Source of the DNA: Escherichia phage vB_EcoM_CRJP21
Length of the DNA: 64,000 nt
Reading direction: 5' to 3' (one strand)
Sequence record: OQ708376.1
This document shows positions 1-64,000 of this stretch, one piece after another. The notes below the pieces were generated by a model, which made no database searches, was not told where the DNA came from, and saw only the letters and a list, made by a program, of their open reading frames with translations. The position numbers and the translations under genes were made by a program. Every line of letters starts with the position of its first letter. Within the stretch, counting starts at the first letter, position 1.

Positions 1-3
1 ATA

Positions 4-267
4 ATGGCACTTCGTATCTATGAGTGCCGATCCAATAGATACAATTTTTACCAGTACAGATTTGATAAAGAAGAATTTGATAGCATCAAAATGCTAAAGA
101 ATTTATGTAACAATAAAAAGAATATGCATATATCAGAATTTGTTGCTTTGTATTTTTATTTAAAAAGTTCATTGTATATGAACACGATGCAAAGATTCGA
201 TACTAGAATTAATGTATTCACCGATAAAGAATTTTATATATACGATAAATTCTTAGATAAGGTTTAA
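4..267 (+). CDS. hypothetical protein (87 aa)
   Basis: ATG ORF in track, AT-rich codon usage, same strand as downstream gene run. Confidence 0.4.
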   Translation: MALRIYECRSNRYNFYQYRFDKEEFDSIKMLKNLCNNKKNMHISEFVALYFYLKSSLYMNTMQRFDTRINVFTDKEFYIYDKFLDKV

Positions 268-268
268 T

Positions 269-766
269 ATGACAACTGTTTATATTGATAAACGATTAAA
301 TTTATTGATTACCGATTCTAGAGTTACGTCAACTATACCACGAAACTTATTTGGTTTTTTCCCACTAAGACCAAAATATCAATATGGAGTTGTTAATCAA
401 AAAACTTTATATGTACATGACCGTTTATTCAGTGCTAGTGGGTCAGTAAGTGAAATTGATAAAGTACTGGATTGGTTAATTAATAAAGTACCAGTTATAC
501 CTGACAGAAAGTTAAGTTGCCATTGTGTGCTTCTTTCTAAAGATTATGTTATTCATATGATTTTAACTAAAGGAAAGTTTATTAAAAAACTTGAATATCT
601 ACATGAAGACTACACTTTCTTTATGGGAAGTGGTGGAGAATACATGGTAGATGCTGCTATTCATGAAGAACATACAACTTTATATGATAAAGTGTTTAGT
701 ACTTTCATGGATGTGCATAACCATGATTGCTTCACAGATGATAATATTAATGTATATCGATTTTGA
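269..766 (+). CDS. hypothetical protein (165 aa)
   Basis: ORF starts 1 nt after upstream stop (TAA-T-ATG); same-strand operon-like packing. Confidence 0.5.
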   Translation: MTTVYIDKRLNLLITDSRVTSTIPRNLFGFFPLRPKYQYGVVNQKTLYVHDRLFSASGSVSEIDKVLDWLINKVPVIPDRKLSCHCVLLSKDYVIHMILTKGKFIKKLEYLHEDYTFFMGSGGEYMVDAAIHEEHTTLYDKVFSTFMDVHNHDCFTDDNINVYRF

Positions 767-787
767 TTTCGTCATTAGGAGATGTAA

Positions 788-1753
788 GTGAAAAAGCTTG
801 ATTTAAATACAATTGCCGAAGAAGTTCTGGATGAATGTTTTTCTAATGAAGAAGTCAACACACTAGAAGCCTTAGATTTCGTTGAAGATAAAGATGAAAA
901 TGAAGGTAAAGTACAAAGCAGTTTCAAATATAATATTACACTTAAGCGACCACCAAATGTTTCCAATGAAGATCTAATTCGTGATATTCAAGCTGGTATC
1001 AATGTAAAGAAAAACACTGAACTGTTAGTTCGTTACAATTATGGACTTATTATTGATGTAGCAAGTAAATGTACTTGTTATATCCCATTTGAAGATAAGA
1101 TTTCATATGGTGTTGAGGGGTTCATGAGAGCACTAAAAACCTTTGATCTTAATAAGAATGTGAAGTTCATTACCTATGCTTCTTCTAGTATTTACATGAC
1201 AGTTTATAACGAAAGTTCTGACGCTAACTATATGGTACACTTCCCACGTTATATGAGTGTTCATAAGATCAAAGTAAAAAGATTCTGTCAGGAATATATG
1301 CGTAAACATGGTGTTCGCCCAACTCCTGAAATAATCTCAGAGGGTACTGGGATTGAGATTCAGCATGTTAATAACTGTTTGTTATTTCAAAGCGAATACA
1401 CTTCTCTGGATGCACCATTAGACGGTGTTACCGATGGTACACTAGGTGACATTATTCATTCACCTGCTTCTGATTTTAACCTCAATGTTGATAGTATTCG
1501 TGCACCTTTACGTTATGCTATCAATGAACTGACTAACGAATTGAGTACTAAAGAACGTGAGATTATCCAGCGTGTTCATGGTCTAGGTGAATATGAACCT
1601 GAAACGCTTCGTGAGATTGCTGATAATGGTTTTGTTGATGATAATGGAAAATATGTTAAATCCCGTTCATCAATACACCGAAAGTACAGTGAAGCTATGC
1701 AAAAGCTTAAGAAGTTAGTACTTGCAAAAGGGTACGAATACGAAGATTTCTAA
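788..1753 (+). CDS. sigma-70 family RNA polymerase sigma factor (regions 2, 3 and 4 recognisable)
   Basis: GTG start 7 nt after AGGAG; region 2-like YGVEGFMRALKTFDLNKNVKFITYA, region 3-like KHGVRPTPEIISEGTGIE, region 4-like LSTKEREIIQRVHGLGEYEPETLREIA; motif-level match from memory, no search run. Confidence 0.65.
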   Translation: MKKLDLNTIAEEVLDECFSNEEVNTLEALDFVEDKDENEGKVQSSFKYNITLKRPPNVSNEDLIRDIQAGINVKKNTELLVRYNYGLIIDVASKCTCYIPFEDKISYGVEGFMRALKTFDLNKNVKFITYASSSIYMTVYNESSDANYMVHFPRYMSVHKIKVKRFCQEYMRKHGVRPTPEIISEGTGIEIQHVNNCLLFQSEYTSLDAPLDGVTDGTLGDIIHSPASDFNLNVDSIRAPLRYAINELTNELSTKEREIIQRVHGLGEYEPETLREIADNGFVDDNGKYVKSRSSIHRKYSEAMQKLKKLVLAKGYEYEDF

Positions 1754-1760
1754 AGAACAA

Positions 1761-1788
1761 GGGTTGGCTTATGCCAACCTTTTTTTTA
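1761..1788 (+). terminator. intrinsic terminator (GGGTTGGC-TTAT-GCCAACC + T8)
   Basis: GC stem-loop followed by T-run directly after sigma gene stop. Confidence 0.7.
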
Positions 1789-2404
1789 TGGGATGAAGTA
1801 AAAGTTTGTGATATAATTATCTTGTACAATTCTGTTGGCATGATATTCATGTACCTGATCCACTCGAAAACGTAGAGGGCAGTTGAGCAGTCCGACAGTG
1901 CGAACAGCAAAAGAAACCCGTTAGATGTGGGCATAGTTTGAACCCCTCACGGCAATGCGGCTGTATAAAGAACCACGTTAGGATAGCTGGTGGTTCCTTG
2001 ATAGACATATAAGGATAACACCTTACGAATTATCTAAGGGAGAGTTATCGAATTTTGTACAGGAAAGTTGCGTCCAAAATTTGAGTACTCACATTAAGTA
2101 TTTGATTGCATAGATACTTAATGAAGATACACTATGTTTAAAAGTGTAGACCGTCATATGAAACTGAAGTAGAGAGAAACAGGATGACCCGCTTTCGCAC
2201 TCGTTATGAGTAATCTTCAATGCAATAGCTCTGATACCATCAGCGTCAAATTTCCCTCCTTGTGGGGGGAAGAAAAATCCCTTCCTCAAATCCCGTCAAT
2301 ATTAAAAGTCCTTGACAGTTATTAATCATTCGCGTAGAATACGTAGTATTAGAAGCGAACAGACATCTCGAAGAGATGGATGATTAACCATTAAGGAATA
2401 TCAA

Positions 2405-2614
2405 ATGAATTCAGTAATCTTTTTAGTAGTCGCTTTCTCTGTTAATTCCGGTGTACAAATAACCCCAATGAATTCCATGAATCAATGCATAGCAGTACGT
2501 GATAGTACATACGAACAAGTAAACAAAGATATTTGGATTACAGTTAGTAAAGAACAAATGTGGTGTTACAATAGTAATACTAACACAAAGCTTATTGTAG
2601 GACAAACTCAATGA
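2405..2614 (+). CDS. hypothetical small protein with N-terminal hydrophobic segment
   Basis: ORF after AGGAAT RBS-like; downstream of TTGACA-N17-TAGAAT promoter at about 2322-2350. Confidence 0.45.
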   Translation: MNSVIFLVVAFSVNSGVQITPMNSMNQCIAVRDSTYEQVNKDIWITVSKEQMWCYNSNTNTKLIVGQTQ

Positions 2615-2841
2615 GTTATGGCGTTCGTTTTGAGATTCGTTCTATTGTCATCAATGCAGAGAAACAAGTATCGTTGGATGGTGATATACGTGAAATTTAT
2701 CTATCATGTATCCGTGCGAAATCTGAAGCAGATGCCTTAGTACAAATGTATAGTTTTAACTTTTCAAATGGATTCTATTTGGTACGAGTTATTGAAGTGA
2801 AAAAAGTACTTATTGGTTGTAGCATAGAAGGATTAATGTAA
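2611..2841 (+). CDS. hypothetical protein (76 aa)
   Basis: ATGA start/stop overlap with upstream ORF. Confidence 0.45.
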   Translation: MSYGVRFEIRSIVINAEKQVSLDGDIREIYLSCIRAKSEADALVQMYSFNFSNGFYLVRVIEVKKVLIGCSIEGLM

Positions 2842-2842
2842 A

Positions 2843-3631
2843 ATGAGCACTATAGATGAACTGATTCGACGGAATTCAAAATATTACCAACCATCAGAAA
2901 TTGTAGGTAACATTACCAAATCAGAGTTTGGTCCAAATACTCGAAAACTCATTCATGTAATGTCACGTGATGGCTTTAAATGTGATTGTTGCGGTGAATC
3001 TAATGTAGTATTCACTTTACACAAGCACAGTACTAAAGATCGTTATAAATTCAGACCTTATGTACTTAAAGGGAAACGCCTTGTACGCATGACGTTAGAC
3101 CATAATGTACTGGACTGTCTTCAGGGCGGTAATGATAAAGAGAACATGACTGCACTGTGTGAAGATTGTAACGCATTACGCCAGCATAAGTTTGCTGAAT
3201 ACAGTGAGTTTAAACACTGGTATAATAACGCGGATCGTTCAATCGAGCCTGACGTTAACTACTGCTTCATTGAGTACATTAAGAATGCCAAAGATACATA
3301 CATTCTTAAATCAATGTCACCTATTACCGTGTTTCCTGAGAACCTATTCACTACATTAAAGAATAGTTTTATTGTAGGTGATATTGATGCATTCAAGTAT
3401 TTTGACAAAGGTGCAAAACATTTTGAAATTCAATGTCTTAGTACTGCACTATGTGAACTCATTAAAATTTACATAAAAGAGTATTTGGGTATTGACAATG
3501 TACGTGTACCAGAGTATACTTTTTCTATTGAATTCGATTGTGAATCAATCAAAGAGTTTGGAATTCTTTTCAATAAACAAATAGAACTTGCAATTCAAAA
3601 CGAAATCAAGTACTATACTACTAACATTTAA
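2843..3631 (+). CDS. HNH endonuclease domain protein
   Basis: HNH-like motif TLDHNVLDCLQGGNDKENMTALCEDCN plus upstream CDCCGE cysteine pair; free-standing, not inside another gene. Confidence 0.6.
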   Translation: MSTIDELIRRNSKYYQPSEIVGNITKSEFGPNTRKLIHVMSRDGFKCDCCGESNVVFTLHKHSTKDRYKFRPYVLKGKRLVRMTLDHNVLDCLQGGNDKENMTALCEDCNALRQHKFAEYSEFKHWYNNADRSIEPDVNYCFIEYIKNAKDTYILKSMSPITVFPENLFTTLKNSFIVGDIDAFKYFDKGAKHFEIQCLSTALCELIKIYIKEYLGIDNVRVPEYTFSIEFDCESIKEFGILFNKQIELAIQNEIKYYTTNI

Positions 3632-3646
3632 TCAGAGGAAATTATC

Positions 3647-3829
3647 ATGCAAATTATCATTCTTATCGTTGGCATCATGCTGGGTGTTTACGGTCACTCC
3701 TGGATGAACGAGAAGTTTCCTAATACGCGTCCTGAGTATTGCAGTTCTAATGTATTCCAGAATGGTGAGAAACCAAAGGAAAGCATTGGTAAAAAGCTGG
3801 ATAAAGTACTTGATGTGATCAATGAATAA
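3647..3829 (+). CDS. small membrane protein (60 aa)
   Basis: GAGGA RBS; N-terminal hydrophobic helix IIILIVGIMLGVY. Confidence 0.45.
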   Translation: MQIIILIVGIMLGVYGHSWMNEKFPNTRPEYCSSNVFQNGEKPKESIGKKLDKVLDVINE

Positions 3830-3839
3830 GGGCCATAAA

Positions 3840-4040
3840 ATGTTTAAACCGAATTCCAATGTTGGTAAGAAAGTTCAATTACTTGAAGATGTATCCACCA
3901 TGAGTGGAATTTTCCCAAGAGGTCACATCATGACTATTATTGCCGAAACATCCCGTGGGTGGGATTTGGAAGATGCTGATGGTAATCGCATCCTTGAGGC
4001 TGGATTCTATGGTCATCGTGAATATAAAATCGTTGATTAA
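3840..4040 (+). CDS. hypothetical protein
   Basis: ORF in track 3822-4040; ATG at 3840 has better RBS spacing (AAGGG N7 ATG). Confidence 0.45.
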   Translation: MFKPNSNVGKKVQLLEDVSTMSGIFPRGHIMTIIAETSRGWDLEDADGNRILEAGFYGHREYKIVD

Positions 4041-4136
4041 GGATACAACATGACTTTAGAGATTGTCTTTGGTATTGTTAGCTTAGTCGTCTGTGTGGGT
4101 TGGTTTGGGTATCTGATGATTTTTAGTGATTAATAC

Positions 4137-4165
4137 TTGACATAAGATATCAGTACTGTATAATG
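4137..4165 (+). promoter_or_regulatory. sigma-70-type promoter TTGACA-N17-TGTATAAT
   Basis: consensus -35 and extended -10 with AGTACTG immediately upstream of -10. Confidence 0.6.
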
Positions 4166-4209
4166 TTTATATCAAACGAAATCCACTTTAACAAATGATA
4201 GGAAATATT

Positions 4210-4488
4210 ATGTCTTTTTCTAAAGAAGAACGTGACCTTATTAAAAAAGCAATCTGGTTTTATGCTAATGAAGGGAAGTGCGATGAAGAAAAAGCACGTG
4301 AACTGTGTAATATCTTTGAGAAGAAACAAGATCTAAAAGTGTATCGTATCCGTGATTTGGATGAAGGGGATCGTATTGTCCTAGCTGAAACAAAAGAAGA
4401 AGCAGAACAAATCTTCACTGATAAAAACGAAAATCCACATTGGATGGAAGAAGTCTGTGATGTTAAAAAAGGTACTTATATCGATTGA
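4210..4488 (+). CDS. hypothetical protein (92 aa)
   Basis: ORF downstream of promoter 4137-4165; ATG at 4210 preceded by AGGAAA. Confidence 0.5.
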   Translation: MSFSKEERDLIKKAIWFYANEGKCDEEKARELCNIFEKKQDLKVYRIRDLDEGDRIVLAETKEEAEQIFTDKNENPHWMEEVCDVKKGTYID

Positions 4489-4513
4489 CAGTACTGAATA
4501 ATAGCAGTATTAT
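4485..4513 (+). promoter_or_regulatory. promoter TTGACA-N17-TATTAT
   Basis: sigma-70-like hexamers overlapping 3' end of upstream ORF. Confidence 0.5.
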
Positions 4514-4526
4514 GTTTTATATAAAA

Positions 4527-4586
4527 GGGAATGCAGTGAAAGGAAAGACAGCATAATCGTACTCGTCACTGCGTTCCCGCCCTTTT
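4527..4586 (+). other. long imperfect hairpin (13 bp arms GGGAATGCAGTGA / TCACTGCGTTCCC) followed by T-run, in 5' leader
   Basis: inverted repeat read directly; lies between promoter 4485-4513 and gene 4608. Confidence 0.5.
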
Positions 4587-4607
4587 AAATTAAATGAGGA
4601 ATTAACT

Positions 4608-4916
4608 ATGTTTCAAACTAACACTCAAGGTTTTGTAATCATCGATTTGAATCAAAACAGCGGTCATTGGATGAAACCTACTGACGCATGTATGCAGTTT
4701 GATTTCTTAGGTTACAAAATTAGTGTAAGTACTGGTGCTTCTGTACTGAGAGGTGGTTGTATCGTTGAACATCTGGTAACTGATCCAGAAGGTCGTGAGT
4801 ATGAAATCGCAGGTTCAGTACAAGATGCCATTATGTTTGTATGTCAGCGTGAAATGAATGGTTCGAATTCAAATGCACTGACTCATGCTCTTTCTCAAGA
4901 AGTGGAGGTTCGTTAA
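4608..4916 (+). CDS. hypothetical protein (102 aa)
   Basis: ORF with GAGGA RBS. Confidence 0.55.
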   Translation: MFQTNTQGFVIIDLNQNSGHWMKPTDACMQFDFLGYKISVSTGASVLRGGCIVEHLVTDPEGREYEIAGSVQDAIMFVCQREMNGSNSNALTHALSQEVEVR

Positions 4917-5161
4917 TGAAATACATTGTAGCAGTACTCGTCGCATTTCTACTCACTGCATGTGATGCTTCTACCAAAGAACGTACAAGTGATTTTGTTC
5001 TACCTGCTGAATTAAAAGAAGCAGGGTGTAAGATTTATCGTATGCAACAAGATGGTGCTGGTGCGACTTTATACACTGTGTACTGTCCTAATGCAAATAC
5101 AAGTACTGGATACACTAGCGGTAAAACACGAATCAACACTTCCGTAATTCATGGAGAATAA
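4916..5161 (+). CDS. putative lipoprotein (signal peptide with lipobox LTAC)
   Basis: N-terminus MKYIVAVLVAFLLTAC; ATGA overlap with upstream gene. Confidence 0.55.
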   Translation: MKYIVAVLVAFLLTACDASTKERTSDFVLPAELKEAGCKIYRMQQDGAGATLYTVYCPNANTSTGYTSGKTRINTSVIHGE

Positions 5162-5163
5162 CA

Positions 5164-5532
5164 ATGAGCCTTGATACAACACGTGCAGCAGATTTATTAA
5201 CTCGTCTGAATGATGAAGAATATCTTGCTGAGATAAAGTACAAGCTTGACAAACTTGTTCGAAGTGCTGAAGTAATTGAAGTTGAAGGTCACTTACCGAT
5301 GGATCAATACCATAGGTTCAAGGAAGATATGGTTTATTATCCTAATGAAATTTGGATTGAGTGGCAACATTGGACTAACAAAACTCTTCGCATTGAAGGG
5401 TATTGTGTGAAGTATGAAAGTTCACCTGGTGATGTTACAAAAACTCTATCAATTTGGTGTACAAAAACAAATGAACTCGTTGAGGTGAATTTGAATTATA
5501 TGAATGGATTCCGTTGGGGTGATGTTAAATGA
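5164..5532 (+). CDS. hypothetical protein (122 aa)
   Basis: ORF, tight packing. Confidence 0.5.
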   Translation: MSLDTTRAADLLTRLNDEEYLAEIKYKLDKLVRSAEVIEVEGHLPMDQYHRFKEDMVYYPNEIWIEWQHWTNKTLRIEGYCVKYESSPGDVTKTLSIWCTKTNELVEVNLNYMNGFRWGDVK

Positions 5533-5804
5533 TTAAAAAACTCTTGACTGGAATCATTGTGTGCAGTACAATGTTTCTTACAGCATGTAATGATGACGGC
5601 AGGTTTAGTGCAAAAGACTTAGTTCGTCAGGATTGTACATTCACAGGTAAGTCTTTTATTAACGAGTATGAAATATGTACACAATCAGGTCGTATCTGTG
5701 GTGGTTGGGAAAAACGTCAGGAGCGATTGTATGTATATGAATGCCCTGGACATCACAACAAAGTACTAAGCACACACAAACTTGTTTATGATAAGGTTGA
5801 ATAA
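5529..5804 (+). CDS. putative lipoprotein (lipobox LTAC)
   Basis: N-terminus MIKKLLTGIIVCSTMFLTAC; several Cys downstream. Confidence 0.55.
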   Translation: MIKKLLTGIIVCSTMFLTACNDDGRFSAKDLVRQDCTFTGKSFINEYEICTQSGRICGGWEKRQERLYVYECPGHHNKVLSTHKLVYDKVE

Positions 5805-6019
5805 TGACTACCAATGAAATGATGCAGGTTATTTGGGATAAAGGTTGTGATATTAAAATCACTAGTACTGATGTTCGTGTATTCAAAACTGAATATATGG
5901 AGTACTTGGACCTTGATACTTATAATAATATTGTATCAATTGAACACAAAGGTGCAGTACTGGAAACCATTGACGTAGTACTCAAGAAAGCTACCGACCT
6001 ATTAGGAGTGGCAGTGTGA
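5804..6019 (+). CDS. hypothetical protein (71 aa)
   Basis: ORF, start overlaps upstream stop. Confidence 0.45.
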   Translation: MTTNEMMQVIWDKGCDIKITSTDVRVFKTEYMEYLDLDTYNNIVSIEHKGAVLETIDVVLKKATDLLGVAV

Positions 6020-6162
6020 ATAACAAAGAGTGGGAAGATTACCGCAAGAAGTGCAGGGAGTTTGATAAAGAACTTACTGGTACAGTGAATGCAGTAATGT
6101 GGGTATCTGTAATTATTGCAGTTCTTGCGTTGGGTGCTATTATTATTAATAAATTATTCTAA
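6016..6162 (+). CDS. small protein with C-terminal transmembrane helix (48 aa, GTG start)
   Basis: GTG 7 nt after AGGAG; hydrophobic VMWVSVIIAVLALGAIII; not in ORF track (short). Confidence 0.3.
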   Translation: MNNKEWEDYRKKCREFDKELTGTVNAVMWVSVIIAVLALGAIIINKLF

Positions 6163-6172
6163 GGCGAATATC

Positions 6173-6373
6173 ATGTTTACTTTATATCTCGCAGTAGTTC
6201 TCACCAATGGTGAAATCACTCGTACTATTGGTGAAGGTGTATATAAAACACCAGACCAGTGCTACTCTGCCACTCATTGGCCTCGCGATAGTGGGGATGA
6301 AACTCGCACTGAATTCAAATGCATGAAAGTAAAAGGTGATTTTGTTAACCTTAAGGTTATCGAGGCGAAATAA
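6173..6373 (+). CDS. hypothetical protein (66 aa)
   Basis: ORF track 6116-6373; internal ATG 6173 preceded by AAGGCGAA. Confidence 0.45.
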   Translation: MFTLYLAVVLTNGEITRTIGEGVYKTPDQCYSATHWPRDSGDETRTEFKCMKVKGDFVNLKVIEAK

Positions 6374-6891
6374 TGGATATTAATGAGTTGTTGAAATTAG
6401 TGTTTAATCGTGAACGCCGCGATACAAGACCAATTGAATATCAAGATGTGATACGCATTGAAACTGATTTCTGTTATGGTAAAACAACTCATGACCTTTT
6501 GAATCTCTCTGGAAAACGCTATGCTGATGTTTGTTTTTCAGAGAGAAGTGATGGTTCAGAAATAACGAGTACTGATATTGTTTGTTACGCACGCAGTGCT
6601 GATAAATCTTATGAAATAGAACTTATATATTCCCCTAGTTCTAAAACAAATCATCACCGCCATATTTTATATGATGTTTACACACCACCTGGTATTGCTG
6701 AATATTTTGTTATTGATTATAGTACTGAAGAAAATGTGTTTCAACAAAGTTTGATTCATAACTTTGAGGTGAATGATCCATTAGTACCAAAGTTGTTCAA
6801 ACTACTTGACACCATCGATGTTGATTTTGAATTTGTTATGTGCATTAGAACTTCTTTATTCAATGAATTCATGGAACTTTTTAATATATGA
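6373..6891 (+). CDS. hypothetical protein (172 aa)
   Basis: ORF, ATGA overlap. Confidence 0.55.
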   Translation: MDINELLKLVFNRERRDTRPIEYQDVIRIETDFCYGKTTHDLLNLSGKRYADVCFSERSDGSEITSTDIVCYARSADKSYEIELIYSPSSKTNHHRHILYDVYTPPGIAEYFVIDYSTEENVFQQSLIHNFEVNDPLVPKLFKLLDTIDVDFEFVMCIRTSLFNEFMELFNI

Positions 6892-7109
6892 ATAGATACT
6901 ATGTTGTGTATGAACACGTCTCTGAATTTAATAACATACGCGGGTTTTCCAGAGTAGTCACCAAGATGGATGTATTCATTCGTGCTCTTAGTGAAGTAGA
7001 TGCACTGTTTAAATTGTTTGATGAAATTACAAAGTATAACACACCTAAAACACACCGCTATGTGGAAACTGTACATAGCATTATGCTAACTGAAAGTGAT
7101 GAGGAATGA
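6888..7109 (+). CDS. hypothetical protein (73 aa)
   Basis: ORF, ATGA overlap. Confidence 0.45.
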   Translation: MNRYYVVYEHVSEFNNIRGFSRVVTKMDVFIRALSEVDALFKLFDEITKYNTPKTHRYVETVHSIMLTESDEE

Positions 7110-7112
7110 TAA

Positions 7113-7331
7113 ATGAATTTATATCTAGTTGAAGGTTTAGTACAAGTCTATAAACCAGAAGGTGAAGGTCAACGTTTTTCACACGTAGAAGAATTTAAGT
7201 ACGTTGTACAGGCTGATGGTCAGTACGATGCGGAAATTCAAGTAGATGAATCATTCCGTAAGAAAAATGAAATTGGTAAATTTCAATACCAGAACTTACA
7301 ATATAAAGTATGGCCTAGTATAAATGACTAA
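7113..7331 (+). CDS. hypothetical protein (72 aa)
   Basis: ORF with GAGGAAT RBS. Confidence 0.5.
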   Translation: MNLYLVEGLVQVYKPEGEGQRFSHVEEFKYVVQADGQYDAEIQVDESFRKKNEIGKFQYQNLQYKVWPSIND

Positions 7332-7539
7332 GATGTGGTGGTGTCATGGTGTATATAACGTGTATGTAAATGGTAGATATAAAATGTCTAGTACCTATGC
7401 AAGACGTGTTAATGCGAACAACCAAGTTGATGCTGCTTGTGAGATCATTGAGTGGTATGCTGAGTTCAATGCACCTGACTATATGTACGAAATAGTTACA
7501 ATAAATGTTGTACAAATCGATACATCTTTGATACAATAA
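7324..7539 (+). CDS. hypothetical protein
   Basis: ORF in track; start uncertain. Confidence 0.35.
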   Translation: MTKMWWCHGVYNVYVNGRYKMSSTYARRVNANNQVDAACEIIEWYAEFNAPDYMYEIVTINVVQIDTSLIQ

Positions 7540-7571
7540 CCACATCAAAAAAATTGCATCTGAGGATACTT

Positions 7572-8234
7572 ATGTTAGTTAATCTTAATTTCATCACTTC
7601 ACCTGACTGGGCATTACGTGGAGTTTCTTTAAACTTCAAGGAAACTATGTTTGACTACATTGGTGAGTGTACATTGGTAAATGCAACTTTTGATCCAAAT
7701 CATCCGTTTTGGGCTGAAATTCATGATCCAAATGTAAACAACAATACATCTGTTATGACTATTGTCCAGACTAAACATGCAGGTATCCTTGCAGGTTATC
7801 GACCTGCACATGCAATTGAACACTTCACTGATTACGATGTCGTGGATGAATACCCAATGATCCATGAAGATGGAAGTCTATACACATCTGAAGACTTCCG
7901 TGCTATCTTTAATAGTACTGATGATATTCTACCAAGTGGACGTCCACGTCCTGAGTCTTATCTTATGCATCCATCTTATGGTGTAGCAGATACGCTTGAA
8001 CAGATTATGAATAAGTACAAGAACCTAATTGAAGGTCCAGAAGAAATTGTCCTGTGCTATCACCCAGTACTGAAGTCTGAACAACCAAAGGATGGTGGAT
8101 GGCGTTGGCATAAGAATGGTGAGTATATCGGTACTAAACGAAGTAAAGAACGTTTTGAGTACTTGTATGATGAGCCAGATGTTGATGTGGTTTTGTGTTA
8201 TAATTTTATTAAGGTGAAAAAGAAATGTATCTAG
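7572..8234 (+). CDS. hypothetical protein (220 aa)
   Basis: ORF track 7554-8234; ATG 7572 follows GAGGA. Confidence 0.55.
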   Translation: MLVNLNFITSPDWALRGVSLNFKETMFDYIGECTLVNATFDPNHPFWAEIHDPNVNNNTSVMTIVQTKHAGILAGYRPAHAIEHFTDYDVVDEYPMIHEDGSLYTSEDFRAIFNSTDDILPSGRPRPESYLMHPSYGVADTLEQIMNKYKNLIEGPEEIVLCYHPVLKSEQPKDGGWRWHKNGEYIGTKRSKERFEYLYDEPDVDVVLCYNFIKVKKKCI

Positions 8235-8467
8235 TACTAAGTTTTGTTGTTGCACTATTGTTTATGTTCTATCCTACACTAGTGGCATTAGCCACTAGAC
8301 GAACGATGGTAGATCTCACTACTGTATTCTTGCTAAACGTGGCATTAGTACTGGTGTCTATTATCATTCCAGTGAGCTTTACAGTTATTGATATTATTTC
8401 GGTATTACTCTTCGTGTTAAGTTATCTTATGCTTATTGAAGAAACAAATGTTGACAAACGTTCGTAG
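8225..8467 (+). CDS. small membrane protein (80 aa)
   Basis: two hydrophobic helices; start overlaps upstream gene. Confidence 0.45.
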   Translation: MYLVLSFVVALLFMFYPTLVALATRRTMVDLTTVFLLNVALVLVSIIIPVSFTVIDIISVLLFVLSYLMLIEETNVDKRS

Positions 8468-8479
8468 TACTGTATAATG
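8451..8479 (+). promoter_or_regulatory. promoter TTGACA-N17-TGTATAAT
   Basis: consensus hexamers, AGTACTG before -10. Confidence 0.6.
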
Positions 8480-8524
8480 GTTCCTGTAGTCTGAAACTTA
8501 ACACTTAAACTTGAGGTAAAAAAT

Positions 8525-8851
8525 ATGCTATCAGTACTAATTTCAATTCCGTCTTTAATTCTGATTTGGCTTCTGGTTTACGAATGCTTTATTACTGATG
8601 ATAATGATAAAAAAGAGTTCTCTGAGTTGTTTATGCTTGATTCACCGATTGTGCGTATTTTCTATACAGTAGTTGTGGTTTCAGTAATTGTATGGGTTTT
8701 GAGTTTTATCTTCCCACTCGGTGCAGTAGTTAAAACTTTGGATTTAGTTGAGAACTTTGTTGCAATTATGTGGCTAATCAAAGCACTATTTGCAGGAAAT
8801 GTTAAAATTTGGATTGATATTATCAAATTCAAGTTCACGAATAAGATGTAA
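8525..8851 (+). CDS. membrane protein (108 aa)
   Basis: GAGG RBS; multiple hydrophobic segments. Confidence 0.5.
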   Translation: MLSVLISIPSLILIWLLVYECFITDDNDKKEFSELFMLDSPIVRIFYTVVVVSVIVWVLSFIFPLGAVVKTLDLVENFVAIMWLIKALFAGNVKIWIDIIKFKFTNKM

Positions 8852-8929
8852 CAGTGAAAATATCTCTATAGTATTAAATACTTCTGTACATATATATAGT
8901 ACAGAAGTATTTCTCGTTAGAGGTTTGTT

Positions 8930-9289
8930 ATGAAGAGTTATATAAAATTAATAGCACTTGTGTGTGCATTATTTTCATGTTTTAGTTATGGTGCAGCAGC
9001 AGAAACATATTGTCGTAGTACTAAGGGAACGTGGCATGTATTGACTAACGACCCTAGAAATGGTAAAAATATAGTTGTTGATGGTGTGATTTATCGTTTT
9101 AAAGTAGAAAGTATTATCGGTAATAAAAAAATCTCGACTTATAGAGATGATTCTGGTACATTAGCAAACGTAATATTAATTGTAGACCCAAGAACTGGTA
9201 ATGGTGATATCTATATAGTAATTTACTTGGACTCATCGGTACGCCGTGACCTAGATATAGATAAATTGAACTTACACTGTGAAATATAG
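8930..9289 (+). CDS. secreted protein (signal peptide)
   Basis: N-terminus MKSYIKLIALVCALFSCFSYGAAAE. Confidence 0.5.
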   Translation: MKSYIKLIALVCALFSCFSYGAAAETYCRSTKGTWHVLTNDPRNGKNIVVDGVIYRFKVESIIGNKKISTYRDDSGTLANVILIVDPRTGNGDIYIVIYLDSSVRRDLDIDKLNLHCEI

Positions 9290-9300
9290 GACTTAAAAAA

Positions 9301-9678
9301 ATGGTAAACACTATTTTACTTTTGTTGTTGAATATTCCAATTATTCTGTCTTTTTTAATTTCTATTTTTATGGCAGGATATTGTTTAGTTGCAGTAATTC
9401 ATTTCATTTTAACAAACAAATATGTCCTAATTTCTAAGCTTGATTCTATTTTTGCTTGCGATTCGATTGCTTATAACTTGTGGTTAATTTGTTCTTGCAT
9501 TATGGGAGTAACTTTCCTTCTGTATGTATTTGATGTCCTTGACCAAAAGTTCGTATACATCAGTACTGGATTGGCTCTTTATCCTGCTACGTGGTACTTG
9601 ATTTACGTTGGTGATATATGGTATAGTACTTATAAAGAATATCAGTACAAGAAATCACTTAACGTTGGAGGAAAATAA
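9301..9678 (+). CDS. membrane protein (125 aa)
   Basis: multiple hydrophobic helices. Confidence 0.5.
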   Translation: MVNTILLLLLNIPIILSFLISIFMAGYCLVAVIHFILTNKYVLISKLDSIFACDSIAYNLWLICSCIMGVTFLLYVFDVLDQKFVYISTGLALYPATWYLIYVGDIWYSTYKEYQYKKSLNVGGK

Positions 9679-9680
9679 TC

Positions 9681-10031
9681 ATGAAAATTATTTTATTTTT
9701 TGTATGTATGTTAATGTGTGGATTGTCATATGCTGAACCATTGGAAGGTTTAGTTTGTACAGATGGTAATATTAAACATATCTATCAAGGTGATAGTGAC
9801 GATCGAGATATTGTATATATTGATGGACAATCATATACGTTTGTTAAAGAGCATACAGTAGGCGACATTAGCTTCACTGAGTTTTCTAACGACACAGACC
9901 CTAACTTCTTAGCGTTTATTGAAGTAGATGTATATGAAGATAGTAATGGCACACAATATGCTAAATTAGTTATGATGCGTCGTGGTGCTAAAGAAACTAG
10001 TTTTGGTGGCTTGTGTAAATATAAGGATTGA
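9681..10031 (+). CDS. secreted protein (signal peptide)
   Basis: GGAGG RBS; N-terminus MKIILFFVCMLMCGLSYAEP. Confidence 0.55.
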   Translation: MKIILFFVCMLMCGLSYAEPLEGLVCTDGNIKHIYQGDSDDRDIVYIDGQSYTFVKEHTVGDISFTEFSNDTDPNFLAFIEVDVYEDSNGTQYAKLVMMRRGAKETSFGGLCKYKD

Positions 10032-10035
10032 TATT

Positions 10036-10227
10036 ATGTTGATTTATCAAAGTGATAATATTCGTGTTATGCAGCATCCCTACTTACAAATCTTTGATGT
10101 GCAGCAGTATATGGAAGGTGATGACCCAAGAACCTATGGTCGTAAGTATGATTACTTCACTGTAAAGCAGTGTAAAAATATTAACGAAGTACGACAATTA
10201 GTTCAAGAACTTCAAAACAAAGGTTGA
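10036..10227 (+). CDS. hypothetical protein (63 aa)
   Basis: ORF track 9982-10227; ATG 10036 after AAGGA. Confidence 0.45.
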   Translation: MLIYQSDNIRVMQHPYLQIFDVQQYMEGDDPRTYGRKYDYFTVKQCKNINEVRQLVQELQNKG

Positions 10228-10256
10228 CTTCGGTCAGCCTTTTTTGTTATAATTCT
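10221..10256 (+). terminator. bifunctional terminator/promoter element (GGTTGAC-TTCG-GTCAGCC + T-run; -35 TTGACT in stem, TATAAT downstream)
   Basis: 8 bp stem with UUCG loop and T5; TTGACT-N18-TATAAT. Confidence 0.7.
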
Positions 10257-10281
10257 CTTAATAAATTAGAGGATTTTAATT

Positions 10282-10722
10282 ATGTATGTATATCGTTTTG
10301 AACTTAAATTCAGTTACATTGAACCTAACTTAGAACCTGCACGAACTGTAGGTCCGTTTGCACGGTATTCAACCAGATACAGTACTAAAAATGGATTTGA
10401 CCGTTTGCTTATGACTACACCTTCTCAATTCCAACCTGAACCAACTGAGGATGGGATCTATTCAATCAAAAGTGGATGGGTATTTGGCTGTCAAAGTTTG
10501 AAAGATTTGTTCAGATTCTTCACTATGGACTTGGGTAAATTGCATCGTGCTGGGTTTGCTATATCTGTATATGAAGTTCCAGACCACCATGTAGACATTG
10601 GTCGTAATCAGGTTCAGTACTATTGCGGTAGTGCTAAATTAGTTCGTATCATGTCAGTTAAGGAAGCAAAGGATGAGTTCCGACAAAGTAAAAGAGAAAC
10701 ACATGAGGTAATATATGGATAA
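10282..10722 (+). CDS. hypothetical protein (146 aa)
   Basis: GAGGAT RBS. Confidence 0.55.
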   Translation: MYVYRFELKFSYIEPNLEPARTVGPFARYSTRYSTKNGFDRLLMTTPSQFQPEPTEDGIYSIKSGWVFGCQSLKDLFRFFTMDLGKLHRAGFAISVYEVPDHHVDIGRNQVQYYCGSAKLVRIMSVKEAKDEFRQSKRETHEVIYG

Positions 10723-11059
10723 AACTCAAATAGAATTAAAGAAATTTGTTTCATTCTATCTTCCTGATGACCCACGTAATTCACAAAAAGATATTGAATA
10801 TTATAATATCCTATCTAAACAGTTAATGAGAAAGTTTCAACAGTGTTTAACTATATTCAATACAGATGGAAGACGTAGATACCGAATCGTTTCAATGAAT
10901 GATGAAAACGCAAATTTCTTTGATTACGATGTAGTTTTTAGAGCATATAATGATGATCGTATAAAATTAAATTATGATCAAATTATACTTGACCTGAATG
11001 TTATATGTGTTATAATCACTCACGTAGCCGAACTTAATGGTTTTAAAGAATGGTATTGA
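10715..11059 (+). CDS. hypothetical protein (114 aa)
   Basis: overlapping start. Confidence 0.5.
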   Translation: MDKTQIELKKFVSFYLPDDPRNSQKDIEYYNILSKQLMRKFQQCLTIFNTDGRRRYRIVSMNDENANFFDYDVVFRAYNDDRIKLNYDQIILDLNVICVIITHVAELNGFKEWY

Positions 11060-11073
11060 ATAGAGGATAACAT

Positions 11074-11340
11074 ATGAAGCTTAAATTACAATATAATGGA
11101 TTTACTTTACGTAATGATACTGAATTTATTAATCGTTCTCCTGGTGCTGAACTGTTTTTACGAGAGATGAACATTCCTTTCATCATTACTACAGTGGGCG
11201 ACCGTGAAGTTCTACAATATGCAGAGCATCCGATTATTGATGTTCCTTGGTACTCTGAGCATATGTACATGGATATGGCACGTCGCTACAACTGTAAGTT
11301 CGTAGTTGAAGGTGATAAAATTACAGTCGAATTTAAATAA
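11074..11340 (+). CDS. hypothetical protein (88 aa)
   Basis: GAGGAT RBS. Confidence 0.5.
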   Translation: MKLKLQYNGFTLRNDTEFINRSPGAELFLREMNIPFIITTVGDREVLQYAEHPIIDVPWYSEHMYMDMARRYNCKFVVEGDKITVEFK

Positions 11341-11352
11341 GGTAAATTAAAA

Positions 11353-11646
11353 ATGATCAGTACTTCAGTTAATGAAAGCATCGTCGCTGACGTAGAAATG
11401 GTTAAAGAATGTGCAGATGAAACTCTTCGTGATATGTACATTAATGATTTAATTACTGAATACGGTAGTCGTGGTGTACACGAATTTATTCGTTTAAGTG
11501 GAGAGTTGATGAAAAATCGAATTCGTATGAAGCTTAACGTACATCCAAAAGCATGGGCATTTACATTAAAATACGCAGAAGATATTGTTAATTTGCGTCG
11601 AACTGAAGTATATGAACGTTTGCACAATGGTATGTTAGATAAATGA
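11353..11646 (+). CDS. hypothetical protein (97 aa)
   Basis: ORF in track. Confidence 0.5.
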   Translation: MISTSVNESIVADVEMVKECADETLRDMYINDLITEYGSRGVHEFIRLSGELMKNRIRMKLNVHPKAWAFTLKYAEDIVNLRRTEVYERLHNGMLDK

Positions 11647-11655
11647 TTGTAAAAT

Positions 11656-11685
11656 AGGAATTCTTAAATGAATTCCTTTTTGTTT
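11656..11685 (+). terminator. intrinsic terminator (AGGAATTC-N-GAATTCCT + T-run)
   Basis: perfect inverted repeat followed by TTTTTGTTT. Confidence 0.65.
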
Positions 11686-11698
11686 ATAAGGTATAGTA

Positions 11699-11920
11699 AT
11701 GAAATATATAGTACTTGTACTGATATTATTCAGTACTGTTGTAAGTGCTAAACAAAAAGAATATGTTAAATGTATAAATTATGAAGAGAAATATGTTGAA
11801 ACATATAAAAAAAGTATAATTAAAAACGTTTCGATTACTAACAGAGCAACAATCATTGTACTTAAAAATGGGTTAATTATGCTATATAAACCACACGTTA
11901 AATGTGAAATTATTAATTGA
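11699..11920 (+). CDS. secreted protein (signal peptide)
   Basis: N-terminus MKYIVLVLILFSTVVSA. Confidence 0.5.
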   Translation: MKYIVLVLILFSTVVSAKQKEYVKCINYEEKYVETYKKSIIKNVSITNRATIIVLKNGLIMLYKPHVKCEIIN

Positions 11921-11927
11921 GGAAATT

Positions 11928-12500
11928 ATGAATCGTAAAGGTCGTTTTAAAGTATCAAAAAAGAACAAAAGTTCTAGGTTTAAACCTATTGTTTTAACAG
12001 TTAAATCTAACAAAGATTTAACTGCACTTAGTAAAAAGATAATTTCATCTAAGATTGAAGTATCATACGTAAATTCATTAAAATATATGAATGTCAAACC
12101 ACTGGACCAACTCATTTCACTTATATTTGAACGTAATGATTTTGAGATATCAGTAGATGATTATAGAGCCTATAATGCTGGTTTCATTAATGTTACTTGT
12201 AATAAAAAACTAACTGAGTTGGAAAATTTGTCATGTATAATAAATCTAGATAAAGGTGTTGTGAAGTACCATTTTGTACATTTCACTAATATCAATAATG
12301 GAATGGGTGTACAATCCAGACCTATAGTGCCTACGTGTGATGTTACTAAATTAGCAAAGCTCAATGATGAAGAATATTTTCAAGAAAGCATTGTAACTGA
12401 GCATTTAGATGATATAATAGCTACTTACAAAGAATGCATATGGGTGTTGAATGCTATAAAACCTAAATTGTGTTTAATGAATATTGTTCGTGATTTATGA
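11928..12500 (+). CDS. hypothetical protein (190 aa)
   Basis: ORF track 11904-12500; ATG 11928 after GAGGAAAT. Confidence 0.5.
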   Translation: MNRKGRFKVSKKNKSSRFKPIVLTVKSNKDLTALSKKIISSKIEVSYVNSLKYMNVKPLDQLISLIFERNDFEISVDDYRAYNAGFINVTCNKKLTELENLSCIINLDKGVVKYHFVHFTNINNGMGVQSRPIVPTCDVTKLAKLNDEEYFQESIVTEHLDDIIATYKECIWVLNAIKPKLCLMNIVRDL

Positions 12501-12513
12501 ATGGGGAATCGTA

Positions 12514-12957
12514 ATGAGTTGGGTAAATGTTAATAGTATTGAACTTAACGAACAAGATATTTTTGCATTTGTAAATTTAACTAATAACACAGTACTAAAA
12601 GGGCGTTTGTTCAGTGCTAGTGATGGGTACAAATGGATCTCTTTGATGGATGATAGTGGTGTGATTTATAATGTAATGCAATTACCCCAATGGGTATATA
12701 GTAACACTGCTGACGATGTTCTTACCGCAGTTATGCGTGAGTTTGAAAAACTCCCAGGTGGTGATATCAAAAACAAAGTTTTTAATGCAGAACGTAAAAA
12801 TTATACAGCACAGCAATTGGAATCCCTTGCCATTGCTGCTTATCAAGCTGCTATTAAGAAGCCAGAGTGCGTTATTCTTAAGTATGTACCAGACTTAAAA
12901 CTTACGTTGGAAGACATGGATGCATTCATTTTTACATCTGAACTTGAACAGTACTAA
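12514..12957 (+). CDS. hypothetical protein (147 aa)
   Basis: ORF track 12484-12957; ATG 12514 after GGGGAATCG. Confidence 0.5.
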   Translation: MSWVNVNSIELNEQDIFAFVNLTNNTVLKGRLFSASDGYKWISLMDDSGVIYNVMQLPQWVYSNTADDVLTAVMREFEKLPGGDIKNKVFNAERKNYTAQQLESLAIAAYQAAIKKPECVILKYVPDLKLTLEDMDAFIFTSELEQY

Positions 12958-13072
12958 TTTAACTTTGGGACAACCATTCTTATTATGATATAATGTTTTA
13001 TGTCATTCGATATAAATGACAACGGAACTATAAATATTATAGTAAAATTTATCTCTTATAGGAGTTATAAAA

Positions 13073-13456
13073 ATGGTTGATAAATGGAATAAGAAAGATC
13101 CATCACATGATGTTGATATTTCTGGTCTAGACAATGCACATAAGCACAAGTATCTAGATTCACTAGGTCTTCTAAAACCAGACCAAAGTCTTGCACATGA
13201 TCGTCCATCCCGTGAAAAAGCATTTAGCCTAGAATCACTAGGTCATGAGCTTAATCGTGTGTTTGAGGATCACCCAATCTATGTACGTGATATTATCGAG
13301 AAACTTAAAGTAACTCCTAAAGAGCACTTTAAAGCAACTGTACACTCTGCATTCCGTGCATTGCATGATTCTCTAAAGAAAACTCACAATCTTCGTAAAA
13401 TTCATGATGAAATCGTGAATGCAATCGAAAGTGAAAAACATAAGTTCAAGAAGTAA
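13073..13456 (+). CDS. hypothetical protein (127 aa); shares LDSLGLL motif with 13727-15214
   Basis: AGGAG RBS. Confidence 0.55.
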   Translation: MVDKWNKKDPSHDVDISGLDNAHKHKYLDSLGLLKPDQSLAHDRPSREKAFSLESLGHELNRVFEDHPIYVRDIIEKLKVTPKEHFKATVHSAFRALHDSLKKTHNLRKIHDEIVNAIESEKHKFKK

Positions 13457-13461
13457 TAAAA

Positions 13462-13496
13462 AGGGGTTGACTAAGGTCAGCCCTTTGTTGTATCAT
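13462..13496 (+). terminator. bifunctional terminator/promoter element (variant loop TAAG)
   Basis: GGGGTTGAC-TAAG-GTCAGCCC + T-run; TATCAT downstream. Confidence 0.6.
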
Positions 13497-13525
13497 AACT
13501 TCTCAATATAACTGAGGTATCATAT

Positions 13526-13639
13526 ATGCAAGGTTTGAAATTTGTAGTTGCTGCACTCATCGCCGCAGTTCTGGTTGGTGGTGTATTCTATGTAGTGGAT
13601 CAAAAAGTAAATCCACCTGCACAAGAACAATCTAAGTAA
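13526..13639 (+). CDS. small membrane protein (37 aa)
   Basis: TGAGGT RBS N7 ATG; single hydrophobic helix; flanked by terminator/promoter elements on both sides; below ORF-track size cutoff. Confidence 0.4.
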   Translation: MQGLKFVVAALIAAVLVGGVFYVVDQKVNPPAQEQSK

Positions 13640-13646
13640 CAAAATA

Positions 13647-13680
13647 AGGTTGACTTCGGTCAGCCTTTTCTTTATACTAT
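13647..13680 (+). terminator. bifunctional terminator/promoter element
   Basis: GGTTGAC-TTCG-GTCAGCC + T-run; TATACT downstream. Confidence 0.65.
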
Positions 13681-13726
13681 AAATATAGTCATAGAGAAAA
13701 AAATGAAATCTATGGAGAGAAATCAA

Positions 13727-15214
13727 ATGCCAAGTAATTTTACTGATAAAAATGGTGGTAACATGGCTGGTCACTCTGATAAATGGAGTGAACGCAACCG
13801 CCGTCCAAATAGTTATCAAGCAGGTCAAGGTTCACGTGGGTCACGTAACCAAGGAACTGGTCTAGCTGGTAAAGCAAACGCAGAAGCAGGTGAAGTTAAG
13901 AGTACTGAGAACATGACTGAGCTAGAAAAGCTACGTTATGTTAACTCATTAGGTCTTCTTAACGCAACACAAAAACAACGCCTTGCTGATATGGAACGTG
14001 CTGAGAAAGAACAAGCAGTTCCTAAAGAAGAACCAAAAGCAGAAGTACCTAAAGCTGCTAACCCTGTTAAAGAGTTATCAGATAACTTAGGTAAGATCTT
14101 TGCTAACAAACCACAGTTGATTCAGGGTATTGTCAAAGCACTACAGGCAGTTCCTAAAGAAGAACTCAAAGGTAAAGCACAAGCTGTACTTGATGTAATG
14201 AAAGGTAATAAGAGCACTGAACCAACTGAAGTATTCAGTACTATCATGCGTGCACTTGAAGGTACACACAAAGAAGATTCCAAAGAACCTGAACAGGGTG
14301 AAGCAAGTCTTGATGGTATTCTTAAAACTTTTGATAATATTGGTAAAGCAGACCGTGCTAATGCCCAGCAAGTCAAGAATGTACTGGCTAAACTTGAAAA
14401 CCGTTTAGAAGGTAAAGACAATAAGGTTAAGCTCGTATCAGATGCAGTTAACAGTGCACTTAAATCTTATGTACAAGGTGAGAAAAGTCGCTTCGTAACA
14501 GCTATGGATGCTGCATTCAACACTATGAAAAAGTATGAAGCAGAACATGGTGAGAAGGTAACACCAGATGGTTATCTAAAGCGTGCAGATGAAGAGGGTG
14601 CAGTTGAACAGAAAGATGTTGAGCCTGAGCAAGAAGAAATACCTGATACCGTTGATATGGATGGATACATTCATCGTCCTGAGATGGAAGAGTTTGGGTC
14701 AGATAAAGAAGGTTTTGAACATGCAATGGCAGTATATAAAGCATTAGTTAAAAATCCAGATTATGCTAACCGTTTTGTTGACGAGTTTGATAGTGCATGG
14801 AATAACTACAAAGAGAAAGGTTATGACTTCCCTGCTGAAGCTGCATTCTTTGAACTTGGTAAACTATTAGCTAAACATGGAATTGACGTTGGTTCATCTG
14901 ATTCCGAAGGTATGGAAGAAGAACATCTTGAAATGACCGATAAATCAATTCATGAACTTCAAAAGCTAATGATGTGGATATCCGAGATTGGCAAAAAAGC
15001 AGGTGCTGATCGTAAAAGTATCAACAAAAACATTAGTTGGATTAAAGATAATGTTGGTAACAATGCTCGTAAACTTCAAAAGGCGTGGGCTGATTTAGTA
15101 AATGGTGCAGATGATGTTGACATTGAATCACCAGAAGCATATGAGTATGCACTAACTACACTTGATAACTCATTCAAAGAGTACGACAGTGGTGTTGGAA
15201 AGGATAAAAAATAA
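13727..15214 (+). CDS. large acidic Lys/Glu-rich protein (about 495 aa), unknown function
   Basis: ORF track 13703-15214; ATG 13727 after GGAGAG; low-complexity acidic composition. Confidence 0.55.
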   Translation: MPSNFTDKNGGNMAGHSDKWSERNRRPNSYQAGQGSRGSRNQGTGLAGKANAEAGEVKSTENMTELEKLRYVNSLGLLNATQKQRLADMERAEKEQAVPKEEPKAEVPKAANPVKELSDNLGKIFANKPQLIQGIVKALQAVPKEELKGKAQAVLDVMKGNKSTEPTEVFSTIMRALEGTHKEDSKEPEQGEASLDGILKTFDNIGKADRANAQQVKNVLAKLENRLEGKDNKVKLVSDAVNSALKSYVQGEKSRFVTAMDAAFNTMKKYEAEHGEKVTPDGYLKRADEEGAVEQKDVEPEQEEIPDTVDMDGYIHRPEMEEFGSDKEGFEHAMAVYKALVKNPDYANRFVDEFDSAWNNYKEKGYDFPAEAAFFELGKLLAKHGIDVGSSDSEGMEEEHLEMTDKSIHELQKLMMWISEIGKKAGADRKSINKNISWIKDNVGNNARKLQKAWADLVNGADDVDIESPEAYEYALTTLDNSFKEYDSGVGKDKK

Positions 15215-15223
15215 ACATTTAAA

Positions 15224-15260
15224 AGGTTGACTTCGGTCAACCTTTTTTTGTAAATATAAA
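15224..15260 (+). terminator. bifunctional terminator/promoter element (perfect stem GGTTGAC/GTCAACC)
   Basis: UUCG-loop hairpin + T7. Confidence 0.7.
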
Positions 15261-15285
15261 AGAGGAATTAAGAAGAGGGATTACA

Positions 15286-15537
15286 ATGAAAAAATATATT
15301 ATATTTGGAATTGTATTATTTTCCAGTACTAGTTATGGTGCAGATTATCATTGCTCCGTAGCAAGACAGGATTTCAGAAATGGGGATTTCTATACCACTT
15401 CATACACAAAAGGAATAATACACGACATCGACACAACTATTGGATTTAATGCATTTGATAACAAAGATTCATATACTTCAGGTATACTATCTGAGCGTAA
15501 GACTGATGTAATGGGAATAGAAAAAGAGTTCCGGTGA
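15286..15537 (+). CDS. secreted protein (signal peptide)
   Basis: N-terminus MKKYIIFGIVLFSSTSYGA. Confidence 0.5.
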   Translation: MKKYIIFGIVLFSSTSYGADYHCSVARQDFRNGDFYTTSYTKGIIHDIDTTIGFNAFDNKDSYTSGILSERKTDVMGIEKEFR

Positions 15538-15547
15538 TTCAGTAGCA

Positions 15548-15871
15548 ATGTGCAATGACATTGAAAGTACTAAAACAATTTATTATAATAATGAACGTAA
15601 TTATCGTTTTCATAATTTAACCACAAATAAAAGTTTACTATTTTACAATTGTAAAGAAGTAAAACTCCCACCCGACAATAGCTGTAACCCGACGAACCCA
15701 TCACCAGCACAATGTAATACTCAATCTGAACCTGATAACAATAAAAAAGACAAAGATAAAGATAAAAAAGAAGACAAAAAACCTTTAAAAGATAAAAAGA
15801 AAGATAAAAAACCTAATCCGTTTAAAAATAATAAACCAGCACAACCCGATATGACGTGTAAAATAAAATAA
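15548..15871 (+). CDS. Cys-containing protein with Lys/Asp-rich low-complexity tail
   Basis: ORF in track; weak RBS; KDKDKDKKEDKK repeat. Confidence 0.3.
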   Translation: MCNDIESTKTIYYNNERNYRFHNLTTNKSLLFYNCKEVKLPPDNSCNPTNPSPAQCNTQSEPDNNKKDKDKDKKEDKKPLKDKKKDKKPNPFKNNKPAQPDMTCKIK

Positions 15872-15880
15872 GGATATATA

Positions 15881-16300
15881 ATGAAAAAGATTTTTTTAAG
15901 TATTATTTTAGTACTTTTTAGTTTTAATGTATATGCAGCAGATGCTAAACAGGTTGCAAATACAGTAAAAGATGTTATAGTAGATAATGCTCCTACATTA
16001 GAGGAAATTGGGGTAAAAACTTGTGATATAGTAATATATAATTTAGTTAATGATGAACGAGTTATGTTGAATACGTATGAACAAGTAGTCCCATTGGTTG
16101 AATCTGGTGATGCTTTTAGCTTTACATATAAAGTTAAATTAACAGGAGGGGTTGAAGTTAATCTTGACATTGATACCGCTTCAGTACTAAAAGATAAACT
16201 AGGATATGTGTTCAATCGTATTCGTGAAGAAGGTCATCTTAAGTATGTTTATGAAAGTAAAATACTAAAACGTGCAATAGTTATAGAAAACTGTAAATGA
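15881..16300 (+). CDS. secreted protein (signal peptide)
   Basis: N-terminus MKKIFLSIILVLFSFNVYAADA. Confidence 0.55.
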   Translation: MKKIFLSIILVLFSFNVYAADAKQVANTVKDVIVDNAPTLEEIGVKTCDIVIYNLVNDERVMLNTYEQVVPLVESGDAFSFTYKVKLTGGVEVNLDIDTASVLKDKLGYVFNRIREEGHLKYVYESKILKRAIVIENCK

Positions 16301-16307
16301 TAATAAA

Positions 16308-16340
16308 AGGGTTGACTTCGGTCAGCCTTTTTTGTTATGA
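16308..16340 (+). terminator. bifunctional terminator/promoter element
   Basis: GGGTTGAC-TTCG-GTCAGCC + T6. Confidence 0.7.
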
Positions 16341-16369
16341 TGTTGATATTAACTACAGAGGATAAAGTA

Positions 16370-17011
16370 ATGACTAAGCAAGAAATATTCAAAACTTTAA
16401 TTGACATTTTGCGTCCATCAAAAACTCGTTGTGCGATGGAGTTTGATATTCCTTATGCTGAACGCGTAATCTTTCCACAAGTTAAAGCTGCTGGACTTAC
16501 TTTGCTTGGAATGGGGATGTACTCTGTAGTAGTTGAACATAAAAACTATCCTGGACGAGCATTTAAAGTAACCACTTCACGCTGGGATGGTTTTCGTGCT
16601 TATGCAAAGTACTGCATTGAAAACGCAGGAACCAAGTTTCTTCCAGTGATCTACAGTGCCAACGAACAAGGAAACTTTGGATGGTATGAGATGGACAAGT
16701 ACTATCCTATAATTAAACAAAAAAATAATTATGATGACTTTGTTAGTACTAAAATTGGAGATTTGTATTCGTATGCACATGCTGGTCAGTACGCAACTTC
16801 AGTGAATGATATGCGTGGAAATTCTGAAGAGATTGCTATTGCAACGGTCGCTGCTAACATCATGAAAGAGTTTCACGGGCGTTTTGTACCAGACATTCAT
16901 TCAAGTAATGTGATGATGGATAAAGATGGGAATGTATTCATTACTGATCCTCTTTCGTGTGATGTGCGTAGAGAAATACCAATTACTGAAGAAGATCCAG
17001 TTTTTTATTGA
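16370..17011 (+). CDS. hypothetical protein with possible kinase/phosphotransferase-like motif (DIHSSNVMMDKDGNVFITD)
   Basis: ORF track 16337-17011; ATG 16370 after GAGGA; motif-level resemblance only. Confidence 0.5.
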   Translation: MTKQEIFKTLIDILRPSKTRCAMEFDIPYAERVIFPQVKAAGLTLLGMGMYSVVVEHKNYPGRAFKVTTSRWDGFRAYAKYCIENAGTKFLPVIYSANEQGNFGWYEMDKYYPIIKQKNNYDDFVSTKIGDLYSYAHAGQYATSVNDMRGNSEEIAIATVAANIMKEFHGRFVPDIHSSNVMMDKDGNVFITDPLSCDVRREIPITEEDPVFY

Positions 17012-17072
17012 CAGAACTGATGTTCTGATGTATTCTTAATAAACCATAAAAATTGCGGTAAAGGATAAAATC

Positions 17073-17354
17073 ATGCGTTCATTTGAAAACTTAATAGGTA
17101 AGCATCTTTTATCTGAAATTGATGCAGACGTTAAAGAATTATCCAAATCAAAAAGTTACATTCATTTGGATGAACTGTTTGTTAAGTACGGTGAGATTGG
17201 TTTTAAGTCATTATTTGTTTTTACTATGAAAGTACATAGTTTAAAGTACTTCGATTTGAGTGCTAAAGATGGTGAACCGAATCTATATTACATGTATTAC
17301 CTTAAGAACAAAGATGAAGCTAATACATTACTCTCTGAATATATATTGGGGTAA
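17073..17354 (+). CDS. hypothetical protein (93 aa)
   Basis: AGGA RBS. Confidence 0.5.
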   Translation: MRSFENLIGKHLLSEIDADVKELSKSKSYIHLDELFVKYGEIGFKSLFVFTMKVHSLKYFDLSAKDGEPNLYYMYYLKNKDEANTLLSEYILG

Positions 17355-17356
17355 AA

Positions 17357-17695
17357 ATGGAACAATATTTTGAATTAATAAACAAAGTATCATTTTATGT
17401 AGTATCTTTGGTTTGGGTGTATTATATGTTTTGCTATATTATTGCATTCTTCCGATACACTACTTTATATGAACGTATCTACTATGATGCCCCAATTTCA
17501 TTCTTGATGTTTTGTGCCTGTACGTGGGGAATATTAGAAGTACTGATATGTGGGTATAGTACTGATGAATTAAATCTGGTATCGGTGTTGACTGGGTTTT
17601 CATTTGTTGTTATGATAGCTGCCGTTCCAGTATGGTTGTTCTTTGGACTAGTTCATCGCATTGATATATGGCGTTCTAATATCCCTGAAAAGTAA
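17357..17695 (+). CDS. small membrane protein, paralog family member (array A, 1 of 3)
   Basis: hydrophobic helices; C-terminal R-x-N-[ILM]-P-[EN]-[KRE] tail shared with 10 other ORFs. Confidence 0.55.
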   Translation: MEQYFELINKVSFYVVSLVWVYYMFCYIIAFFRYTTLYERIYYDAPISFLMFCACTWGILEVLICGYSTDELNLVSVLTGFSFVVMIAAVPVWLFFGLVHRIDIWRSNIPEK

Positions 17696-17704
17696 GGATT
17701 GGTA

Positions 17705-18046
17705 ATGATTTATTACACTAACATGTTTGCCTATGCTGTTGCTTGCATTTACATTGTTTACTTCTTATTCGGTGGAGTACTGTGCTTCTTTAAGTACAAA
17801 ACGTTGTTCAACCGAATGTACCCAAATCATCCAATTGTAGTTGTACTTTTGATTCTTTCAGTTTCTCAAATAATCGTTGAAACTACAATGGGTATCAGTA
17901 GTGTACATTATAGTTTTGGTACTATAGTAATTATTACTATGCTTATTGCATACATTTTAGTACTTGGATATGGTATCTTTGGTAATATTGGTATGAAAAT
18001 GTATCATCGAATTAAAACATTACGTGATAATCTACCGGAGCGTTGA
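17705..18046 (+). CDS. small membrane protein, paralog family member (array A, 2 of 3)
   Basis: ATG 17705 after AAGGA; C-terminal tail RDNLPER. Confidence 0.55.
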   Translation: MIYYTNMFAYAVACIYIVYFLFGGVLCFFKYKTLFNRMYPNHPIVVVLLILSVSQIIVETTMGISSVHYSFGTIVIITMLIAYILVLGYGIFGNIGMKMYHRIKTLRDNLPER

Positions 18047-18047
18047 T

Positions 18048-18392
18048 ATGTATAATTTGAACCTAATCTCATATATTATAACAACACTGTTTACATTCTA
18101 TGCCTTTGTTGGTATAATCCTACTGTACTTTAAATTTTATAAAGTGTTTAACCGTTTCTATCCTTCAATGGAGAATGAGTTTTTCTTTGTGTTGTACGTA
18201 GGTTACACATTAATGGCTACATGTTTCACTGTAGCCGATGGTGTCATCGGCATTAAAACTGATTCCCCAAATGGTAGTACGCTGGTTGCATTTATTCTTA
18301 CTGGATTCCTTGCAACTTATATTGCCTTCATTACAACATGGTCAGTGGTTGAATTTCTCTTGCGACTACGAAAGAATATGCCGAATCGATAG
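18048..18392 (+). CDS. small membrane protein, paralog family member (array A, 3 of 3)
   Basis: ATG 18048 after GGAG; C-terminal tail RKNMPNR. Confidence 0.55.
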   Translation: MYNLNLISYIITTLFTFYAFVGIILLYFKFYKVFNRFYPSMENEFFFVLYVGYTLMATCFTVADGVIGIKTDSPNGSTLVAFILTGFLATYIAFITTWSVVEFLLRLRKNMPNR

Positions 18393-18401
18393 GAGACATA
18401 T

Positions 18402-18656
18402 ATGTTTGCGTTGCGTAATAAAAACACTAAAGAATTATTATGTATTGATACCGTATGGGATTGTGCGGGGTCAACTACAGTTCTTGAAGAAGGAACTGGA
18501 TATTGCGTGTTTGTTGTACATGATAGGAATGAACTCGAATTATTACTTGCTGAGTTCAATGCTGGTGGTAATCCTAACAGTACTGAATACCCTGAGATTA
18601 TCAATCCAGCACCACCAGGCTCTTATGAAATTCTACAACTGTGGGAGTTGAAGTAA
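18402..18656 (+). CDS. hypothetical protein (84 aa)
   Basis: GGAGA RBS. Confidence 0.5.
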   Translation: MFALRNKNTKELLCIDTVWDCAGSTTVLEEGTGYCVFVVHDRNELELLLAEFNAGGNPNSTEYPEIINPAPPGSYEILQLWELK

Positions 18657-19036
18657 TGCGTCAAATGCACAAAGTAACCGAGCTAAACAAGCGTCTGGTT
18701 AAACAATCAATGTTCGAGGATAAAGAGTCTTATTATAACTTTAAACGTGCAGTAGAGGCTGCTATCCACATTCAGAAGCTTAAAGAACGTGGTTGTATTA
18801 TTCTGGAAAATGGTTCGGAAGTTGTAACGGATGACTTTAGTGTAGCGTTTGATGTTTCACCTGACGGGACGCTATCAATGCCCCGCTTAGGAACTGGAAA
18901 CATGACTGTTTGGGTTGGCTTCACTATGGGGAATGTACCTGGTACTGTGTACGTAGATGATGCAGAATTGAAAGACAGTTTCAAAAACTTATCTTATCTT
19001 GAACCACAATACGCACATGAAATGAATTTATTTTGA
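18656..19036 (+). CDS. hypothetical protein (126 aa)
   Basis: ORF track 18641-19036; ATG 18656 after GGAG. Confidence 0.5.
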   Translation: MRQMHKVTELNKRLVKQSMFEDKESYYNFKRAVEAAIHIQKLKERGCIILENGSEVVTDDFSVAFDVSPDGTLSMPRLGTGNMTVWVGFTMGNVPGTVYVDDAELKDSFKNLSYLEPQYAHEMNLF

Positions 19037-19037
19037 G

Positions 19038-19094
19038 TTGACAAACACATTCAGTACTGTATAATGCTTATCAAGGGGATGAACTTCTCATCCC
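19038..19094 (+). promoter_or_regulatory. promoter TTGACA-N17-TGTATAAT followed by 5' stem-loop GGGATGA-N-TCATCCC
   Basis: consensus hexamers; hairpin just downstream of predicted start site. Confidence 0.6.
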
Positions 19095-19112
19095 TACAAT
19101 CGAGGAACTACC

Positions 19113-19667
19113 ATGATTACTTTTAAGAAAACTGCTAACCACATCCATGAAATCTACATTAACGGTCACAAAGCTGGCCTTCTTCGTTTACTCGCCCATC
19201 ACCCTGATGCTACCGTATCTGATAATGAACCTAAAGATTGGCGTGTCTTTTTCTTTGGAAAGTACAGTGATTTTCAAGTATCAAACCTGAAGAACATTCG
19301 TTCAGTATGCACGTTAAATGAAATTAAAGAAAAGTTAGCACAAGCATTGAAAACTAATCCAGATGGTGTTCTTCCACCTGATAACTTTGTAGAGAAAGGT
19401 TATGCCTTAGCTCATTTCAAAGATGGTACTATTCAATCTATCAGTACTGAATATGAATATCATTGGACTGAGTACTTCACTTATGGTTCGAGTAATACAT
19501 TGATGGATTCACGTAGTAAATTGGAAGAAGTACTGACTCGTATGAATGAACGCGAGCGTCAGTTATATGACAAACCAGAAATGTGGAGTTCAACTTACAT
19601 TGACCGTATTGACTATGTTATTATGACTCCAATCTTTGACACTGCTTACTATGATTCTTTGAAATAA
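19113..19667 (+). CDS. hypothetical protein (184 aa)
   Basis: GAGGAACT RBS. Confidence 0.55.
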   Translation: MITFKKTANHIHEIYINGHKAGLLRLLAHHPDATVSDNEPKDWRVFFFGKYSDFQVSNLKNIRSVCTLNEIKEKLAQALKTNPDGVLPPDNFVEKGYALAHFKDGTIQSISTEYEYHWTEYFTYGSSNTLMDSRSKLEEVLTRMNERERQLYDKPEMWSSTYIDRIDYVIMTPIFDTAYYDSLK

Positions 19668-19679
19668 GGATAACTTATA

Positions 19680-19856
19680 TGAAACTACGTACTCGTAATC
19701 GACTGATGGATGCACTGTACCATGAACAGCTTTCACTGAATGAAGTGAAGCGTCAGTTAATGTACACATATCAGTTTCCCGCTCGCATTGCAAAACAACG
19801 TGCTAAAGAATTGCTGAAAGAAGCAATCGAGTACTGGGAATCTGATTCGTACTAAT
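19680..19856 (+). CDS. hypothetical basic protein (58 aa)
   Basis: AAGGA N8 ATG; below ORF-track cutoff. Confidence 0.4.
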
Positions 19857-19894
19857 ATTACGTGATATGTCACGTTAATTAAGTGAGGCGATAA

Positions 19895-20146
19895 ATGAAA
19901 ATATTATTAGTTCTAATACTACTAATAGTTTTACCATTTACTTTAGTATCCCCTGGACTTGCATGGAATGTATTTGTGTACTTAGTATGTACTATTGTAG
20001 TAAATGGTATCTTGTTCTTAGTTCTATTCATAAATGGAATAGGACACGGTGGAGGATGGACCAGTACTGCTGATATTGTACATAAAACCACTATGTCTTT
20101 ATTTGTAATGTGGAATTTATTCTGGACTTGGTTTGTGTTCTTCTAA
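19895..20146 (+). CDS. small membrane protein (83 aa)
   Basis: GAGG RBS; hydrophobic helices. Confidence 0.5.
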   Translation: MKILLVLILLIVLPFTLVSPGLAWNVFVYLVCTIVVNGILFLVLFINGIGHGGGWTSTADIVHKTTMSLFVMWNLFWTWFVFF

Positions 20147-20154
20147 TTAAAAAT

Positions 20155-20526
20155 ATGAATATAGATTTGAAAGGTGCAACACGAACTGTTATCCTCGTTG
20201 GGGAATATGCTATCAAGATTCCAACCTTTAAAAGTTGGAAGCTATTCTTAACAGGGATGATAGCTAACCTCAATGAACGTTCGTGGATGCAGTACTCCAA
20301 TCGTAGTGATAGTAGTATCTGTCCTACGTTGTGGTCATCATGTACTGGACTAGTAACTGTACAGAAACGTTGTAAGCCAGTTCAACATAGGGGTTTATTT
20401 TGGGTGGAGTTGTGTGCTTTAGCATTGAATTCAGAGTTAAGTACTGACTTCTTCTATTCAGATGCGAAGCCAGAAAACTTTGGGTATCTGGGTGGTAAGT
20501 TAGTTAAACTTGATTATGGAGATTAA
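20155..20526 (+). CDS. small protein with protein-kinase-like catalytic motifs (AIK, D-x-KPEN, DYG)
   Basis: ORF track 20110-20526; motifs EYAIKIP, SDAKPENFGY, VKLDYGD; motif-level only. Confidence 0.4.
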   Translation: MNIDLKGATRTVILVGEYAIKIPTFKSWKLFLTGMIANLNERSWMQYSNRSDSSICPTLWSSCTGLVTVQKRCKPVQHRGLFWVELCALALNSELSTDFFYSDAKPENFGYLGGKLVKLDYGD

Positions 20527-20527
20527 T

Positions 20528-20797
20528 ATGTACGCACTGTATAATAAAGAAAAGAAACGATTTGCTAAGGTTGAAATTTCGATTGATACATTTGATATGT
20601 TGGAGTACTGTATTGTAACTGACCTATATGCTAACTTGTATTACGTTCTTGATGACGTATCAGTACTGCAACGATTGCTTGAGAATTCCAAAAGTCAATG
20701 CCAGGGCATCCATGATGGTTCATCTTATGAAACACCTGAGTGTTCCTACGGCTATCTGGACGGGTATGAGATTGTGAAGTTGGGGATCATTGAATAA
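20528..20797 (+). CDS. hypothetical protein (89 aa)
   Basis: ATG 20528 after GGAG. Confidence 0.45.
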   Translation: MYALYNKEKKRFAKVEISIDTFDMLEYCIVTDLYANLYYVLDDVSVLQRLLENSKSQCQGIHDGSSYETPECSYGYLDGYEIVKLGIIE

Positions 20798-20802
20798 AGA
20801 AA

Positions 20803-20836
20803 AGGGTTGACTTCGGTCAGCCCTTTTTGCTATAAT
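20803..20836 (+). terminator. bifunctional terminator/promoter element
   Basis: GGGTTGAC-TTCG-GTCAGCCC + T5; TTGACT-N18-TATAAT. Confidence 0.7.
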
Positions 20837-20864
20837 TATTTCATCAAGACGAGAGGATGAATAC

Positions 20865-21380
20865 ATGACACGCATTAACTTAGTACACGTTAAAGAACTT
20901 GCTGACCAACATCTGATGGCTGAATATCGTGAACTCCCACGTGTATTTGGTGCTGTACAAAAACACGTTCAAGCACGTAAGCGTGTACGTGATTTCAAAA
21001 TTAACAGTACTTATCTGTTAGGTTCAGGTCATGTGACATTCTTTTACGACAAGTTGCTGTACTTACAGAAGCGTCATATCGATATTGTTAACGAATGTTT
21101 GCGTCGTGGTATGAAGATTCAAAACACTGAAGTAAACGACATTAGCGGATTCCCTGCTGAGTTTTGTAATGACTACGTACCATCGGAGTCAGAGATTAAA
21201 ATGTCTCGTGACCGTTTGATTGAGAAGCTCCAGATGAAGCCTACGTGGTATAAGTTTACTGATGTTGAATGTCCACAGTACGTTAAAGATATGCAGAACG
21301 TAAGTAGTAAGAACGAATCTAGTACTGATATGTTCGACGAAATTGAAGAACAAATCAAAGATGAAATGAATAATTATTAA
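20865..21380 (+). CDS. denV: pyrimidine dimer DNA glycosylase (T4 endonuclease V homolog) with C-terminal extension
   Basis: N-terminus [34 protein letters not shown]...[10 protein letters not shown]...PTWYK closely matches T4 DenV as I recall it; AGAGGAT RBS. Confidence 0.85.
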
Positions 21381-21385
21381 AGGAA

Positions 21386-21405
21386 AGGGTTGACTTCGGT
21401 TACAC
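21386..21405 (+). terminator. degenerate copy of terminator/promoter element
   Basis: GGGTTGACTTCGGTTAC, stem disrupted. Confidence 0.3.
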
Positions 21406-21418
21406 AAAGGAACATAAC

Positions 21419-21613
21419 ATGTTATTAGTATATTCAAAGCGTTTCTGGATTTCTTTTATTGTACTATCGCTAATCGGCTTCGGTTTGAGTATACTCTTTT
21501 CGTGGGATGAATTGGGCACATGGTATTATGAAGTCCCGTGGTACATGAAGATAGCTCCTTGTTATGCGGCATTGTTCGTGTCATTCCTTATTGTTGTCTT
21601 CAGCGAGGATTAG
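21419..21613 (+). CDS. small membrane protein (64 aa)
   Basis: AAGGAAC RBS; two hydrophobic helices. Confidence 0.5.
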   Translation: MLLVYSKRFWISFIVLSLIGFGLSILFSWDELGTWYYEVPWYMKIAPCYAALFVSFLIVVFSED

Positions 21614-21719
21614 TTGATGTAGTATGTGCTACACCAAAGTATTTGGATATTTTAGATATAAACATTGACACCTGTTCTATCTTTCTGTATTATGTACATC
21701 ACCAAATGAGGAATACAAC

Positions 21720-22079
21720 ATGGCATCTTTAAGTGAAATCGCAGAATACAACCCACTAACAATCTCAACAATTCAACGTACAAAAACTTTTTATTTCCGT
21801 CCTTCTGATGGATGGAAACGTGGAATGAATGGTGACTATCGAGTACTGGAAGATTCACTAATCGAGCGTATCAACTCTGAACTACAGAAGTATGAAGGTG
21901 TTAAAGTTGTGCGTTCAACTTCTCGTTATTTTGAGTACTACATTGAGTCTTCAACTGTAAATGAAAACTCATCATTCTCGGTGGACAACACTGATATTCT
22001 TCGTAATGCAGTTGGTCTGTTATGCAACATTGCAGAAGAAATGGGCTTAACTATTACTACTATGAGTGAATTAGAATAA
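21720..22079 (+). CDS. hypothetical protein (119 aa)
   Basis: GAGGAAT RBS. Confidence 0.55.
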   Translation: MASLSEIAEYNPLTISTIQRTKTFYFRPSDGWKRGMNGDYRVLEDSLIERINSELQKYEGVKVVRSTSRYFEYYIESSTVNENSSFSVDNTDILRNAVGLLCNIAEEMGLTITTMSELE

Positions 22080-22083
22080 CATA

Positions 22084-22118
22084 AAGGGTTGACTTCGGTC
22101 AGCCCTTTTTGCTATAAT
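22084..22118 (+). terminator. bifunctional terminator/promoter element
   Basis: GGGTTGAC-TTCG-GTCAGCCC + T5; TATAAT downstream. Confidence 0.7.
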
Positions 22119-22144
22119 ACTTTCATCAACAGAAGAGGTAACAC

Positions 22145-22375
22145 ATGAAACTATCTTTTATACGATTGGCTGAATTCTTTGGTACTGATGTAATTACTCT
22201 ACAACAAATAGCAGATAATACATCATTAACTACGCAAGAAGTACTTGACTTAGATGTAATTCAGTGCAATAATACTTCAATCGATTACAAAGAAGGTCTT
22301 GTCGAAAAAGATAAGATTCAGGCTAAGATTAATGGTGCTGGACGGGTTCAGTACTGGAAAGCTATATTAAGTTGA
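22145..22375 (+). CDS. hypothetical protein (76 aa)
   Basis: AGAGG RBS. Confidence 0.5.
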   Translation: MKLSFIRLAEFFGTDVITLQQIADNTSLTTQEVLDLDVIQCNNTSIDYKEGLVEKDKIQAKINGAGRVQYWKAILS

Positions 22376-22390
22376 ATTGGAGATTTGTAT

Positions 22391-24034
22391 ATGATTGGAA
22401 GTTTTTGTTTTATTGACAAAAAAAAACGTTCAAAACCTTATATTATTGCTGAAAAGGTAAGAAATATATTTTCTAATATAAAAGAAATAAATTGTGACTT
22501 TATTGGTTTTGATATTAACTCAATACTTGAATGGGAAGGGGAAAAAACATATATTTTATATGAAATAAATGGTATAACAAAAAAGATTAGATATGATATT
22601 CTAAGACAACATTCTAATAATGGTTCTTTTCCGAATAAAAAACATTTTAATTCTGAAGAATTAAAAAAATGTAGTAAAGAAAAAAAAATATTTGATTATG
22701 ATAAGTCAATGAGATTGTCATCTTATTATTCAACACCAAATATAATAACGGTTGGTGATAAAGATATATCATATTTTACTGCTCTTCAGTTAGAAGCTAT
22801 ATCTCCATATATGCATTTTAACTCTATCACACCCACTGAATATTCGAAAAAAATATTGAATAAGATAAAAGAGTTTAAAAATGTTGAAGTTATTTTTTAT
22901 GGATTTTATGTATCATACTATTCAGAATGGAATAACAAAAAAACAAAAATAGTAATATCTTTTAATGAATATGTTACCTATCATATGACAATTGATGATT
23001 TTTTATATAGTTTAGATAGTAATATAACAGATATTCCTCGTTTTAATTATAATAATGAAAATTTTATTTATCGTATGATGTTTTTTGGATATGCTAATAA
23101 TCATACTTTTGATTTATCAAATTTAAACATTAAAAATTCCAAATCAATAATTAGAAAAAAATGTAAAGTATGTAAAAGTACTGATGTAGTGAGTATTGCA
23201 CAACATATTAGGAATCCTAGTTGCTCTGTATGTTTTTATAATACTGAAAAATTTAATTATAATGAATATGAAGCATGTGAAGAAGTTGTTAATGAGTATA
23301 AGGGATTTCATTATATGAATCATGATAATATAAAATTCATTCCAATTGGATGTTCTTACACACCATTTGAATGGTATGAAATAATAAAATATAAGGGTGG
23401 TGATTCTTTTATTGGTTTTTATATTAACAGTTCTTCAGAGTTTGACGGTAATAAGACGAAAATTTTATTAGATATTAATGGGGTAATATTAACTCCAACA
23501 ATTCTCAATTTTCTTGAGAGATACGAAAATATGTATAAAGACCTAATAAATCCAACAATATCTTTGGAAATTATGTCTAATAATAAATACAAACCCTCGG
23601 TTGCACGTCACAAAAGAATCTTTAGTCAACCTATTTTAACATTAGGAGGGATTATTTCATCAAATGATTTATCATCATATGAAATGATAGTCGCATTGTT
23701 CCTAATCAAAAATAATATTGATTTTCATTTTCAATTCAGAACTGAAGAATCAATAGAATTTATGGGAAATAGAAGATATGATTTTTATGTACCAGATTAT
23801 AATCTAATCATTGAAGTTGATGGTGCACAGCATACAAACTATTGCCCAATATTTCATAGAAGTGAAGAGTGCTTACAAAAACAAATGGAAATTGATGAAA
23901 TAAAACTTGAATTTGCAAAAGAATCAGGATATAATTTTGCTCGCATTAACTATGATGAATCTATTGTTGATGAACTTATTAATGTGATTAAAAAAATATC
24001 ATCTGAAAATAATCAGATTATTAGAACTTATTAA
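22391..24034 (+). CDS. Asn/Lys-rich protein with C-terminal PD-(D/E)xK-like nuclease motif
   Basis: ORF track 22385-24034; C-terminal RRYDFYVPDYNLIIEVDGAQH resembles Vsr/DUF559-type fold; motif-level only. Confidence 0.45.
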   Translation: MIGSFCFIDKKKRSKPYIIAEKVRNIFSNIKEINCDFIGFDINSILEWEGEKTYILYEINGITKKIRYDILRQHSNNGSFPNKKHFNSEELKKCSKEKKIFDYDKSMRLSSYYSTPNIITVGDKDISYFTALQLEAISPYMHFNSITPTEYSKKILNKIKEFKNVEVIFYGFYVSYYSEWNNKKTKIVISFNEYVTYHMTIDDFLYSLDSNITDIPRFNYNNENFIYRMMFFGYANNHTFDLSNLNIKNSKSIIRKKCKVCKSTDVVSIAQHIRNPSCSVCFYNTEKFNYNEYEACEEVVNEYKGFHYMNHDNIKFIPIGCSYTPFEWYEIIKYKGGDSFIGFYINSSSEFDGNKTKILLDINGVILTPTILNFLERYENMYKDLINPTISLEIMSNNKYKPSVARHKRIFSQPILTLGGIISSNDLSSYEMIVALFLIKNNIDFHFQFRTEESIEFMGNRRYDFYVPDYNLIIEVDGAQHTNYCPIFHRSEECLQKQMEIDEIKLEFAKESGYNFARINYDESIVDELINVIKKISSENNQIIRTY

Positions 24035-24042
24035 TAATAAAA

Positions 24043-24076
24043 AGGGTTGACTTCGGTCGGCCCTTTTTGCTATAAT
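24043..24076 (+). terminator. bifunctional terminator/promoter element
   Basis: GGGTTGAC-TTCG-GTCGGCCC + T5; TATAAT downstream. Confidence 0.7.
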
Positions 24077-24104
24077 TATTTCATCAACTACAGAGGGTAA
24101 CGAA

Positions 24105-24878
24105 ATGAACCGTACAGAGAAAGCAATCCAAATCGAAAAGAACTTCAACTCCATGATGGCAGCACTGGAATGTCTTCTTGATACACAAACTAACTCTATC
24201 AACTCTCTGATCGTTTCTGGTAAGGGTGGTGTTGGTAAAACTTATAACGTTGACCAACGGTTGCAGAAAGCTGATGATAACTTTGAAATCGACTACAAGA
24301 AAATCAGTGGTAAAGTAACTACTTTGGGTCTGTATGAAGCACTGTATCGTTCACGTCATGCAGCATCTGTACTGTTACTTGATGACGTTGATATCTTCTC
24401 GGACGAGACTAATATTGATTTGCTTAAAGCTGTGTTGGATACGTCAGAGAAGCGTGTAGTTTCTTACGCGACTTCTGCTAAGTACTTGGAACAGCAGGGT
24501 ATCCCTAAGCAGTTTGAATTCCGTGGTAAAGTAATCTTTCTGACTAACAAAAACCTGTCACAGATTGCTAAAGGTAAAAGCAGCTTAGCACCACACATCG
24601 ATGCACTGATCACTCGTAGTATCTTTGTTGACCTGCAACTGTTCACCAACGAAGAAGTGATGATTCACATTGAGAACATCATGAACAAAACTAACATCCT
24701 TGAAAACAATGGTGTTAACAAAAATGGTTGTAAAGCAATCCTGAATTGGATGCTGAGCAATGAAGATCGTCTACGTAGTCCTTCACTGCGTATGCCAGTA
24801 CTGATCGCTGGTCTGTATAATAAATTCCCATACGATTGGGAGTCAATGGCAGAGAATATGTTCCTTGATAAAATTTAA
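24105..24878 (+). CDS. P-loop NTPase (Walker A SGKGGVGKT, Walker B-like LLLDDVD)
   Basis: GGGTAACG RBS; Walker motifs read directly. Confidence 0.55.
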   Translation: MNRTEKAIQIEKNFNSMMAALECLLDTQTNSINSLIVSGKGGVGKTYNVDQRLQKADDNFEIDYKKISGKVTTLGLYEALYRSRHAASVLLLDDVDIFSDETNIDLLKAVLDTSEKRVVSYATSAKYLEQQGIPKQFEFRGKVIFLTNKNLSQIAKGKSSLAPHIDALITRSIFVDLQLFTNEEVMIHIENIMNKTNILENNGVNKNGCKAILNWMLSNEDRLRSPSLRMPVLIAGLYNKFPYDWESMAENMFLDKI

Positions 24879-24887
24879 TTACATGCA

Positions 24888-24916
24888 TTGACAGTACTAA
24901 CAATGTGTAGTACTAT
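24888..24916 (+). promoter_or_regulatory. promoter TTGACA-N17-TACTAT
   Basis: consensus -35, near-consensus -10, ahead of membrane-protein array. Confidence 0.5.
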
Positions 24917-24945
24917 AACAAAAGTTTAATCACTGGAGACACCCA

Positions 24946-25287
24946 ATGCGTGAGTTTTTTGAATCTAATATAATGCTTGGTATTACACTGATATACATGT
25001 TTGTATTCTTGTTTTATCATTCAATTGTAATTAGTCTTTGGTATTTTAAAAGGAAAGTTGTTTTTAAATTGTATTCGTATGATAATGTATTCTTAGTTGT
25101 ATATAGCATTATACAAGGTGGGTTTATTTTATTTGGTGTGATGACATATGTGATTTACATGTTACAAATTGATAATACACCACACATTACACAATATGTT
25201 GTGTTTTCAGGACTAATCGTCTGGTTATTGGTGTGTACTATGTATTTTATTATTAAAGCTCGTGATAACTTTAAATGGGGATTCTAA
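24946..25287 (+). CDS. small membrane protein, paralog family (array B, 1 of 8)
   Basis: GGAGAC RBS; clear paralog of 25275-25625 (shared LIY-F-F-YH and WYFK-K-VFKLY segments). Confidence 0.6.
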   Translation: MREFFESNIMLGITLIYMFVFLFYHSIVISLWYFKRKVVFKLYSYDNVFLVVYSIIQGGFILFGVMTYVIYMLQIDNTPHITQYVVFSGLIVWLLVCTMYFIIKARDNFKWGF

Positions 25288-25625
25288 TGTTAGAATTTTT
25301 TAAATCAGATACAATGATTAGTATTACTTTGATTTATCTGTTTGGTTTTTTCTTTTATCATGCACTAGTTGTAGTACTATGGTATTTTAAAAAGAAAATT
25401 GTTTTTAAACTGTATCCAGTGAGGAATTCATCACTAGTTCTTTACACACTTGTTCAAGGTTTGTTTGCAATTGTTGGTCTTATGGCACACTTAATTTATT
25501 GTGCTAATCCTCACTTGAACTCAATCTCACAATATATTGTATTCTTTGGGTTGTTCATTTGGTTAGTTGCATACTTAATCCATCTCATTATTCATGGTAG
25601 AGATAAAATTCGCGGAGACTTCTAA
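25275..25625 (+). CDS. small membrane protein, paralog family (array B, 2 of 8)
   Basis: paralog of upstream gene; overlapping start. Confidence 0.6.
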   Translation: MGILMLEFFKSDTMISITLIYLFGFFFYHALVVVLWYFKKKIVFKLYPVRNSSLVLYTLVQGLFAIVGLMAHLIYCANPHLNSISQYIVFFGLFIWLVAYLIHLIIHGRDKIRGDF

Positions 25626-25972
25626 TGTTTGAAGCTTATCTTGAGTTTTTAAGGAGTAGTCCAGTTGCACATTCACTTGCAGGGATTATTCTAACAACTT
25701 ATGTATCATTTTGGTTAGTTATGTTTCTAGGATGGTATTTTAAACGACAATTCTATAAACGTAATGGTGAAGATTTTATGAATTCTGCCATTAATCAATC
25801 GTTGTTTGCATCAACATTGATTGCATGTATTGTAGCAACACTCACAGGAAAGGTACTACCAGCTTTTTCCGCAGTTTACGGCACACTTGGGATGATATGT
25901 TTAACTTTTATATTGACCATTAAAATTTGTTGTGTTATGATTGAACTTCGAAATAAGATACCGGAGGAATGA
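25625..25972 (+). CDS. small membrane protein, paralog family (array B, 3 of 8)
   Basis: ATGA overlap; WYFKRQFYKRN motif; tail RNKIPEE. Confidence 0.55.
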   Translation: MFEAYLEFLRSSPVAHSLAGIILTTYVSFWLVMFLGWYFKRQFYKRNGEDFMNSAINQSLFASTLIACIVATLTGKVLPAFSAVYGTLGMICLTFILTIKICCVMIELRNKIPEE

Positions 25973-26307
25973 TGGAGTACTTTATTGATTTACTGCCGTG
26001 GTATATGAAAGTTAGTACTTTGTACTATATTATTAGTGCTGGGTTCTACTTTCTGATGTGGTTCTTCAAACGACCAATTTCAGTATTCATCTCTGATAAC
26101 ATGCTGCAATTAAAATTACACGCATGGTTTGGTATGGCGATGATTATGCCAATTATTCACTACTCAATGATTAGTAGAGGTTTCCGTTCTAATGGTGAAC
26201 CAATTGTATTAGTATTCTATTGGGGTTCAACTATTGCATATGTAAGTTTGTTGTTGTTCCCAGTCGTTCATAAGTTACGTGCTAAAGTTCCTGATGCGAG
26301 GTACTAA
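25969..26307 (+). CDS. small membrane protein, paralog family (array B, 4 of 8)
   Basis: ATGA overlap; hydrophobic helices. Confidence 0.55.
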   Translation: MMEYFIDLLPWYMKVSTLYYIISAGFYFLMWFFKRPISVFISDNMLQLKLHAWFGMAMIMPIIHYSMISRGFRSNGEPIVLVFYWGSTIAYVSLLLFPVVHKLRAKVPDARY

Positions 26308-26621
26308 TGGATATAGTAACATTGATTTACACGTTGTATTCATTCTATTTCATTATGTGTTGGGTTGGATTTTTATTTGTACTCAAGATGTTTGATTATG
26401 TTGAAAAACAGATAAAAGAATTTTGTATTCCTTTTATCGGTTCAACCATTATTAGTGTTTCTTGTGTGTATTTTTTGGTTTTTGATCCACCAGATAACAC
26501 TGCAATGATTGACTTGATGTTACTACCAACAACTGTTACTTTTTTATGTAGTCTGATGCCGCCGATTAGCCGTGGACTAACAGAATTTAGACGCAATCAA
26601 AAGCGTAAACGAGGGATGTAA
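26307..26621 (+). CDS. small membrane protein, paralog family (array B, 5 of 8)
   Basis: overlapping start; basic C-terminal tail. Confidence 0.5.
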   Translation: MDIVTLIYTLYSFYFIMCWVGFLFVLKMFDYVEKQIKEFCIPFIGSTIISVSCVYFLVFDPPDNTAMIDLMLLPTTVTFLCSLMPPISRGLTEFRRNQKRKRGM

Positions 26622-26989
26622 TGGAAATTGCTCTTATTATCTTAACTGCTATGCTGTTTATTAGTACTGTGGTTATAATTGGTAAATTCTTTTGTGTATC
26701 ATTTTTAGAAACGGTATACGATGAAATTGCTGATGATTATGAATTACAAGCCGGATTTTTCATTACGTATTGGCTTAGTTTATTTTGTCTAGTCATTGCT
26801 TGGATTTTACATATCTTTAAATGGGGTATGGTAGACGGTGATCCTATTATGGCAATTATTGTTCTAGTGTTTGGTATCCTTGGTGGTGCAGTGCATAATC
26901 TAATGGTTATCTGGCAAACTGTTCAATATGTTTTGGTTCCCTATTTCGAAAAGATGCACAGTACAATTAAAAAACGTAAACGAGGTTAG
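26621..26989 (+). CDS. small membrane protein, paralog family (array B, 6 of 8)
   Basis: overlapping start; basic tail KKRKRG. Confidence 0.5.
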   Translation: MEIALIILTAMLFISTVVIIGKFFCVSFLETVYDEIADDYELQAGFFITYWLSLFCLVIAWILHIFKWGMVDGDPIMAIIVLVFGILGGAVHNLMVIWQTVQYVLVPYFEKMHSTIKKRKRG

Positions 26990-26990
26990 T

Positions 26991-27353
26991 ATGAACGGGA
27001 TAGAATTATCTTTCGTTGGTCAATTACTAGTAATGGCGTATACATTTATCTTCTCACTGAATGCATTCGTGTGCATTGGGAAGTACTTCCATAAGCGACC
27101 ATTATCAAATATATATGATGTAATCCAAAAGAGATATAGTCCAGCATATACTGTGTTGGGTACAGTATTCAATTTTGGTTTTATTGTATTAATAATTGGA
27201 CTGTTCACATCCTCTTTGAATACAATAACCTTTGGTCTTATGATATGTTCATTGGTATTAGCCGTAATTATATGTTGTTTAGTACTGCACCTTGTGGTAC
27301 TATTGTATATAAAGATCTCTGAAATCCACCAACGTTTGGGTATGAGGAAATAA
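26991..27353 (+). CDS. small membrane protein, paralog family (array B, 7 of 8)
   Basis: ORF track 26928-27353; ATG 26991 directly after upstream stop, CGAGG RBS. Confidence 0.5.
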   Translation: MNGIELSFVGQLLVMAYTFIFSLNAFVCIGKYFHKRPLSNIYDVIQKRYSPAYTVLGTVFNFGFIVLIIGLFTSSLNTITFGLMICSLVLAVIICCLVLHLVVLLYIKISEIHQRLGMRK

Positions 27354-27354
27354 T

Positions 27355-27726
27355 ATGAGTTACCGTGAGATATTTTCCATTATTTCAATTATTATGTTCA
27401 GTACTGGAACACTGGTATGGTTATTATACTTCTTCTGTATTAATCCAGTGTATAATATGTTATGTAATATTAAATCAAGTGCCGGATATATCACTTTTAT
27501 GGTCTTTATGGGATATTATTGTCTAAGCATTTTAGGTGTTGTTTTGGTTGTTATATTTGATGTGGGACCAAATAGTGATGGTATGGAAATACATGAATTA
27601 ATAACCATGTTTGGATGTATGATACCAACAGCACTACTGTTTGTAGCTACTGGTAGTGGATTGATAAAATTATATAATTATTTAAAATCCATTCATAATT
27701 CCATTCATAATAAGCGTATGTCATAA
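27355..27726 (+). CDS. small membrane protein, paralog family (array B, 8 of 8)
   Basis: ORF directly after upstream stop. Confidence 0.5.
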   Translation: MSYREIFSIISIIMFSTGTLVWLLYFFCINPVYNMLCNIKSSAGYITFMVFMGYYCLSILGVVLVVIFDVGPNSDGMEIHELITMFGCMIPTALLFVATGSGLIKLYNYLKSIHNSIHNKRMS

Positions 27727-27767
27727 TAAAAATCCAGTACTATTAAGTACTGGATGTATAAGGAGTT

Positions 27768-28430
27768 ATGATGAAATCAAAATTAGGTTTGTTTTATAAA
27801 AATTATTTTGTTAAACAACGTAAATTTATAAAAAAATATTTCTCTGGAGAGAAGTCTAGTCCTATAATCTTTAAAAGACCAAGTTATAATACTTACTTAG
27901 CTGGTGCTAAACAGTCTAAGAAATTTATTACTCTTTTACATAAAAACAACATTAAAGCTTCTTATGTTGAAACGAGAAGAAACTCATCAATAACTCCGGG
28001 TGATTTTATTGAGTACGGATGTTTCAATATTAAGTACAATGATAATACATACTTTATGGATATTGATTGTAATACATCCAATCTTTTTAACATTGTAGTA
28101 AATCCATTAAAACAATATAATGTTTATGGTGATTCTATTATCAAATTAATCAAAAACAAAGATGGCTTTGATTTTGAAATAAATGTTTTAGATGATAATT
28201 TTGACGAAGTACCCGTAAACCCTGAAATCTGTGATATTTTAAACAGTTTAAAAGGTAGTACCTACAATATATCATCTGATTTAATGTTTCAGTACTCATT
28301 AATCCATAAAGATATTGAAAAGTATATTGAATGCTCCAGAATTTTGAATTTTCTCTATGATGAATTTAAAAAGAGTTCTAAAATAACTGCATACACTTTG
28401 TACAATATTCCTAAAATGGTGAATCTTTGA
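27768..28430 (+). CDS. hypothetical protein (220 aa)
   Basis: AAGGAG RBS; converges with minus-strand array. Confidence 0.55.
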   Translation: MMKSKLGLFYKNYFVKQRKFIKKYFSGEKSSPIIFKRPSYNTYLAGAKQSKKFITLLHKNNIKASYVETRRNSSITPGDFIEYGCFNIKYNDNTYFMDIDCNTSNLFNIVVNPLKQYNVYGDSIIKLIKNKDGFDFEINVLDDNFDEVPVNPEICDILNSLKGSTYNISSDLMFQYSLIHKDIEKYIECSRILNFLYDEFKKSSKITAYTLYNIPKMVNL

Positions 28431-38229: not shown

Positions 38230-39432
38230 CTATTGTTGCCATAACTGCGTTGGCATTAATGTTAGTGTAGTAATACTATAAGTGCCATCTGGCAATCTAC
38301 CACCATTTCCATTCCAGCCACCACATGCATATAATTTATAATCTTTAGTAATTATTATGGTTCTGCTCCAATCTTTAGATGCCATAAGAACATTTTCATA
38401 ACCACCACTTATTGCACTAAGATTAAAAATATTCCAAGTTCTAACTAATGTATTAGTTCCATTACCTTCTTGACCATATGAGTTAGCACCACTACTTCTA
38501 ACATATGGTGCGTATTGTGCCATAGGTGCACCAATTGATGCATTTCCCATATTACTTGGACAAATAAAAGTACTGTACTTACTTACATCAACCGTGACCG
38601 ATGTGTTCCTAATTGGTGTTAGCTGATTTACCGATGTAGTCGTACCATTACCCGCTTGTCCAGTACTGTTAGCCCCGCTATAATATACAGACCCACCAGT
38701 AGTAAACCACCAAGTAACATCGTATGTAGTACTAATATGTTCTACATTACTAATCACGAATTTGTTCAAATATACAACAGAACTACCACCACATCCACTT
38801 TCACCAAAGTTATCCTTACCACAAAACCATGCATCTTTATTTGATTTGATATAGTGCGTTCCTTGTAATGAACATGCCATATGTGTAACTTCACCCATAT
38901 TAGTCATAACTGTGAGTGTAGGGATGGAATTTTTATTACCAGAGCCACATTCACCATTGGTATTTCTTCCACACGCAATTACTCTACCATCGGTTAATAA
39001 TATTCTAGTACTTTCACCTATATATACACTCTTGATCATATTAGCCATAACACCTATTTTATTAAATGCAACAGTAACATCAGTCCATGTTGTCAAATAA
39101 CCATTAACAGGTGTTGCATCTCCATAATCAGAAAATGCAGCCACAGACCCAGTGTAGTATATTTTATTATCCAAATCAATCATCAACGAACCTTGAACAC
39201 CAAGCCAAAAGGCTGCACAGTTCCTTGCAAGTACTGTAAATGACGAAACTGCTGCTGAATTCCCAAGACCAAATTGATACATGTTATTACTACCATAACC
39301 ATATAAAGTATTAGTTGGGTTATGTAGATACATACAGTTTGTATAATGTTGTTGTAAAACATCTGAGAACTCTACAGGTTCTGGACCTGGTGCAATATTT
39401 GCGTACTTAACCATTCTTCCAAAAGGTAACAT
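38230..39432 (-). CDS. RCC1-like beta-propeller repeat protein (paralog 9 of 9, first transcribed)
   Basis: N-terminus MLPFGRMVKYANIAPGP; motifs GSNNMYQFGLGN, GANSYGQEGNG; AAGGAGGGAAAT RBS with TATAAT-like box upstream. Confidence 0.7.
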   Translation of the reverse strand: MLPFGRMVKYANIAPGPEPVEFSDVLQQHYTNCMYLHNPTNTLYGYGSNNMYQFGLGNSAAVSSFTVLARNCAAFWLGVQGSLMIDLDNKIYYTGSVAAFSDYGDATPVNGYLTTWTDVTVAFNKIGVMANMIKSVYIGESTRILLTDGRVIACGRNTNGECGSGNKNSIPTLTVMTNMGEVTHMACSLQGTHYIKSNKDAWFCGKDNFGESGCGGSSVVYLNKFVISNVEHISTTYDVTWWFTTGGSVYYSGANSTGQAGNGTTTSVNQLTPIRNTSVTVDVSKYSTFICPSNMGNASIGAPMAQYAPYVRSSGANSYGQEGNGTNTLVRTWNIFNLSAISGGYENVLMASKDWSRTIIITKDYKLYACGGWNGNGGRLPDGTYSITTLTLMPTQLWQQ

Positions 39433-39480
39433 ATTTCCCTCCTTATTAATTATATCATATTTACCCCATAAAGAAAACCC

Positions 39481-39509
39481 TTGACATCCTTTCAGTACTG
39501 GTGTACTAT
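39481..39509 (+). promoter_or_regulatory. promoter TTGACA-N17-TACTAT ahead of small-protein array
   Basis: consensus -35; divergent from RCC1-array promoter region. Confidence 0.5.
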
Positions 39510-39534
39510 AGAAGGAATATAAGGAGAACTACAC

Positions 39535-39762
39535 ATGACAAATACTCTTAAGTACTACCTCAATACTCTAAATGAACTAGAGTACGGGGAATTTCTCGCG
39601 GATAGTTCGTGGCTAATTGAGCTAAAAAATTATAATAGTCCAGGATGCACCCTTATGATGAACAATGCAATTGATACCCTCATTGTGAGTATTTTACACA
39701 GCAACATCTGCGGGGATAGCAATAAACAATTATCAAAAATCTTAGTACTGCTATCTATATGA
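39535..39762 (+). CDS. small protein, tandem paralog family S (member 1)
   Basis: AGGAGAAC RBS; first of about 17 consecutive ~60 aa ORFs. Confidence 0.5.
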   Translation: MTNTLKYYLNTLNELEYGEFLADSSWLIELKNYNSPGCTLMMNNAIDTLIVSILHSNICGDSNKQLSKILVLLSI

Positions 39763-39962
39763 ACATTGAACAGTACTACATCGATGCACTACCAACAAAA
39801 GGTCTACGAGAAAGCCTACTGTATACACAAAATACTTTTATACACTACAAACGTTGTCCTAAACTCCTGAACTCGTACAGGAGTAATATCATAAGAAATG
39901 CTTTACAAGGGGCAGAAAGTATGCAATACTATTATATCCTTGCCCTTTTAATCGAGTACTAA
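39759..39962 (+). CDS. small protein, tandem paralog family S
   Basis: ATGA overlap; C-terminus YYYILALLIEY. Confidence 0.5.
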   Translation: MNIEQYYIDALPTKGLRESLLYTQNTFIHYKRCPKLLNSYRSNIIRNALQGAESMQYYYILALLIEY

Positions 39963-39963
39963 T

Positions 39964-40173
39964 ATGAATACTGAACATAAAGAATTCTACACCAAATACC
40001 TTAGCAACGAAGAACAATTGTTTCTAAGGAGTGTATCACCTTTAAGTATAGATACACCACACGCCAGAGATTGCTTTAATAATTGTATACGTAGTACTAT
40101 AGAAGCAATCGAATGTAATAACAAAAATATTATGTACTCAGGTTTAATAGGACTAATATATTTCTATGAATAA
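39964..40173 (+). CDS. small protein, tandem paralog family S
   Basis: MNTEHKEFYTKY; near-duplicate of 42804-43013. Confidence 0.55.
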   Translation: MNTEHKEFYTKYLSNEEQLFLRSVSPLSIDTPHARDCFNNCIRSTIEAIECNNKNIMYSGLIGLIYFYE

Positions 40174-40360
40174 TCATAAAGATTTCTATTGTAGTAAACT
40201 ACCCAAACAAGAACAGCTATCATTCTCTTTAGCACCACCTATGAGAAAGGATAATCTGTATTATAATTACGATTTCAGGATGGTGACACGTTATGCAATA
40301 GAACATACGTTCCCTGCAACTAAGTACCGCTCTATCCTGAACCTCATCTTTAAGTTCTAA
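40166..40360 (+). CDS. small protein, tandem paralog family S
   Basis: MNNHKDFY; overlapping start. Confidence 0.5.
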   Translation: MNNHKDFYCSKLPKQEQLSFSLAPPMRKDNLYYNYDFRMVTRYAIEHTFPATKYRSILNLIFKF

Positions 40361-40407
40361 AAGGTACACCAGGGACCGAGTACTTTAACATAGTAAGGCT
40401 AATTACA

Positions 40408-40593
40408 ATGAATCATATAAGCTACTACTACCAACAACTATCCGACAGAGACAAGTACAGTCACAACTCCCATGTGTGGTACTACAAACGCGGCAGTATA
40501 AGAGACAAACAACATTACTTCTGTATTTCTATTAAAGAAGCACTGACAACTAAGTACACGTACCGAGCAGTACTGAAACTTATTGAAATGTAA
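40408..40593 (+). CDS. small protein, tandem paralog family S
   Basis: ORF; C-terminal KYTYRAVLKLIEM resembles next member. Confidence 0.5.
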   Translation: MNHISYYYQQLSDRDKYSHNSHVWYYKRGSIRDKQHYFCISIKEALTTKYTYRAVLKLIEM

Positions 40594-40601
40594 GGAAGAA
40601 A

Positions 40602-40784
40602 ATGAACATAGAATTCTATTTAACTAAACTACAACACGCCGAAAGATTCAACTTCAATAAGTTCAATATTTTCTACAATTGCGGGAACAAAAAAGATAAA
40701 CACACCTTCCTATATGTCGTCACAAGAGATGCACAAAACGAAAAGTACACATACAGAGAAGTAATGAAACTAATCGCTATTTAA
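40602..40784 (+). CDS. small protein, tandem paralog family S
   Basis: C-terminus KYTYREVMKLIAI. Confidence 0.5.
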   Translation: MNIEFYLTKLQHAERFNFNKFNIFYNCGNKKDKHTFLYVVTRDAQNEKYTYREVMKLIAI

Positions 40785-40792
40785 GGAATACT

Positions 40793-40972
40793 ATGCAACA
40801 ATTCTATAGAGAACGTATAACCATAAAAGACCGTTTCATGTACGACACCTTCGTGAAGTACTACAAACTAGGAACAAAAAGTACTAAAAATATTAATCTC
40901 AATAGCTGCATTTATGCTGTACTAACACAAGATAATCCCTACAGGGAAATCCTCGCCCTGGCATCTATATAA
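40793..40972 (+). CDS. small protein, tandem paralog family S (59 aa, below track cutoff)
   Basis: AAGGAAT RBS; MQQFYRER...REILALASI. Confidence 0.45.
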   Translation: MQQFYRERITIKDRFMYDTFVKYYKLGTKSTKNINLNSCIYAVLTQDNPYREILALASI

Positions 40973-40982
40973 AGGAAACCAA

Positions 40983-41654
40983 ATGAAACTTAATGCACAC
41001 AGCAAACAATACCTTAAGCACTTTAAGTACCTCAATAGTATTCAGGCAGAATCAGTTACATCTGCATATACGTATCACCCGAATGTACTAAAGAAACGAA
41101 ATAAAAAGGAAAAATCCAGTACAAATGGAGTTAACGTATCAAAGAACCTTGAATTGTACATGAAGAAAAATAATATAGCTGTTCATTATATGAATATCTA
41201 TAATACTGATTTAAAAGTATTGAGTACTAATACGAGCACAAAGGTACTAAAGAACGCATCCTTCATCATCAATATGCAGTTGGATAATACCCCGTGCACT
41301 TTAATGCTATACTTCGGGAATACATACTTCTTCGGGAATTGTAACACCTCCCACGATGTCAATACAGCACAATTCCAAATGGGTGGCATATACTCTACTG
41401 ATGCAGAAAAAGTACACGAGAATATGCACTTCTGGCAAGCACAACGTACAGAAGAAACTGATACAGTACTACAATTCCTCAAAGAATTACAAGGCAAAGA
41501 ATTATCCGAGGAAGAACTATTCATGTACAGTACTGTAATCGATAATCCAGCACTCTATAAAAATGCGTACAATCTGACAAAACATGTACAGGAAATTATC
41601 AGTACTAATAAGAAAATGCATCACCTCATTACGTATATTACAAACTATGTATAA
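40983..41654 (+). CDS. hypothetical protein (223 aa) embedded in small-protein array
   Basis: AAGGAAAC RBS; much longer than neighbours. Confidence 0.5.
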   Translation: MKLNAHSKQYLKHFKYLNSIQAESVTSAYTYHPNVLKKRNKKEKSSTNGVNVSKNLELYMKKNNIAVHYMNIYNTDLKVLSTNTSTKVLKNASFIINMQLDNTPCTLMLYFGNTYFFGNCNTSHDVNTAQFQMGGIYSTDAEKVHENMHFWQAQRTEETDTVLQFLKELQGKELSEEELFMYSTVIDNPALYKNAYNLTKHVQEIISTNKKMHHLITYITNYV

Positions 41655-41847
41655 AGAATTCTACATAAAAGAACTACCAAAGTTTCTACAAGGAAATCTA
41701 TTAGAAGATGAACCTCGCGGTATTGACTGTATATATGAAGCTGATTACTTCCGTACATGTACTGAACAAGTACTTAATGAAGAAGCTAATGAAAACAATT
41801 ATCAAGTACAACTGTACCACACCCTGTACCTTGCGTTCCAGTACTAA
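41647..41847 (+). CDS. small protein, tandem paralog family S
   Basis: start at MYKEFYIKELP (41647), overlapping upstream stop. Confidence 0.55.
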   Translation: MYKEFYIKELPKFLQGNLLEDEPRGIDCIYEADYFRTCTEQVLNEEANENNYQVQLYHTLYLAFQY

Positions 41848-41856
41848 GGATAATAT

Positions 41857-42042
41857 ATGTATAAAGAATACTACATAGAGAAACTCCCAATGTATCTCCA
41901 ACACCTTGTACCAAACGTTGCATTGGGTATAGAAAAAAACTACGAAAAAGACTACTTCATTCAGTGCACTAAATCCTCGATATATATTGAAGACTATAAT
42001 CGAGTACTGTATCATATCCTTTTACTAATATATAGGTACTAA
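41857..42042 (+). CDS. small protein, tandem paralog family S
   Basis: MYKEYYIEKLP...LLIYRY. Confidence 0.55.
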   Translation: MYKEYYIEKLPMYLQHLVPNVALGIEKNYEKDYFIQCTKSSIYIEDYNRVLYHILLLIYRY

Positions 42043-42043
42043 T

Positions 42044-42226
42044 ATGCACAAAGAATACTACACACAATTTCTCCCCAGCATTTTTGAACACTACGCCAGA
42101 TATAAAGTCCCTATGGATAACGATTTGGCAGTACTGGGATTCAATAACTGCATAGAACGAAGTATAGAAAATAGTAGTAGTTATGACCAGCTATATAACA
42201 CTATCCTACTTATATTCAGGTACTAA
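42044..42226 (+). CDS. small protein, tandem paralog family S
   Basis: MHKEYYTQFLP...LLIFRY. Confidence 0.55.
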   Translation: MHKEYYTQFLPSIFEHYARYKVPMDNDLAVLGFNNCIERSIENSSSYDQLYNTILLIFRY

Positions 42227-42227
42227 C

Positions 42228-42416
42228 ATGCATAAAGAATACTACACAAAACATTTCCCAATGTACCTCAGAACTAATCTATTAGATAAACCTCGCGGTA
42301 TCAATGCACAAAACGATAAAGTGTACTTTACTATGTGCACTAAAGCATGTATACTAGATTTTGACAGCTATCATCGAGTACTGTATCATACCCTGTACCT
42401 AGCTTTCGTATTCTAA
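42228..42416 (+). CDS. small protein, tandem paralog family S
   Basis: start at MHKEYYTKHFP (42228), 1 nt after upstream stop. Confidence 0.55.
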   Translation: MHKEYYTKHFPMYLRTNLLDKPRGINAQNDKVYFTMCTKACILDFDSYHRVLYHTLYLAFVF

Positions 42417-42425
42417 GAGAACAAT

Positions 42426-42611
42426 ATGCATAAAGAATTCTACTTAAGCCATCTCGATCTAAACTCCCAAATGCTTATACCACAAATCCCAATAGATATC
42501 AAGGATAAGAAAAATACCGAACAATTCATTTACCATACACAGTGTGCGATCACCCCAAATTACATTCCATATGAATTGTACTACATTCTCGCCCTAATAT
42601 ATAGGTACTAA
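42426..42611 (+). CDS. small protein, tandem paralog family S
   Basis: MHKEFYLSHL...ALIYRY. Confidence 0.55.
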   Translation: MHKEFYLSHLDLNSQMLIPQIPIDIKDKKNTEQFIYHTQCAITPNYIPYELYYILALIYRY

Positions 42612-42612
42612 T

Positions 42613-42798
42613 ATGCATAGAGAATACTACACACAATTTGTTAAAGGGAACTACAAACATGCCGTACCCAGAACCCCTTTAAATTTTCATGACCCAAGTA
42701 CTATATTCTTGTTCCATGACGCAATACGTACAGTACTCAATACTAAAGATGAAGATGTGCAGTACGTATTCTTACTATTACTTATATACAGACACTAA
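42613..42798 (+). CDS. small protein, tandem paralog family S
   Basis: MHREYYTQFV...LLIYRH. Confidence 0.55.
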   Translation: MHREYYTQFVKGNYKHAVPRTPLNFHDPSTIFLFHDAIRTVLNTKDEDVQYVFLLLLIYRH

Positions 42799-42803
42799 CT
42801 AAT

Positions 42804-43013
42804 ATGAATAAAGAACATAAAGAATTCTACTCCAAATACATAAGCCCCTCAGAACAAATGTTTCTAAGGACTACTCCACCTTTAAGTACTAATACATTTT
42901 TCGGCAGAGTATGCTACAATAATTGTATTCAAATGACTTTAAACGCAAACGAAGATGGTAACAGTACTAACCTGTACTCAGGTATCATAGGTATACTATT
43001 CCTGTATGAATAA
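42804..43013 (+). CDS. small protein, tandem paralog family S
   Basis: MNKEHKEFYSKY...LFLYE. Confidence 0.55.
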   Translation: MNKEHKEFYSKYISPSEQMFLRTTPPLSTNTFFGRVCYNNCIQMTLNANEDGNSTNLYSGIIGILFLYE

Positions 43014-43194
43014 TTACAAAGACTTCTATTTGAATACACTACCTACTGTACTTTCTCTAAGTGCTCAATGTAAAATCCCGCTGGATAATGCTTACGCCAG
43101 ATATAGCTATTCCATAACTGTTAATCGATGTATAGAGAATCATTGCAGTACTAACCAGTACTATAACATAATCCTACTTATATTCAGGTACTAA
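43006..43194 (+). CDS. small protein, tandem paralog family S
   Basis: MNNYKDFY...LLIFRY. Confidence 0.55.
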   Translation: MNNYKDFYLNTLPTVLSLSAQCKIPLDNAYARYSYSITVNRCIENHCSTNQYYNIILLIFRY

Positions 43195-43195
43195 T

Positions 43196-43378
43196 ATGAA
43201 TAAAGAACATAAAGAATTCTATATACGAAAACTAACATTCGTCCCCGTAAGAATATATAAAGAATGCGACCCAAGATTATACCTATGGCACTTCAATGAG
43301 TGCATAAAAGATTCTATATACCCTAAGAACTACAAAGAACAATTGTGCTCAGTACTAACACTAGTACTATCATATTAA
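43196..43378 (+). CDS. small protein, tandem paralog family S
   Basis: MNKEHKEFYIRKL. Confidence 0.55.
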   Translation: MNKEHKEFYIRKLTFVPVRIYKECDPRLYLWHFNECIKDSIYPKNYKEQLCSVLTLVLSY

Positions 43379-43393
43379 TTAATAGAGAATACT

Positions 43394-43585
43394 ATGTATA
43401 AAAACTTCTATATAAGTAAACTAAAAGAAAATGAACAAGTATGGATTAGATCTATAATAGTACTGGCATTTAATAGATATGCATTTAACAGATGTACCGA
43501 GATTGCTATAGACCCTTATAATATTAAAGAGAATGTACAGTATAATCAGTACTACTATATCTTAATGCTTATATATAGGAAGTAA
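43394..43585 (+). CDS. small protein, tandem paralog family S (last member)
   Basis: MYKNFYISKL...LIYRK. Confidence 0.5.
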   Translation: MYKNFYISKLKENEQVWIRSIIVLAFNRYAFNRCTEIAIDPYNIKENVQYNQYYYILMLIYRK

Positions 43586-44570
43586 TTAAACACAAGTAGA
43601 CAGGGGAAGCTCCTAGTGAACAACCTTTATGTACAGGCGAATTGTTAAAATTCAGCCTGGACAAATGCGATCACTAGGATTCTCCCCAGGCTAAACCCCG
43701 TAATCATAGGTAGTCATAAGTAATCATATATAAACATTTATATGAGCACCGTAGAATCACAGAATGATTATATATGATTCAGTACTGATTAGTATAGACA
43801 AGAATTCTCAAGAATGCACGGGAAGGATTCAGTACTGATATGCCACTAAGTAGGCAGAGGAAGTCTGCCGTACTTTGTAGTTTCCAAGCTCCTTTTCCAT
43901 TTTTCAAATTACATCAAATGTAATCAAAAGTAATCACGCAATGATTAGTACTGAATTATTACTTTCACCTTAATTACAATTACCCTTTTACCCTTCGGGG
44001 TAAAATTCAATTACCCCTTGAGGCTCCAGCAAAAAGTTGGTTAGTACTCCATCCTAAATCTCGATCCTAAAAATTTTGGAGTACCTATGAAATAAAAGTT
44101 GGATCTTCGAAAGTTGAAATTTACGTTGGGACGTTTATGATTTGTGGGATATAATGATGTTTGTAGACGGGTAGTTCTCAAGAATATCAGTACTGAAAGA
44201 TGAAAGAAAGTTATTGACTTTATGATTCAGTACTGTATAATGTTCTACATAGGGTGATGAGTTGCTGCGAACAATTCATTTACTCTACCTCCTGTCGTGA
44301 GACAGTACAGAAAAGATAGTTCCTCCTGTGGTGGTACATCTTTTTGAACCTCATATGAAAATCGTAATAACAGTACTGATATTAACAGAATGGTGTCAGT
44401 ACTGATTTTAATCTAAAGCATTATGCCACCAGCACAAGCTGGTGGATTCCCTCTAACAGTATTCAGTACTACATGATGGTCTTCATCCTCCTAGGGTAAC
44501 ATAGTGAGGGCTATGATGGCAGTACTGAATACTCCCTTTCAAAAGATAGATCTATGGTATAGTACTGACG

Positions 44571-44759
44571 GATTTTGGGCGTAGTTACCCTGGATGGATT
44601 TTGGGCGTAGATATGTCTAGCCCTCCAGAAGTCTGGAAGTAAAGATGGCTATCCATCTAGACGGCTAAACGGCTAGATTTCTGGATGGCTGGATGGCTAG
44701 ACGTTTGGACGGCTAAACGGCTAGATGGTTACACGTCTGGAAGTATAGACGGCTAAATC
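44571..44759. repeat. iteron-like short direct repeat cluster (GGATTTTGGGCGTAG x2; ACGGCTAAACGGCTAGAT x2; GGATGGCT x2; GTCTGGAAGTA x2)
   Basis: direct repeats read in ORF-free region. Confidence 0.7.
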
Positions 44760-45384
44760 AAAATTTTATTTTGTTTTTTCCAATAGTTCCCCTACCGCGT
44801 GGGGATAGTTTCCCCGCAGTATCTGGTGTTAGATTTTTCTGAATCTGGAATCATTATCTTATAAACTGGGGGCAATGTCAACGGCCTGGCCGGATATTTT
44901 TAAAAATTTTTTCAGTACTGAATTTTGGGCGTAACTATGCACCCGGTGGGCTTGAGTCTTTCTCGACTTGATGGAACTATTATACAGTACTGGAAAAATA
45001 AAGCAATACCCTGGAAGCAAAAAAGTTTTAATTAATTTGCTTGCTATCCTGGGCCGGACTATGGTACTATATTTCAGTACTGAGAAAGTGCGTTTACCTG
45101 CTAGGGTGCGGGAGTGTATCCTTTTTTTATATCTTGAATTTTGGACGGATCTTCCCACCCCCTGGGGTATCCGCTTTCTCGCGTCTATGTAGTAATTATA
45201 CGCTTTTTCAGGATCAAGTCAATACCTAAAAACAAAATAATTGAAAATAATTTAACGCGTTTAAACGGCCTGTAAAGCCCTGGAATGATTGGAATGGTGC
45301 AAATGTATAGCTTATGTGTATTAATGCGTTAGAATGCGTCTGAGGACGTTTTACGGGGTATAGGGATGATTTAGTGGATTGATT

Positions 45385-45471
45385 CAGTACTGAATAATAG
45401 TACTCCTATATAGAAAGATAGTTCCCCTGGATGATTGCAGTACTGAATAATAGTACTCCTATATAGAAAGA
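45385..45471. repeat. 34 bp direct repeat x2 (CAGTACTGAATAATAGTACTCCTATATAGAAAGA) separated by 19 bp
   Basis: two identical copies at 45385-45418 and 45438-45471. Confidence 0.8.
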
Positions 45472-45502
45472 AAACTATTTTAAAAGTATTTGTAGAAAGT
45501 AC

Positions 45503-45561
45503 TTGCACCGTACTGATAAAAGCGTATAATGTTTTACATCGAGAGCGGGAACACTTCCCGC
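45503..45561 (+). promoter_or_regulatory. promoter (TTGCAC-N16-TATAAT) + 5' stem-loop AGCGGGAAC-N-TTCCCGCT
   Basis: first of about 25 promoter/5'-hairpin cassettes. Confidence 0.6.
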
Positions 45562-45585
45562 TACACATTAAGAGAGATTAAAACG

Positions 45586-45948
45586 ATGGCGACTCAAATC
45601 AATAAAATCATGCTTAACCTGGTAAACTTCCGCGATGAGATGAAAGGTCTTCCGGCTGAAACTGTAAAAATTCACATTGCAGCTTATCGGGAACTTATTG
45701 CAATGTTGCCGCTTAAGCGTGAACAATACGCCGCTACTTTGATGCTGGATTCAATGATCCATATAATGATCTCAAATGATTTGACGATGGTTTATCAGTA
45801 TATGGGCGAAAATTTCGCGGTGTGTAGTAAGCCAGTACCAGGGATGGCAACAACTGAGGAATTGCACGGCTTAAACTTAAAACAAGATGCATGGGATAAT
45901 ATGCCTCGTTTCCTGGTATGGGCTGACAGTGGCAAAATTTACAAATAA
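45586..45948 (+). CDS. hypothetical protein (120 aa)
   Basis: ORF track 45529-45948; ATG 45586 downstream of promoter and hairpin. Confidence 0.55.
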   Translation: MATQINKIMLNLVNFRDEMKGLPAETVKIHIAAYRELIAMLPLKREQYAATLMLDSMIHIMISNDLTMVYQYMGENFAVCSKPVPGMATTEELHGLNLKQDAWDNMPRFLVWADSGKIYK

Positions 45949-45962
45949 GTTTAATAAAGTAC

Positions 45963-46021
45963 TTGCAAACTATGTTTAATGGCGTATAATGTTTTACATC
46001 AGGTGGGGAATAGTTCCCCAC
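45963..46021 (+). promoter_or_regulatory. promoter TTGCAA-N16-TATAAT + 5' stem-loop GTGGGGAA-TAGT-TCCCCAC
   Basis: consensus hexamers; hairpin at predicted +5 to +25. Confidence 0.6.
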
Positions 46022-46041
46022 TATATAAGAGGATTAAAAAA

Positions 46042-46281
46042 ATGGCTAAATCAAAAATGTTCTTAGGTCACAAAAACAAAACTCATTGGAATGTAAGCCT
46101 TTGGATTAATAACGATGAGGGATTGTATCGGTTGGCCCAGGACTTTATTAACGATAGCACTAATCGCAATGATGCGGCCCGTCATATGATGTTATTTTTA
46201 GAACAGACTGGACAAGATAAAACACCGGACGGATTCAAATATAGCACTACTGCGATCCGTGCGGCGATGGTTGGAATGTAA
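46042..46281 (+). CDS. hypothetical protein (79 aa)
   Basis: ATG 46042 after GAGGAT. Confidence 0.55.
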   Translation: MAKSKMFLGHKNKTHWNVSLWINNDEGLYRLAQDFINDSTNRNDAARHMMLFLEQTGQDKTPDGFKYSTTAIRAAMVGM

Positions 46282-46291
46282 TAGAATTTAT

Positions 46292-46330
46292 TTAAAGTAC
46301 TATCATTTTTTTGCGATAGTACTTTATAAT
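46292..46330 (+). promoter_or_regulatory. palindrome-containing promoter-like element (AAAGTACTATC-N10-GATAGTACTTT then TATAAT)
   Basis: inverted repeat + -10 hexamer; no good -35. Confidence 0.4.
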
Positions 46331-46367
46331 AGTGTTTTATTCATACACCAACGATAAGGGCAACAGC

Positions 46368-46634
46368 ATGAAAATTAAGTATTTTGCGACGCGTGAACAA
46401 GCTCGGATCGCCGCACGCCAGGACGGGGCAACGTTTAAAGATATGGGCGTACAATCGGAACGTGGTAAACGTTGGGCCATTGTAAAGCGTAGTACCGCCA
46501 GATCATTACAGTACTGGTTAGCGGCCTTAAAAAGTCCCGATAGTGTATCGCGTCGAGTGGTAGAAATAAAGCTCGACCGAAAGGGCAACCGCGTGACCGT
46601 GTACCGTACTAAAAAGATTGCAGTACTTGAATAA
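46368..46634 (+). CDS. hypothetical protein (88 aa); paralog of 58345-58740
   Basis: MKIKYFATREQARIAARQDGATFKDMG vs MITKFYATREAARIVAREEGAAFKDMG. Confidence 0.6.
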   Translation: MKIKYFATREQARIAARQDGATFKDMGVQSERGKRWAIVKRSTARSLQYWLAALKSPDSVSRRVVEIKLDRKGNRVTVYRTKKIAVLE

Positions 46635-46642
46635 AAAGTACT

Positions 46643-46700
46643 TGCAAACTATGTTTAATGGCGTATAATGTTTTACATCGAGAGCGGGAACTCTTCCCGC
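46643..46700 (+). promoter_or_regulatory. promoter TTGCAA-N15-TATAAT + 5' stem-loop GCGGGAAC-N-TTCCCGC
   Basis: near-identical to cassette at 45963. Confidence 0.6.
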
Positions 46701-46721
46701 CTATAACCTGGAGTAATGAAA

Positions 46722-46952
46722 ATGACTAATATGTATATGACTGAAGTTAAAACCGTAAAAGATACTACCACGAATAAAACTACTTACTTACAGCGGATCT
46801 GTGGTGTATGGCAACGTATCAGCAAATCAAAGTACTTTAAATTAACATCATATGCAAACCGTTCGGATTCATTCAGTACTGAAATAAAAGGTAATAAAGT
46901 ACACCAATACGGCACTTATTATTATTATAGCCTGGACGCGATTGCAGTATAA
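46722..46952 (+). CDS. hypothetical protein (76 aa)
   Basis: ORF track 46716-46952; ATG 46722 has better spacing from GGAG. Confidence 0.5.
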   Translation: MTNMYMTEVKTVKDTTTNKTTYLQRICGVWQRISKSKYFKLTSYANRSDSFSTEIKGNKVHQYGTYYYYSLDAIAV

Positions 46953-47202
46953 GCAGTTTACAAATCTTTACAATTGCCGGTATTGACTTATTTTGTCAGT
47001 ACTGGCATAATGTATTCATTGGCAGATAAGCCGTAGCCCATAGGGTGCGGGAGTGTATCTATAGAAAAATTAGTTTAGTATAGTTACAATTGTGCACCCG
47101 GTGGGTTAGCTGTTGTCATGGGGTATATTATACCAGTACTTGATAATGCTGTCAATACTTTTTTTTTACTATTCAGTACTGAAAACTATTTTTAAAAAGT
47201 AC

Positions 47203-47348
47203 TTGCAAACTATGTTTAAAGGCGTATAATGTTTTACATCAGGACGGGGAACGAAATAAGTAACTTCCCGTTAAGTAGCCCAGGAGTAAGGCACACGAAA
47301 AACTCCCCTGATAAAATAGTTTGACAAATGTTTTTAAAAGCGTATAAT
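47203..47348 (+). promoter_or_regulatory. tandem promoters (TTGCAA..TATAAT and TTGACA..TATAAT) flanking about 80 nt structured leader
   Basis: two consensus promoters about 118 bp apart; leader holds CGGGGAAC...CCCCG-type hairpins; second copy at 57123-57267. Confidence 0.55.
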
Positions 47349-47380
47349 ACTTACATCAACTACTGAATGAGGGTTACAAA

Positions 47381-47992
47381 ATGAAAACTATCACTACTAC
47401 TACTTATGTTATGGCTTTTTCTGAATTGAACGCAGAACAACAAACGTCAGCTATCGAACTGGTTCGGGAACGTGAAAAAAACTCAAACGACAATTATTTT
47501 TCTGAAAGTGAAATTGAATACTATAAAGAAACAGTACTACCGGAATATGGCATTAATGACGCTGAAATACAATTCAGTGGTTTTTGGTCCCAGGGTGACG
47601 GTGCATCAATCAGTACTGACCACGTTGACGCAGTGAAGTTTTTACGCAAGGTAAGAGCATTAACTAAGTATCGCTCAATCCGTCACTTGCTGAATGAAGA
47701 TGATTTGGCGATGAGTGTAAAACGTTCGCACTCCCACTACTCGCATGAGAATACTGTAAGCGGGTACATTGAATCGGCTTACACTGATTTAACCGCAAAA
47801 CAAGAAACGTTAGTTAATGAGCTTGAGGAACTACTCACTGAAACTATTCGTGAATTGTCCCGCAAGTTGTACCGTGATTTAGAGAATGCATATGAGGATC
47901 AATTCACTACTGAAAACATTACGGCACTGATTGAGGGTAACGAATATCAATTCAATGTTATTGATGGCGTAGTAGAATCAATCGAATATTAA
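47381..47992 (+). CDS. hypothetical protein (203 aa)
   Basis: ORF after tandem promoter element; GAGGGT RBS. Confidence 0.6.
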   Translation: MKTITTTTYVMAFSELNAEQQTSAIELVREREKNSNDNYFSESEIEYYKETVLPEYGINDAEIQFSGFWSQGDGASISTDHVDAVKFLRKVRALTKYRSIRHLLNEDDLAMSVKRSHSHYSHENTVSGYIESAYTDLTAKQETLVNELEELLTETIRELSRKLYRDLENAYEDQFTTENITALIEGNEYQFNVIDGVVESIEY

Positions 47993-48005
47993 TTTAAAAA
48001 GTACT

Positions 48006-48075
48006 TGCAAACTAAGTTTAAAAGCGTATAATACTTTATATCGAGAGCGGGAATAGTTCCCGCTACTAATGAGGA
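48006..48075 (+). promoter_or_regulatory. promoter TTGCAA..TATAAT + 5' stem-loop AGCGGGAATAGTTCCCGCT
   Basis: cassette architecture. Confidence 0.6.
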
Positions 48076-48084
48076 ATACTACAA

Positions 48085-48249
48085 ATGAATACTTTTACCT
48101 TCGCTCAATTGAACGCCCTGGATGTATTGTCTGATGCTTTGCGGGATGCAACTGAAAGCGGTTTATTTGACAATGTTGACATTCACCCTGATGTAATTAA
48201 TAATTTTTGTGATGCTATCGCAGAAGTACTGGAAGATCTAAAAAAATAA
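48085..48249 (+). CDS. hypothetical acidic protein (54 aa)
   Basis: GAGGAAT RBS after promoter/hairpin cassette; below track cutoff. Confidence 0.45.
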   Translation: MNTFTFAQLNALDVLSDALRDATESGLFDNVDIHPDVINNFCDAIAEVLEDLKK

Positions 48250-48258
48250 TAGAAAGTA

Positions 48259-48319
48259 CTTGCAATTAGTTTTCAGTACTGTATAATGGTTTACATCAAA
48301 GGGAGAAATGGTTCTCCCT
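48259..48319 (+). promoter_or_regulatory. promoter TTGCAA-N18-TATAAT + 5' stem-loop GGGAGAA-ATGG-TTCTCCC
   Basis: cassette architecture. Confidence 0.6.
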
Positions 48320-48337
48320 GGTAATGAGGAAAATACA

Positions 48338-48559
48338 ATGGCTAATATCACTACTCTTTCCCAACTGGAAGCACTGGTTAAATCTATGCGGGAACATGCT
48401 GACAAAATCGGCGTACAAGATCCAGCCGTTTGCTTCTGCGACGAATTGAATGATGATACCCTGGTAATAGCAGAAGTCCAGGACGTTTCTAACTATTCCT
48501 CGCGTTACACTGGCGGCGTAGCAAATAAAGGTGACTTCTGTTTATACCTTACAAAATAA
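48338..48559 (+). CDS. hypothetical protein (73 aa)
   Basis: ORF track 48308-48559; ATG 48338 after GAGGAAAAT. Confidence 0.55.
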   Translation: MANITTLSQLEALVKSMREHADKIGVQDPAVCFCDELNDDTLVIAEVQDVSNYSSRYTGGVANKGDFCLYLTK

Positions 48560-48563
48560 CAAC

Positions 48564-48593
48564 GCGGGGAGATAATAACTCCCCGTTACTTTT
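48564..48593 (+). terminator. intrinsic terminator (CGGGGAG-N-CTCCCCG + T-run)
   Basis: hairpin + TTACTTTTT. Confidence 0.6.
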
Positions 48594-48727
48594 TCAGTAC
48601 TGAATCATTTAATAGACGGATCTCGGCACCCGGTGGGTTAGTGACTGTTTCGTCTTGATGTAGTAATTATGCCAGTACTGGATGCACTTGTCAACAATTA
48701 TTTTCCAAATACTTTTTATTAAAATAC

Positions 48728-48783
48728 TTGCAATTAGTTTTTAAACGCGTATAATGTTTTGCATAGGGGGAGCGGTTCCCCTG
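48728..48783 (+). promoter_or_regulatory. promoter TTGCAA..TATAAT + 5' G-rich stem-loop
   Basis: cassette architecture. Confidence 0.55.
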
Positions 48784-48802
48784 GTAACTAAGGAATAATA
48801 AA

Positions 48803-49039
48803 ATGCTTGAACAAATCAAATCAACGTCTTCGAATGTAACGGGAACGGTAGCACACTTTACTAGTGATGAATCGCGGGGCGTTCCCTATTGTGCTGTACA
48901 TGTAAACACTGAGGGTAACTACTGGTTTACGGTTTACGGATCATATTCATTTGGACGGCCTGGACATCAAAAAATTCTGGATAAAGTACAACCAACGGGT
49001 AAAAATATCACTGCCGAAATGTTTTATAAAAAATCATAA
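48803..49039 (+). CDS. hypothetical protein (78 aa)
   Basis: AAGGAAT RBS. Confidence 0.55.
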   Translation: MLEQIKSTSSNVTGTVAHFTSDESRGVPYCAVHVNTEGNYWFTVYGSYSFGRPGHQKILDKVQPTGKNITAEMFYKKS

Positions 49040-49044
49040 AGTAC

Positions 49045-49103
49045 TTGCAATTAGTTTTTAGTACTGTATAATATTTTACATCGCAAGGGGAAACGGTTTC
49101 CCC
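49045..49103 (+). promoter_or_regulatory. promoter TTGCAA-N16-TATAAT + 5' stem-loop GGGGAAAC-GG-TTTCCCC
   Basis: cassette architecture. Confidence 0.6.
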
Positions 49104-49123
49104 TGGTAACTAAGGATAATCAA

Positions 49124-49423
49124 ATGAAAATTGCAATCATCGCCCTGGCTTTATCTGTTTCCTCTTTCGCTGTTAATGCGTCATTAGATGTAAGTAGTGA
49201 AAAATTCATTCAGTGCACTGTTGCAATGACCGATGAAAGAACTGGCGAGATTGTATTAAAGGATTTAGAGATCCAGCCGGAAGCATTTAAAAACGGCCCG
49301 TTCCATGAAGAAGACGAAAACGGTAGCACGACAATTTATTATGATGCCAGTACTAAACGCGGTTCGGTCACTGTAATGGATACCGAGAAAGTAACTCATA
49401 CCGGCGTTATTAATTGCCGTTGA
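49124..49423 (+). CDS. secreted protein (signal peptide)
   Basis: N-terminus MKIAIIALALSVSSFAVNAS. Confidence 0.55.
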   Translation: MKIAIIALALSVSSFAVNASLDVSSEKFIQCTVAMTDERTGEIVLKDLEIQPEAFKNGPFHEEDENGSTTIYYDASTKRGSVTVMDTEKVTHTGVINCR

Positions 49424-49444
49424 TAGATACTACGGGGTAACATC

Positions 49445-49675
49445 ATGACTAAGCGAATTGTTTTACTTAACGAAAGCAGTACTACACAACTACTTAACGC
49501 CGTGCATTATGATATTGAAACGAGCGTTAATCTTATCAGTACTGTAGTTCTGTTGGACACTGGAAAGGTAGCCAATGATAAAGCGATTGCAGGTATACTA
49601 ACGGATCTTGTGCCTGGTAGCAGTGCACCAATAACGTTAAATGGTAAAGTGTTTAATATTTTACTCACTGATTAA
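49445..49675 (+). CDS. hypothetical protein (76 aa)
   Basis: ORF in track; GGGG-rich RBS. Confidence 0.45.
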   Translation: MTKRIVLLNESSTTQLLNAVHYDIETSVNLISTVVLLDTGKVANDKAIAGILTDLVPGSSAPITLNGKVFNILLTD

Positions 49676-49681
49676 GTACAT

Positions 49682-49709
49682 AGCCCACCTGGTGGGCTTT
49701 TTTGTTTTT
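49682..49709 (+). terminator. intrinsic terminator (AGCCCACC-TGGT-GGGCT + T-run)
   Basis: hairpin + T6GT5. Confidence 0.7.
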
Positions 49710-49757
49710 GTAGTATCGTAGTACTGAGATACTTTGAAAATAGTTTTAAAAAAGTAG

Positions 49758-49785
49758 TTGACATTACCACAGAAAAGCGTAGAAT
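49758..49785 (+). promoter_or_regulatory. promoter TTGACA-N16-TAGAAT with about 120 nt leader
   Basis: hexamers read; long leader before ATG 49909. Confidence 0.5.
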
Positions 49786-49908
49786 GTATTACATCAAGAC
49801 GGGGAGCACTAAGTAGACCGCCAGTAAGTCGAACGAAAAACTGGACACGTCGAGAAAACTTTGATACACTAATAAACGTAAACTAAACTTTAATTGAGGA
49901 TTTATAAA

Positions 49909-50391
49909 ATGGCTAATGTAAAATCATTCATCAAAGCACTGGTAGCAAATGAAACTAACGTCGCGGCTGAGATCCTGGCTGAACTGGATAACGATACCAT
50001 GAAAGCGGTACGCAACAATTTTAACATTGCGTACAGTGAAGCTAAAGAACTGCAAGCCAAAAAGGTAGCAGAACTGGAAGAACAGAAAAAAGCCCGTGAA
50101 GCAGAACTACAAGCAACAATTGAAAGTATTCAGGCGGCAGTGTCTGGATTGGATCTGGAAGTGGTTGTAGAAATGGCACATAAAGCCCTGGCGGTTAAGT
50201 ACGGTGAAGATAAGCCGGAATCTAAACCTAAAAAATGGATTCAAGAACGTGTTACTGTAGTACTTGATAACGGTGAAGAACATTTGATTCCTGTACGCGG
50301 TAACTGCATTGCGGTAGTACTGGACGCTATCAAAGAAAGCGGTATGACTCGCGAGGAATGGATCGAAGCTCATCGCAAAGTTGAAGCATAA
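49909..50391 (+). CDS. hypothetical protein (160 aa)
   Basis: ORF track 49894-50391; ATG 49909 after GAGGAT. Confidence 0.55.
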   Translation: MANVKSFIKALVANETNVAAEILAELDNDTMKAVRNNFNIAYSEAKELQAKKVAELEEQKKAREAELQATIESIQAAVSGLDLEVVVEMAHKALAVKYGEDKPESKPKKWIQERVTVVLDNGEEHLIPVRGNCIAVVLDAIKESGMTREEWIEAHRKVEA

Positions 50392-50412
50392 CAATTAAAG
50401 TACTGAATCACT

Positions 50413-50439
50413 AGCCCACCTTAAACAGTGGGCTTTTTT
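50413..50439 (+). terminator. intrinsic terminator (AGCCCAC-N-GTGGGCT + T6)
   Basis: hairpin + T-run after gene stop. Confidence 0.7.
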
Positions 50440-50593
50440 GTGTCTGTAGTATTCCAGTCCACCAGCACCGCCTAGAATCGATTCTAACGCATTAAACTGA
50501 TTATCTGATACATCGCCCTAGCTGGTGGCGTTAAGGTCGTTAGAATGCGATTGAGAGCGTTTAAAGTATTTTGCAAAAAGTAATAAAAAGTAC

Positions 50594-50655
50594 TTGCACG
50601 ATTAAGAGATTAGCGTATAATGTTTTACATCGAGAGGGGGAAACGGTTCTCCTTC
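50594..50655 (+). promoter_or_regulatory. promoter TTGCAC..TATAAT + 5' stem-loop
   Basis: cassette architecture. Confidence 0.55.
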
Positions 50656-50676
50656 CAAATCAAAGGAATCAAAACA

Positions 50677-50904
50677 ATGGCTATTATCATTACTCGCGTA
50701 TCTGGTACTACTGGCAACGAACAAGTAGTTGCAGTCATTACTAACAAGGCAGGTGCGGAATTGCAAAATGCAATGAATACCTGGGCCGTTAATGAGTTCG
50801 GTCAGTGGGCAAGTGTAGCATACATTGAAACCTATCAAGTGCCGTCGATTAGTTTAACTGATTTGGGCGTTGAGCGTATCCTTTGCCTGGATGAATTAAA
50901 TTAA
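50677..50904 (+). CDS. hypothetical protein (75 aa)
   Basis: ORF track 50620-50904; ATG 50677 after AAGGAAT. Confidence 0.55.
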   Translation: MAIIITRVSGTTGNEQVVAVITNKAGAELQNAMNTWAVNEFGQWASVAYIETYQVPSISLTDLGVERILCLDELN

Positions 50905-50913
50905 AAAAAGTAC

Positions 50914-50973
50914 TTGCAAAGTAAATCGAATAAAGTATAATACATTACATCAAGGGGAGAAATGATTCTCCCC
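50914..50973 (+). promoter_or_regulatory. promoter TTGCAA-N16-TATAAT + 5' stem-loop GGGGAGAA-ATGA-TTCTCCCC
   Basis: cassette architecture. Confidence 0.6.
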
Positions 50974-50990
50974 ACTACAAGGAAACTAAA

Positions 50991-51203
50991 ATGGCTATCA
51001 TTACTAAAATCAAAGTTAACAAGACTATCGTTAAACTGGCAGAAGTGAAAGAAGGTTATAAAGTATCTTGGTGCGGTATGTATCGGACGTTCGCAGATAT
51101 AGATGATGCGATCAATTATTACAGTGACACGGTTAAAAACTTTGTTCGTGCTGATGTGGTTATGGCAGTGGCAACATATAAAGCAGCGAAAGAAAGTAAG
51201 TAA
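50991..51203 (+). CDS. hypothetical protein (70 aa)
   Basis: AAGGAAAC RBS. Confidence 0.55.
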   Translation: MAIITKIKVNKTIVKLAEVKEGYKVSWCGMYRTFADIDDAINYYSDTVKNFVRADVVMAVATYKAAKESK

Positions 51204-51226
51204 AAATATTATCACAGTACTATTGA

Positions 51227-51261
51227 CATAGTTTGATAGTACTGGCATAATAGATTTTATC
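51227..51261 (+). promoter_or_regulatory. promoter with embedded palindrome AGTACTAT-TGACATAGTTTG-ATAGTACT (operator-like), -10 CATAAT
   Basis: 8 bp inverted arms flank -35 TTGACA and spacer; the same or a closely related palindrome architecture recurs at 46292, 53833, 54093, 58262 and 61888. Confidence 0.55.
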
Positions 51262-51294
51262 AAGACGACACATATTAATTTAAGGAATACTAAA

Positions 51295-51618
51295 ATGGCT
51301 AAAACTATCATCAACACCGTTTCCCTGGCTGCAATCCATGCAATCAATGTTGACGGTAAACGTTGGACTGATTCATATGGCAATACTTATCATTCTTGTC
51401 ATGTAAGCGTTGAACTGGATAACGGCTTGAATGATCTGGCGGTTGAATCATTTACTTATGGCTATGAGGATGCATATCAACAAACGGCGGTATCACTCTT
51501 AAAGGAATCAGTAGACGGGCTTGATACTGTTGAAACCTCCCTCTATCGTTTGTGCAATGATCTTAATATCCCGTTGCATTGTACTGTACAGGATGTAAAA
51601 CGTAAAAAAGATCTTTAA
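51295..51618 (+). CDS. hypothetical protein (107 aa); paralog of 57926-58249
   Basis: shared W/RWTD-x-GNTYHSC, FTYGY, DVKRKKD segments. Confidence 0.6.
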   Translation: MAKTIINTVSLAAIHAINVDGKRWTDSYGNTYHSCHVSVELDNGLNDLAVESFTYGYEDAYQQTAVSLLKESVDGLDTVETSLYRLCNDLNIPLHCTVQDVKRKKDL

Positions 51619-51698
51619 TTAGCTTTACTTTATGCAGATACTTTGATATAGTGTCTGCATAGGGGAAAGAAATTAAATCAACTTAAGAGGAAAGTAAA

Positions 51699-51968
51699 AT
51701 GAAAAATATCAGTACTTTAATCGATGCAGGTACACATGTTCGTCGGTCTATGGTTGCAACCAGTTCTACAAAACAAGTAGCGAGCGGTTATCTTGTATTT
51801 GTGCACGATGGAAAACTCCTGGAACGTTCAATCAATTTTGATGTTAAAAACAATTGCCGTTTTATTATCTTTCGCCGTGAACAATATAAAATTGATTTGC
51901 CAGCGAAGCCCATTAGCGGGGCGTACAACGTGCAATCATTGTTTGAGCGTCAACCTTACACCTATTAA
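51699..51968 (+). CDS. hypothetical protein (89 aa)
   Basis: AGAGGAAAGT RBS. Confidence 0.5.
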   Translation: MKNISTLIDAGTHVRRSMVATSSTKQVASGYLVFVHDGKLLERSINFDVKNNCRFIIFRREQYKIDLPAKPISGAYNVQSLFERQPYTY

Positions 51969-52019
51969 TCAAAACATCGTTAGCGGTCGATTTAGGCCGC
52001 TTATATTGGGGATTATACC

Positions 52020-52292
52020 ATGAACGTTAATCAAGTACTGAATGAGATCGAAAGCATCATTAAACCGATGAAGCGTACTGATGCTATGTTAACACCGGAA
52101 GAATGCCGCCTTTATGAGCGTTACAGCGTCGAACAAGTCCAGGCAATGGCTATGGCTACCCCAGCCGTTTCACCGCCTGAGAATGCGTTACAGGACGTTA
52201 CAGGGGATTATATCATTAATCCAGTACTAGGGAAGATGACTGCAATCACCGAAGATCAAAAAGACTACTTAAGCCAGTACTTAAAAGGTTAA
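52020..52292 (+). CDS. hypothetical protein (90 aa)
   Basis: ORF in track. Confidence 0.5.
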   Translation: MNVNQVLNEIESIIKPMKRTDAMLTPEECRLYERYSVEQVQAMAMATPAVSPPENALQDVTGDYIINPVLGKMTAITEDQKDYLSQYLKG

Positions 52293-52297
52293 TTAAT

Positions 52298-52507
52298 ATG
52301 CTTACTGTACAGGATAAGATCGACATCTTAAAGGTTAATATGTATGTGATTGATGCCGTACCTGGTAAAGTATTTGCATACGATGATAGTACTGTAAGCG
52401 ATTTCTACTATAGCCAGGACGTGGGGGATCTTTCTGTACAGTCGGTTATTGAAAACGTAGTTAATGCAGCGTATGAGCATTTACTTTCAAATAGTACTTG
52501 CAATTAG
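52298..52507 (+). CDS. hypothetical protein (69 aa)
   Basis: ORF in track; 3' end overlaps next promoter. Confidence 0.45.
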   Translation: MLTVQDKIDILKVNMYVIDAVPGKVFAYDDSTVSDFYYSQDVGDLSVQSVIENVVNAAYEHLLSNSTCN

Positions 52508-52557
52508 TTTTTAAACGCGTATAATGTTTTACATGAAGGGGAGAAATGATTCTCCCC
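52498..52557 (+). promoter_or_regulatory. promoter TTGCAA-N16-TATAAT + 5' stem-loop GGGGAGAA-ATGA-TTCTCCCC
   Basis: cassette architecture. Confidence 0.6.
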
Positions 52558-52575
52558 AATAACAGGAGAAACAAA

Positions 52576-52728
52576 ATGAAACAATACAACGCTCGGTTTG
52601 ATGTTACTATCGGTAACGGCAAAGGTCAATTCTCTTTCAGTACTCGCCGCAGTTATACAGAAAACTTCCTGCGTAATTGTGCACTGACCGCCGCTCAAAT
52701 TAAACACTATTTTCAGGCTAAAAAATGA
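52576..52728 (+). CDS. hypothetical basic protein (50 aa)
   Basis: ORF track 52546-52728; ATG 52576 after AGGAGAAAC. Confidence 0.45.
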   Translation: MKQYNARFDVTIGNGKGQFSFSTRRSYTENFLRNCALTAAQIKHYFQAKK

Positions 52729-52814
52729 AATCATTAGCTTATTACAGTTCGGCCCTGGTCGGTGCATTGATCGCGGCATTGTTAGTAACCTATCTATTCT
52801 TTATGGTGATTTAA
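52725..52814 (+). CDS. putative membrane micro-protein (29 aa)
   Basis: ATGA overlap with upstream stop; single hydrophobic helix; speculative. Confidence 0.25.
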   Translation: MKSLAYYSSALVGALIAALLVTYLFFMVI

Positions 52815-52958
52815 ATGAATCCAACAGGTTTAAACTATAAAAGTTGTTCTGCATTTACGAAAGCAAATAAAGCGAATGCACGTAAAGCGAAAGTACAGGA
52901 ATACATCAAGCAAGGCATGACGCGAAAAGCGGCGATTATAAAAGCTAAAAATAAATGA
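52815..52958 (+). CDS. putative basic micro-protein (47 aa)
   Basis: ATG directly after upstream stop; ends at terminator element; speculative. Confidence 0.25.
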   Translation: MNPTGLNYKSCSAFTKANKANARKAKVQEYIKQGMTRKAAIIKAKNK

Positions 52959-52963
52959 AAAAA

Positions 52964-52996
52964 GTGGTTGACTTCGGTCAGCCATTTTGTTATTAT
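52964..52996 (+). terminator. bifunctional terminator/promoter element (variant)
   Basis: GGTTGAC-TTCG-GTCAGCC; TATTAT downstream. Confidence 0.55.
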
Positions 52997-53089
52997 ATAT
53001 TCATTGAGAGATAGCTCACTAGCCCACAGGGTGCAGGAGTGTATCTATTGTATGAGTATTGAGTACTGAAAACTATTTTTAAAAAGTAC

Positions 53090-53148
53090 TTGCAAACTAT
53101 CTCAATAAGCGTATAATGTTTTACATCGAAAGGGGAAACGGTTTCCCC
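53090..53148 (+). promoter_or_regulatory. promoter TTGCAA-N16-TATAAT + 5' stem-loop GGGGAAAC-GG-TTTCCCC
   Basis: cassette architecture. Confidence 0.6.
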
Positions 53149-53168
53149 TGGTAATAAGGAAACAAATC

Positions 53169-53510
53169 ATGACTATCTCAATTGCTCAATCTAACTTTGA
53201 AAATGAAATCATCGCCCAGGCACTGCGTTTAAATGATGGTCGGGCCGAAATTAATTACGGTTTCAATTCAGGCGGTTGCGAAAAATATCAGTACTTTGTA
53301 ACGGCTGATGGCGGTGTCCTGGGTATCAATACAGTTATTGTAAACATCCAAAAAATTAATTTCAATGATCCAGACGATAGCCAGTTTTACATCACTGGCG
53401 TAGACGTGAACTATGAGGATGACTCACTAACTGATGATCACACTGGCGAGCGGTTAGAAAGTGCATACGGTGAAGATGATTATCAGTCCGGTCCAGAAGA
53501 TTTCGAATAA
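53169..53510 (+). CDS. hypothetical acidic protein (113 aa)
   Basis: AAGGAAAC RBS. Confidence 0.55.
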   Translation: MTISIAQSNFENEIIAQALRLNDGRAEINYGFNSGGCEKYQYFVTADGGVLGINTVIVNIQKINFNDPDDSQFYITGVDVNYEDDSLTDDHTGERLESAYGEDDYQSGPEDFE

Positions 53511-53524
53511 TATAAAAAAATAGT

Positions 53525-53584
53525 TTGACAATAGATTATAGTACTGTATAATAGTTTACATCAAGGGGAGAAAAACTTCTCCCC
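53525..53584 (+). promoter_or_regulatory. promoter TTGACA-N16-TGTATAAT + 5' stem-loop
   Basis: cassette architecture. Confidence 0.6.
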
Positions 53585-53606
53585 ACTAACAGAGAGAGAA
53601 AACAAA

Positions 53607-53819
53607 ATGGCTAATATCCGGTCGAAATTAAAAAATGCAAAACAAGTTTTATTTTCAGATCATGAATACTTTAATAAAGATATTACAGGAGTTACAAGTA
53701 TCAAGGAAGTAAAAGAAAAAACCGGCGTTTTGTGTGATGTGCGATTAGTTGGAACATTTGGGAATAACGTGCTATATCGCTGCGGTGATTACAATTTTAC
53801 ACTGACTATCATTAACTAA
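53607..53819 (+). CDS. hypothetical protein (70 aa)
   Basis: AGAGAGAGA RBS-like. Confidence 0.5.
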   Translation: MANIRSKLKNAKQVLFSDHEYFNKDITGVTSIKEVKEKTGVLCDVRLVGTFGNNVLYRCGDYNFTLTIIN

Positions 53820-53832
53820 AAATATTATCACA

Positions 53833-53867
53833 GTACTATTGACATAGTTTGATAGTACTGACATAAT
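53833..53867 (+). promoter_or_regulatory. palindrome-containing promoter (AGTACTATTGACATAGTTTGATAGTACT)
   Basis: same architecture as 51227. Confidence 0.55.
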
Positions 53868-53901
53868 AACTTTTATCAACTACACTATTAAGGAATTAAA
53901 A

Positions 53902-54081
53902 ATGGCTATCATCGCAAAAACTGAAATCGTTGGTCTGGATTCTATCATCATGACGTTTGAAGATCAAAAAGGTATGTATGTAGTTTCATATGGTGATTAT
54001 GTTCGGGAGTATGAAACGGTAGACGAAGCCTTTGAAAGTTACATTCGCCAGGTGAATAAAGCATACGACGATTACCGCTAA
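53902..54081 (+). CDS. hypothetical protein (59 aa)
   Basis: AAGGAAT RBS; below track cutoff. Confidence 0.45.
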   Translation: MAIIAKTEIVGLDSIIMTFEDQKGMYVVSYGDYVREYETVDEAFESYIRQVNKAYDDYR

Positions 54082-54092
54082 AATATATTACC

Positions 54093-54136
54093 AGTACTAT
54101 TAAAGATATTGACAACGTTTGATAGTACTGTATAAT
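54093..54136 (+). promoter_or_regulatory. palindrome-containing promoter (AGTACTAT..TTGACA..ATAGTACTG TATAAT)
   Basis: same architecture as 51227. Confidence 0.55.
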
Positions 54137-54180
54137 AAGTTTTATCAACAGTAGTTAACTTAACCTAAGAGAGAAATAAA

Positions 54181-54324
54181 ATGATCGCACTGGATTCATT
54201 CATCGACGCAGTACTGGCAAAAACTGGCGAGGATCTGACCGCAGAACAATACGCAATGATCGAGCAATGCCAGCAAGACGGTAAATCGGTGAAAGATACT
54301 GTTAAGATTATCCGCAAGATGTAA
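54181..54324 (+). CDS. hypothetical protein (47 aa)
   Basis: AGAGAGAAAT RBS-like; below track cutoff. Confidence 0.4.
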   Translation: MIALDSFIDAVLAKTGEDLTAEQYAMIEQCQQDGKSVKDTVKIIRKM

Positions 54325-54330
54325 GATTAT

Positions 54331-54362
54331 AGCCCACTGGTTAACGCTGGTGGGCTTTAATT
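54331..54362 (+). terminator. terminator-like hairpin AGCCCACTGG-N-CCAGCGGGCT-like with weak T tract
   Basis: inverted repeat read; T-run weak. Confidence 0.4.
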
Positions 54363-54429
54363 CATTACCCTATACAATGCCAGTACTAAACCGTTTATCT
54401 CGTTAGAATGCGTTACAGGACGTTTAACA

Positions 54430-54627
54430 ATGATTAGCATGAAATCAGTACAAAAACAAATAGAAACATTATCAAAAATTAAACGTAAACAGTACTCCTT
54501 AGAATATACAATCAATGGTAACTATCATCTAATGAAAGAGAATAATTTTATAGTCATTGATGAATCATTGCAAATCATTAGTATAGTACTGAAAGCATTA
54601 ATCAATGACAGAAAAAAATTAAAATAA
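54430..54627 (+). CDS. hypothetical protein (65 aa)
   Basis: ORF in track; AT-rich. Confidence 0.4.
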   Translation: MISMKSVQKQIETLSKIKRKQYSLEYTINGNYHLMKENNFIVIDESLQIISIVLKALINDRKKLK

Positions 54628-54631
54628 ACTA

Positions 54632-54660
54632 TTGACAATATCATCAAGTACTGGCATAAT
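54632..54660 (+). promoter_or_regulatory. promoter TTGACA-N17-CATAAT
   Basis: hexamers read; followed by about 300 nt without a + strand ORF. Confidence 0.5.
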
Positions 54661-54958
54661 ACTTACATCAAGACGAGAACGTCACTAACCCATAGGGTGC
54701 ACAAATGTAACTGTATAATATTGATCAAAAAATGATCTGATCAATACTTGATCAATTTGCGTAAAGTAGTATAATTCTATGCAGTTGGTTAGACGAAAGG
54801 TTATGATTAGTAGTGCAAGTGTATAAAAATTTTCATGGTGTATCGTTTCGCACATATGGGGATGAATATGTGGTATCATGTGGATTGGAAAAAGTAAGAA
54901 CAAGTAATATTATTGTCGCATTACAGTACTATAGTATTTTTATAATGAGGTTAAAATA

Positions 54959-55216
54959 ATGGCTGTAGGATTCGCGAAAGATGGGGCCGAACAAGACGAG
55001 ATTAACGCAGTGATTCAGGCCGCCGTTAACCACGCTAGAAAGCAAATTAACGCACAAATAGAATCACTGATACATTGCCTCGACTGCGGCGATATAATCC
55101 CTGAGAATCGACGCCAGGCCGTTAAGGGATGTAAGTACTGCATAACTTGCCAGGAGGATCATGATAGTACTTTTAAACGTCCCCCGCGTAATTGTTGGCA
55201 TAGATCTATGAGATAA
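54959..55216 (+). CDS. DksA/TraR family C4-type zinc-finger protein
   Basis: CLDCGDIIPENRRQAVKGCKYCITCQ matches TraR-type C-x2-C-x17-C-x2-C pattern with conserved IP..RR. Confidence 0.6.
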   Translation: MAVGFAKDGAEQDEINAVIQAAVNHARKQINAQIESLIHCLDCGDIIPENRRQAVKGCKYCITCQEDHDSTFKRPPRNCWHRSMR

Positions 55217-55222
55217 AAAGTA

Positions 55223-55250
55223 TTGACAGTACTGAAAGATAGTGTATAAT
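55223..55250 (+). promoter_or_regulatory. promoter TTGACA-N16-TATAAT
   Basis: consensus hexamers. Confidence 0.55.
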
Positions 55251-55279
55251 GTTTTATATCTTAACTGAGGATAGAAATC

Positions 55280-55636
55280 ATGGGAATACAACATATCACG
55301 CGTACTACTGACAATGGCGAGATCACTGGTTATCAAGTACAGGGCAAAGTAGCACAATTGCAGTACTGGTTTGTTAAACGTGGAATCATTGCACCGGATC
55401 TTGATTATGACCGTGTAGCGTTTATTGATTCTCTTTATGTTGATCCTGATAGTCGGGGCAATGGTGAAGGTAACGAATTAATGAATGCCTTTATTGATGC
55501 CGCCGATGATTCAGATTGTATCATTTTAGAATGCGATACGGGAGAAGATAACGCCTTTAATCTTAAAGAATGGTACGAAGGTTTCGGATTCGAGGTACTG
55601 ATCGATAGTGAATATCCTATCATGATTTTATCATAG
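55280..55636 (+). CDS. GNAT-like N-acetyltransferase (putative)
   Basis: YVDPDSRGNGEGNELM and NAFNLKEWYEGFGFE resemble GNAT motifs A and B; motif-level only. Confidence 0.45.
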   Translation: MGIQHITRTTDNGEITGYQVQGKVAQLQYWFVKRGIIAPDLDYDRVAFIDSLYVDPDSRGNGEGNELMNAFIDAADDSDCIILECDTGEDNAFNLKEWYEGFGFEVLIDSEYPIMILS

Positions 55637-55638
55637 TA

Positions 55639-55696
55639 CTTGCATTTAGTTTTCAGTAGTGTTATAGTACTTACATCAAGGGGAAACATCTTCCCC
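55639..55696 (+). promoter_or_regulatory. promoter-like + 5' stem-loop GGGGAAACATCTTCCCC
   Basis: weaker -10 (TATAGT). Confidence 0.45.
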
Positions 55697-55708
55697 TACT
55701 AAGAGGAA

Positions 55709-55903
55709 ATGAAAATGGAAAACTTATCAAGTATTTTAGTACAAGATGATTTCGGTAATCCTGGAAGTGCTATCATTGTTCGGGGTAATAAAGCAACATT
55801 TGTTATTGCTGGTGGACCTGTACAGCGTAGCATTAAAAACAATGCCGTTACTATTAATAATGTACGCTATCGCTTAGATAAAGAATTGATTCATAAACTG
55901 TAA
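55709..55903 (+). CDS. hypothetical protein (64 aa)
   Basis: GAGGAAAT RBS. Confidence 0.5.
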   Translation: MKMENLSSILVQDDFGNPGSAIIVRGNKATFVIAGGPVQRSIKNNAVTINNVRYRLDKELIHKL

Positions 55904-55930
55904 TATTAATTTAATAGAGGATAACAATAA

Positions 55931-56254
55931 ATGTACATTCATACTACTATCACAAAGGAAGTCCGTTGCCAGTTCGAAAGTATTCCGGGCGTATGTTTCA
56001 TCACTGGTACGTTTTCCCCTGGTGATCGTGATAATCCAGTACTGTTACAATTACGCCATCCATCATGGGATAAAGCATTTGATCTACCGTTGAATGAATT
56101 CGCAACTACTGCTGAAAAGTACATTAAAAATATTCGCGAGAATGATCGACTATTCATTAATGCTTTTAGTGATTCCGCGTTAAGCGAGATCCACGGTGTA
56201 TTGGTTGCAATCATGGAATCAATGGAGAAAACTAAATTCAAACAAGGTGAATAA
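55931..56254 (+). CDS. hypothetical protein (107 aa)
   Basis: AGAGGAT RBS. Confidence 0.55.
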   Translation: MYIHTTITKEVRCQFESIPGVCFITGTFSPGDRDNPVLLQLRHPSWDKAFDLPLNEFATTAEKYIKNIRENDRLFINAFSDSALSEIHGVLVAIMESMEKTKFKQGE

Positions 56255-56260
56255 AAACTA

Positions 56261-56320
56261 TTGACAAGATAATCTAGTACTGTATAATAAGTTACATGAA
56301 GGGGAGAAATGATTCTCCCC
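56261..56320 (+). promoter_or_regulatory. promoter TTGACA-N17-TATAAT + 5' stem-loop GGGGAGAA-ATGA-TTCTCCCC
   Basis: cassette architecture. Confidence 0.6.
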
Positions 56321-56337
56321 ACTGAGAGGAAAGAAAA

Positions 56338-56550
56338 ATGCAAGGTCAACTAATCGTTCGTAAATGGTCTGATACTAACGCTAAACCGTGGGATGTACAA
56401 TACATCGGACCGGATGGGGTATCACGTTATCAGCCTGGCGTAACGCATAGTACTGAGCAATATGCCGCCGCTCACCGCGAACGCCTGTTAGAATCCATGA
56501 AACAGGGATACGGTGAAAAATTCATTCAAGATCATTGGCTGAAAGATTAA
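56338..56550 (+). CDS. hypothetical protein (70 aa)
   Basis: GAGAGGAAAG RBS. Confidence 0.55.
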   Translation: MQGQLIVRKWSDTNAKPWDVQYIGPDGVSRYQPGVTHSTEQYAAAHRERLLESMKQGYGEKFIQDHWLKD

Positions 56551-56567
56551 TATAAGGAGTACAGCTT

Positions 56568-56660
56568 ATGCAAATGAATCCGATGATTATTGTTTTAGCT
56601 GTACTTATGATCATTCATGCAATAGTAGAAGTATTAACGCAATCAGGAGTAATAAAATGA
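56568..56660 (+). CDS. putative membrane micro-protein (30 aa)
   Basis: AAGGAG N8 ATG; hydrophobic; speculative. Confidence 0.3.
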   Translation: MQMNPMIIVLAVLMIIHAIVEVLTQSGVIK

Positions 56661-56830
56661 TTCAAGTAGAATTATCAGTACTGAAAGATCTGTTTTATCG
56701 GTTAGGTACTACTGGCGAGTATCCTAAAAGTGATACCGCAAAACTTTTTGTATCACTCGACTTATGGCAACGCGAACAATTAGTAATGTCCTGGCGTAAA
56801 GGTAAAGCAGATAGCGAGGTGAAAGCATGA
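56657..56830 (+). CDS. hypothetical protein (57 aa)
   Basis: ATGA overlap; AGGAG upstream. Confidence 0.35.
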   Translation: MIQVELSVLKDLFYRLGTTGEYPKSDTAKLFVSLDLWQREQLVMSWRKGKADSEVKA

Positions 56831-56976
56831 AAGAATTCTTATTCGAAGTAGTGTTTCAAGGTGTCGGTAGTAACCAACTGATTCGCTCAAGTGGTTACAA
56901 TGTTAACCAGGCATGGAATAACATTAAACAAATGTACCCGAACGCTATCACCTATCGCAACCCGAAACAAGTTTAA
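56827..56976 (+). CDS. hypothetical protein (49 aa)
   Basis: ATGA overlap; ends just before terminator element. Confidence 0.35.
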   Translation: MKEFLFEVVFQGVGSNQLIRSSGYNVNQAWNNIKQMYPNAITYRNPKQV

Positions 56977-56990
56977 AAATAATTGAAAAA

Positions 56991-57026
56991 GGGATTGACT
57001 CCGGTCAGTCCCTTTGCTATTATATA
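56991..57026 (+). terminator. bifunctional terminator/promoter element (GGGATTGAC-TCCG-GTCAGTCCC)
   Basis: hairpin; TTGACT-N17-TATTAT; identical copies at 60261 and 62519. Confidence 0.6.
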
Positions 57027-57122
57027 CGCATAGAAACAAATCAGCCCACAGGGTGCATAAATGTATCTATTGTTTGCTGGTGGCTAGTACTGAAAACTAT
57101 TTTTAAAAAAGTACTTGCATTG

Positions 57123-57267
57123 TACTTAGAATCAAGTATAATGTTTTACATCAGGACGGGGAACGAAACAAGTAACCCCGTTAAGTAGTCCAGGAGTAAG
57201 ACATAAGAAAACCTCCCCTGATAAAATAGTTTGACAATAGAAAGTAAACGAGTATAATACTTACATC
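57123..57267 (+). promoter_or_regulatory. tandem promoters flanking about 80 nt structured leader (second copy of 47203-47348 element)
   Basis: near-identical to 47203-47348. Confidence 0.55.
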
Positions 57268-57291
57268 AACCACTGATAAGGAAACATTAAA

Positions 57292-57567
57292 ATGCGGATT
57301 CTACTGACAGCTAACGAAATCGAACAAGTACTGACTACTAACCTGGAAGACTGGAAACGTGAAGCAGATATCCAGGCGGTTCAACGGCTTAACGATGAGT
57401 TAACGCCGGATGACTTAAGCAAGATTGTAGATCCTCAATTCTACGAAGATATCCACGACACCGCGTTAAGCGTCGAGGATGTACTAGATAAGCACTACAT
57501 TGATATTGATTTGCAGGTTTACGGTCGTAAAAACTTTATCACTATTCACGACATTTACAATAATTAA
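57292..57567 (+). CDS. hypothetical acidic protein (91 aa)
   Basis: AAGGAAAC RBS. Confidence 0.55.
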   Translation: MRILLTANEIEQVLTTNLEDWKREADIQAVQRLNDELTPDDLSKIVDPQFYEDIHDTALSVEDVLDKHYIDIDLQVYGRKNFITIHDIYNN

Positions 57568-57570
57568 GTA

Positions 57571-57630
57571 TTGACAAAGTATCTTAGTACTGTATAATAG
57601 TTTACATCGAGAGGGGGAATGGTTCCCCTC
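57571..57630 (+). promoter_or_regulatory. promoter TTGACA-N17-TGTATAAT + 5' stem-loop GAGGGGGAA-TGG-TTCCCCTC
   Basis: cassette architecture. Confidence 0.6.
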
Positions 57631-57653
57631 CTAACAAAGAGAGAGAAATAAAA

Positions 57654-57836
57654 ATGGCTAAATGCACTATCTGTAAGAAAGAAATCGTATTAGTTCCAAG
57701 TGCCCGTGAACGTGCCGCTCGGTTCGGTGGCAAAGCGTCAGACTATACAAAAATGTTTACTACCCATGCAGCTTGCCAGGTAGCAAAACGTTCACAAGAA
57801 AGCGTAGAATTAATGCGTAAACTTTCCAAAAAATAA
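57654..57836 (+). CDS. hypothetical basic protein (60 aa) with CTICKK...HAAC cysteines
   Basis: AGAGAGAGA RBS-like. Confidence 0.5.
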   Translation: MAKCTICKKEIVLVPSARERAARFGGKASDYTKMFTTHAACQVAKRSQESVELMRKLSKK

Positions 57837-57839
57837 GTA

Positions 57840-57900
57840 TTGACAAAGTATCTTAGTACTGTATAATAGTTTACATCAAGCGAGGGGAATGGTTCCCCTC
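57840..57900 (+). promoter_or_regulatory. promoter TTGACA-N17-TGTATAAT + 5' stem-loop (duplicate of 57571 cassette)
   Basis: near-identical to preceding cassette. Confidence 0.6.
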
Positions 57901-57925
57901 CTAACTAAAAGAGAGAGAAATAAAA

Positions 57926-58249
57926 ATGGCTATGATCCTTACCCAGAAAGTAGAACTGAAAATTGTAACCTCCTTTGACATTAAAGTTAATCGCTGGACT
58001 GATCGGAACGGTAACACTTACCACTCTTGCTACGTGTCCGCGTTAATTGGCGACCGCTGGGAAGACTTGGGACATGAAACCTTTACTTACGGTTACGGTA
58101 CACAAGGAGAATACACGGGCTTGGAGATCATTAAAGAAACCGTTATAGGTTTCAACCCGAAAGAAAAAGTTATTCACCGCATCGAAAAAGAGATTAACAA
58201 AGAAATAACAGTTCGCTACTACGATGTAAAACGTAAGAAAGACATGTAA
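57926..58249 (+). CDS. hypothetical protein (107 aa); paralog of 51295-51618
   Basis: shared motifs as noted. Confidence 0.6.
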   Translation: MAMILTQKVELKIVTSFDIKVNRWTDRNGNTYHSCYVSALIGDRWEDLGHETFTYGYGTQGEYTGLEIIKETVIGFNPKEKVIHRIEKEINKEITVRYYDVKRKKDM

Positions 58250-58261
58250 TAGAATCCATTT

Positions 58262-58300
58262 AAAGTACTATTTGACATTGCCCAGATAGTACTTTATAAT
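58262..58300 (+). promoter_or_regulatory. palindrome-containing promoter (AAGTACTAT-TTGACA-...-ATAGTACTT TATAAT)
   Basis: TTGACA-N17-TATAAT with flanking inverted arms. Confidence 0.55.
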
Positions 58301-58344
58301 AGACTCTAACTTGTAGTACTAACTCAACTAATAGGATGTATACC

Positions 58345-58740
58345 ATGATTACTAAATTCTACGCTACCCGTGAAGCTGCCCGTATTGTTGCACGCGAGGA
58401 AGGAGCAGCATTTAAAGACATGGGCAAAGATGCACCGAAAGGTCAACGCTGGGCCGTACAGTTCAAAGAAATCTCTGATATCGTGAATTCACCGGAGCCA
58501 GTACTAACAGCAGCAGAACTAAAACGAGCGGATTTACTGGCGGCAGTACTTAACGCACAAGATGAATTTATCGCTGATTCTGATATCAAAGTACAGACAA
58601 ACCATACCGCTTGGACTCACGCGGATCACCTGGCAAACCTTAAGCGTCCAAGTGAACTGGTTCGCAACCAGAAAGAGATCCGACACGACCGTAAGGGTAA
58701 TCGTGTAACAGTATACAGTAAACGCCGCCAGGTTATCTAA
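58345..58740 (+). CDS. hypothetical protein (131 aa); paralog of 46368-46634
   Basis: ORF track 58336-58740; ATG 58345 matches paralog N-terminus. Confidence 0.55.
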   Translation: MITKFYATREAARIVAREEGAAFKDMGKDAPKGQRWAVQFKEISDIVNSPEPVLTAAELKRADLLAAVLNAQDEFIADSDIKVQTNHTAWTHADHLANLKRPSELVRNQKEIRHDRKGNRVTVYSKRRQVI

Positions 58741-58762
58741 TAACTTGCAGTACTAACAACAC

Positions 58763-58788
58763 GGCGGGATCAGTTCCCGCCTTTTTTA
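58763..58788 (+). terminator. intrinsic terminator (GGCGGGA-N-TCCCGCC + T6)
   Basis: hairpin + T-run. Confidence 0.7.
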
Positions 58789-58802
58789 TAGGATAAACTA
58801 AA

Positions 58803-59057
58803 ATGATTAAGGTACAACTATCTAAAGATAATATCTTGCGGGTACACTATAAAGCACCACAGAGAATCATCACAAAGGCCGTACAGCTTGCTAATGAGTT
58901 TATTAATGGTAACCTATTACCAAGGAAGTTAAGCAACGGAAAACTGCGTGTAATCGATGTAGACACTAACAACAGAATAGTAATTGAGAACACAGGAAAG
59001 ATAAACCTATATGAACACCAACAATATAATAAGAAAATAAAACTAATATCACGTTGA
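58803..59057 (+). CDS. hypothetical protein (84 aa)
   Basis: ORF in track. Confidence 0.5.
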   Translation: MIKVQLSKDNILRVHYKAPQRIITKAVQLANEFINGNLLPRKLSNGKLRVIDVDTNNRIVIENTGKINLYEHQQYNKKIKLISR

Positions 59058-59110
59058 CAGTACTCAATTGTTTTAGTACTATGTACATATACCAACACGG
59101 GAGAAACAAA

Positions 59111-59329
59111 ATGAAATTATCTAAAATCGAAAAGAAAACTATTGATGAAGCAGTTAAGCACGGTTATACCTTTCGTAATGATTCACATTTTACCAATTTT
59201 CAACAAGGGTATCGTACTATTAAAAAACTCATTGACAAAGGTTTATTAGTTGAAGTCAATAACGGCAATGGTATTGAGTATCAACCAACACAAGACGCAT
59301 TTTATTTTAAGAAATATAATATTATCTAA
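59111..59329 (+). CDS. hypothetical protein (72 aa)
   Basis: ORF track 59054-59329; ATG 59111 after GGGAGAAAC. Confidence 0.5.
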   Translation: MKLSKIEKKTIDEAVKHGYTFRNDSHFTNFQQGYRTIKKLIDKGLLVEVNNGNGIEYQPTQDAFYFKKYNII

Positions 59330-59387
59330 TTGACAGTACTCAAATGTTTTAGTACTATATGTACATACCAACACGGGGAAAAACAAA

Positions 59388-59630
59388 ATGATTACTTTAG
59401 AAAAACGTATCAAAGAAACTACATCGCTGGTGGAACTGTTAACAGTACTGAAATGCCGTACTACTCGGTTTAGTACACCGGACTTTATTAATATGGTTGA
59501 TGTTAATGGTCGCTATCGTATCACGGTCGAACAAGGAGCGGCGAAAGTATTCAGTACTAAAAACACTAAGGAAGTGATTCACGCTGTAAGTGTTAAAAAA
59601 GTAGTTGCCATTGATAGTAAAGTACTGTAA
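59388..59630 (+). CDS. hypothetical protein (80 aa)
   Basis: preceded by near-duplicate of the 59055-59110 intergenic. Confidence 0.5.
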   Translation: MITLEKRIKETTSLVELLTVLKCRTTRFSTPDFINMVDVNGRYRITVEQGAAKVFSTKNTKEVIHAVSVKKVVAIDSKVL

Positions 59631-59661
59631 GATAGTTTCATTAACTCAAGGAGAACATGCA

Positions 59662-60246
59662 ATGCGTAATTATACTAAATTCATCCGTACCCTGTCAGAA
59701 ATGGAAACCAACAAAGAGATCCTTTCAGCTTGTCGGTTAGCTGGTCTGGAGATCATCGGTGCGGGTTCTTCCCGTATTGTATTCGCTTTAAATGATCGGT
59801 TAGTGATTAAGGTCGCGAATTGTGATGCGGGTGTAGAACAAAATGAAACTGAATGTAAGGTATGGAATTTTTTAGATTATGACCGCCCTCAATTGAAACA
59901 GTACTTTGCAAAGGTGCATATGCATTTATGCGATCCTGATAATATGTTTATCGTTATGGATCGGTTGAGTACTGCAAGTAAAGGCAGTGTAAAGCACGTA
60001 AACGCGTGCAATGAATTAAAGTACAATATTAAACGTAATGCCATTGAACGCCAGCACCGCTTTGCTGATGCACTACAACACGTTGATGATACATTATCAA
60101 CACTAACGATAAGAGATATCAGAAAACAGAATATCGGCCAGGATCGTAATGGCCTTATTAAAGTACTTGATTACGGTTTAACCCGCAATATCTGGAATCA
60201 GTACTATAAAAAGCGTGATGTAGAAGCAAGTAAGGTAACACGATAA
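59662..60246 (+). CDS. small protein-kinase-like protein (G-loop GAGSSRIV, VIKV, RDIRKQN, DYG)
   Basis: ORF track 59605-60246; ATG 59662 after AAGGAG; kinase subdomain motifs in canonical order. Confidence 0.45.
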   Translation: MRNYTKFIRTLSEMETNKEILSACRLAGLEIIGAGSSRIVFALNDRLVIKVANCDAGVEQNETECKVWNFLDYDRPQLKQYFAKVHMHLCDPDNMFIVMDRLSTASKGSVKHVNACNELKYNIKRNAIERQHRFADALQHVDDTLSTLTIRDIRKQNIGQDRNGLIKVLDYGLTRNIWNQYYKKRDVEASKVTR

Positions 60247-60260
60247 AAAAGATTAAAAAA

Positions 60261-60296
60261 GGGATTGACTCCGGTCAGTCCCTTTGCTATTATATA
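60261..60296 (+). terminator. bifunctional terminator/promoter element
   Basis: GGGATTGAC-TCCG-GTCAGTCCC; TATTAT downstream. Confidence 0.6.
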
Positions 60297-60387
60297 TTCA
60301 TTGAGAGATAACTCACTGACCCATAGGGTGCGGAAGTGTATCTATTATATAAGTATTCAGTACTGAAAACTATTTTTAAAAAAGTAC

Positions 60388-60448
60388 TTGCATTGTACTT
60401 AGAATCAAGTATAATGTTTTACATAGAGAGGGGGAAATGGTTCTCCCT
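60388..60448 (+). promoter_or_regulatory. promoter TTGCAT..TATAAT + 5' stem-loop
   Basis: cassette architecture. Confidence 0.6.
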
Positions 60449-60467
60449 GGTAATAAGGAATAAAATC

Positions 60468-60689
60468 ATGACTACAATGACTTGCATTTACGCTTCCAAT
60501 CTTCTGAATGATGCGGCCTTTAATGTTGATTCAGAATATCAATGTTATCGGGATGAAAATAAAAAAGTTTTTGTAGTTGATAATAATGGTTTCCATATTG
60601 AATTACAATCCGGTTTCACTGGTGTTGATGGTAAATCAGTGTGGGGCGTACAGGATGATAAAGGCACATATCATTTTAAACGTAATTAA
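60468..60689 (+). CDS. hypothetical protein (73 aa)
   Basis: ORF track 60336-60689; ATG 60468 after AAGGAAT. Confidence 0.55.
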   Translation: MTTMTCIYASNLLNDAAFNVDSEYQCYRDENKKVFVVDNNGFHIELQSGFTGVDGKSVWGVQDDKGTYHFKRN

Positions 60690-60693
60690 GTAT

Positions 60694-60751
60694 TGACAAA
60701 GTATATCAGTACTGTATAATAGTTTACATCAAGGGGAGAATAGTTCTCCCC
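60694..60751 (+). promoter_or_regulatory. promoter TTGACA-N15-TGTATAAT + 5' stem-loop GGGGAGAA-TAG-TTCTCCCC
   Basis: cassette architecture. Confidence 0.6.
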
Positions 60752-60773
60752 GATACTAAAAGGAAACAAAATT

Positions 60774-61046
60774 ATGTCCAGCTACTCCGCTACTATGATC
60801 ATTAAAGATATGAACGGTAATCCTACTTCTGCTGGTGGATCATTTGGAAACATTAATTTAGATGGTCGGTTATCCATGCAATCAGCCATCGATGCAGCGA
60901 AAGAAGTTTTTAAGAATGAATGTACTGTTAGTAAGATGGATTATATGGGATTCGCTATCGAGAAAACTAATCGTTTTGTGAACTACAAAAATCCACTGAT
61001 GATTGATACTAACCTGAAAGCTAACGAAGTGGGGTACTTATTATGA
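60774..61046 (+). CDS. hypothetical protein (90 aa)
   Basis: AAAGGAAAC RBS. Confidence 0.55.
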   Translation: MSSYSATMIIKDMNGNPTSAGGSFGNINLDGRLSMQSAIDAAKEVFKNECTVSKMDYMGFAIEKTNRFVNYKNPLMIDTNLKANEVGYLL

Positions 61047-61234
61047 CAGTAGAAGAAGTTAAAAAAGTACTGGCAGTACTACGCTATCATAATCATTGCA
61101 AGGTGAAGAATGATCCTGATTATGTTGATTCATCCCTGGAGGAAGACACATTAAACGCAATAAGCCATATGCAAACATTAGCAAAGCGTATGACCGAAAA
61201 GAATAGACCGGACTATATCGGAAATAAAATTTAA
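61043..61234 (+). CDS. hypothetical protein (63 aa)
   Basis: ATGA overlap. Confidence 0.45.
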   Translation: MTVEEVKKVLAVLRYHNHCKVKNDPDYVDSSLEEDTLNAISHMQTLAKRMTEKNRPDYIGNKI

Positions 61235-61242
61235 AAAGTACT

Positions 61243-61302
61243 TGCATTGTAGTTAGATTAACGTATAATGTTTTACATAGAGCGGGGGAATAGTTCTCCC
61301 GC
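61243..61302 (+). promoter_or_regulatory. promoter TTGCAT..TATAAT + 5' stem-loop
   Basis: cassette architecture. Confidence 0.6.
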
Positions 61303-61320
61303 CAGTCCAGGAGATACACC

Positions 61321-61584
61321 ATGAACACTATCGAAATCACTATCAATGCACACGTATACGACAACGTAGTACTGCAAACTACTATGACCGCTAATGATAC
61401 CAGTACTTTGCGGAATACCGTTGTAAGTGCTGTATGTGCTGCAATCGGTGATGTAGCCCTGGAAAATGCAGAACACATCAACAACGGTTTCACTATGTGC
61501 AAACGTGATAACGCAAAACATATCATCTTAGAAGGTTACGGCGGTGTAGAATATAATCTTTATATGAAAAAAGTACTTGCATAA
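61321..61584 (+). CDS. hypothetical protein (87 aa)
   Basis: AGGAGAT RBS. Confidence 0.55.
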   Translation: MNTIEITINAHVYDNVVLQTTMTANDTSTLRNTVVSAVCAAIGDVALENAEHINNGFTMCKRDNAKHIILEGYGGVEYNLYMKKVLA

Positions 61585-61632
61585 TAACTAAAACAAAGTA
61601 TAATGTTTTGCATAGGGGGAGATATCCTCCCC
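61576..61632 (+). promoter_or_regulatory. promoter TTGCAT..TATAAT + 5' stem-loop GGGGGAGA-TAT-CCTCCCCC
   Basis: overlaps 3' end of upstream gene. Confidence 0.55.
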
Positions 61633-61651
61633 CACTAAAAGGAGTAATAAA

Positions 61652-61876
61652 ATGGCTAACTTTGATGAACTGATGCGGGAAGTAGCTAACCTGGCAGAAG
61701 AGAAGAAATCATTCGATTCTATCTATAACACCGCTCACCGTGATTCAGTACTGGCATGTACTCAGGATCAAAAAGATGAACTAATCGCCACCTATCATGA
61801 AGCATGGAAGTACTACCGACAATGGGAGAAAGAAGAAAGTGAGTCTACCATTGACGGCCTCAATAATCTAATCTAA
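61652..61876 (+). CDS. hypothetical protein (74 aa)
   Basis: AAGGAGT RBS. Confidence 0.55.
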   Translation: MANFDELMREVANLAEEKKSFDSIYNTAHRDSVLACTQDQKDELIATYHEAWKYYRQWEKEESESTIDGLNNLI

Positions 61877-61887
61877 AAGTTTTATTT

Positions 61888-61923
61888 CAGTACTATTGAC
61901 ATAGCTTGATAGTACTGATGTAA
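61888..61923 (+). promoter_or_regulatory. palindrome-containing promoter (AGTACTATTGACATAGCTTGATAGTACT)
   Basis: same architecture as 51227. Confidence 0.5.
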
Positions 61924-61952
61924 TAACTTTACTAACTACAAGGGGAAACATA

Positions 61953-62210
61953 ATGGAACAGTTCACACAATATCGGGTAAATCCTCAAGCTATGGCCTAC
62001 GTAGAAGACCATAAAACATTACCAGTACTGCAACCAGTTAAAGGCCATATCTATCGTGCTATGTCGTGGAGTACTGCACAGGATGGATATAAAACCGTTG
62101 CCGTGGGTATGTATTGCGGGAATGGTGAATGGTTTGATCCAAATAATCCGGTAGCCATTGACAGTACTGAAAAAATGAAATGGGCCGACTACATCGAAGA
62201 TATTTCATAA
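61953..62210 (+). CDS. hypothetical protein (85 aa)
   Basis: AAGGGGAAAC RBS. Confidence 0.5.
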   Translation: MEQFTQYRVNPQAMAYVEDHKTLPVLQPVKGHIYRAMSWSTAQDGYKTVAVGMYCGNGEWFDPNNPVAIDSTEKMKWADYIEDIS

Positions 62211-62216
62211 AACTAT

Positions 62217-62280
62217 TTGACAGTACTAACCAGTAATGTATAATGTTTTACATAGAGCGGGGGAATAGTTCTCCCGTCAA
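62217..62280 (+). promoter_or_regulatory. promoter TTGACA-N16-TATAAT + 5' stem-loop
   Basis: cassette architecture. Confidence 0.6.
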
Positions 62281-62299
62281 TAGTTTGGAGTAAAACATT

Positions 62300-62500
62300 A
62301 TGTCTATCGCTATCGCCCTGGTTGAAGTACTGAAAGAAGCTAAAGCCAACCTTATCGATGTACAGATTAAGGAATTACAAAATGGTTTAATCGGCTGTAC
62401 TTGTACCGCTGGTGGAGCGGCAGACTATCGGGAATTCGAATCACTTGAATCGATGGTCCGTTATCTTACCATGATCGTAGAAGATTGGAGAATCATCTAA
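62300..62500 (+). CDS. hypothetical protein (66 aa)
   Basis: GGAGTAAAAC RBS. Confidence 0.5.
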   Translation: MSIAIALVEVLKEAKANLIDVQIKELQNGLIGCTCTAGGAADYREFESLESMVRYLTMIVEDWRII

Positions 62501-62518
62501 CAAAAAAGAATAAAAAAA

Positions 62519-62554
62519 GGGATTGACTCCGGTCAGTCCCTTTGCTATTATATA
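62519..62554 (+). terminator. bifunctional terminator/promoter element
   Basis: GGGATTGAC-TCCG-GTCAGTCCC; TATTAT downstream. Confidence 0.6.
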
Positions 62555-62664
62555 CTCATAGACAAAAACTAGCCCACTGGGTGCAGGAGTGTATCTAAAA
62601 TATATAGTTAATAACGGTGAGTAACTATCTGCTGGTGGGGTGAAAACTATTAATAAAAAAAGTA

Positions 62665-62695
62665 TTGACAAAGTATATCAGTACTGCAATAATGT
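62665..62695 (+). promoter_or_regulatory. promoter TTGACA-N17-GCAATAAT
   Basis: hexamers read; -10 weaker. Confidence 0.45.
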
Positions 62696-62746
62696 ATCTC
62701 GTAGGGCGGCAATGGTGCGACGGCCCACAAAGTTAGGAGATTCAAA

Positions 62747-63079
62747 ATGAGTACTTCAATCGCTATCGTTAAAGCTTTCATCCGTACCAATGTTTCATCT
62801 GTATTCATCGACGGTCTGGATCGGGAAGTAGAATACTCAATCATTATCGCACAGACTGCAAACGGTGCTCGGTATATCCTTAATGATAGTGAAGCAAATC
62901 ACTACTACTTCACTAAAGCTACTGGCTTTAAACGCATCGATGCTGACGTAGTATACACTAAGATGAATAAGCTGGTAGACAAGATTAACGCGAAAGGTAC
63001 TATCGATTTACAGTACTGGACCGAAACCGATCCAGAATATGGATCTCACCGCTACCTGAATCCAGGTATTAAAATGTAA
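62747..63079 (+). CDS. hypothetical protein (110 aa)
   Basis: TTAGGAGAT RBS. Confidence 0.55.
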   Translation: MSTSIAIVKAFIRTNVSSVFIDGLDREVEYSIIIAQTANGARYILNDSEANHYYFTKATGFKRIDADVVYTKMNKLVDKINAKGTIDLQYWTETDPEYGSHRYLNPGIKM

Positions 63080-63085
63080 AAAGTA

Positions 63086-64000: not shown

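Follow-up and report, generated by a model that had tools for sequence, protein, structure and literature searches.

A sigma factor encoded by a phage raises the question of which promoters it would take the host RNA polymerase to, and at what stage of infection. We addressed this for the gene on the + strand at positions 788..1753 of the 64,000-nt stretch analysed here (the window). The gene is confirmed but already known: its product shares 99–100% identity with a protein of 121Q/PBECO4/SP27-like jumbo coliphages annotated as "RNA polymerase sigma factor", and dozens of public genomes carry the annotation, among them record E9.1, whose sigma coding sequence lies at coordinates matching 788..1753. 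The original prediction of a phage sigma factor thus adds nothing new as stated, the gene being publicly annotated, and it missed that annotation, as well as an insertion in region 4.2 and the fact that region 2.3 has lost its tryptophan pair. Passages in reviews describe such sigmas as a hallmark of jumbo phages that lack a polymerase of their own and depend on that of the host. Published accounts, in the passages concerned, stay at the level of annotation, with a 2026 review still writing 'likely', and we found no functional study of these sigmas in the literature searched.

A sigma-70-family protein with regions 2, 3 and 4

The gene encodes 321 amino acids and runs from a GTG start to a TAA stop (1751–1753). 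Position 788 is the earliest possible start in this frame, the first in-frame ATG being codon 113, and a Shine-Dalgarno sequence read from the DNA, AGGAG (776..780, +), lies 7 nt 5′ of the GTG. The first 18 residues (MKKLDLNTIAEEVLDECF, 788–841, +), a conserved predicted helix, are almost invariant across homologues down to 32% identity, which supports translation from 788, and the CBB and Munch orthologues likewise start with GTG. The start codon originally proposed is therefore borne out.

Whole-protein matches are decisive in identifying the ORF as a true phage sigma-70-family sigma. Its sole PHROG match is PHROG 351 'RNA polymerase sigma factor' (2e-60); TIGR02393 RpoD_Cterm matches at 6e-25 and a PDB RpoD at 5e-17, and TIGR02937 passes its cut-off (44.7 versus 42.9). 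Profile searches for the single sigma-70 regions placed region 3 clearly above the Pfam gathering cut-off (37.8 bits versus 25.3, E = 2e-9), whereas region 2 (22.9 versus 24, E = 7e-5) and region 4 (23.9 versus 24.1, E = 3e-5, profile positions 4–28 of 50 only) fell marginally short. Region 2 can nonetheless be aligned residue by residue to sigma-70 373–456, with 2.1/2.2 and the F-x-T-Y-A motif kept, and the second half of the region 4 helix-turn-helix, the recognition helix, follows an insertion and aligns with RpoS. Structure prediction agreed with a sigma fold: the top Foldseek match in the PDB is E. coli sigma-S (5ipl_F, E = 5.7e-10), and the best 50 PDB matches listed are nearly all group 1 or 2 sigma chains. 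TM-scores are low (~0.27) because the domains are freely placed in the AF2 model, which is of moderate quality only (overall pLDDT 61.8, 12 sequences).

The protein falls short of the tests for the established sigma groups. No Sigma70_r1_1 or r1_2 Pfam match was found in it, and it scores far below the RpoD equivalog cut-offs (TIGR02393, 88 versus 354 bits; NF004208, 64 versus 555), so the label 'rpoD', used in some records, is a name rather than an equivalog call. The RpoS (group 2) cut-off is missed as widely (TIGR02394, 70.5 versus 378.7 bits), with the tryptophan pair and four of the −35-contact residues changed, and the group 3 profiles are also missed (TIGR02479, 55.6 versus 189.6; TIGR02980, 56.6 versus 234). 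A significant region 3 sets it apart from ECF (group 4) sigmas, and its match to PHROG 351 only from the T4 gp55 late sigma family.

Domain layout and unusual features

The original prediction described an unusual acidic N-terminal extension of about 60 residues. The acidic segment is real, but spans about 40 residues (aa 1–40, 788..907, +), with 14 D/E against 3 K/R (net −11, pI 4.05); residues 41–60 carry net positive charge. Nor is it unusual: the first 50 residues of E. coli RpoS, with 17 D/E and 2 K/R, are more acidic, and group 1 and 2 sigmas typically have an acidic region 1.1 at the N-terminus. Homology with the RpoS N-terminus was considered and rejected (BLASTP E = 0.53, not significant), leaving an analogy of charge only. 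Within this part of the protein, a helix at residues 6–18 is predicted at low confidence by AF2, and residues 25–50 form a variable acidic linker.

Beyond it, a region 1.2-like segment (aa 44–72, 917..1003, +) can be aligned to RpoS from region 1.2 into the start of region 2.1, with weak sequence similarity and a helix at 60–68 predicted with pLDDT ~85. Region 2 (aa 75–150, 1010..1237, +; Pfam match over aa 80–140, and alignments to sigma-70 and RpoS) includes the core-binding 2.1/2.2 segment DKISYGVEGFMRALKTFD, the best conserved part of the protein, and a −10/melting segment, FITYASSSIYM, in which Ser-Ser stands in place of the sigma-70 W433/W434 pair. The residues with which sigma-70 reads TGn are also replaced (H455 by Tyr, E458 by Val). 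Region 3 (aa 160–230, 1265..1477, +) has its Pfam match over aa 162–226. Region 4 (aa 240–313, 1505..1726, +), matched by Pfam over aa 251–279 in the first half of the profile, is predicted as a helix-hairpin-helix (pLDDT ~86 over aa 250–315) and followed by a conserved C-terminal tail, KGYEYEDF.

The unusual features of this sigma are thus not in its N-terminus; they are the region 4.2 insertion, the lost region 2.3 tryptophan pair and the −35-contact changes. The insertion (DNGFVDDNGKYVK, aa 279–291, 1622..1660, +) sits in the turn of the helix-turn-helix as a predicted beta-hairpin, with strands at 282–283 and 288–289; its size is ~8–11 residues, depending on whether RpoS (a gap of 11 columns) or cellular sigmas (8 columns) are aligned. 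It is followed by the recognition helix SRSSIHRKYSEAMQK (aa 292–306, 1661..1705, +, from the RpoS alignment). This helix keeps one of the five residues that we take to be the −35 contacts of sigma-70 (R584, E585, R586, R588 and Q589): R584 is retained as R293, and the other four are changed. Loss of the tryptophan pair is a trait shared with group 3 sigmas (FliA/WhiG, SigB/F/G).

A small clade of jumbo-phage sigmas

We collected distant orthologues by tblastn against phage records and by an exhaustive profile search. The clade, covered in part by PHROG 351, is small and sharply separated, with 19 representatives at E ≤ 1e-30 among 1.84 billion and a fall to generic-sigma scores beyond them. 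All 17 aligned representatives carry the region 4.2 insertion and lack the tryptophan pair, which is lost family-wide. The clade features, drawn from our alignment A3 rather than from a curated family definition, are an insertion of the form G-phi-x-D-x-x-G-x-x-phi-x-S and small residues where the tryptophan pair would be, both present here; an N-terminal motif, LNLDxIxEEVLDExF, occurs in about half of the members. Family alignments show little or no variation in the F-x-T-Y-A motif, with Y130 and A131 at least 90% conserved in A3, and the gene is syntenic across phage genera.

Its closest counterparts are the sigmas of RaK2-like ('group 2') jumbo phages, namely 121Q gp167 and those of PBECO4 and phAPEC6, Sharanji RpoD (WNN14470.1), RaK2 ORF244, and those of GAP32 and CBB (CBB_513). 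The sigmas of 121Q-like phages are the same protein, with no difference at the level of sequence, and the other group 2 sigmas are orthologues at 31–45% identity; an early-region context is common to the group. The published passages on these sigmas mention neither the insertion in the helix-turn-helix nor the missing tryptophan pair, nor a link to a box-specific regulon. Among cellular sigmas, E. coli RpoS shares its domain order, size (321 versus 330 aa) and acidic N-terminus, and is its best structural match. At the same time, the phage sigma is only 25% identical to it.

A presumed early operon with host-type promoters

The expectation that abundant promoters in this DNA are of the host sigma-70 type held: the window contains 15 perfect TTGACA-N16-18-TATAAT sites against 0.21 expected. 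The sigma operon begins after a divergent junction with a TTGACA-N16-TATAAT promoter 104 nt upstream of its first gene, in which TGG directly precedes the −10 hexamer, and further TTGACA promoters lie inside the operon. An intrinsic terminator after the sigma gene (1759..1792, +; a 10-bp stem with 5 GC pairs, then a T-run) closes the transcription unit. From these host-type promoters and the terminator we infer that sigma is an early gene. The CBB paper, in the part concerned, likewise places its sigma gene in the early region (PMC5259590).

The TTGACA of the host, exact or nearly so, persists in the early promoters of CBB, EJP2 and Munch. A second early-type class, ACTTGCA-N15-18-TATAAT, has 16 sites against 0.1 expected. 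A AGTACTTGCA-N17-TATAAT class is found in the terminal repeat, where the genes around it are very small, a setting that suggests immediate-early expression, ahead of any phage sigma.

A distinct promoter class before replication genes

Target promoters were first described as not obvious. We found a distinct class, with the consensus tGrGACAa-N13-TGnTATAAT preceded by an A-rich tract. In 344 kb, the + strand has 17 copies of the pattern G[GA]GACA-N13-16-TGnTAYAAT and the − strand none, where 0.2 would be expected, and a position weight matrix (PWM) scan returned 41 matches on the + strand and none on the − strand, against 1–2 expected per strand, with three of the matches in the window. All sites point along the direction of the genes. 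They precede the genes for SSB, primase, topoisomerase II and exonuclease and the DNA polymerase operon, and also tRNAs (tRNA-Ser), four paralogous RNAs and a gp55-like late sigma gene. We refer to them as candidate middle promoters.

One of the three predicted sites in the window directly follows the sigma gene (1781..1818, +; PWM 28.0), with the box GGGATGA at 1790–1796, TGA at 1809–1811, TATAAT at 1812–1817 and a predicted start near 1824; RaK2 shows the same arrangement after its own sigma gene. Another (TTTGGGACAA ... TGATATAAT, 12958..12995, +; PWM 29.0) lies 78 nt upstream of the ORF at 13073..13456, and a weaker middle-promoter-like site (TTGGGACG ... GGGATATAAT) lies at 44119..44156 (+; PWM 16.8). 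Three points speak against a role of the phage sigma at these sites: the box retains the GACA core of TTGACA; the −10 element is a perfect host consensus with TGn, which host sigma-70 could use without a −35 element; and the phage sigma has neither the tryptophan pair nor the residues with which sigma-70 reads TGn.

Late genes have their own, T4-type promoter system. The motif ATAAATA, which occurs 22 times in intergenic DNA where 2 are expected, stands upstream of the genes for capsid, sheath, tube and baseplate, and TATAAATA is depleted genome-wide (15 versus 67 expected). The gp55-like late sigma is a separate gene (E9.1 186103–186942; phrog_12791, 3e-154).

The box varies with the recognition helix across phages

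In orthologous promoters of other lineages, the box differs in step with the recognition helix of the phage's own sigma. The 121Q-like phages combine the box GrGACAA with the helix SRSSIHRKY, Munch TTGGGACA with SRTSLHRCY, EJP2 TTGAGACA with NRCTIHRRY, RaK2 TTGAACAA with VRGTLHYKF, CBB TGAAACG with SKATLSRRY, and XaC1 TGAAACA with SKPTLSRRY. The CBB paper, in the part concerned, independently reported a 'divergent RpoD-like' class that precedes DNA-synthesis genes and has TGAAACG as its −35 box (PMC5259590). As a candidate box for the present phage, TGAAACG was rejected: it matches the window twice against 2.0 expected, a chance level which indicates that the 121Q-like phage has a different box. 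The XaC1 box was forecast from its helix before inspection, and the forecast was correct, in this one case. XaC1 also has its own, non-host −10 region (tgTTCTATACT).

The pattern does not simply follow overall relatedness, because Munch sigma is closer to that of CBB (45% identity) than to that of 121Q (37%); RaK2 and 121Q share 45%. The fit of residues to bases is imperfect, as RaK2 has His at the R588 position, yet A where 121Q has G, and with six lineages compared another co-evolving phage protein would yield an identical pattern. Read with these limits, the cross-phage comparison suggests that the sigma steers host RNA polymerase to the middle promoters.

A structured RNA beside the gene

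A predicted structured non-coding RNA (1819..2300, +) lies outside the sigma gene and starts just downstream of it as a candidate sigma target transcript. It is ~480 nt long and strongly covarying, with four paralogues per genome. Single-sequence folding of 1824–2300 gave an uninformative z = −1.45, the structure being clear only from the alignment. Rfam returned no match at gathering thresholds over the whole window, where ARAGORN found no tRNA or tmRNA. Relaxing Rfam to E ≤ 10 on 1700–2450 gave chance-level matches only, with no 6S, RNase P, intron, GOLLD, ROOL or HEARO, and nhmmer found no match between this RNA and the RNA-seq-defined ncRNA001 and ncRNA002 of PA5oct. This family is probably a more surprising object than the sigma, and it would be sigma-driven.

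A proposed middle tier of a transcription cascade

We think it reasonably probable that the sigma redirects host polymerase to a phage promoter class, as originally proposed, and that it forms the middle tier of a cascade. The phage is a 121Q/PBECO4-like (Asteriusvirus) jumbo coliphage without an RNA polymerase of its own, and its early operon, with host sigma-70-type promoters, would yield the sigma early. Conserved region 2.1/2.2 would then bind host core polymerase, displacing sigma-70, and the sigma would take the enzyme to the middle class, defined by an A-rich tract, the box tGrGACAa, a 13-nt spacer and TGnTATAAT. The altered region 4.2, with its helix SRSSIHRKY and the beta-hairpin in the turn, would read the box. 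The predicted regulon would comprise SSB, primase, topoisomerase II, exonuclease, the DNA polymerase operon, tRNAs, the four RNAs and the gp55-like gene, so that the cascade would pass from host sigma-70 to the phage sigma and on to the gp55-like sigma at T4-type ATAAATA late promoters. The acidic N-terminus may do what region 1.1 does, namely prevent free sigma from binding DNA and gate the channel of the polymerase. Somewhat short of an even chance, and more tentative, is a fuller version in which a 'winged' region 4.2 with a re-specified recognition helix reads genus-specific boxes, the −10 staying host-like, in the middle of a three-sigma cascade, with a regulon that includes the multi-copy ~480-nt RNA, an RNA that may serve in replication initiation or host takeover.

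The host-like −10 element also fits an arrangement that we regard as unlikely but worth weighing. T4 middle promoters combine an extended host −10 with a phage box through sigma appropriation by MotA and AsiA. By analogy, host sigma-70 would read TGnTATAAT here, another MotA-like protein, possibly with an AsiA-like partner, would bind the box, and the phage sigma would serve other promoters, such as AGTACTTGCA-N17-TATAAT in the terminal repeat. The host consensus with TGn fits this arrangement. So does the phage sigma itself, which has neither the tryptophan pair nor the sigma-70 residues for reading TGn, and so does the second, non-consensus early-type class ACTTGCA-N15-18-TATAAT. Against it, local tblastn found no AsiA-like ORF (best E = 0.85, a weak negative obtained with an approximate T4 AsiA query), and the E9.1 record, over ~1–347 kb of 368 kb, has no MotA or anti-sigma annotation. 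The AGTACTTGCA promoters look immediate-early, the XaC1 −10 is non-host as well, and the box co-varies specifically with the sigma recognition helix, including the one correct forecast.

Three further roles were considered and rejected. That the sigma merely competes for host core polymerase or a host factor, displacing sigma-70 with no promoter class of its own, seems improbable to us: region 2.1/2.2 is indeed the best conserved part, and a T7 gp0.7-like kinase in the window, annotated as an inhibitor of host transcription, adds to a theme of host shut-off, but a pure decoy would not need the F-x-T-Y-A motif or the region 4.2 helix. Both are maintained; within a genus the DNA-reading parts are conserved, and from one genus to another they change along with the box. 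Many phage sigmas act late, among them T4 gp55 and SPO1 gp33/34, but a late role at structural genes is very improbable for this one given the separate gp55-like sigma, itself behind a middle-class promoter, the ATAAATA promoters before structural genes and the depletion of TATAAATA. Hardly credible is a recent capture of a host rpoS or rpoD copy without a phage-specific role. RpoS-like architecture and length, the sigma-S structural match and a proposal of secondary acquisition from cells in a passage of Iyer et al. speak for it, but the low identity to RpoS, the small separate clade, the insertion and missing tryptophan pair in every aligned representative and the synteny across genera speak against it.

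Placed among known phage systems, the proposed logic of an early phage sigma that replaces the host sigma and reads phage promoters resembles that of Bacillus phage SPO1 gp28 and coliphage phiEco32 gp36, through which host polymerase is turned to middle or middle/late promoters. Both are smaller proteins, not known to have a full region 3 or an N-terminal region, and in the present phage the −10 remains like that of the host, with phage specificity confined to the −35 box. The middle class resembles T4 middle promoters in joining a host-like, extended −10 to a phage box in place of the −35 before replication genes, and the gp55 homologue with its ATAAATA promoters recalls T4 late transcription by gp55/gp33/gp45. 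T4, however, remodels host sigma-70 rather than replacing it, whereas the 121Q-like phage carries a complete sigma.

Overall, the sequence data give a testable hypothesis, with a defined promoter class, a recognition helix that predicts the box in six lineages and an unusual helix-turn-helix insertion. The temporal programme of a large and therapeutically used group, comprising coliphages, Klebsiella phages and Erwinia phages, thereby becomes testable in vitro, and these phages would offer natural orthogonal sigma/promoter pairs for the enterobacterial core polymerase.

Identity and start of the sigma factor gene

The phage sigma gene (788–1753, + strand, 321 aa) lies within the first 6 kb of the window, a stretch that is 99.4% identical to Escherichia phages SP27 and vB_EcoM_E9.1 and 97–99% identical to 121Q, PBECO4, phAPEC6 and Sharanji, all jumbo myoviruses of ~350 kb in the Asteriusvirus/RaK2-like group. 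E9.1 served as the annotated reference (its position 300565 is window position 1); we examined its annotation over ~347 kb of the 368-kb record and made whole-genome counts on a pseudo-genome joining E9.1 1–300564 to the window.

Whole-protein models identify the ORF unambiguously as a sigma factor. PHROG 351, one such model, matches at 2e-60, RpoD_Cterm at 6e-25 and PDB sigma-70 chains at 1e-14 to 5e-17, and TIGR02937 is also above cut-off. In Pfam, region 3 is above cut-off and regions 2 and 4 (E ~1e-5 to 1e-4) fall slightly below curated scores, and the best Foldseek match of the predicted structure is E. coli sigma-S. With these matches, those to regions 2 and 4 included, the sigma-70-family assignment of the original prediction stands. 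Its GTG start is likewise borne out: AGGAG lies at 776–780 (+), and the start at 788 is supported by an N-terminus (MKKLDLNxIxEEVLDECF) that is near-invariant even in relatives of only 32% identity; GTG is the start codon of the CBB and Munch orthologues as well. The gene is already known as an annotation, since E9.1 carries a CDS labelled 'RNA polymerase sigma factor' at the matching coordinates, and tblastn finds 20 phage records with at least 99% identity, nearly all of the matches listed being annotated as sigma.

Unusual features of the phage sigma

Right in outline, the original prediction erred on which feature is unusual. The acidity of the N-terminus that it singled out is real (14 acidic and 3 basic among residues 1–40), but an acidic N-terminus is the normal look of group 1 and 2 sigmas, and E. 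coli RpoS (sequence checked against PDB 5ipl/6kj6), which matches the phage sigma in length and domain order, is comparable, with 17 acidic and 2 basic in its first 50 residues. A search for significant sequence similarity between the two N-termini found none. The first 18 residues of the phage sigma are conserved across genera, are predicted at low confidence to form an amphipathic helix and precede a variable acidic linker; the conserved motif is shared by about half of the wider clade. We infer a region 1.1-like role, in which this N-terminus would auto-inhibit DNA binding and gate the polymerase channel.

Judged from alignments, the unusual features are instead the region 4.2 insertion, the recognition helix and region 2.3. 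An insertion of some 8–11 residues lengthens the turn of the region 4.2 helix-turn-helix (ETLREIA-DNGFVDDNGKYVK-SRSSIHRKY in alignments), which is why the Pfam region 4 match ends halfway; AF2 predicts the insertion as a beta-hairpin within the best-modelled part of the protein (pLDDT ~86). The recognition helix SRSSIHRKY aligns with sigma-70 T583–E591 (TRERIRQIE), and among the sigma-70 residues that contact the -35 element (R584, E585, R586, R588 and Q589), R584 alone is retained. In region 2.3, Ser-Ser occupies the positions of sigma-70 W433/W434, and the alignment of orthologues with RpoS shows no variation at F427, T429, Y430 and A431. Searched exhaustively with a profile, 1.84 billion representatives yield just 19 proteins at E <= 1e-30, beyond which scores fall to those of generic sigmas. 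The insertion is present and the tryptophan pair absent in all 17 aligned clade representatives; the cellular sigmas scoring next have no insertion and keep the pair. By these comparisons the phage sigma belongs to a small and distinct clade carried by phages.

Early, middle and late promoter classes

The + strand operon whose final gene encodes sigma starts past a divergent junction and is closed by an intrinsic terminator (1759–1792). Because the operon is headed by a TTGACA-N16-TATAAT promoter, with TGG immediately upstream of the -10 hexamer, and contains additional TTGACA promoters, the simplest view is that sigma is expressed early, by host sigma-70, in agreement with a proposal in the CBB paper (PMC5259590). 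Host-type promoters are abundant in the window and the terminal-repeat region, as the original prediction had noticed: TTGACA-N16-18-TATAAT occurs 15 times in the window against 0.21 expected, and 31 times in the non-redundant genome against 1.1 expected, always on the + strand. A related early-type class, aaaAGTACTTGCA-N17-TATAATgttttacat, has 16 sites against 0.1 expected. At ~45500–63700 (the terminal repeat, E9.1 1–20 kb) it is repeated before many very small ORFs as aaaAGTACTTGCA-N17-TATAATgttttaCAT with a GGGAA...TTCCC 5' hairpin behind it, a layout that resembles an immediate-early cassette.

Several other features were seen in the window. The palindrome CAGTACTG occurs 59 times against 0.9 expected (for example at 4151, 8065 and 19052, and many times within 43780–49544). 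Genome-wide, AGTACT occurs 883 times, mostly within genes, against 117 expected from base composition, and GGTACC 0 times against 31 expected. In early promoters AGTACT(G) has a fixed place, directly before the -10 (TTGACA-N9-AGTACTG-TATAAT) or, alternatively, directly before the -35 (AGTACTTGCA), and the repeats may serve as sites of binding or modification. A T7 gp0.7-like protein kinase (16337–17011, +; phrog_15752 'inhibitor of host transcription', 1e-98) from the same early region as sigma is a possible second means of host-transcription shut-off. A minus-strand block of tandem paralogues, mostly ~400 aa, spans ~28411–39432 (nine ORFs, 298–433 aa) and continues for ~3 kb in E9.1, where 13 of its 14 CDS are annotated as RCC1-like 'regulator of chromosome condensation' (phrog_4219).

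The original prediction found target promoters not obvious; listing every TGnTAYAAT in the genome revealed a recurrent upstream box and with it a distinct middle class, with the consensus A-rich tract, tGrGACAa, 13 nt, TGaTATAATg. The strict pattern has 17 + strand and 0 - strand sites (0.2 expected), and scanning with a PWM derived from 20 sites finds 41 matches on the + strand and none on the - strand (1–2 expected per strand), almost all within 53–314 kb, outside the terminal repeat. Three lie in the window, all +: 1781–1818, 12958–12995 and a weaker match at 44119–44156. Sites precede both SSB copies, primase, topoisomerase II, the RecB-like exonuclease, the DNA polymerase operon, the Lon-like protease, the head protease, tRNA-Ser and a T4 gp55-like late sigma gene (phrog_12791, 3e-154). 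Structural genes, before which the original prediction suggested looking for a distinct motif, carry ATAAATA-type motifs instead. TATAAATA is depleted four-fold genome-wide, which would fit a functional late promoter of the T4 type. The motif sets thus define early, middle and late classes. The full-length phage sigma stands out as the candidate to read the middle class, and rather probably does so; redirecting host RNA polymerase to phage promoters, as originally proposed, is its most likely role.

Box and recognition helix across phages

Reading of the box by host sigma-70 predicts one box shared by phages of related hosts, whereas reading by the phage sigma predicts that box and recognition helix change together. 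To our knowledge, sigma-70 region 4.2 is essentially identical among the enterobacterial hosts. We compared the replication modules of RaK2, CBB, Munch, XaC1 and EJP2 at orthologous promoters (SSB, primase, exonuclease and others), where layout and spacing are kept in all and the box is lineage-specific. Box and helix pair as GrGACAA with SRSSIHRKY in 121Q-like phages, TTGGGACA with SRTSLHRCY in Munch, TTGAGACA with NRCTIHRRY in EJP2, TTGAACAA with VRGTLHYKF in RaK2, TGAAACG with SKATLSRRY in CBB and TGAAACA with SKPTLSRRY in XaC1. The XaC1 TGAAAC box was predicted beforehand from its CBB-like helix and is present in 6/6 sites; the XaC1 -10 region is of its own type (tgTTCTATACT). Early promoters near the CBB, EJP2 and Munch sigma genes keep TTGACA or a near match. 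The box/helix grouping differs from that by overall sigma similarity: Munch sigma is 45% identical to CBB and 37% to 121Q, yet Munch has box and helix in common with 121Q, and RaK2 sigma is closest to 121Q (45%), yet both differ.

This co-change lends good circumstantial support to the phage sigma as box reader, although it could also arise through another co-evolving phage protein. One such route is a MotA/AsiA-like mechanism on host sigma-70, possible given that the middle promoters resemble those of T4 (host-type extended -10 plus phage box) and that the phage sigma lacks the TGn-reading residues of sigma-70 (H455 is Tyr, E458 Val). A weak test by tblastn found no AsiA-like ORF, and the ~347 kb of the E9.1 record examined hold no MotA/AsiA-like annotation. 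We consider this mechanism unlikely and favor, with some confidence, reading of the box by the phage sigma.

A structured RNA beside the sigma gene

The middle promoter at 1781–1818 leads into ~600 nt without an ORF, which hold a structured non-coding RNA of ~480 nt (1819–2300, +). Its conservation far exceeds that of the adjoining sigma gene: EcMJ and JNE01 match the window at 93–96% identity in this DNA and at 57–60% in the sigma protein. The genome has four paralogues (~57.4, 112.0, 190.8 and 302.4 kb; in E9.1 ~57345–57900, 111970–112560 and 190750–191300), each directly behind a middle-class promoter (PWM score 25–38). Related copies are found in 61 records of RaK2-like phages (2–5 per genome, mostly 4–5; family loci L022–L040), across nine host genera, either unannotated or overlain by tiny hypothetical ORFs. 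RaK2 has the same order of sigma, own-type promoter and RNA (L002:3494-3951). The small 'hypothetical protein' genes overlying the RNA, RaK2 ORF245 (L002:3767-3973) and E9.1 CDS0557-0560 (window ~1764–2324), are probably spurious calls.

An alignment of 18 copies from IMG/VR (60–93% identity) supports a 16-helix fold with 81 pairs, of which 48 show compensatory changes. Cells are paired in 96.2% of cases, against 80.0% in shuffles (0/500 reach 96.2%) and 38–44% when partners are slid, and the covariation score is 0.469 against 0.05–0.08. Rfam 15 holds no match, and the RNA-seq-defined ncRNA001 and ncRNA002 of PA5oct have no detectable relation to it. We speculate that structured transcripts initiated from middle promoters at four scattered sites may resemble origin or primer RNAs such as those of T4 oriF/oriG and ColE1 RNA II. 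Free-standing HNH/homing endonuclease genes lie at 2843–3631, ~540 nt downstream of the RNA, and at 22385–24034 (both +), with no consistent link to the other RNA copies.

Implications

Sigma factors are part of the definition of 'group 2' jumbo phages given by Iyer et al. 2021, who suggest that the factors recruit the host polymerase (PMC7824862). The Sharanji, phAPEC6 and fEgEco12 papers go no further than listing the sigma gene, and the CBB paper describes three promoter classes, including a TGAAACG class also found in GAP32, but does not assign that class to the phage sigma (PMC5259590). To these our analysis adds a concrete, testable regulon and recognition model for the phage sigma, together with a neighboring RNA family that deserves its own look.

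Follow-up and report, generated by a model that had tools for sequence, protein, structure and literature searches.

Positions 1789-2404 of the 64,000-nucleotide stretch that we analyzed (the window, from Escherichia phage vB_EcoM_CRJP21; OQ708376.1) are almost certainly a plus-strand gene for a large structured RNA of a new family. The RNA has a core of about 480 nucleotides (about 1824-2300) and sits between the terminator of a sigma-factor gene and the next start codon. Judging from sequence comparisons, it matches no known RNA family and was previously undescribed. (We found no description of the element in the literature; it could sit unnamed among 10,006 published candidate viral structured RNAs.) In this phage, the RNA is one of about four ancient paralogs.

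An earlier reading of the window from its letters alone (the sequence-only reading) had marked 1789-2404 as intergenic, and these coordinates turn out to be nearly the exact extent of the RNA gene. The gene upstream encodes a sigma-70-family factor (regions 2, 3, and 4 are present), and the terminator that had been noted after it is present at 1759-1782, followed by a T-run. The G+C content is locally raised, as had been claimed (0.445 at 1801-2000 versus 0.31-0.36 in the flanks), and there is indeed no plus-strand open reading frame (ORF) of at least 60 amino acids: the longest have 34 amino acids (1771-1875) and 39 amino acids (2206-2325). The minus strand of the region has ORFs of 75, 53, and 66 amino acids. 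The small ORFs and the HNH gene that had been described downstream are also there, encoding 69 amino acids (2405-2614), 76 amino acids (2611-2841), and 262 amino acids (2843-3631). The 262-residue protein is an HNH endonuclease by annotation in relatives and shows a DH..N..CxxC motif; a Pfam search with it gave no match at E <= 0.01. ARAGORN found no tRNA or tmRNA genes in the 64-kb window.

The sequence-only reading had proposed aligning the region to related phages, and it is conserved, with about 70% nucleotide identity across phage genera. The core retains about 70% identity even in far-removed Rak2-like jumbo phages, whose intergenic DNA one would not otherwise expect to align. (For 1852-2304, nhmmer gave E = 3e-132.) The RNA is present in 61 of 50,697 phage records, with three to five dispersed copies per genome, all on the same strand. 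Homologs were found in every Rak2-like jumbo phage genus that we sampled; the Alcyoneusvirus relatives RaK2 and K64-1 have no blastn match, so the RNA is not universal in the clade. We collected 87 unique full-length copies.

The paralogs are 67-75% identical, and each has its own conserved neighbors and is syntenic across genera. Neighbors differ between paralog groups and no protein gene adjoins all of the copies, so a stand-alone RNA fits. The copies are at least about 40 kb apart and, in genomes with a fully known set, more evenly spaced than expected by chance; we found no second copy within the 64-kb window. In BF (357 kb), the copies are at 30, 93, 175, 259, and 335 kb, with a smallest gap wider than that from random placement (P about 0.005, with orthologous sets that are not independent). 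In the annotation of UE-S1, part of the region is marked merely as a "repeat_region," and several GenBank records place one to five hypothetical ORFs over the match. Loci from a pattern scan that lacked nhmmer support (such as L017, L019, L021, and L062) were treated as chance matches.

We then examined the fold (Table 1). The sequence-only reading had mentioned several potential stems. Comparative analysis bears these out, although folding the single sequence gives no information (z = -1.7 for either strand). In an alignment of 54 sequences (A4, which includes bacterial copies and has pairwise string-similarity ratios of at most about 0.93), 96.6% of cells are paired, versus 35-42% when slid, and double changes are seen in 70 of the 82 pairs, as counted on the same sequences that yielded the structure. 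The covariation score of A4 is 0.535, versus less than 0.09 in controls, and none of 500 shuffles reached any of five measures (these statistics ignore kinship). Alignment A2 has 91.3% of cells paired, versus 35-41% when slid, with double changes in 66 of 99 pairs, and RNAalifold sees 39 of 64 pairs with compensatory changes. The pseudoknots were recovered independently by MI-APC. G-U/A-U and G-U/G-C alternations are numerous in A4, and it is the G-U pairs that fix the plus strand. On this comparative record, selection acts on the fold and not on any reading frame.

Table 1. Features of the RNA locus and its flanks (window coordinates)
Feature	Positions	Strand	Evidence or remark
Intrinsic terminator of the sigma-factor gene	1759-1788	+	10-bp stem and T-run; upstream boundary, outside the RNA
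-35-like element TGGGAT, phage-specific class TGAAAC/TGGGAY	1789-1794	+	Same spacing before phage and bacterial copies
Extended -10 TGTGATATAAT	1807-1817	+	Sequence and alignment of upstream regions
Structured RNA: 5' leader and core, helices P0-P16, five pseudoknots or long-range helices	1824-2300	+	nhmmer, covariation
Leader motif CUGUUGG, 5' strand of PK0; partner is P2 loop (1892-1898)	1832-1838	+	Covariation
P0 leader hairpin CAUGA UAU UCAUG	1839-1851	+	Covarying counterpart in other copies (MI, alignment)
P1 hairpin, conserved loop GAAAAnGUA	1855-1882	+	6 of 8 pairs with double changes
Conserved GAUGAG, then P2-P5	1883-1964	+	Three A4 helices here 100% paired
P2 hairpin	1887-1901	+	
P3	1904-1908 with 1960-1964	+	
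P4	1918-1921 with 1949-1952	+	
P5 hairpin, variable	About 1924-1948	+	MI
T1 long-range helix, AAUG (1955-57) with CAU (2006-08), spans P6	1955-2008	+	Covariation
P6	1970-1975 with 1991-1996	+	Double changes in 6 of 6 pairs
PKa pseudoknot, P6 loop GAU (1982-84) with AUC (2032-34)	1982-2034	+	MI; 3 of 3 pairs double-changed, 84% paired
P7, enclosed by PKa	2010-2013 with 2022-2025	+	
P8, encloses P9 module	2042-2044 with 2088-2090	+	Region 2042-2090
P9 module UACA..AGUUGCGUCCAAAAUU	2052-2060 with 2072-2080	+	
P10, 12-bp hairpin; 8-nt loop (2104-2111) forms PKb	2092-2123	+	Double changes in 12 of 12 pairs
PKb, G2104 with C2164; AUUGCAU (2105-11) with AUGCAAU (2220-26)	2104-2226	+	Covariation
PKc, GUCAU (2153-57) with AUGAC (2184-88) in P13 loop	2153-2188	+	100% paired, 3 of 5 pairs double-changed
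P12	2165-2169 with 2215-2219	+	A4 covariation
P13	2172-2176 with 2192-2196	+	A4 covariation
P14	2199-2201 with 2209-2211	+	A4 covariation
P15 hairpin, ends in first CGUCAA (2244-2249)	2233-2249	+	Alignment and sequence; weak support
P16, G+C-rich hairpin, invariant G-run	2252-2271	+	One-sided (G-C/G-U) variation only
Conserved 3' tail, second CGUCAA at 2294-2299	2272-2300	+	Last block kept in all copies
Conserved module downstream of core, may or may not belong to the RNA	2301-2404	+	Homologous modules after other copies
Promoter boxes TTGACA / TAGAAT	2312-2317 / 2335-2340	+	Sequence
ACGUAGUAU	2341-2349	+	Within downstream module
Hairpin of downstream module, loop AACGNAGUGA	2364-2378	+	Arms co-vary
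Ribosome-binding site AAGGAA	2393-2398	+	Precedes ATG at 2405

As to individual elements, all eight pairs of PK0 show compensatory changes (90.8% of cells are paired on A4, and MI agrees), as do seven of seven pairs in PKb (99.7% of cells paired). T1 has A-U in place of G-C in 10 of the 54 sequences. The A4 helix that supports the P8/P9 region is 98.6% paired, and bacterial copies carry the P9 module twice. P15 is weaker because the alignment register is poor there, with just 32% paired on A2. An extended closing helix, GAUGAG/CUCGUC, was rejected because variation gives it no support. The unpaired junctions include the invariant GAAACCCG, CGGCAAUGCGGC, and GAUAGACAUAUA; UAAGGGAG, which lies directly 3' of PKa's AUC strand; AGAAACAG....ACCCGCUU, within the P12-P14 stretch (2165-2219); and two CGUCAR motifs, which co-vary identically.

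The RNA has its own promoter, which the sequence-only reading overlooked and which starts exactly at the first base of the region, 1789. It has the form TGGGAT-N17-TATAAT with an extended -10 (1789-1817), and from this we infer that transcription starts near 1824. TGAAAC/TGGAAC/TGGGAY/TGAGAC-N17-(TGn)TATAAT is found before nearly every copy that we examined, and a few deviate in the -35-like hexamer. The window contains two further promoters of the same phage class (TGAAAC/TGGGAY-N17-TGnTATAAT), at 12966 and 44127. In CBB and GAP32, a "divergent RpoD-like" promoter class has been described in which the -35 TGAAACG replaces TTGACA and the -10 is classic (PMC5259590). By its sequence, the RNA's promoter belongs to this Rak2-like class. 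The promoter that had been reported, TTGACA-N17-TAGAAT, is real, but it is at 2312-2340 rather than at 2322-2350. It lies 3' of the core and most probably drives the genes that come next rather than the RNA.

No intrinsic terminator was present 3' of the core in any paralog group, and the 3' tail pairs with the sequence after it no more than shuffled controls do. Inside the RNA, about half of the copies have a terminator-like hairpin with a U-run, and in group B the leader contains a further one.

The sequence-only reading had proposed that the region encodes a structured RNA or is a remnant of a mobile element, to be checked against group I introns and small-RNA families by an Rfam/Infernal scan. 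No family was found. Rfam 15, whose families include group I/II introns, RNase P, tmRNA, 6S, GOLLD, ROOL, HEARO/omega RNA, OLE, raiA, pRNA, and hammerhead, gave no matches at the gathering threshold across the whole 64-kb window. At E <= 10, positions 1650-2500 gave weak matches of at most 19 bits, and the lowest E-values fell on the sigma-gene terminator. The element at eight other loci, bacterial copies included, also gave no family match. The lack of a structural RNA hit had been named as something that would count against a structured RNA, yet this is misleading: the missing match points to novelty, not to a lack of structure. Of the two proposals, the structured RNA stands (with a covarying, pseudoknotted fold and about 70% identity), and the remnant falls because the element's promoter is its own and conserved, its paralogs are ancient and syntenic, and its fold is intact.

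Some specific identities were also rejected. First, for a group I intron, there is no Intron_gpI match, the element is flanked by a terminator and a start codon and has a promoter of its own, and the order of helices does not fit the P3/P7 nesting. Second, GAUGAG-hairpin-CGAA is similar to the hammerhead ribozyme, but position 4 is A, position 15.1 varies, and there is no Rfam match. (The window copy reads GUUGAG, which puts U at hammerhead position 6.) Third, nhmmer --max found no homology to ncRNA001 or ncRNA002, which were defined by RNA-seq in the related jumbo phage PA5oct. Finally, a ColE1-type RNA II origin was rejected as no plasmid matched, among 72,556.

Full-length homologs are also found in small integrase-bearing islands of Enterobacterales chromosomes, with one copy each (in E. 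coli, in 2 of 5,426 genomes), and the bacterial copies interleave with the phage copies. The islands' integrases are tyrosine integrases or large serine integrases of 520-703 amino acids, and the insertion site adjoins the small-RNA gene ffs. The islands also carry a CI-like/Ner-like pair and phage-defense cargo (PDC-M45 in E. coli). Those that bear the RNA are without transfer genes and without replication or packaging genes, and their promoters have the -35 type of the phages that infect the same host. The island genes next to the RNA are convergent, with the CI-like repressor on the opposite strand (likewise in S. fonticola). We sought a phage homolog of the islands' membrane/coiled-coil protein and found none. 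In Pseudomonas, integrase islands that adjoin tmRNA have been shown to be satellites of jumbo phages, although the recognition mechanism is unknown there (PMC12595487). Like our islands, these are small, bear an integrase, carry phage-defense cargo, insert at a small-RNA gene, and lack transfer genes; unlike ours, the published islands have no reported RNA element.

Taken as a whole, the best explanation is a self-contained structured-RNA gene that most likely acts in trans, which we consider about evenly balanced between right and wrong; the trans-acting mode, considered separately, is at best a coin toss. At early or middle times, the host's RNA polymerase, directed by a phage factor, would transcribe the RNA. 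The transcript would fold into a compact particle and work as a ribozyme, as an RNA-only assembly, or as the scaffold of a ribonucleoprotein, with the several gene copies serving to supply dosage. With a copy of their own, the islands would exploit, or else disrupt, whatever phage process the RNA serves. A caveat is that the missing 3' terminator counts against action in trans, because this would be unusual for an independent trans-acting RNA. Also, the even spacing and the occurrence in islands that lack a partner protein hint at a role that is bound to the locus.

The main rival is that the RNA acts in cis in a replication origin, where it would form or position an R-loop or a primer, and that the three to five copies are phage origins. 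We consider this unlikely, but several observations fit it. First, the copies are dispersed and on the same strand, and the minimum gap in BF is above random, although that statistic comes from orthologous, non-independent genomes. Second, T4 origins carry middle-mode promoters, a parallel to the promoter class of the RNA. This class is enriched before DNA-synthesis genes in CBB (PMC5259590). Third, there is no terminator, and after the core come an invariant G-run and then A+T-rich DNA. Fourth, single copies are found in small integrase islands that lack replication and packaging genes and whose -35 type matches the host's phages, and similar islands in Pseudomonas are jumbo-phage satellites (PMC12595487). 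It is likewise doubtful, but conceivable, that the single copy lets an infecting jumbo phage replicate, and hence mobilize, these integrase islands.

On the other hand, known origin transcripts are less ornate, and five pseudoknots and many invariant junction nucleotides resemble the core of a ribozyme or a ribonucleoprotein. The T4 oriF/oriG R-loop RNAs do share a defined (middle-mode) promoter and the lack of a terminator with the new RNA, and there are several origins per T4 genome. The RNA II of ColE1 is of similar size (about 550 nucleotides), its fold matters, and it has a G-rich segment near its 3' part. But the new RNA is far more elaborate and conserved than these, and it is absent from plasmids, with no antisense regulator or RNase H site identified. 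The lack of blastn matches in RaK2 and K64-1 also speaks against an origin, and no iterons or initiator gene were remarked beside the copies in a general inspection.

A related proposal, which we also think improbable, is that jumbo phages and their satellites are physically connected through the RNA locus: a folded RNA of origin type (or bound to the locus in some other way), used by the phage at three to five evenly spread sites, which the islands have copied along with its promoter. An infecting jumbo phage would then switch on, amplify, and mobilize the islands that bear the RNA and a phage-specific promoter. The same evidence allows for a new class of natural ribozyme.

The RNA might instead act in cis on transcription, as a giant leader that modifies its own polymerase (processive antitermination, like HK022 put) or gates the co-directional genes downstream. 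This seems quite unlikely. The copies are co-directional with flanking genes, no terminator precedes the downstream genes, and the internal terminator-like hairpins in about half of the copies would need read-through. HK022 too has paralogous put sites behind early promoters, and in both cases the copies lie directly behind phage promoters, the nascent RNA folds, and there is no terminator of its own. But put has about 70 nucleotides and two stem-loops, versus about 480 nucleotides here, and the size and complexity of the new RNA are far above those of known antitermination RNAs. Furthermore, a good sigma-70-type promoter lies between the RNA and the downstream genes here and in many other copies. 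In the islands, the neighbors are convergent, so there is no operon to lead.

The other alternatives are much weaker. A DNA-level repeat without RNA function, such as a promoter/operator cluster or a protein-binding region, would account for the conserved promoter elements at both ends and for the annotation in UE-S1, but it is very unlikely: the 70 double-changed pairs of A4 are kept by compensatory substitutions, even where the partners are more than 100 nucleotides apart, the G-U pattern is strand-specific, and protein-binding DNA would keep its sequence, not its complementarity. We also see very little chance of a mobile element (a remnant or an active copy) or a self-splicing intron. The RNA is multi-copy and dispersed and occurs both in phages and in bacterial islands; in the window, an HNH gene of the homing type is found 440 bp downstream of it; and the motif AUAUAGAUCC superficially resembles the group I "S" element. 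But Rfam has no intron, ribozyme, or omega-RNA match even at E <= 10, the copies are intergenic and each behind its own promoter (not within ORFs), and HNH genes adjoin them inconsistently. The paralogs are old and syntenic across genera and thus have not moved recently, and neither flanking repeats nor adjacent transposases were remarked in the phages in a general inspection. Finally, a region coding for a small protein is hardly credible despite the "hypothetical protein" annotations and the minus-strand ORFs of 53-75 amino acids: stop-free stretches in the 54 homologs (median 52 amino acids on the plus strand and 75 on the minus strand) do not exceed the length seen after shuffling (median 66.5), the apparent ORF "families" are antisense artifacts that nucleotide conservation produces, substitutions are pair-compensatory instead of codon-like, and hairpins of variable length and inserts differ between copies, so any common reading frame would break.

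Large, highly conserved, pseudoknotted RNAs are rare, and to our knowledge, nearly all such classes whose function has been solved are ribozymes, guide RNAs, or the core of an important ribonucleoprotein. Among known RNAs, GOLLD and ROOL (Rfam; cryo-EM in PMC12286853) are also hundreds of nucleotides long, highly structured, pseudoknotted, and borne by phages or mobile DNA. They also have no consistently linked protein gene, and the function is unknown in both cases. In contrast to GOLLD and ROOL, with which it has no match in sequence or structure, the new RNA is found in Gammaproteobacteria and their jumbo phages, has three to five dispersed paralogs per genome (each behind a phage-specific promoter), and is not beside tRNA genes. 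The pRNA of phi29 is another phage-encoded structured RNA with co-varying loop-loop complementarity, and PKb, a loop-to-strand pairing of 7-8 bp, could in principle be intermolecular. However, pRNA has 174 nucleotides and is single-copy, there is no Rfam match here, and nothing links the new RNA to packaging.

These RNA regions have been overlooked, as they were left blank or mis-annotated as hypothetical proteins. With our alignment, about 250 loci in public phage genomes can be annotated correctly, and the RNA is a ready target for cryo-EM and for genetics. The hosts are tractable: the RNA is found in cultured jumbo phages of E. coli, Salmonella, Erwinia, and Serratia, which are under development for therapy and biocontrol. 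The phage-type promoter and the defense-carrying islands tie the RNA to the question of how genomic islands parasitize jumbo phages. If the RNA locus does link jumbo phages to their satellites, it would be the first helper-satellite interface at the level of RNA, and the RNA would define a new class of ornate RNAs involved in DNA replication.

A structured RNA of about 480 nt lies between the sigma gene and the next start codon of the window, and its fold is under selection. MAFFT alignments of its copies, built without structural information, show strongly conserved unpaired blocks alternating with hairpins whose arms change compensatorily. RNAalifold predicts 64 pairs, with double substitutions in 39 of them. 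APC-corrected mutual information recovered these helices and added four crossing ones (PKa, T1, PKb, and PKc); a fifth, PK0, which links a motif in the 5' leader with the loop of P2, emerged later by mutual information. As a control, we slid the pairing partners by 1-3 columns. Counted on the same sequences that the structure was derived from, and against controls that remove phylogenetic relatedness incompletely, 91.3% of cells are paired in 39 sequences (35-41% when slid; two-sided changes in 66 of 99 pairs), and 96.6% in 54 sequences (35-42% when slid; double changes in 70 of 82 pairs). The larger set includes bacterial copies and was limited to ~93% mutual similarity (string-similarity ratio). 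Its covariation score is 0.535, versus under 0.09 in controls, and none of 500 shuffles attained the observed value on any of five measures. All pairs are compensatory both in PKb (7 pairs, 99.7% paired) and in PK0 (8 pairs, 90.8% paired). G-U frequently alternates with A-U or G-C, so the RNA strand is +. The covarying fold bears out the proposal, in the sequence-only reading, of a structured RNA. (Single-sequence folding of the region, with z ~ -1.7 on both strands, is uninformative either way.)

Features of the RNA and its surroundings (window coordinates, except for the E. coli island)
Feature	Position	Strand	Remark
Sigma-70-family factor	788-1753	+	regions 2, 3 and 4
Strong intrinsic terminator	1759-1782		after sigma gene
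-35-like TGGGAT	1789-1794	+	
Extended -10 TGTGATATAAT	1807-1817	+	
Transcription start	~1824	+	inferred
PK0	1832-38 with 1892-98		leader CUGUUGG with P2 loop
P0 hairpin	1839-51		
P1	1855-82		
P2	1887-1901		preceded by GAUGAG
P3	1904-08 with 1960-64		
P4	1918-21 with 1949-52		
P5			variable
T1	1955-57 with 2006-08		
P6	1970-75 with 1991-96		
PKa	P6 loop with 2032-34		
P7	2010-13 with 2022-25		
Invariant UAAGGGAG	middle part of RNA		
P8	2042-44 with 2088-90		encloses P9 module
P10	2092-2123		
PKb	P10 loop with C2164 and 2220-26		
P11	2128-30 with 2146-48		
PKc	2153-57 with 2184-88		
P12	2165-69 with 2215-19		
P13	2172-76 with 2192-96		
P14	2199-2201 with 2209-11		
P15	2233-47		
CGUCAA motifs	2244-49 and 2294-99		either side of P16
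P16	2252-71		
Conserved 3' tail	up to ~2300		
Downstream module	2301-2404	+	ends at RBS and ATG of 69-aa ORF
262-aa 'HNH endonuclease' of GenBank annotations	2843-3631	+	DH..N..CxxC motif visible
E. coli LR-29-1 island (L166, NZ_AP027515)	10849-21600		between ffs and ybaA

The two CGUCAA motifs co-vary as identical, not complementary, sequences. The P9 module (UACAAUAUAGAUCCGUCCAAAAUU, window 2052-2080) is single in most phage copies. Bacterial copies (e.g., those at loci L166, L071, and L069) carry a second one within the P14 loop, and some phage copies also have two. This pattern of occurrence suggests a transplantable tertiary-contact or protein-binding unit.

Rfam 15 has no match to the whole window at curated thresholds, nothing meaningful for the region at E<=10, and no match on the element at eight other loci. 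ARAGORN found no tRNA or tmRNA in the window, and literature searches and full-text look-ups found no published description of the element. Noncoding RNAs from PA5oct RNA-seq were considered as homologs and are unrelated to it.

The region had been described as free of + strand ORFs of at least 60 aa and locally higher in G+C. Both points hold: the longest + strand frames in 1789-2404 are just 34 and 39 aa, and G+C is 0.445 versus ~0.31-0.36 in the surroundings. Stop-free stretches over the element do not exceed those of shuffled sequence in length. In GenBank records, the region is blank, labelled 'repeat_region', or overlaid with hypothetical ORFs. ORF 'protein families' that overlap the element are artefacts of nucleotide conservation.

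The first 6 kb of the window share 99.2-99.4% identity with Escherichia phages SP27, vB_EcoM_E9.1, JP4, and slurp01, and 97-98% with PBECO4 and 121Q; all of these are Asteriusvirus, Rak2-like jumbo phages of ~350 kb. The small ORFs and HNH endonuclease reported downstream are there as two ORFs (69 and 76 aa) and a protein of 262 aa, which is HNH by its relatives' annotation and has no Pfam match at E<=0.01. HNH genes do not consistently adjoin other RNA copies. Upstream, a 165-aa ORF (269-766, + strand, start MTTVY) has no Pfam match at E<=0.01. Records for fEgEco12 and Turkey3 place an 'ATP-dependent protease (subunit HslV)' at some point within the homologous stretch of 6 kb, and we infer that it is this ORF. 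Megablast of window 1-6000 matches three places per phage record, so another segment, at least 85% identical, is repeated elsewhere in the genome; this is not the RNA, because RNA paralogs are just ~70% identical.

Almost all copies examined, in phages and bacteria alike, follow a promoter with a -35-like TGAAAC (or TGGAAC, TGGGAY, TGAGAC), 17 nt, and an extended -10. It belongs to the 'divergent RpoD-like' class (-35 TGAAACG), which in CBB and GAP32 is concentrated before DNA-synthesis genes (PMC5259590). The window has three such promoters on the + strand, at 1789, 12966, and 44127. The latter two (12966-12994 and 44127-44155; TGGGAC-N17-(TGn)GATATAAT) have no RNA homolog after them. The class may represent the phage's middle promoters, and the sigma factor encoded at 788-1753 possibly reads it. 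Given the PK0 pairing, the leader downstream of the promoter is part of the RNA.

At the other end, no paralog group has an intrinsic terminator after the core, and pairing of the 3' tail with downstream sequence is not beyond chance. The core is followed by a conserved, promoter-rich module: a -35-like GTGTTGAAC, a hairpin (loop AACGNAGUGA) with co-varying arms, and a TTGACW-N17-TAnAAT promoter. (The sequence-only reading had seen this last box, TTGACA-N17-TAGAAT in the window, but it lies at 2312-2340, ten bases upstream of the placement given.) About half of the copies, not including the window's, have a terminator-like hairpin and U-run between P15 and P16, as seen in the A2 and A4 alignments of RNA copies (window equivalent ~2250; e.g., L009:2130-2175, L028, L166). 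Group-B paralogs have a further one between the promoter and the PK0 motif. These hairpins might act as attenuators or point to alternative RNA isoforms. In many copies, the tetranucleotide GTAC is strikingly frequent within 100 nt downstream of the core, and also in the loops of variable hairpins (AGTAC, GTACTG).

A sensitive blastn search with window 1760-2410 matched 61 of 50,697 phage records. All 61 come from Rak2-like jumbo phages (310-386 kb) that infect Escherichia, Salmonella, Klebsiella aerogenes, Cronobacter, Erwinia, Pectobacterium, Serratia, Yersinia, and Xanthomonas. A ~450-nt core (window ~1853-2310) is still ~70% identical in distant genera. Every matched genome has 3-5 separate matching places; the 64-kb window holds a single copy. 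A paralog from phage TH47, used as query, finds its own orthologs, such as SP27 191,055-191,750, at a distance of 102 kb from the window copy. Scanning IMG/VR, GTDB genomes, and JGI metagenomes with conserved motifs and then nhmmer yielded 87 unique full-length copies, with a mean pairwise identity of 66%.

Copies within a genome are just 67-75% identical, and each copy's group keeps its own neighbours across genera: one lies 3' of a gp46/SbcC-like ATPase and an endonuclease VII-like gene, and another has a Dam-like methylase next downstream. Thus, the duplications are older than the genera, and every copy was kept. Copies of one genome all share a strand and are never less than ~40 kb apart. 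In Serratia phage BF, five copies lie at 30, 93, 175, 259, and 335 kb of 357 kb; their minimum gap has P ~0.005 for five random points, with orthologous sets in other genomes being non-independent tests. ADP-ribosylglycohydrolase-like genes occur near the RNA in an Enterobacteriaceae MAG island (L068, 5.4 kb upstream) and just downstream of one paralog in phages (L044, L058, L023, L030); the island and phage proteins share 27-28% identity.

Bacterial chromosomes also carry full-length copies: those of Serratia fonticola, Serratia sp., Citrobacter amalonaticus, Silvania hatchlandensis, Enterobacter chinensis, Buttiauxella, and further Enterobacteriaceae. Among complete E. coli genomes, 2 of 5,426 have the RNA, and a search of 72,556 plasmids gave no match. 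The RNA usually lies 150-400 nt downstream of the integrase of a small integrative island; this enzyme is either a large serine recombinase (520-703 aa) or a tyrosine integrase (423 aa). Opposite the RNA is a convergent gene for a CI/LexA-like repressor, and a Ner-like gene lies further on. The E. coli island (~11 kb, adjoining ffs) contains an IS3-split tyrosine integrase, the RNA (within an unannotated 1.4-kb gap), a membrane/coiled-coil protein, the candidate defence system PDC-M45 (DuOB, DUF488, and mSLOG/DUF4326), and a resolvase. Its RNA is 82% identical to a BF copy and no more than 72% to that of any other island, so the gene has been exchanged between phages and islands. Its -35 is TGGGAT, as in E. 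coli Asteriusviruses; other islands have TGAAAC. In Pseudomonas, islands that combine an integrase with defence genes and lack transfer genes were recently shown to be satellites of a jumbo phage, which recognises them through a mechanism not yet known (PMC12595487).

What might the RNA do? We rank first a trans-acting RNA machine or scaffold, which we consider about an even bet at best, because the complexity of the fold resembles that of ribozymes, RNP cores, and the self-assembling GOLLD/ROOL RNAs; here, five pseudoknots hold invariant junction nucleotides. The main rival is that the RNA acts at its own locus, at replication origins, and that satellites take advantage of this. It would account for how the copies are spaced, why no terminator follows them, why their promoter class also precedes DNA-synthesis genes, and why islands have copies, but it fits the ornate fold poorly and seems unlikely to us. 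A cis role in transcription is more doubtful still, given that promoters lie after the RNA and that genes in islands are convergent with it. We give hardly any credence to a DNA-only repeat, a coding region, or the mobile-element remnant that had been offered alongside a structured RNA.

Overall, the element represents a new family of RNAs and is of considerable interest. Each copy has a dedicated promoter of a phage class, and the gene is multi-copy, ancient, and common to islands; its product may act in trans, as a machine or scaffold.

Follow-up and report, generated by a model that had tools for sequence, protein, structure and literature searches.

The window, i.e. the whole stretch of 64,000 nucleotides that was analysed, is 99.7% identical to vB_Eco_slurp01 and, judged by its sequence, comes from an Asteriusvirus jumbo coliphage of the ~350-kb class. 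The region of interest is the leader between two early ORFans of the + strand, each with its own promoter (Table 1). Searches with the protein families of both genes matched only PHROGs of unknown function. A 241-nt stretch at the locus is 100% identical in three other Asteriusvirus genomes, and variation in the leader was followed across 16 related genomes; the genomes compared with the window are 93-100% identical. No transcriptome of Asteriusvirus or of a RaK2-like coliphage was found in the literature search.

Table 1. Features of the locus around the leader of gene 4608 (positions in the window)
Feature	Positions	Strand	Remarks
Upstream sister promoter	4137-4164	+	TTGACA-N16-TATAAT, 12/12; drives gene 4210-4488
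Upstream early ORFan, phrog_24324	4210-4488	+	stop codon overlaps the -35 of the 4485 promoter
Sigma-70-type early promoter	4485-4513	+	TTGACA-N17-TATTAT, 11/12 to consensus
-35 TTGACA	4485-4490	+	overlaps the TGA stop of the upstream gene (4486-4488)
-10 TATTAT	4508-4513	+	TATAAT in 121Q-type genomes
Predicted transcription start	4519-4521	+	6-8 nt past the -10, from the usual sigma-70 spacing
Hairpin 5' arm, GGGAATGCAGTGA	4527-4539	+	invariant in 16 genomes; starts 13 nt past the -10
Hairpin loop, 26 nt	4540-4565	+	invariant in 16 genomes; holds most of the core
Core, ACAGCATAATCGTACTCGTC	4548-4567	+	common to the hairpin and RaK2 pseudo-tRNA gt006
Hairpin 3' arm, TCACTGCGTTCCC	4566-4578	+	variable only at 4572, 4576 and 4578
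Tail, GCCCTTTTAAATTAAAT	4579-4595	+	between hairpin and Shine-Dalgarno; variable, no conserved U-tract
GCCCTTTT	4579-4586	+	directly 3' of the hairpin
Shine-Dalgarno, GAGG	4596-4599	+	8 nt before the ATG at 4608
Downstream early ORFan, phrog_26720, 102 aa	4608-4916	+	unknown function

The promoter that a first-pass annotation had placed upstream of gene 4608 lies exactly where it was reported, is near-consensus and is conserved in relatives; its 17-nt spacer includes CAGTACTG. Promoters matching at least 11 of the 12 consensus positions number 40 in the window (34 of them on the + strand) against 4.5 in shuffled sequences, and the family to which this one belongs is about 9-fold over-represented. 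The call is thus well supported, by the near-consensus boxes, the over-represented family, the conservation and the recombination joints that fall inside the promoter in related genomes (see below). Sigma-70 promoters usually start transcription 6-8 nt past the -10, and this spacing was used to place the start site in Table 1. The order hairpin, GCCCTTTT, ribosome binding site and gene 4608, also given by the first-pass annotation, was recovered in full. The ribosome_binding_site annotated in UE-S1 (locus 756-759) falls on the same GAGG or within one base of it. The tail aligns with the A/T-rich sequences that precede the ribosome binding site in the leaders of RaK2 and K64-1. Its U-run motif recurs in paralogous leaders of RaK2 and K64-1; as a widespread motif before ribosome binding sites in the window it gave weak matches only and was discarded.

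The inverted repeat with 13-bp arms that had been described after the promoter is present (GGGAATGCAGTGA and TCACTGCGTTCCC), and the distance of "about 15 nt" became 13 nt past the -10 when measured. Its description as imperfect holds for the DNA, which has one G-T pair, and not for the RNA, in which all 13 positions pair, including one G-U (T4532-G4573) and 7 G-C pairs. The 96-nt leader folds with a dG of -26.8 kcal/mol compared to -13.9 +/- 3.0 in dinucleotide shuffles (z = -4.4), and none of the 200 shuffles was as good. Stems of at least 13 bp that include no more than one G-U and enclose a loop of at most 30 nt were found at 5 loci on the + strand of the 64-kb window (8 hits when overlapping registers are counted, against a shuffle mean of ~1.2), so that one such hairpin per 64 kb is unremarkable in itself. 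The remarkable part is its placement 13 nt past a strong -10.

The element is single-copy in each genome. With up to 3 mismatches allowed, the window contains neither another copy of the loop core nor its complement, and the core had no match in E. coli genomes. In IMG/VR an exact-motif scan hit 121Q and RaK2 only, together with unrelated contigs in which the match is most likely coding sequence; the same scan of metagenomes returned identical Asteriusvirus contigs and one RaK2-like contig. A family of human-gut contigs matching the core was set aside as unrelated, having no hairpin and a match at the level expected by chance for 19 specified bases. Rfam 15 gave zero matches over the whole window at gathering thresholds, and nothing meaningful for the leader at E values up to 10: the PyrD leader (16 bits vs 47 needed) and the DUF2815 RNA (15 vs 41) were at chance level, and miRNA matches were far below the Rfam thresholds.

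By alignment, the hairpin core was shown to be homologous to the interior of gt006, an element of RaK2 annotated as tRNA-OTHER, pseudo. The hairpin together with the following GCCC scores 40 against gt006 (shuffles 12.6 +/- 2.2, z = 12.6), and the whole leader, including promoter, ribosome binding site and first codons, is colinear with the RaK2 arrangement promoter-gt006-RBS-ORF254. The loop core is identical at 19 of 20 positions between the two phage genera, the arms differing, and TGCGTTCC of the 3' arm aligns with TGCATTCC of the gt006 T-loop region. gt006 itself is homologous to an element of Erwinia phage Hallingskeid (score 30 vs 13.3 +/- 2.3, z = 7.3) that is unannotated there, sits between a promoter and a homologue of gene 4608, and reaches 37.1 bits on the Rfam tRNA model (RF00005; gathering score 29 bits). 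RaK2 gt007 reaches 30.4 bits on this model and, like the Hallingskeid element, has an enlarged anticodon loop. Direct comparison of the hairpin with the Hallingskeid element was not significant, and gt006 is recognised by neither ARAGORN nor the Rfam tRNA model. The tRNA ancestry is one of transitive homology. ARAGORN found no tRNA in the window or at the relatives' loci (nor did it detect the elements of Hallingskeid and gt007, both above the Rfam threshold), and the tRNA model gave no match on 4480-4620 even at E = 10.

On homology and synteny together, the hairpin thus appears to descend from a tRNA-like element. Like the degenerate tRNA or tRNA-like genes of RaK2-like phages (gt006, gt007, Hallingskeid), it precedes a small ORF and lies 11-13 nt past the -10 of a homologous early promoter; in RaK2 and K64-1 the tRNA-like elements start 11-12 nt past the -10. 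Unlike the gt006-type elements, it has no acceptor 5' strand, D-arm or T-stem and forms a single 52-nt hairpin that fails the tRNA model. In Klebsiella phages the same promoter is followed by such elements in several variously truncated forms, and in K64-1, Muenster and KP13-7 a second, independent 13-bp hairpin with a large loop is found after a promoter.

Among the related genomes, the three variants of the hairpin (4572, 4576 and 4578) are all C to T changes. As each converts a G-C into a G-U pair, pairing is kept only in the + strand RNA. Three pairing-preserving transitions are not significant alone (we estimate ~0.16 by chance). Variable sites are fewer in the hairpin (3 of 52) than in the non-coding flanks (10 of 48; Fisher p = 0.036). 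The stretch from the hairpin to the ATG has 7 variable sites in 29 nt compared to none in the 39 nt of the 5' arm and loop, and the tail is the most variable stretch of all. However, in the first third of gene 4608 only 3 of 34 third-codon positions vary, a diversity as low as that of the hairpin. Purifying selection on the hairpin was consequently downgraded, since its low diversity may reflect a regional trough rather than selection on structure.

The upstream side of the locus has been rearranged repeatedly. Depending on the Asteriusvirus genome, gene 4210-4488 is present, absent or replaced. In Ecwhy_1, CMSTMSU, fEgEco12 and ph0011 it is missing, and a hybrid promoter takes its -35 and spacer from the 4137 promoter and its -10 and leader from the 4485 promoter. 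In Turkey5 the upstream gene is a different one. Three different upstream contexts were thus observed, with joints inside the promoter and with the -10, the hairpin and gene 4608 intact, showing that the hairpin stays linked to gene 4608 through promoter-mediated cassette shuffling. RaK2 ORF253, the homologue of gene 4210-4488, likewise ends before the homologous promoter. Within Asteriusvirus, gene 4608 is always found with the hairpin leader. It has homologues in RaK2 and K64-1 (67% identity), in XaC1, in Hallingskeid and on one IMG/VR contig; in the IMG/VR relative a hairpin lies over the -10, and in XaC1 there is none. These homologues with other leaders indicate that the hairpin is dispensable for expression of the gene 4608 family.

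Of the 40 strong promoters of the window, 8 are followed by a stem of 8 bp or more whose start lies 9-14 nt past the -10; at random positions the share is 2.9% (Fisher p = 3.6e-4 at a 7-bp cut-off). The GC hairpins of the seven other promoters, which include GGGGAGAA/TTCTCCCC, GAGGGGGA/TTCCCCTC and GGGGATGA/TCATCCCT, differ in sequence, keep their pairing and are not followed by a U-tract. Taken over all strong promoters in the window, stable folding downstream shows no general enrichment (Mann-Whitney p = 0.43).

Other known systems also come close to this arrangement. In the promoter-early stem-loops (PeSL) of T4-type phages, the stem-loop is located before the promoter boxes, between them or over them, and it terminates upstream transcription (Arbiol et al. 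2010, PMC2839356; Comeau et al. 2014, PMC4122927). The present locus shares with them a strong sigma-70-like early promoter, a stem-loop, a Shine-Dalgarno before a small ORFan and a location in a hyperplastic region, as well as recombination between neighbouring promoters that deletes or swaps an ORFan (here gene 4210-4488, lost in four aligned genomes). It departs from them in the position of the stem-loop, 13 nt downstream of the -10 and within what the promoter itself transcribes. The loop of 26 nt and the lack of a proper U-tract are further differences. Elsewhere in the window there are 11 true PeSL-like composites, AAAGGG-TTGACTTCGGTCAG-CCCTTTTT-N-TATAAT.

Another such system is that of the 5'-terminal stem-loops of ompA type, which reportedly act as stabilisers of E. 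coli mRNAs (work attributed to Emory, Bouvet and Belasco, 1992). Here too a stable hairpin near the predicted 5' end of the transcript is followed by the ribosome binding site, and hairpins recur at several promoters at a similar distance from the -10. The stem begins ~5-7 nt past the predicted start and 13 nt past the -10, the latter within the range of 9-14 nt observed for the seven other promoters. In E. coli stabiliser hairpins the optimum single-stranded 5' segment reported for protection is shorter than ~5-7 nt. The predicted unpaired segment of the leader therefore exceeds this optimum.

The explanation that we favour, at about even confidence, is that 4485-4607 is a promoter followed by a read-through 5' leader whose hairpin comes from a decayed tRNA-like element and is not a terminator. 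Host sigma-70 RNA polymerase would start ~6 nt upstream of the hairpin and read through into gene 4608. The hairpin would be an internally deleted descendant of a tRNA-like element of the type found directly after early promoters of related jumbo phages; a long stem would now close what it retains, an anticodon-arm-like core and a portion of the T-loop. It would form the first structured element of the transcribed mRNA, and would also be intercistronic in read-through transcripts from the 4137 promoter. In either position, 5'-proximal or intercistronic, such a stem-loop may slow ribonuclease attack or mark a processing site while leaving transcription unstopped. A short RNA is possible, freed by processing and not by termination.

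The first-pass annotation had called the hairpin terminator-like and suggested attenuation, a claim that found no support. In its most specific form it would have the hairpin and CCCUUUU halt a fraction of the polymerases, giving a ~65-nt transcript and insulating gene 4608 from read-through of the 4137 promoter. We consider this improbable. The locus does resemble Rho-independent terminators and attenuators in having a GC-clamped, stable stem followed by UUUU ahead of a gene, and stem-loops of PeSL type do terminate (PMC2839356). However, the loop of 26 nt compares to ~3-8 nt in intrinsic terminators, whose U-tract should hold at least 5 U in 8 positions starting 0-2 nt past the stem; here GCCC comes first and only four U's follow, 5 nt past the stem. 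The d'Aubenton-Carafa-type score is -66. In a shifted register, with GGG (4527-4529) paired to CCC (4580-4582), the U-run would follow the stem immediately and AAAA (4523-4526) could pair with the U-run as in bidirectional terminators, but this register scores -28, is 2.8-6.9 kcal/mol weaker, and its CCC and U-run vary among relatives. Six of the 7 variable sites between hairpin and ATG lie in 4579-4596, and the U-run is interrupted in UE-S1 and shortened in CMSTMSU, the tail of ph0011 being altered as well. The shifted register is also the sole alternative pairing, no antiterminator being evident, and no plausible leader peptide was found in the 4485-4607 leader, in contrast to leader attenuators. 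A scan with the terminator consensus over 3500-6000 found nothing. The phage's own terminators are quite different in form: 11 canonical AAAGGG-TTGACTTCGGTCAG-CCCTTTTT units were found in the window, upstream of or overlapping a promoter and never downstream of one. Of these terminator-promoter composites, 7 score +1 to +19, and the 10 whose tail was scored correctly have a tail score (nT) of 3.0-5.0 compared to 0.43 for the hairpin. Moreover, a terminator 3' of its own promoter would silence gene 4608.

Rather unlikely, in our view, is that the hairpin is functionless, a neutral relic left by internal deletions in a decaying tRNA-like gene; it would then persist because Asteriusvirus genomes are young relatives. 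Its homology to a pseudo-tRNA, the close identity of the compared genomes, the equally low diversity of the adjoining 5' coding region, the relatives of gene 4608 that do without the structure and the variously truncated Klebsiella versions are all consistent with such a relic. The 6-bp outer extension GGGAAT/GTTCCC is harder to reconcile with it, as it has no counterpart in RaK2 and is unlikely to have arisen or persisted by chance. The uninterrupted 13-bp stem with its low folding energy, the gap in variability between the tail and the 5' arm and loop, and the independent, similarly built hairpin of K64-1, Muenster and KP13-7 also argue against mere decay. RNase P acts on minihelix and 4.5S substrates. 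The 13-bp helix, roughly as long as an acceptor stem stacked on a T stem and having G1-C72 and a 3' GCC, might be a processed tRNA-like minihelix. RNase P would recognise 4526/4527 and RNase E possibly cut the A/U-rich tail, leaving a stable ~55-nt RNA, whose conserved loop might bind a protein or serve as a decoy, and a 5'-monophosphate mRNA. The tRNA-like ancestry, the first base of the hairpin at the same position relative to the -10 as that of the tRNA-like elements, the pair G4527-C4578 followed by G-C-C, and the conserved loop core between differing arms all fit this picture. It is nevertheless quite improbable: the 3' GCC varies among relatives (AACC in UE-S1, GTAC in ph0011), the tRNA model does not match, and the identity of the loop core is hardly above the ~80% of neighbouring homologous DNA (a loose estimate for 20 of 21 identical positions gives p about 0.06). 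The core also has no complementary target in the window at up to 3 mismatches and no E. coli homologue. Most improbable is an element acting as DNA, such as a cruciform or a protein-binding palindrome in recombination or replication. The region is indeed a hot spot of cassette rearrangement, but the joints lie inside the promoter and not in the hairpin, the G-T pair and the three further G-T variants are mismatches in DNA and in the - strand, and a single copy is found in each genome.

Beyond the preferred reading of a read-through leader, we put forward as a long shot that the structured RNAs found ~9-14 nt past the early promoters of RaK2-like jumbo phages are one functional class, of which the 4527-4578 hairpin is a working minimal version. 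This class may span tRNA-like elements with enlarged anticodon loops, 13-bp large-loop "minihelices" and short GC hairpins. It could provide a processing signal for RNase P or RNase E, similar to tRNA punctuation, by which the 5' ends of early mRNAs and their stability are set. Its members could instead be tRNA mimics, decoys for host defences that target tRNAs.

The result is a modest one, correcting a plausible-looking terminator or attenuator call. It also carries a warning for annotation, as a hairpin after a promoter followed by a few T's is not a terminator in these genomes, where the real terminators have a distinct and recognisable form. The hairpin leader is an ordinary but tidy example of how early-gene leaders are built and reshuffled: in a 350-kb phage, shuffled promoter cassettes and tRNA-like elements in decay supply the leaders of early ORFans. 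Should such promoter-proximal structures be processed or control the stability of mRNA, they would help in understanding, and in engineering, early expression in jumbo coliphages that are candidates for therapy.

The promoter TTGACA-N17-TATTAT, the inverted repeat with 13-bp arms, GCCCTTTT and the RBS that the first-pass annotation had placed ahead of gene 4608 are all present (see the table). As RNA, the hairpin comprises 13 consecutive pairs, one of them G-U, and a loop of 26 nt. Its stem starts 13 nt after the -10, a distance that is 12 nt in 121Q-type genomes. The folding energy of the leader is -26.8 kcal/mol compared with -13.9 +/- 3.0 for shuffled sequences (z = -4.4). Since stems of such length occur at five + strand loci of the window (8 hits against a mean of about 1.2 in shuffles, both counted with overlapping registers), this hairpin is notable for its location and not for its mere existence. 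The region is an early, "hyperplastic" part of the genome, a series of small + strand ORFans with many sigma-70-type promoters ahead of them; the window contains 40 strong promoters (at least 11/12) versus 4.5 in shuffles. The 1.8 kb around the hairpin share 99.7% identity with Escherichia phage vB_Eco_slurp01 and 92-99% identity with about 30 other Asteriusvirus jumbo phages (PBECO4, 121Q, phAPEC6 etc.; ~350 kb). RaK2 and K64-1, Alcyoneusvirus phages of Klebsiella, are more distant relatives.

Coordinates of the promoter, the hairpin and related features (window positions unless a locus, L, in another sequence is given)
Feature	Position	Strand	Comment
-35 TTGACA	4485-4490	+	17-nt spacer to -10
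-10 TATTAT	4508-4513	+	promoter matches consensus at 11/12
Hairpin 5' arm GGGAATGCAGTGA	4527-4539	+	pairs with 4566-4578
Hairpin 3' arm TCACTGCGTTCCC	4566-4578	+	pairs with 4527-4539
GCCCTTTT		+	directly 3' of hairpin, before GAGG
GAGG	4596-4599	+
ATG of gene 4608	4608	+
Terminator-promoter composites	10224, 13467, 13650, 16312, 20807, 22089, 24047, 52968, 56995, 60265, 62523	+	AAAAGGG-TTGACTTCGGTCAG-CCCTTTTT-GC-TATAAT
Other strong promoters with GC-rich hairpins	19038, 53525, 56261, 57571, 57840, 60693, 62217	+
CCCAynGGGTG elements	47037, 53023, 54689, 57045, 60320, 62573	+
CCCAynGGGTG elements	48637, 47105, 45167, 44950	-
AGTACT examples	4490-4497, 4152-4159, ~53070, ~57100, ~60370
Presence/absence polymorphism of gene 4210-4488	4137-4513; L001 720-775
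Gene 4608 chimera regions	4608-4640; L002 (RaK2) 1707-1730 and 2785-2850
Hallingskeid tRNA-like element	L035 582-664 = PQ464590.1 ~49276-49358	reverse	unannotated
Second "minihelix" leader, GACGGGGTGATAA...TTATCATCCCGTC	L019 1390-1518 (K64-1); also L020, L021
Gut metagenome contigs with ACAGCATAATCGTACTCGTC	L036, L037, L039, L040, L043-L047

The hairpin had also been called terminator-like, a description that its sequence does not support. A consensus scan of 3500-6000 returned none, and the d'Aubenton-Carafa formula, applied with modern folding energies, gives a score of -66. A shifted register (GGG 4527-4529 with CCC 4580-4582) scores -28 and is weaker than the plain 13-bp stem by 2.8-6.9 kcal/mol, according to whether AAAA/UUUU pairing occurs. 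The supposed U-tract falls within 4579-4596, the stretch of the leader that varies most across 16 aligned Asteriusvirus genomes (AACCTATT-AATT in UE-S1, GTACTTTT in ph0011, one T fewer in CMSTMSU). The phage's own terminators, AAA(A)GGG-TTGACTTCGGTCAG-CCC-TTTTT, are readily recognisable by a short GC-clamped stem, a UUCG loop, an upstream A-tract and a U-tract immediately after. Seven of the 11 copies in the window score +1 to +19. They carry the -35 of the next promoter inside the stem and the U-tract inside that promoter's spacer, and none of the 11 is placed downstream of its own promoter.

These 11 composites show, in a RaK2-like jumbo phage, the design of the "promoter-early stem-loop" (PeSL) cassettes of T4-type phages, whose stem-loop precedes or overlaps the promoter boxes and ends upstream transcription (PMC2839356; PMC4122927). 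The hairpin ahead of gene 4608 lies inside a PeSL-like shuffling cassette but has neither the PeSL placement nor the features of a terminator. Three upstream contexts are found among Asteriusvirus genomes: gene 4210-4488 is present, or deleted with a hybrid promoter left behind (Ecwhy_1, CMSTMSU, fEgEco12 and ph0011), or a different upstream gene is found (Turkey5). In all of them homology restarts within the promoter, and the -10, the hairpin and gene 4608 are intact. The 4137 and 4485 promoters form a 348-bp direct repeat, which recombined in the four genomes with the deletion into a single promoter with the -35 and spacer of the former and the -10 and leader of the latter; five further genomes, outside the alignment, give the same truncated match. 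From these comparisons, the hairpin is part of the transcript of the downstream gene and the promoters are recombination joints, as in the PeSL model. Gene 4608 itself seems to be a chimera when set against RaK2: the RBS and first codons (MFQTNT) are similar to the ORF254 start (MFTPNT), and the remainder is homologous to ORF257. RaK2 ORF257 has an N-terminus 18 aa longer and an internal NxNxQGFVI duplication, and the ~1.2 kb between the ORF254 start and ORF257 (three ORFs, a promoter and two tRNA-like elements) are absent from the window.

Within the 16-genome alignment, three of the 52 hairpin positions vary (4572, 4576 and 4578), all by C to T changes in the 3' arm, each of which replaces G-C pairing by G-U. 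No position of the 5' arm or loop varies (0/39), and 10/48 do in the non-coding flanks (hairpin versus flanks, Fisher p = 0.036). In gene 4608, 32/102 third-codon positions vary, but only 3/34 in its first third, which is as quiet as the hairpin and indicates a regional trough in variation. The pattern resembles that of a + strand RNA structure under constraint, with the caveats of this trough and of a probability of ~0.16, by our estimate, that three pairing-preserving transitions arise by chance. Between the two genera the loop core is 19/20 identical versus ~80% for neighbouring homologous DNA, a marginal excess. Leaders of other kinds precede further gene-4608 relatives (in an IMG/VR jumbo-phage contig a hairpin overlaps the -10, and XaC1 has no structure), so that the gene family does not require the hairpin. 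The 20-nt loop core ACAGCATAATCGTACTCGTC has an exact copy in one unrelated human-gut contig family, where it is not part of a hairpin; for 19 specified bases in a very large collection, such a match is compatible with chance.

RaK2 ORF253, homologous to the upstream gene, has the same ending and is likewise followed by a homologous promoter. Next to this promoter, immediately downstream, lies gt006, annotated by the depositors as an 87-nt "tRNA-OTHER" pseudogene, and promoter, gt006, RBS and first ORF254 codons are colinear with the leader of the window. The hairpin interior (GCAGTGAAAGGAAAGACAGCATAATCGTACTCGTC, 4533-4567) aligns to gt006 GCAGCG--AGCAAACACAGCATAATGGTACTCGTC with a local score of 40 versus 12.6 +/- 2.2 for shuffles (z = 12.6), and the 3'-arm TGCGTTCC aligns to its T-loop region TGCATTCC; the acceptor 5' strand, D-arm and T-stem of gt006 are missing from the hairpin. 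Neither ARAGORN nor the Rfam tRNA model calls gt006. It is homologous, through acceptor, D-arm and anticodon arm (z = 7.3), to an element of Erwinia phage Hallingskeid whose Rfam tRNA score is 37.1 bits (gathering score 29) and whose "anticodon loop" measures 16 nt; ARAGORN does not call that element either. This element sits between a promoter and the gene-4608 homologue (ORF 692-955, + strand, in L035); the small opposite-strand CDSs annotated over both in PQ464590.1 are probably mis-annotations. A second RaK2 element, gt007, follows the next promoter and scores 30.4 bits on Rfam tRNA. In K64-1, Muenster and KP13-7 the same promoter is followed by a truncated gt007 lacking the D-arm, and another promoter by a hairpin built in the same way as that of the window (13 bp, one G-U, replaced by A-U in KP13-7, and a 38-nt loop, then TTTCCTTTTT and an RBS). 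In this phage group, then, the first positions of early transcripts are taken by tRNA-like elements at various stages of decay, and the hairpin of the window is among the most reduced. It descends from such elements, but its tRNA ancestry is transitive, via gt006 and the Hallingskeid element: it does not match the tRNA model and, compared directly with the Hallingskeid element, gives no significant score. No Rfam family matches it and no E. coli homologue was found. A third, unannotated tRNA-like sequence (acceptor GCGGGTG/CACCCGC; T-arm GACAG-TTCGATT-CTGTC) lies just upstream of the gene-4608 homologue in RaK2 (L002 2600-2700) and K64-1 (L019 ~1720-1810), and is absent from the Rfam hits down to a cut-off of E = 1.

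The hairpins at seven other strong promoters are of 8-9 bp and start 9-14 nt after the -10 (arms GGGGAGAA/TTCTCCCC, GAGGGGGA/TTCCCCTC and GGGGATGA/TCATCCCT, for example), a position equivalent to that of the RaK2 tRNA-like elements (11-12 nt). Their sequences diverge with pairing kept; ACUAAC...GAGAG and the start codon come next, and a U-tract is lacking. Including the 4485 promoter, 8/40 strong promoters have such a hairpin versus 2.9% of random positions (stems of 8 bp or more; Fisher p = 3.6e-4 with a 7-bp cut-off). Promoter-proximal hairpins that are read through thus recur as a design in this phage. Ten promoter-proximal elements of the window share a CCCAynGGGTG core inside a longer stem (e.g. 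GAGAGATAGCTCACTAGCCCACAGGGTGCAGGAGTGTATCT), each a few tens of nt downstream of a -10; they have no Rfam match and are a candidate family of repeated leaders or small RNAs. The palindrome AGTACT, which may be a regulator or modification site, occurs 280 times in the 64 kb (~22 expected from base composition), and CAGTACTG 59 times (0.7 expected). It is often found just upstream of a -10 (cAGTACTGTATAAT) or directly after a -35 (TTGACAGTACTG), and also paired, flanking A/T-rich spacers (CAGTACTGAAAACTATTTTTAAAAAGTACTTGCA).

Hairpins at the 5' end are known to stabilise E. coli mRNAs. From the promoter geometry, host RNA polymerase would start ~6 nt ahead of the stem, transcribe the hairpin and go on into gene 4608. 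The structure would form at the 5' end of the gene-4608 mRNA and also between the two genes on transcripts that begin at the 4137 promoter and read through. By analogy with the E. coli stabilisers, it would work like a 5' leader hairpin, most plausibly hindering ribonuclease entry or marking a processing site, and we give this reading as a whole about an even chance. That the hairpin is a functionless relic is unlikely, although a serious contender, and partial termination is quite improbable. RNase P-type processing of a tRNA-like minihelix, releasing a small RNA, would fit the length of the helix, the G1-C72 pair and the 3' GCC, but the last of these is not conserved and we regard such processing as improbable too, if anything slightly more so. 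A role at the DNA level is very improbable.

The hairpin adds a member to already known kinds of element. Taken alone its interest is otherwise low, and a single reading would raise it, namely that the tRNA-like, minihelix and hairpin elements found close to promoters in these phages make up a functional class, for processing or as decoys, which we consider improbable.

Follow-up and report, generated by a model that had tools for sequence, protein, structure and literature searches.

Why should a jumbo phage of Escherichia coli carry so many genes for small, apparently exported proteins within a few kilobases? We asked this question for Escherichia phage vB_EcoM_CRJP21 (OQ708376.1), of which one stretch of 64,000 nucleotides, called here the window, was analysed. 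The window belongs to an Asteriusvirus, is 99% identical to phage PBECO4 and has a GC content of 32-36%. The original prediction, made from the sequence alone, had described in about 11 kb at least seven ORFs beginning with export signals, interspersed with small membrane proteins, and had suggested that exported accessory proteins of this kind often mediate superinfection exclusion or envelope modification.

Export signals and their clustering

All seven ORFs (4916, 5529, 8930, 9681, 11699, 15286 and 15881, named by their start positions) were found on the plus strand at the predicted starts, each ATG being preceded at 5-12 nt by an SD-like purine-rich motif, which is GGAGG in 4916 (Table 1). 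A strict rule test was applied: a positively charged n-region devoid of acidic residues, an uncharged run of 10-26 aa containing an 8-aa core with KD ≥ 2.2, and a -3/-1 site or lipobox at the end, any additional TM segment being disallowed. The lipobox was defined as [LVI][ASTVI][GAS]C ending a short hydrophobic region after a positively charged N-terminus. All seven ORFs passed. The N-termini of 4916 (MK...LLTAC, Cys16) and 5529 (MIKK...FLTAC, Cys20) fit the lipobox rule, and the lipobox cysteine is kept in homologues, which bears out the two LTAC lipoboxes announced earlier. The five signal peptides called ordinary likewise display the n/h/c structure, with h-regions of 11-14 residues, too short for a TM anchor, and small residues at the -3/-1 sites SYG/AAA (8930), SYA (9681), VSA (11699), SYG (15286) and VYA (15881). 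Five TM-bearing ORFs (6016, 8225, 8525, 9301 and 13526) are indeed interspersed among them.

Table 1. Coordinates of the genes and transcription signals discussed (slash, cleavage site predicted by the rule test)
Position	Strand	Feature	Predicted export signal (rule test)
4916..5161	+	Predicted lipoprotein precursor, 81 aa; LTAC, Cys16, +2 Asp	MKYIVAVLVAFLLTAC followed by D
5529..5804	+	Predicted lipoprotein precursor, 91 aa; LTAC, Cys20, +2 Asn	MIKKLLTGIIVCSTMFLTAC followed by N
6016..6162	+	48 aa, C-terminal TM (residues 26-44, KD 2.84)	
8225..8467	+	80-aa inner-membrane protein, 2 TM; RaK2 counterpart ORF263	
8451..8478	+	Perfect sigma70 consensus promoter TTGACA-16-TATAAT, 5' of 8525	
8525..8851	+	108-aa membrane protein, 3 TM; partner of 8930	
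8930..9289	+	119-aa signal-peptide protein; mature part a predicted 8-stranded beta-barrel	...FSYGAAA/E
9301..9678	+	125-aa membrane protein, 3 TM; partner of 9681	
9681..10031	+	116-aa signal-peptide protein, paralogue of 8930	...GLSYA/E
10220..10241	+	PeSL-like hairpin (putative terminator); holds -35 box of next promoter	
11699..11920	+	73-aa signal-peptide protein; 2 conserved Cys in mature part	...TVVSA/K
13526..13639	+	37-aa single-TM protein	
13646..13667	+	PeSL-like cassette	
15223..15244	+	PeSL-like cassette, upstream of 15286	
15286..15537	+	83-aa signal-peptide protein; one Cys in mature part	...STSYG/A
15548..15871	+	107 aa, no export signal; 5 Cys, Lys/Asp-rich tail	
15881..16300	+	139-aa signal-peptide protein; 2 conserved Cys	...FNVYA/A
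16308..16329	+	PeSL-like cassette, closes module 15286-16300	

One could imagine that an AT-rich genome yields Phe/Ile/Leu-rich N-termini by chance, or that these ORFs are not genes; the low GC content would favour such an artefact, and 2 of 44 wrong-strand ORFs in the window passed the rule test. However, rule-positive ORFs on the coding strand were strongly enriched, amounting to 7/30 inside 4900-16300 and 1/123 outside (49124; Fisher P = 4e-5). The test was extended genome-wide with OR844650.1, an unannotated 352-kb genome 98.8% identical, which contains 15 rule-positive ORFs (14 in a greedy gene set, to which the 15881 homologue missed by that set was added). Seven of the 15 lie within one 11.4-kb stretch representing 3.2% of the genome (binomial P = 1.9e-7; ~6e-6 once window position is corrected for). 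Of all lipoproteins and secreted proteins predicted for the genome, about half are encoded in this stretch. Moreover, the SD motifs, dN/dS values below 1 where computable and the conservation of signals, lipobox Cys and Cys pairs across genera all argue against chance, which we regard as extremely improbable.

Export signals are kept in orthologues 31-93% identical; in fEgEco12 and RaK2, Sec-type signals persist at 31-78% identity despite diverged mature parts. An even number of Cys is found in 6/7 mature parts; that of 15286 has a single Cys. Cys pairs do not vary in the alignments of the three families 4916, 5529 and 8930/9681, and those of 11699 and 15881 are each matched in one fEgEco12 orthologue. 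Conserved export signals together with Cys pairs fit disulfide bonding in the periplasm. On these sequence grounds, the seven products are very probably genuinely exported, functional accessory proteins.

Two predicted lipoproteins and two predicted membrane protein-barrel pairs

ORF 6016 ends the gene string 4608-6162, whose stop and start codons overlap. The product of 4916 matches phrog_902 (E = 1.5e-13), a widespread phage lipoprotein family that tblastn detected in 571 phage records. In an alignment of 47 sequences, C16 (the lipobox Cys), P30, C38 and P58 never vary, and C57 and K70 are nearly invariant. The family is scattered across Felixounavirus, Vequintavirinae, Vibrio and Erwinia phages, and its genes always sit among small early or replication-region genes. 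The product of 5529 matches phrog_31263; homologues occur in Asteriusvirus and also, at ~40% identity, in the 7t3/SE_PL/fENko-Kae01 jumbo phages. Its mature part contains four Cys: C36 and C72 are invariant together with the lipobox, even in the ~40%-identical 7t3 homologue, and a homologue has either both C50 and C57 or neither. The +2 sorting rule comes from established work on E. coli lipoprotein sorting. According to this rule, the +2 Asp of 4916, present in most of its family, predicts inner-membrane retention, and the protein probably stays there; the +2 Asn of 5529 would direct its product to the outer membrane.

Two small lipoproteins bring to mind receptor masking, in which they would attach from the periplasmic side to the outer-membrane receptor that the phage itself uses, sparing the progeny loss on cell debris and excluding related phages. 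The early lipoprotein Llp of T5 (61 aa, Cys11-Cys58) blocks FhuA (PMC9586334) and is produced shortly after this virulent phage has infected the cell (10.64898/2026.03.26.714494); porin-targeting virulent phages typically encode such factors (PMC11990801). Like Llp and the Cor protein of T1/phi80, the products of 4916 and 5529 have ~60-70 mature residues (66 and 72 aa), and their Cys pairs fit the format of the intramolecular disulfide in Llp and Cor. The fEgEco12 record labels both as 'lytic conversion lipoprotein', and a PHROG match to Cor was obtained. However, this match reaches only E = 0.008 over residues 1-48, chiefly the signal peptide, and the label, attached to three fEgEco12 proteins, had no reproducible backing; one of the three, the 15286 orthologue, keeps a signal peptide but has no lipobox. 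No significant sequence similarity to Llp or Cor was found for either protein, and the low-confidence AF2 model of 4916 (pLDDT only 64.6) gave no fold match in the PDB. The Cys of 4916 lie at mature positions 23 and 42 instead of 11 and 58, and its +2 Asp departs from the outer-membrane sorting of Llp and Cor, a feature that the +2 Asn of 5529 does possess. Finally, the neighbours of 4916 and 5529 are small hypothetical genes and not a receptor-binding protein gene, and 4916-family genes of Felixounavirus, Certrevirus and Vibrio phages likewise do not adjoin one. We consider receptor masking unlikely.

In the genes from 8225 to 9681, membrane proteins are paired with signal-peptide proteins. 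ORFs 8930 and 9681 are paralogous (BLAST E = 2.5e-4, cross-hitting PHROGs, an invariant Cys pair and an Asp in common), and their mature products are modelled as eight-stranded beta-barrels carrying the invariant Cys (C28 and C117 in 8930) on the first and last strands; the 8930 structure model is confident. The gene order 2TM-3TM-SP-3TM-SP is preserved in another genus, in Klebsiella phage RaK2, where 8525 has ORF264 as its orthologue and 9301 has ORF266 as its counterpart (identities to fEgEco12, 58% and 42.5%). For 8225, phmmer found only four relatives among 1.8 billion representative proteins, all close and none of them a bridge. The unit 8525-8930-9301-9681-10036 is delimited by the promoter at 8451 and the hairpin at 10220. 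It is conceivable, if rather doubtful, that the four genes 8525-8930-9301-9681 constitute a jumbo-phage envelope system of two components that has not been described before, common to Asteriusvirus and Alcyoneusvirus, in which a polytopic inner-membrane protein is followed by a disulfide-stapled periplasmic barrel, twice over. Such a system could possibly act against superinfecting phages as a membrane-tethered periplasmic trap, inhibiting either the tail enzyme that digests the cell wall or the step of DNA entry.

Alternatively, the block might control the timing of lysis, with 8525 and 9301 as holin-like proteins and 8930 and 9681 as antiholin-like or sensor partners. In T4, holin T is held back by RI, which detects superinfection in the periplasm; the periplasmic domain of RI is helical, not a beta-barrel. 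Both 8525 and 9301 recall class I holins in having three TM segments and a basic C-terminus, 9301 is separated from 9681 by only 3 nt, and the membrane/periplasmic pairing is kept in RaK2. Yet the 3-TM topology is not diagnostic, because the window encodes at least 11 small multi-TM proteins, mostly 3-TM, with paralogue arrays at 17357-18046 and 24946-27726. Moreover, PHROG and Pfam searches gave no holin family match, no endolysin or spanin gene was found in the region, an early-type promoter is atypical for holins, and the 8930 barrel is unlike the RI periplasmic domain. A lysis-timing module is therefore improbable.

Transcription signals and divergence between lineages

Perfect sigma70 promoters are present at 4137 and 8451. 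In 2000-18500, sigma70-like sites numbered 74 in total, which does not exceed the 80.6 expected from shuffled sequence. The case for early timing therefore depends on the perfect sites and on cassettes that join a hairpin to TTGACT-17-TATAAT. There are eight such cassettes in the window, with 0 expected by chance, and eight in fEgEco12; their alignment gives the order hairpin, T-run, TATAAT, SD, ATG. Promoter-early stem-loops (PeSLs) have been described in T4-type phages (PMC4122927, PMC2839356). Judged by their sequence, the cassettes have the PeSL features, namely a hairpin resembling a terminator that is joined to a near-consensus sigma70 promoter, the whole being repeated in variable regions beside lineage-specific ORFs. 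As in T4-type phages, the units lie among small lineage-variable ORFs and by indels, and here indels between lineages adjoin the cassettes. Two features differ: the hairpin is GGTTGAC-TTCG-GTCAGCC with the -35 box within the stem, and the phages are Rak2-like jumbo phages, a group that the PeSL description of PMC4122927 does not mention.

Relative to the window, fEgEco12 carries g548 as an extra gene and, after its 13526 counterpart, a membrane-protein and signal-peptide gene pair (g553/g554) bracketed by PeSL-like cassettes; such pairs have been gained and lost between lineages beside cassettes. The syntenic block of RaK2 contains no counterpart of 4916 or 5529. At the 15286/15548 junction, a conserved CCGGTGA can be read as an SD lying 9 nt ahead of the ATG, and the two genes are translationally coupled; 15548 has no family match in the PHROG search and its place in the exported set is uncertain.

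The comparison with fEgEco12 gave a median dN of 0.28 (identity 62%) for the signal-peptide genes and of 0.066 (identity 88%) for 19 cytoplasmic neighbours (Mann-Whitney P = 9e-5). A dN/dS ratio could be calculated for three signal-peptide genes and lay at 0.20-0.44; dS was saturated for 8930 and 9681. These values suggest that the five signal-peptide genes diverge ~4 times faster than their cytoplasmic neighbours, under purifying selection where computable. With saturated dS and omega < 1, the fast divergence may be due to alleles of long standing or to relaxed constraint instead of an arms race. The fastest-diverging gene of the region is 15881 (41% identity between two Asteriusvirus lineages), and the alleles of 11699 form two classes (identity ≥95% or ~49%). 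None of the exported proteins was detected in the virion proteome of phAPEC6, which lists only gp035c and gp037c from the region; they are taken to be non-virion products. The region is probably a ~11-kb stretch of early-gene type in a PBECO4/121Q-type E. coli jumbo phage. The term exported accessory proteins stands, on account of the conserved signals and Cys pairs, the lineage-variable genes, the promoter-rich region and the non-virion products.

Possible roles at the cell envelope

Altogether, these accessory genes directed at the envelope are of a generally known kind, and the exported set probably acts on the host cell envelope. The explanation that we favour, by a modest degree of confidence, is a hyperplastic, probably early-transcribed stretch that concentrates such genes. 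Its units would be transcribed by the host RNA polymerase soon after infection; the products would then go to the inner membrane and periplasm and alter the envelope in ways that benefit the phage. Most likely, a superinfecting phage would thereby be barred from entry, the alternative being that peptidoglycan is protected or regulated. That superinfection exclusion or entry blocking is the main role is proposed only tentatively. The suggested link to exclusion or envelope modification is plausible, but each specific tie to a known family that was tested failed or stayed below threshold. All PHROG matches above noise were of 'unknown function', and Pfam, NCBIfam and PADLOC searches gave no significant match. 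A PDB sequence search returned no significant similarity for 4916, 5529, 15286, 15881 or the 8930/9681 family profile, and Llp, Spackle and MliC/PliC chains were absent from its results. As judged from sequence, no known exclusion-protein family appears to fit the exported proteins.

A functional parallel is found in T4, a large virulent myophage in which two early gene products block entry of superinfecting phage (PMC7677548): Spackle (gp61.3), a signal-peptide protein that inhibits the gp5 tail lysozyme in the periplasm, and Imm, a small inner-membrane protein. Here too, signal-peptide proteins are paired with small membrane proteins; the Spackle and Imm genes are not adjacent in T4, whereas the membrane and periplasmic genes are adjacent here and their arrangement is conserved. 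Spackle is helical, unlike the predicted beta-barrel of 8930. Membership in the Imm family (PF14373, Imm_superinfect) was rejected, no member here reaching the gathering score of 27.9 bits (T4 Imm, 58.2; RaK2 ORF263, 13.4; fEgEco12 g548, 15.7; 8225, no match), and the hhalign probability was 3.8%. Small, eight-stranded and predicted periplasmic, the 8930/9681 barrels resemble MliC/PliC (including Brucella PhiA and Neisseria ACP). They might bind and inhibit a murein hydrolase, for example the tail lysozyme of an incoming phage, which would transfer the logic of T4 Spackle to a PliC/MliC-like fold. By sequence, 0/21 members of the 8930/9681 family match the Pfam MliC family, and structural alignments to MliC/PliC have 4-11% sequence identity, unrelated barrels matching equally well. 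The fold is not distinctive: avidins, Cap15, designed barrels and barrels of the outer membrane score at least as high as PliC. A lysozyme-inhibitor function is a speculative reading with low probability. Still less probable is a takeover of the envelope or counter-defence, in which the exported proteins would act against the host and not against other phages, inhibiting factors of its periplasm or membranes such as proteases, sensors of envelope stress or abortive-infection effectors that act at the membrane; nothing points to it specifically, PADLOC and the other family libraries being without a match.

Rak2-like jumbo phages are under consideration for therapy, and more than 80% of their genes are without function. 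The cluster offers a short, well-delimited candidate list for how such a phage alters the cell envelope. If some of its genes do exclude phages, this would bear on the design of phage cocktails, and the exclusion repertoire would gain new, structurally distinct factors. As the 4916 family occurs in several hundred genomes of unrelated phage groups, one experiment would annotate many of them. Annotations also call for correction: the 'lytic conversion lipoprotein' labels are unsupported, several records leave out 4916, 5529 and 8930, and several give 8930, 9681 and 15881 a start that lies beyond the signal peptide.

Export signals and their clustering

At least seven ORFs of this region had been predicted to begin with signal peptides, two with an LTAC lipobox and five of the ordinary kind, and the original prediction is borne out. 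All seven flagged ORFs passed a rule test with four demands: a basic n-region free of acidic residues, 10-26 uncharged residues in a row that include a hydrophobic core of 8, a lipobox or a -3/-1 site, and no transmembrane (TM) segment further on. Each lies on the + strand with a purine-rich Shine-Dalgarno (SD)-like motif 5-12 nt upstream of its full-length ATG, and the h-regions, at 11-14 residues, are too short for membrane anchors. Inside 4900-16300, 7/30 coding-strand ORFs were rule-positive against 1/123 in the rest of the window (Fisher P = 4e-5); among wrong-strand ORFs of the window the count was 2/44. The whole genome OR844650.1, which is 98.8% identical, holds 15 rule-positive ORFs, 7 of them in one 11.4-kb stretch that makes up 3.2% of the genome (binomial probability 1.9e-7; about 6e-6 after window-position correction). 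The cluster of predicted exported proteins is far beyond chance; the new finding is that this single stretch holds roughly half of all exported proteins predicted for the genome. The envelope-directed set probably begins upstream of 4916.

Coordinates of the features
Feature	Coordinates	Genome	Details
Lipoprotein	4916	window	predicted cleavage LTAC↓D
Lipoprotein	5529	window	predicted cleavage LTAC↓N
Signal-peptide protein	8930	window	predicted cleavage SYG/AAA
Signal-peptide protein	9681	window	predicted cleavage SYA↓E
Signal-peptide protein	11699	window	predicted cleavage VSA↓K
Signal-peptide protein	15286	window	predicted cleavage SYG↓A
Signal-peptide protein	15881	window	predicted cleavage VYA↓A
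PeSL-like cassettes	10220, 13646, 15223, 16308, 20803, 22085, 24043, 52964	window	+ strand
PeSL-like cassettes	2558, 10683, 14277, 15057, 16638, 17320, 21942, 22525	fEgEco12	n = 8
Small protein	2405-2614	window	69 aa, hydrophobic N-terminus, 2 Cys, no basic n-region; homologue RaK2 ORF246
Small protein	3647-3829	window	60 aa, hydrophobic N-terminal anchor; possible counterpart RaK2 ORF249, by visual comparison only
Signal-peptide protein	23202-23657	OR844650.1	rule-positive, 151 aa, about 2 kb past the window's left edge
Lipoproteins	210094-210402, 226656-226889	OR844650.1	rule-positive, 102 and 77 aa; could be spanin components
Tandem array	39535-43585	window	at least 14 paralogues of 59-77 aa that begin, for example, MNKEHKEFY; fEgEco12 differs in the number and order of its copies
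RCC1-like array	28411-39432	window, - strand	paralogues of about 400 aa annotated 'chromosome/DNA condensation'; just 28-85% identity to fEgEco12

The region 4900-16400 matches Escherichia phage PBECO4 over its full length at 99.2% identity and 121Q, phAPEC6, Sharanji, SP27 and others at 95-99%, all of them Asteriusvirus myophages of about 350 kb; fEgEco12, WPEC3 and CMSTMSU form a second lineage with a match of about 86%. No tRNA genes were found across the window. Public records already contain these sequences as hypothetical proteins, the name that almost all genes of the region bear in the RefSeq record, and it is known that phages can encode exported accessory proteins in their early regions; no discussion of these genes was found in the literature searched. 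Several public annotations of the region need correcting. In the PBECO4 RefSeq record the homologues of 8930, 9681 and 15881 are made to start past the signal peptide, and in phAPEC6 there is no annotation for 4916, 5529 and 8930. In the fEgEco12 record 'lytic conversion lipoprotein' is the name given to the homologues of 4916, 5529 and 15286, yet the 15286 homologue has no lipobox.

Conservation, divergence and fold

Every export signal is retained in the fEgEco12 orthologues, although identity over the mature parts is 41-93%. Conservation is high for the two lipoproteins (88-93% identity), and the five signal-peptide genes show a median identity of 62% and a median dN of 0.28 against 88% and 0.066 for 19 cytoplasmic neighbours, a significant difference in divergence (Mann-Whitney P = 9e-5). 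Divergence is just as fast in the membrane partners 8525, 9301 and 13526, at 58%, 42% and 59% identity. In the same comparison dN/dS was 0.20-0.44 for 11699, 15286 and 15881; no omega is given for 8930 and 9681 because dS was saturated. By tblastn the alleles fall into discrete classes; for 15881, as an example, 20 records show an identity of 99% or more and 12 an identity of about 41%. The signal-peptide genes are constrained, with a deep allelic divergence that fits a variable interaction partner and is not proof of positive selection.

Small membrane proteins had also been predicted among the exported ones, and this arrangement recurs in RaK2, a phage of another genus. There ORF263 (2 TM), ORF264 (3 TM), ORF265 (signal peptide), ORF266 (3 TM) and ORF267 (signal peptide) are the counterparts, in order, of 8225, 8525, 8930, 9301 and 9681. 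A membrane-protein/beta-barrel block common to two jumbo-phage genera is new. The 8930/9681 family is restricted to Rak2-like phages, and 15881, 11699 and 15286 to Asteriusvirus. In a 21-sequence alignment all members of the 8930/9681 family have a hydrophobic N-terminus, and C28, D41 and C117 are the sole invariant residues of the mature part. The 4916 protein is newly placed in a family of uncharacterised phage lipoproteins that is very widespread and in which the lipobox Cys, P30, C38 and P58 are invariant and C57 and K70 nearly so (47 sequences). All members of the 5529 family share the lipobox, C36 and C72, and C50 and C57 are gained or lost as a pair; 11699 and 15881 keep both Cys at 40-49% identity. 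The Cys count is even in six of the seven mature proteins, 15286 with its single Cys being the exception, and such paired, co-varying Cys would fit periplasmic disulfide-bonded proteins.

Searches of Pfam, NCBIfam and PADLOC gave no significant family match for the flagged proteins; sub-threshold matches (TrbK, lipoprotein families, Stx2B leader) were confined to signal peptides, and the PHROGs matches were to 'unknown function' families only. All proteins of the 4916 family carry a precomputed Pfam tag, PF16225, which was unreproducible with local Pfam, even at E <= 10, and is not relied on. In the fold search with the 8930/9681 family, avidins and outer-membrane barrels scored in the same range, the MliC Pfam model matched none of the members, and the family profile found no match among PDB sequences. 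Since unrelated barrels score alike and neither of these sequence searches gave a match, we confine the claim to the fold class: the models show a predicted beta-barrel, of putative function. A fold search in BFVD returned mainly the family's own members; weak matches (E ~0.025, TM-score 0.4-0.5) were a 'putative lysozyme inhibitor' of a Serratia phage and a 'lipoprotein'. A common ancestral family for the five signal-peptide proteins was rejected: when the 8930/9681 profile was compared by hhalign with 11699, 15286, 15881, fEgEco12 g554, ORF 49124 and RaK2 ORF273, probabilities did not exceed 32% and came mostly from the signal peptide. Paralogy is demonstrable for 8930 and 9681 only. The idea that a complete two-gene module was duplicated in tandem was likewise discarded, no homology being detected between the membrane partners 8525 and 9301.

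Gene organisation and promoter-like cassettes

Genes 4608-6162 have stop-to-start overlaps, and the unit 8525-8930-9301-9681-10036 is bounded by a perfect TTGACA-16-TATAAT promoter (8451) and a terminator hairpin (10220). Eight copies of the motif AAGGTTGACTTCGGTCAGCCTT lie on the + strand, with 0 expected by chance. When aligned, the window cassettes consist of an A-run, a hairpin (GGTTGAC-TTCG-GTCAGCC, with the -35 TTGACT within the stem), a T-run, TATAAT, about 20 nt, an SD and ATG. In T4-type phages, promoter-early stem-loop (PeSL) terminator/promoter cassettes flank variable ORFs (PMC2839356; PMC4122927). The window cassettes fit this description, their terminator and promoter roles being putative; no mention of jumbo phages was found in the PeSL description of PMC4122927. 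In fEgEco12 the cassettes bracket an extra module, g552-g553-g554 (a 1-TM, a multi-TM and a signal-peptide protein), and separate g556/g557 from g558. The cassettes adjoin lineage-specific genes (g553/g554, the protein kinase 16337-17011, 21538-24034), and thus the exported-protein genes behave as shuffled cassettes. The region is hyperplastic and probably early, a timing that we infer; the total count of sigma70-like sites was not above that of shuffled sequence.

We also considered 15286 and 15548 as a single frameshifted gene, an idea made attractive by the even total of their 1 + 5 Cys. The 15548 product (pair 15286-15871) has five conserved Cys, a Lys/Asp-rich tail and no export signal, and its gene starts in the +1 frame relative to 15286 after a 10-nt gap. 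The conserved CCGGTGA at the junction reads as an SD 9 nt upstream of the 15548 ATG, and the sole A-run (GAAAAAG) is absent in fEgEco12, so that no candidate slippery site is conserved. The single gene was rejected on these grounds, two translationally coupled genes being the simpler reading and a programmed frameshift the less likely one.

Proposed envelope-directed roles and neighbouring features

On the best-supported reading the region encodes a set of accessory proteins aimed at the envelope, which would be made early and act in the inner membrane and periplasm. Virulent coliphages offer precedents for this format: T4 Imm and Spackle block entry, Spackle inhibiting the gp5 tail lysozyme (PMC7677548), and T5 Llp jams FhuA from the periplasmic side (PMC9586334). 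Given these precedents we would rank superinfection exclusion or entry blocking first, by analogy. A motif of the 2-TM proteins, FYPTLVA..RR...FLLN, resembles Imm YMLPWFIALMRG; a link to T4 Imm was rejected, the Pfam signal being sub-threshold and in relatives only and the hhalign probability 3.8%, and an exhaustive phmmer search with the 2-TM protein found four close relatives and no bridge to T4 Imm. An Llp/Cor identity of the 4916 and 5529 lipoproteins was rejected, as comparisons of sequence and fold gave it no clear support; membership tests did not place the 8930/9681 family in MliC/PliC, and no Spackle chain was among the PDB sequence search matches. The proteins may work like these systems, then, rather than belong to their families, and the 8930/9681 barrels as murein-hydrolase inhibitors would be a weak, if specific, guess. 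Among the rivals to exclusion, the lipoproteins might mask a receptor in the manner of Llp, and the 3-TM holin-like proteins with their periplasmic partners would suit a control of lysis timing; the set might also serve a host-directed takeover or counter-defence.

None of the exported and membrane proteins of the region is in the phAPEC6 mass-spectrometry virion list, which from this region contains gp035c and gp037c only, the homologues of 13703-15214 and 13073-13456. These two genes, in the middle of the early-type region, encode Lys/Glu-rich proteins that are 94-97% conserved and without export signals; the products could be packaged and then ejected with the DNA. Several of the RCC1-like paralogues were also detected in that proteome.

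Arrays of 104-141-aa membrane proteins, nearly all with 3 predicted TM segments, lie at 17357-18046 and 24946-27726 and extend the envelope-directed content well past the flagged ORFs. BLAST links members 17357, 17705 and 27355 to one another (E 1e-10 to 7e-6), 24946 and 25275 share 47% identity, and RaK2 ORF280 is a homologue. Between 44000 and 64000 another kind of promoter-like cassette, AAAAAGTACTTGCA-N17-GTATAAT-GTTTTACAT with a short GC hairpin after it, occurs in at least 24 copies, upstream of almost every small + strand gene, together with a related class, TATTGACA...AGTACTGTATAAT. The ORFs at 45529, 50620 and 60414, which start 'MFYIERGK', appear to be mere translations of the cassette. 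Finally, an iteron-like array with 8-nt periodicity (GGATGGCT / AGACGGCT / AAACGGCT) at 44627-44754, near the cumulative GC-skew minimum (~44 kb) and the coding-strand switch, may serve as an origin or as some other array of protein-binding sites.
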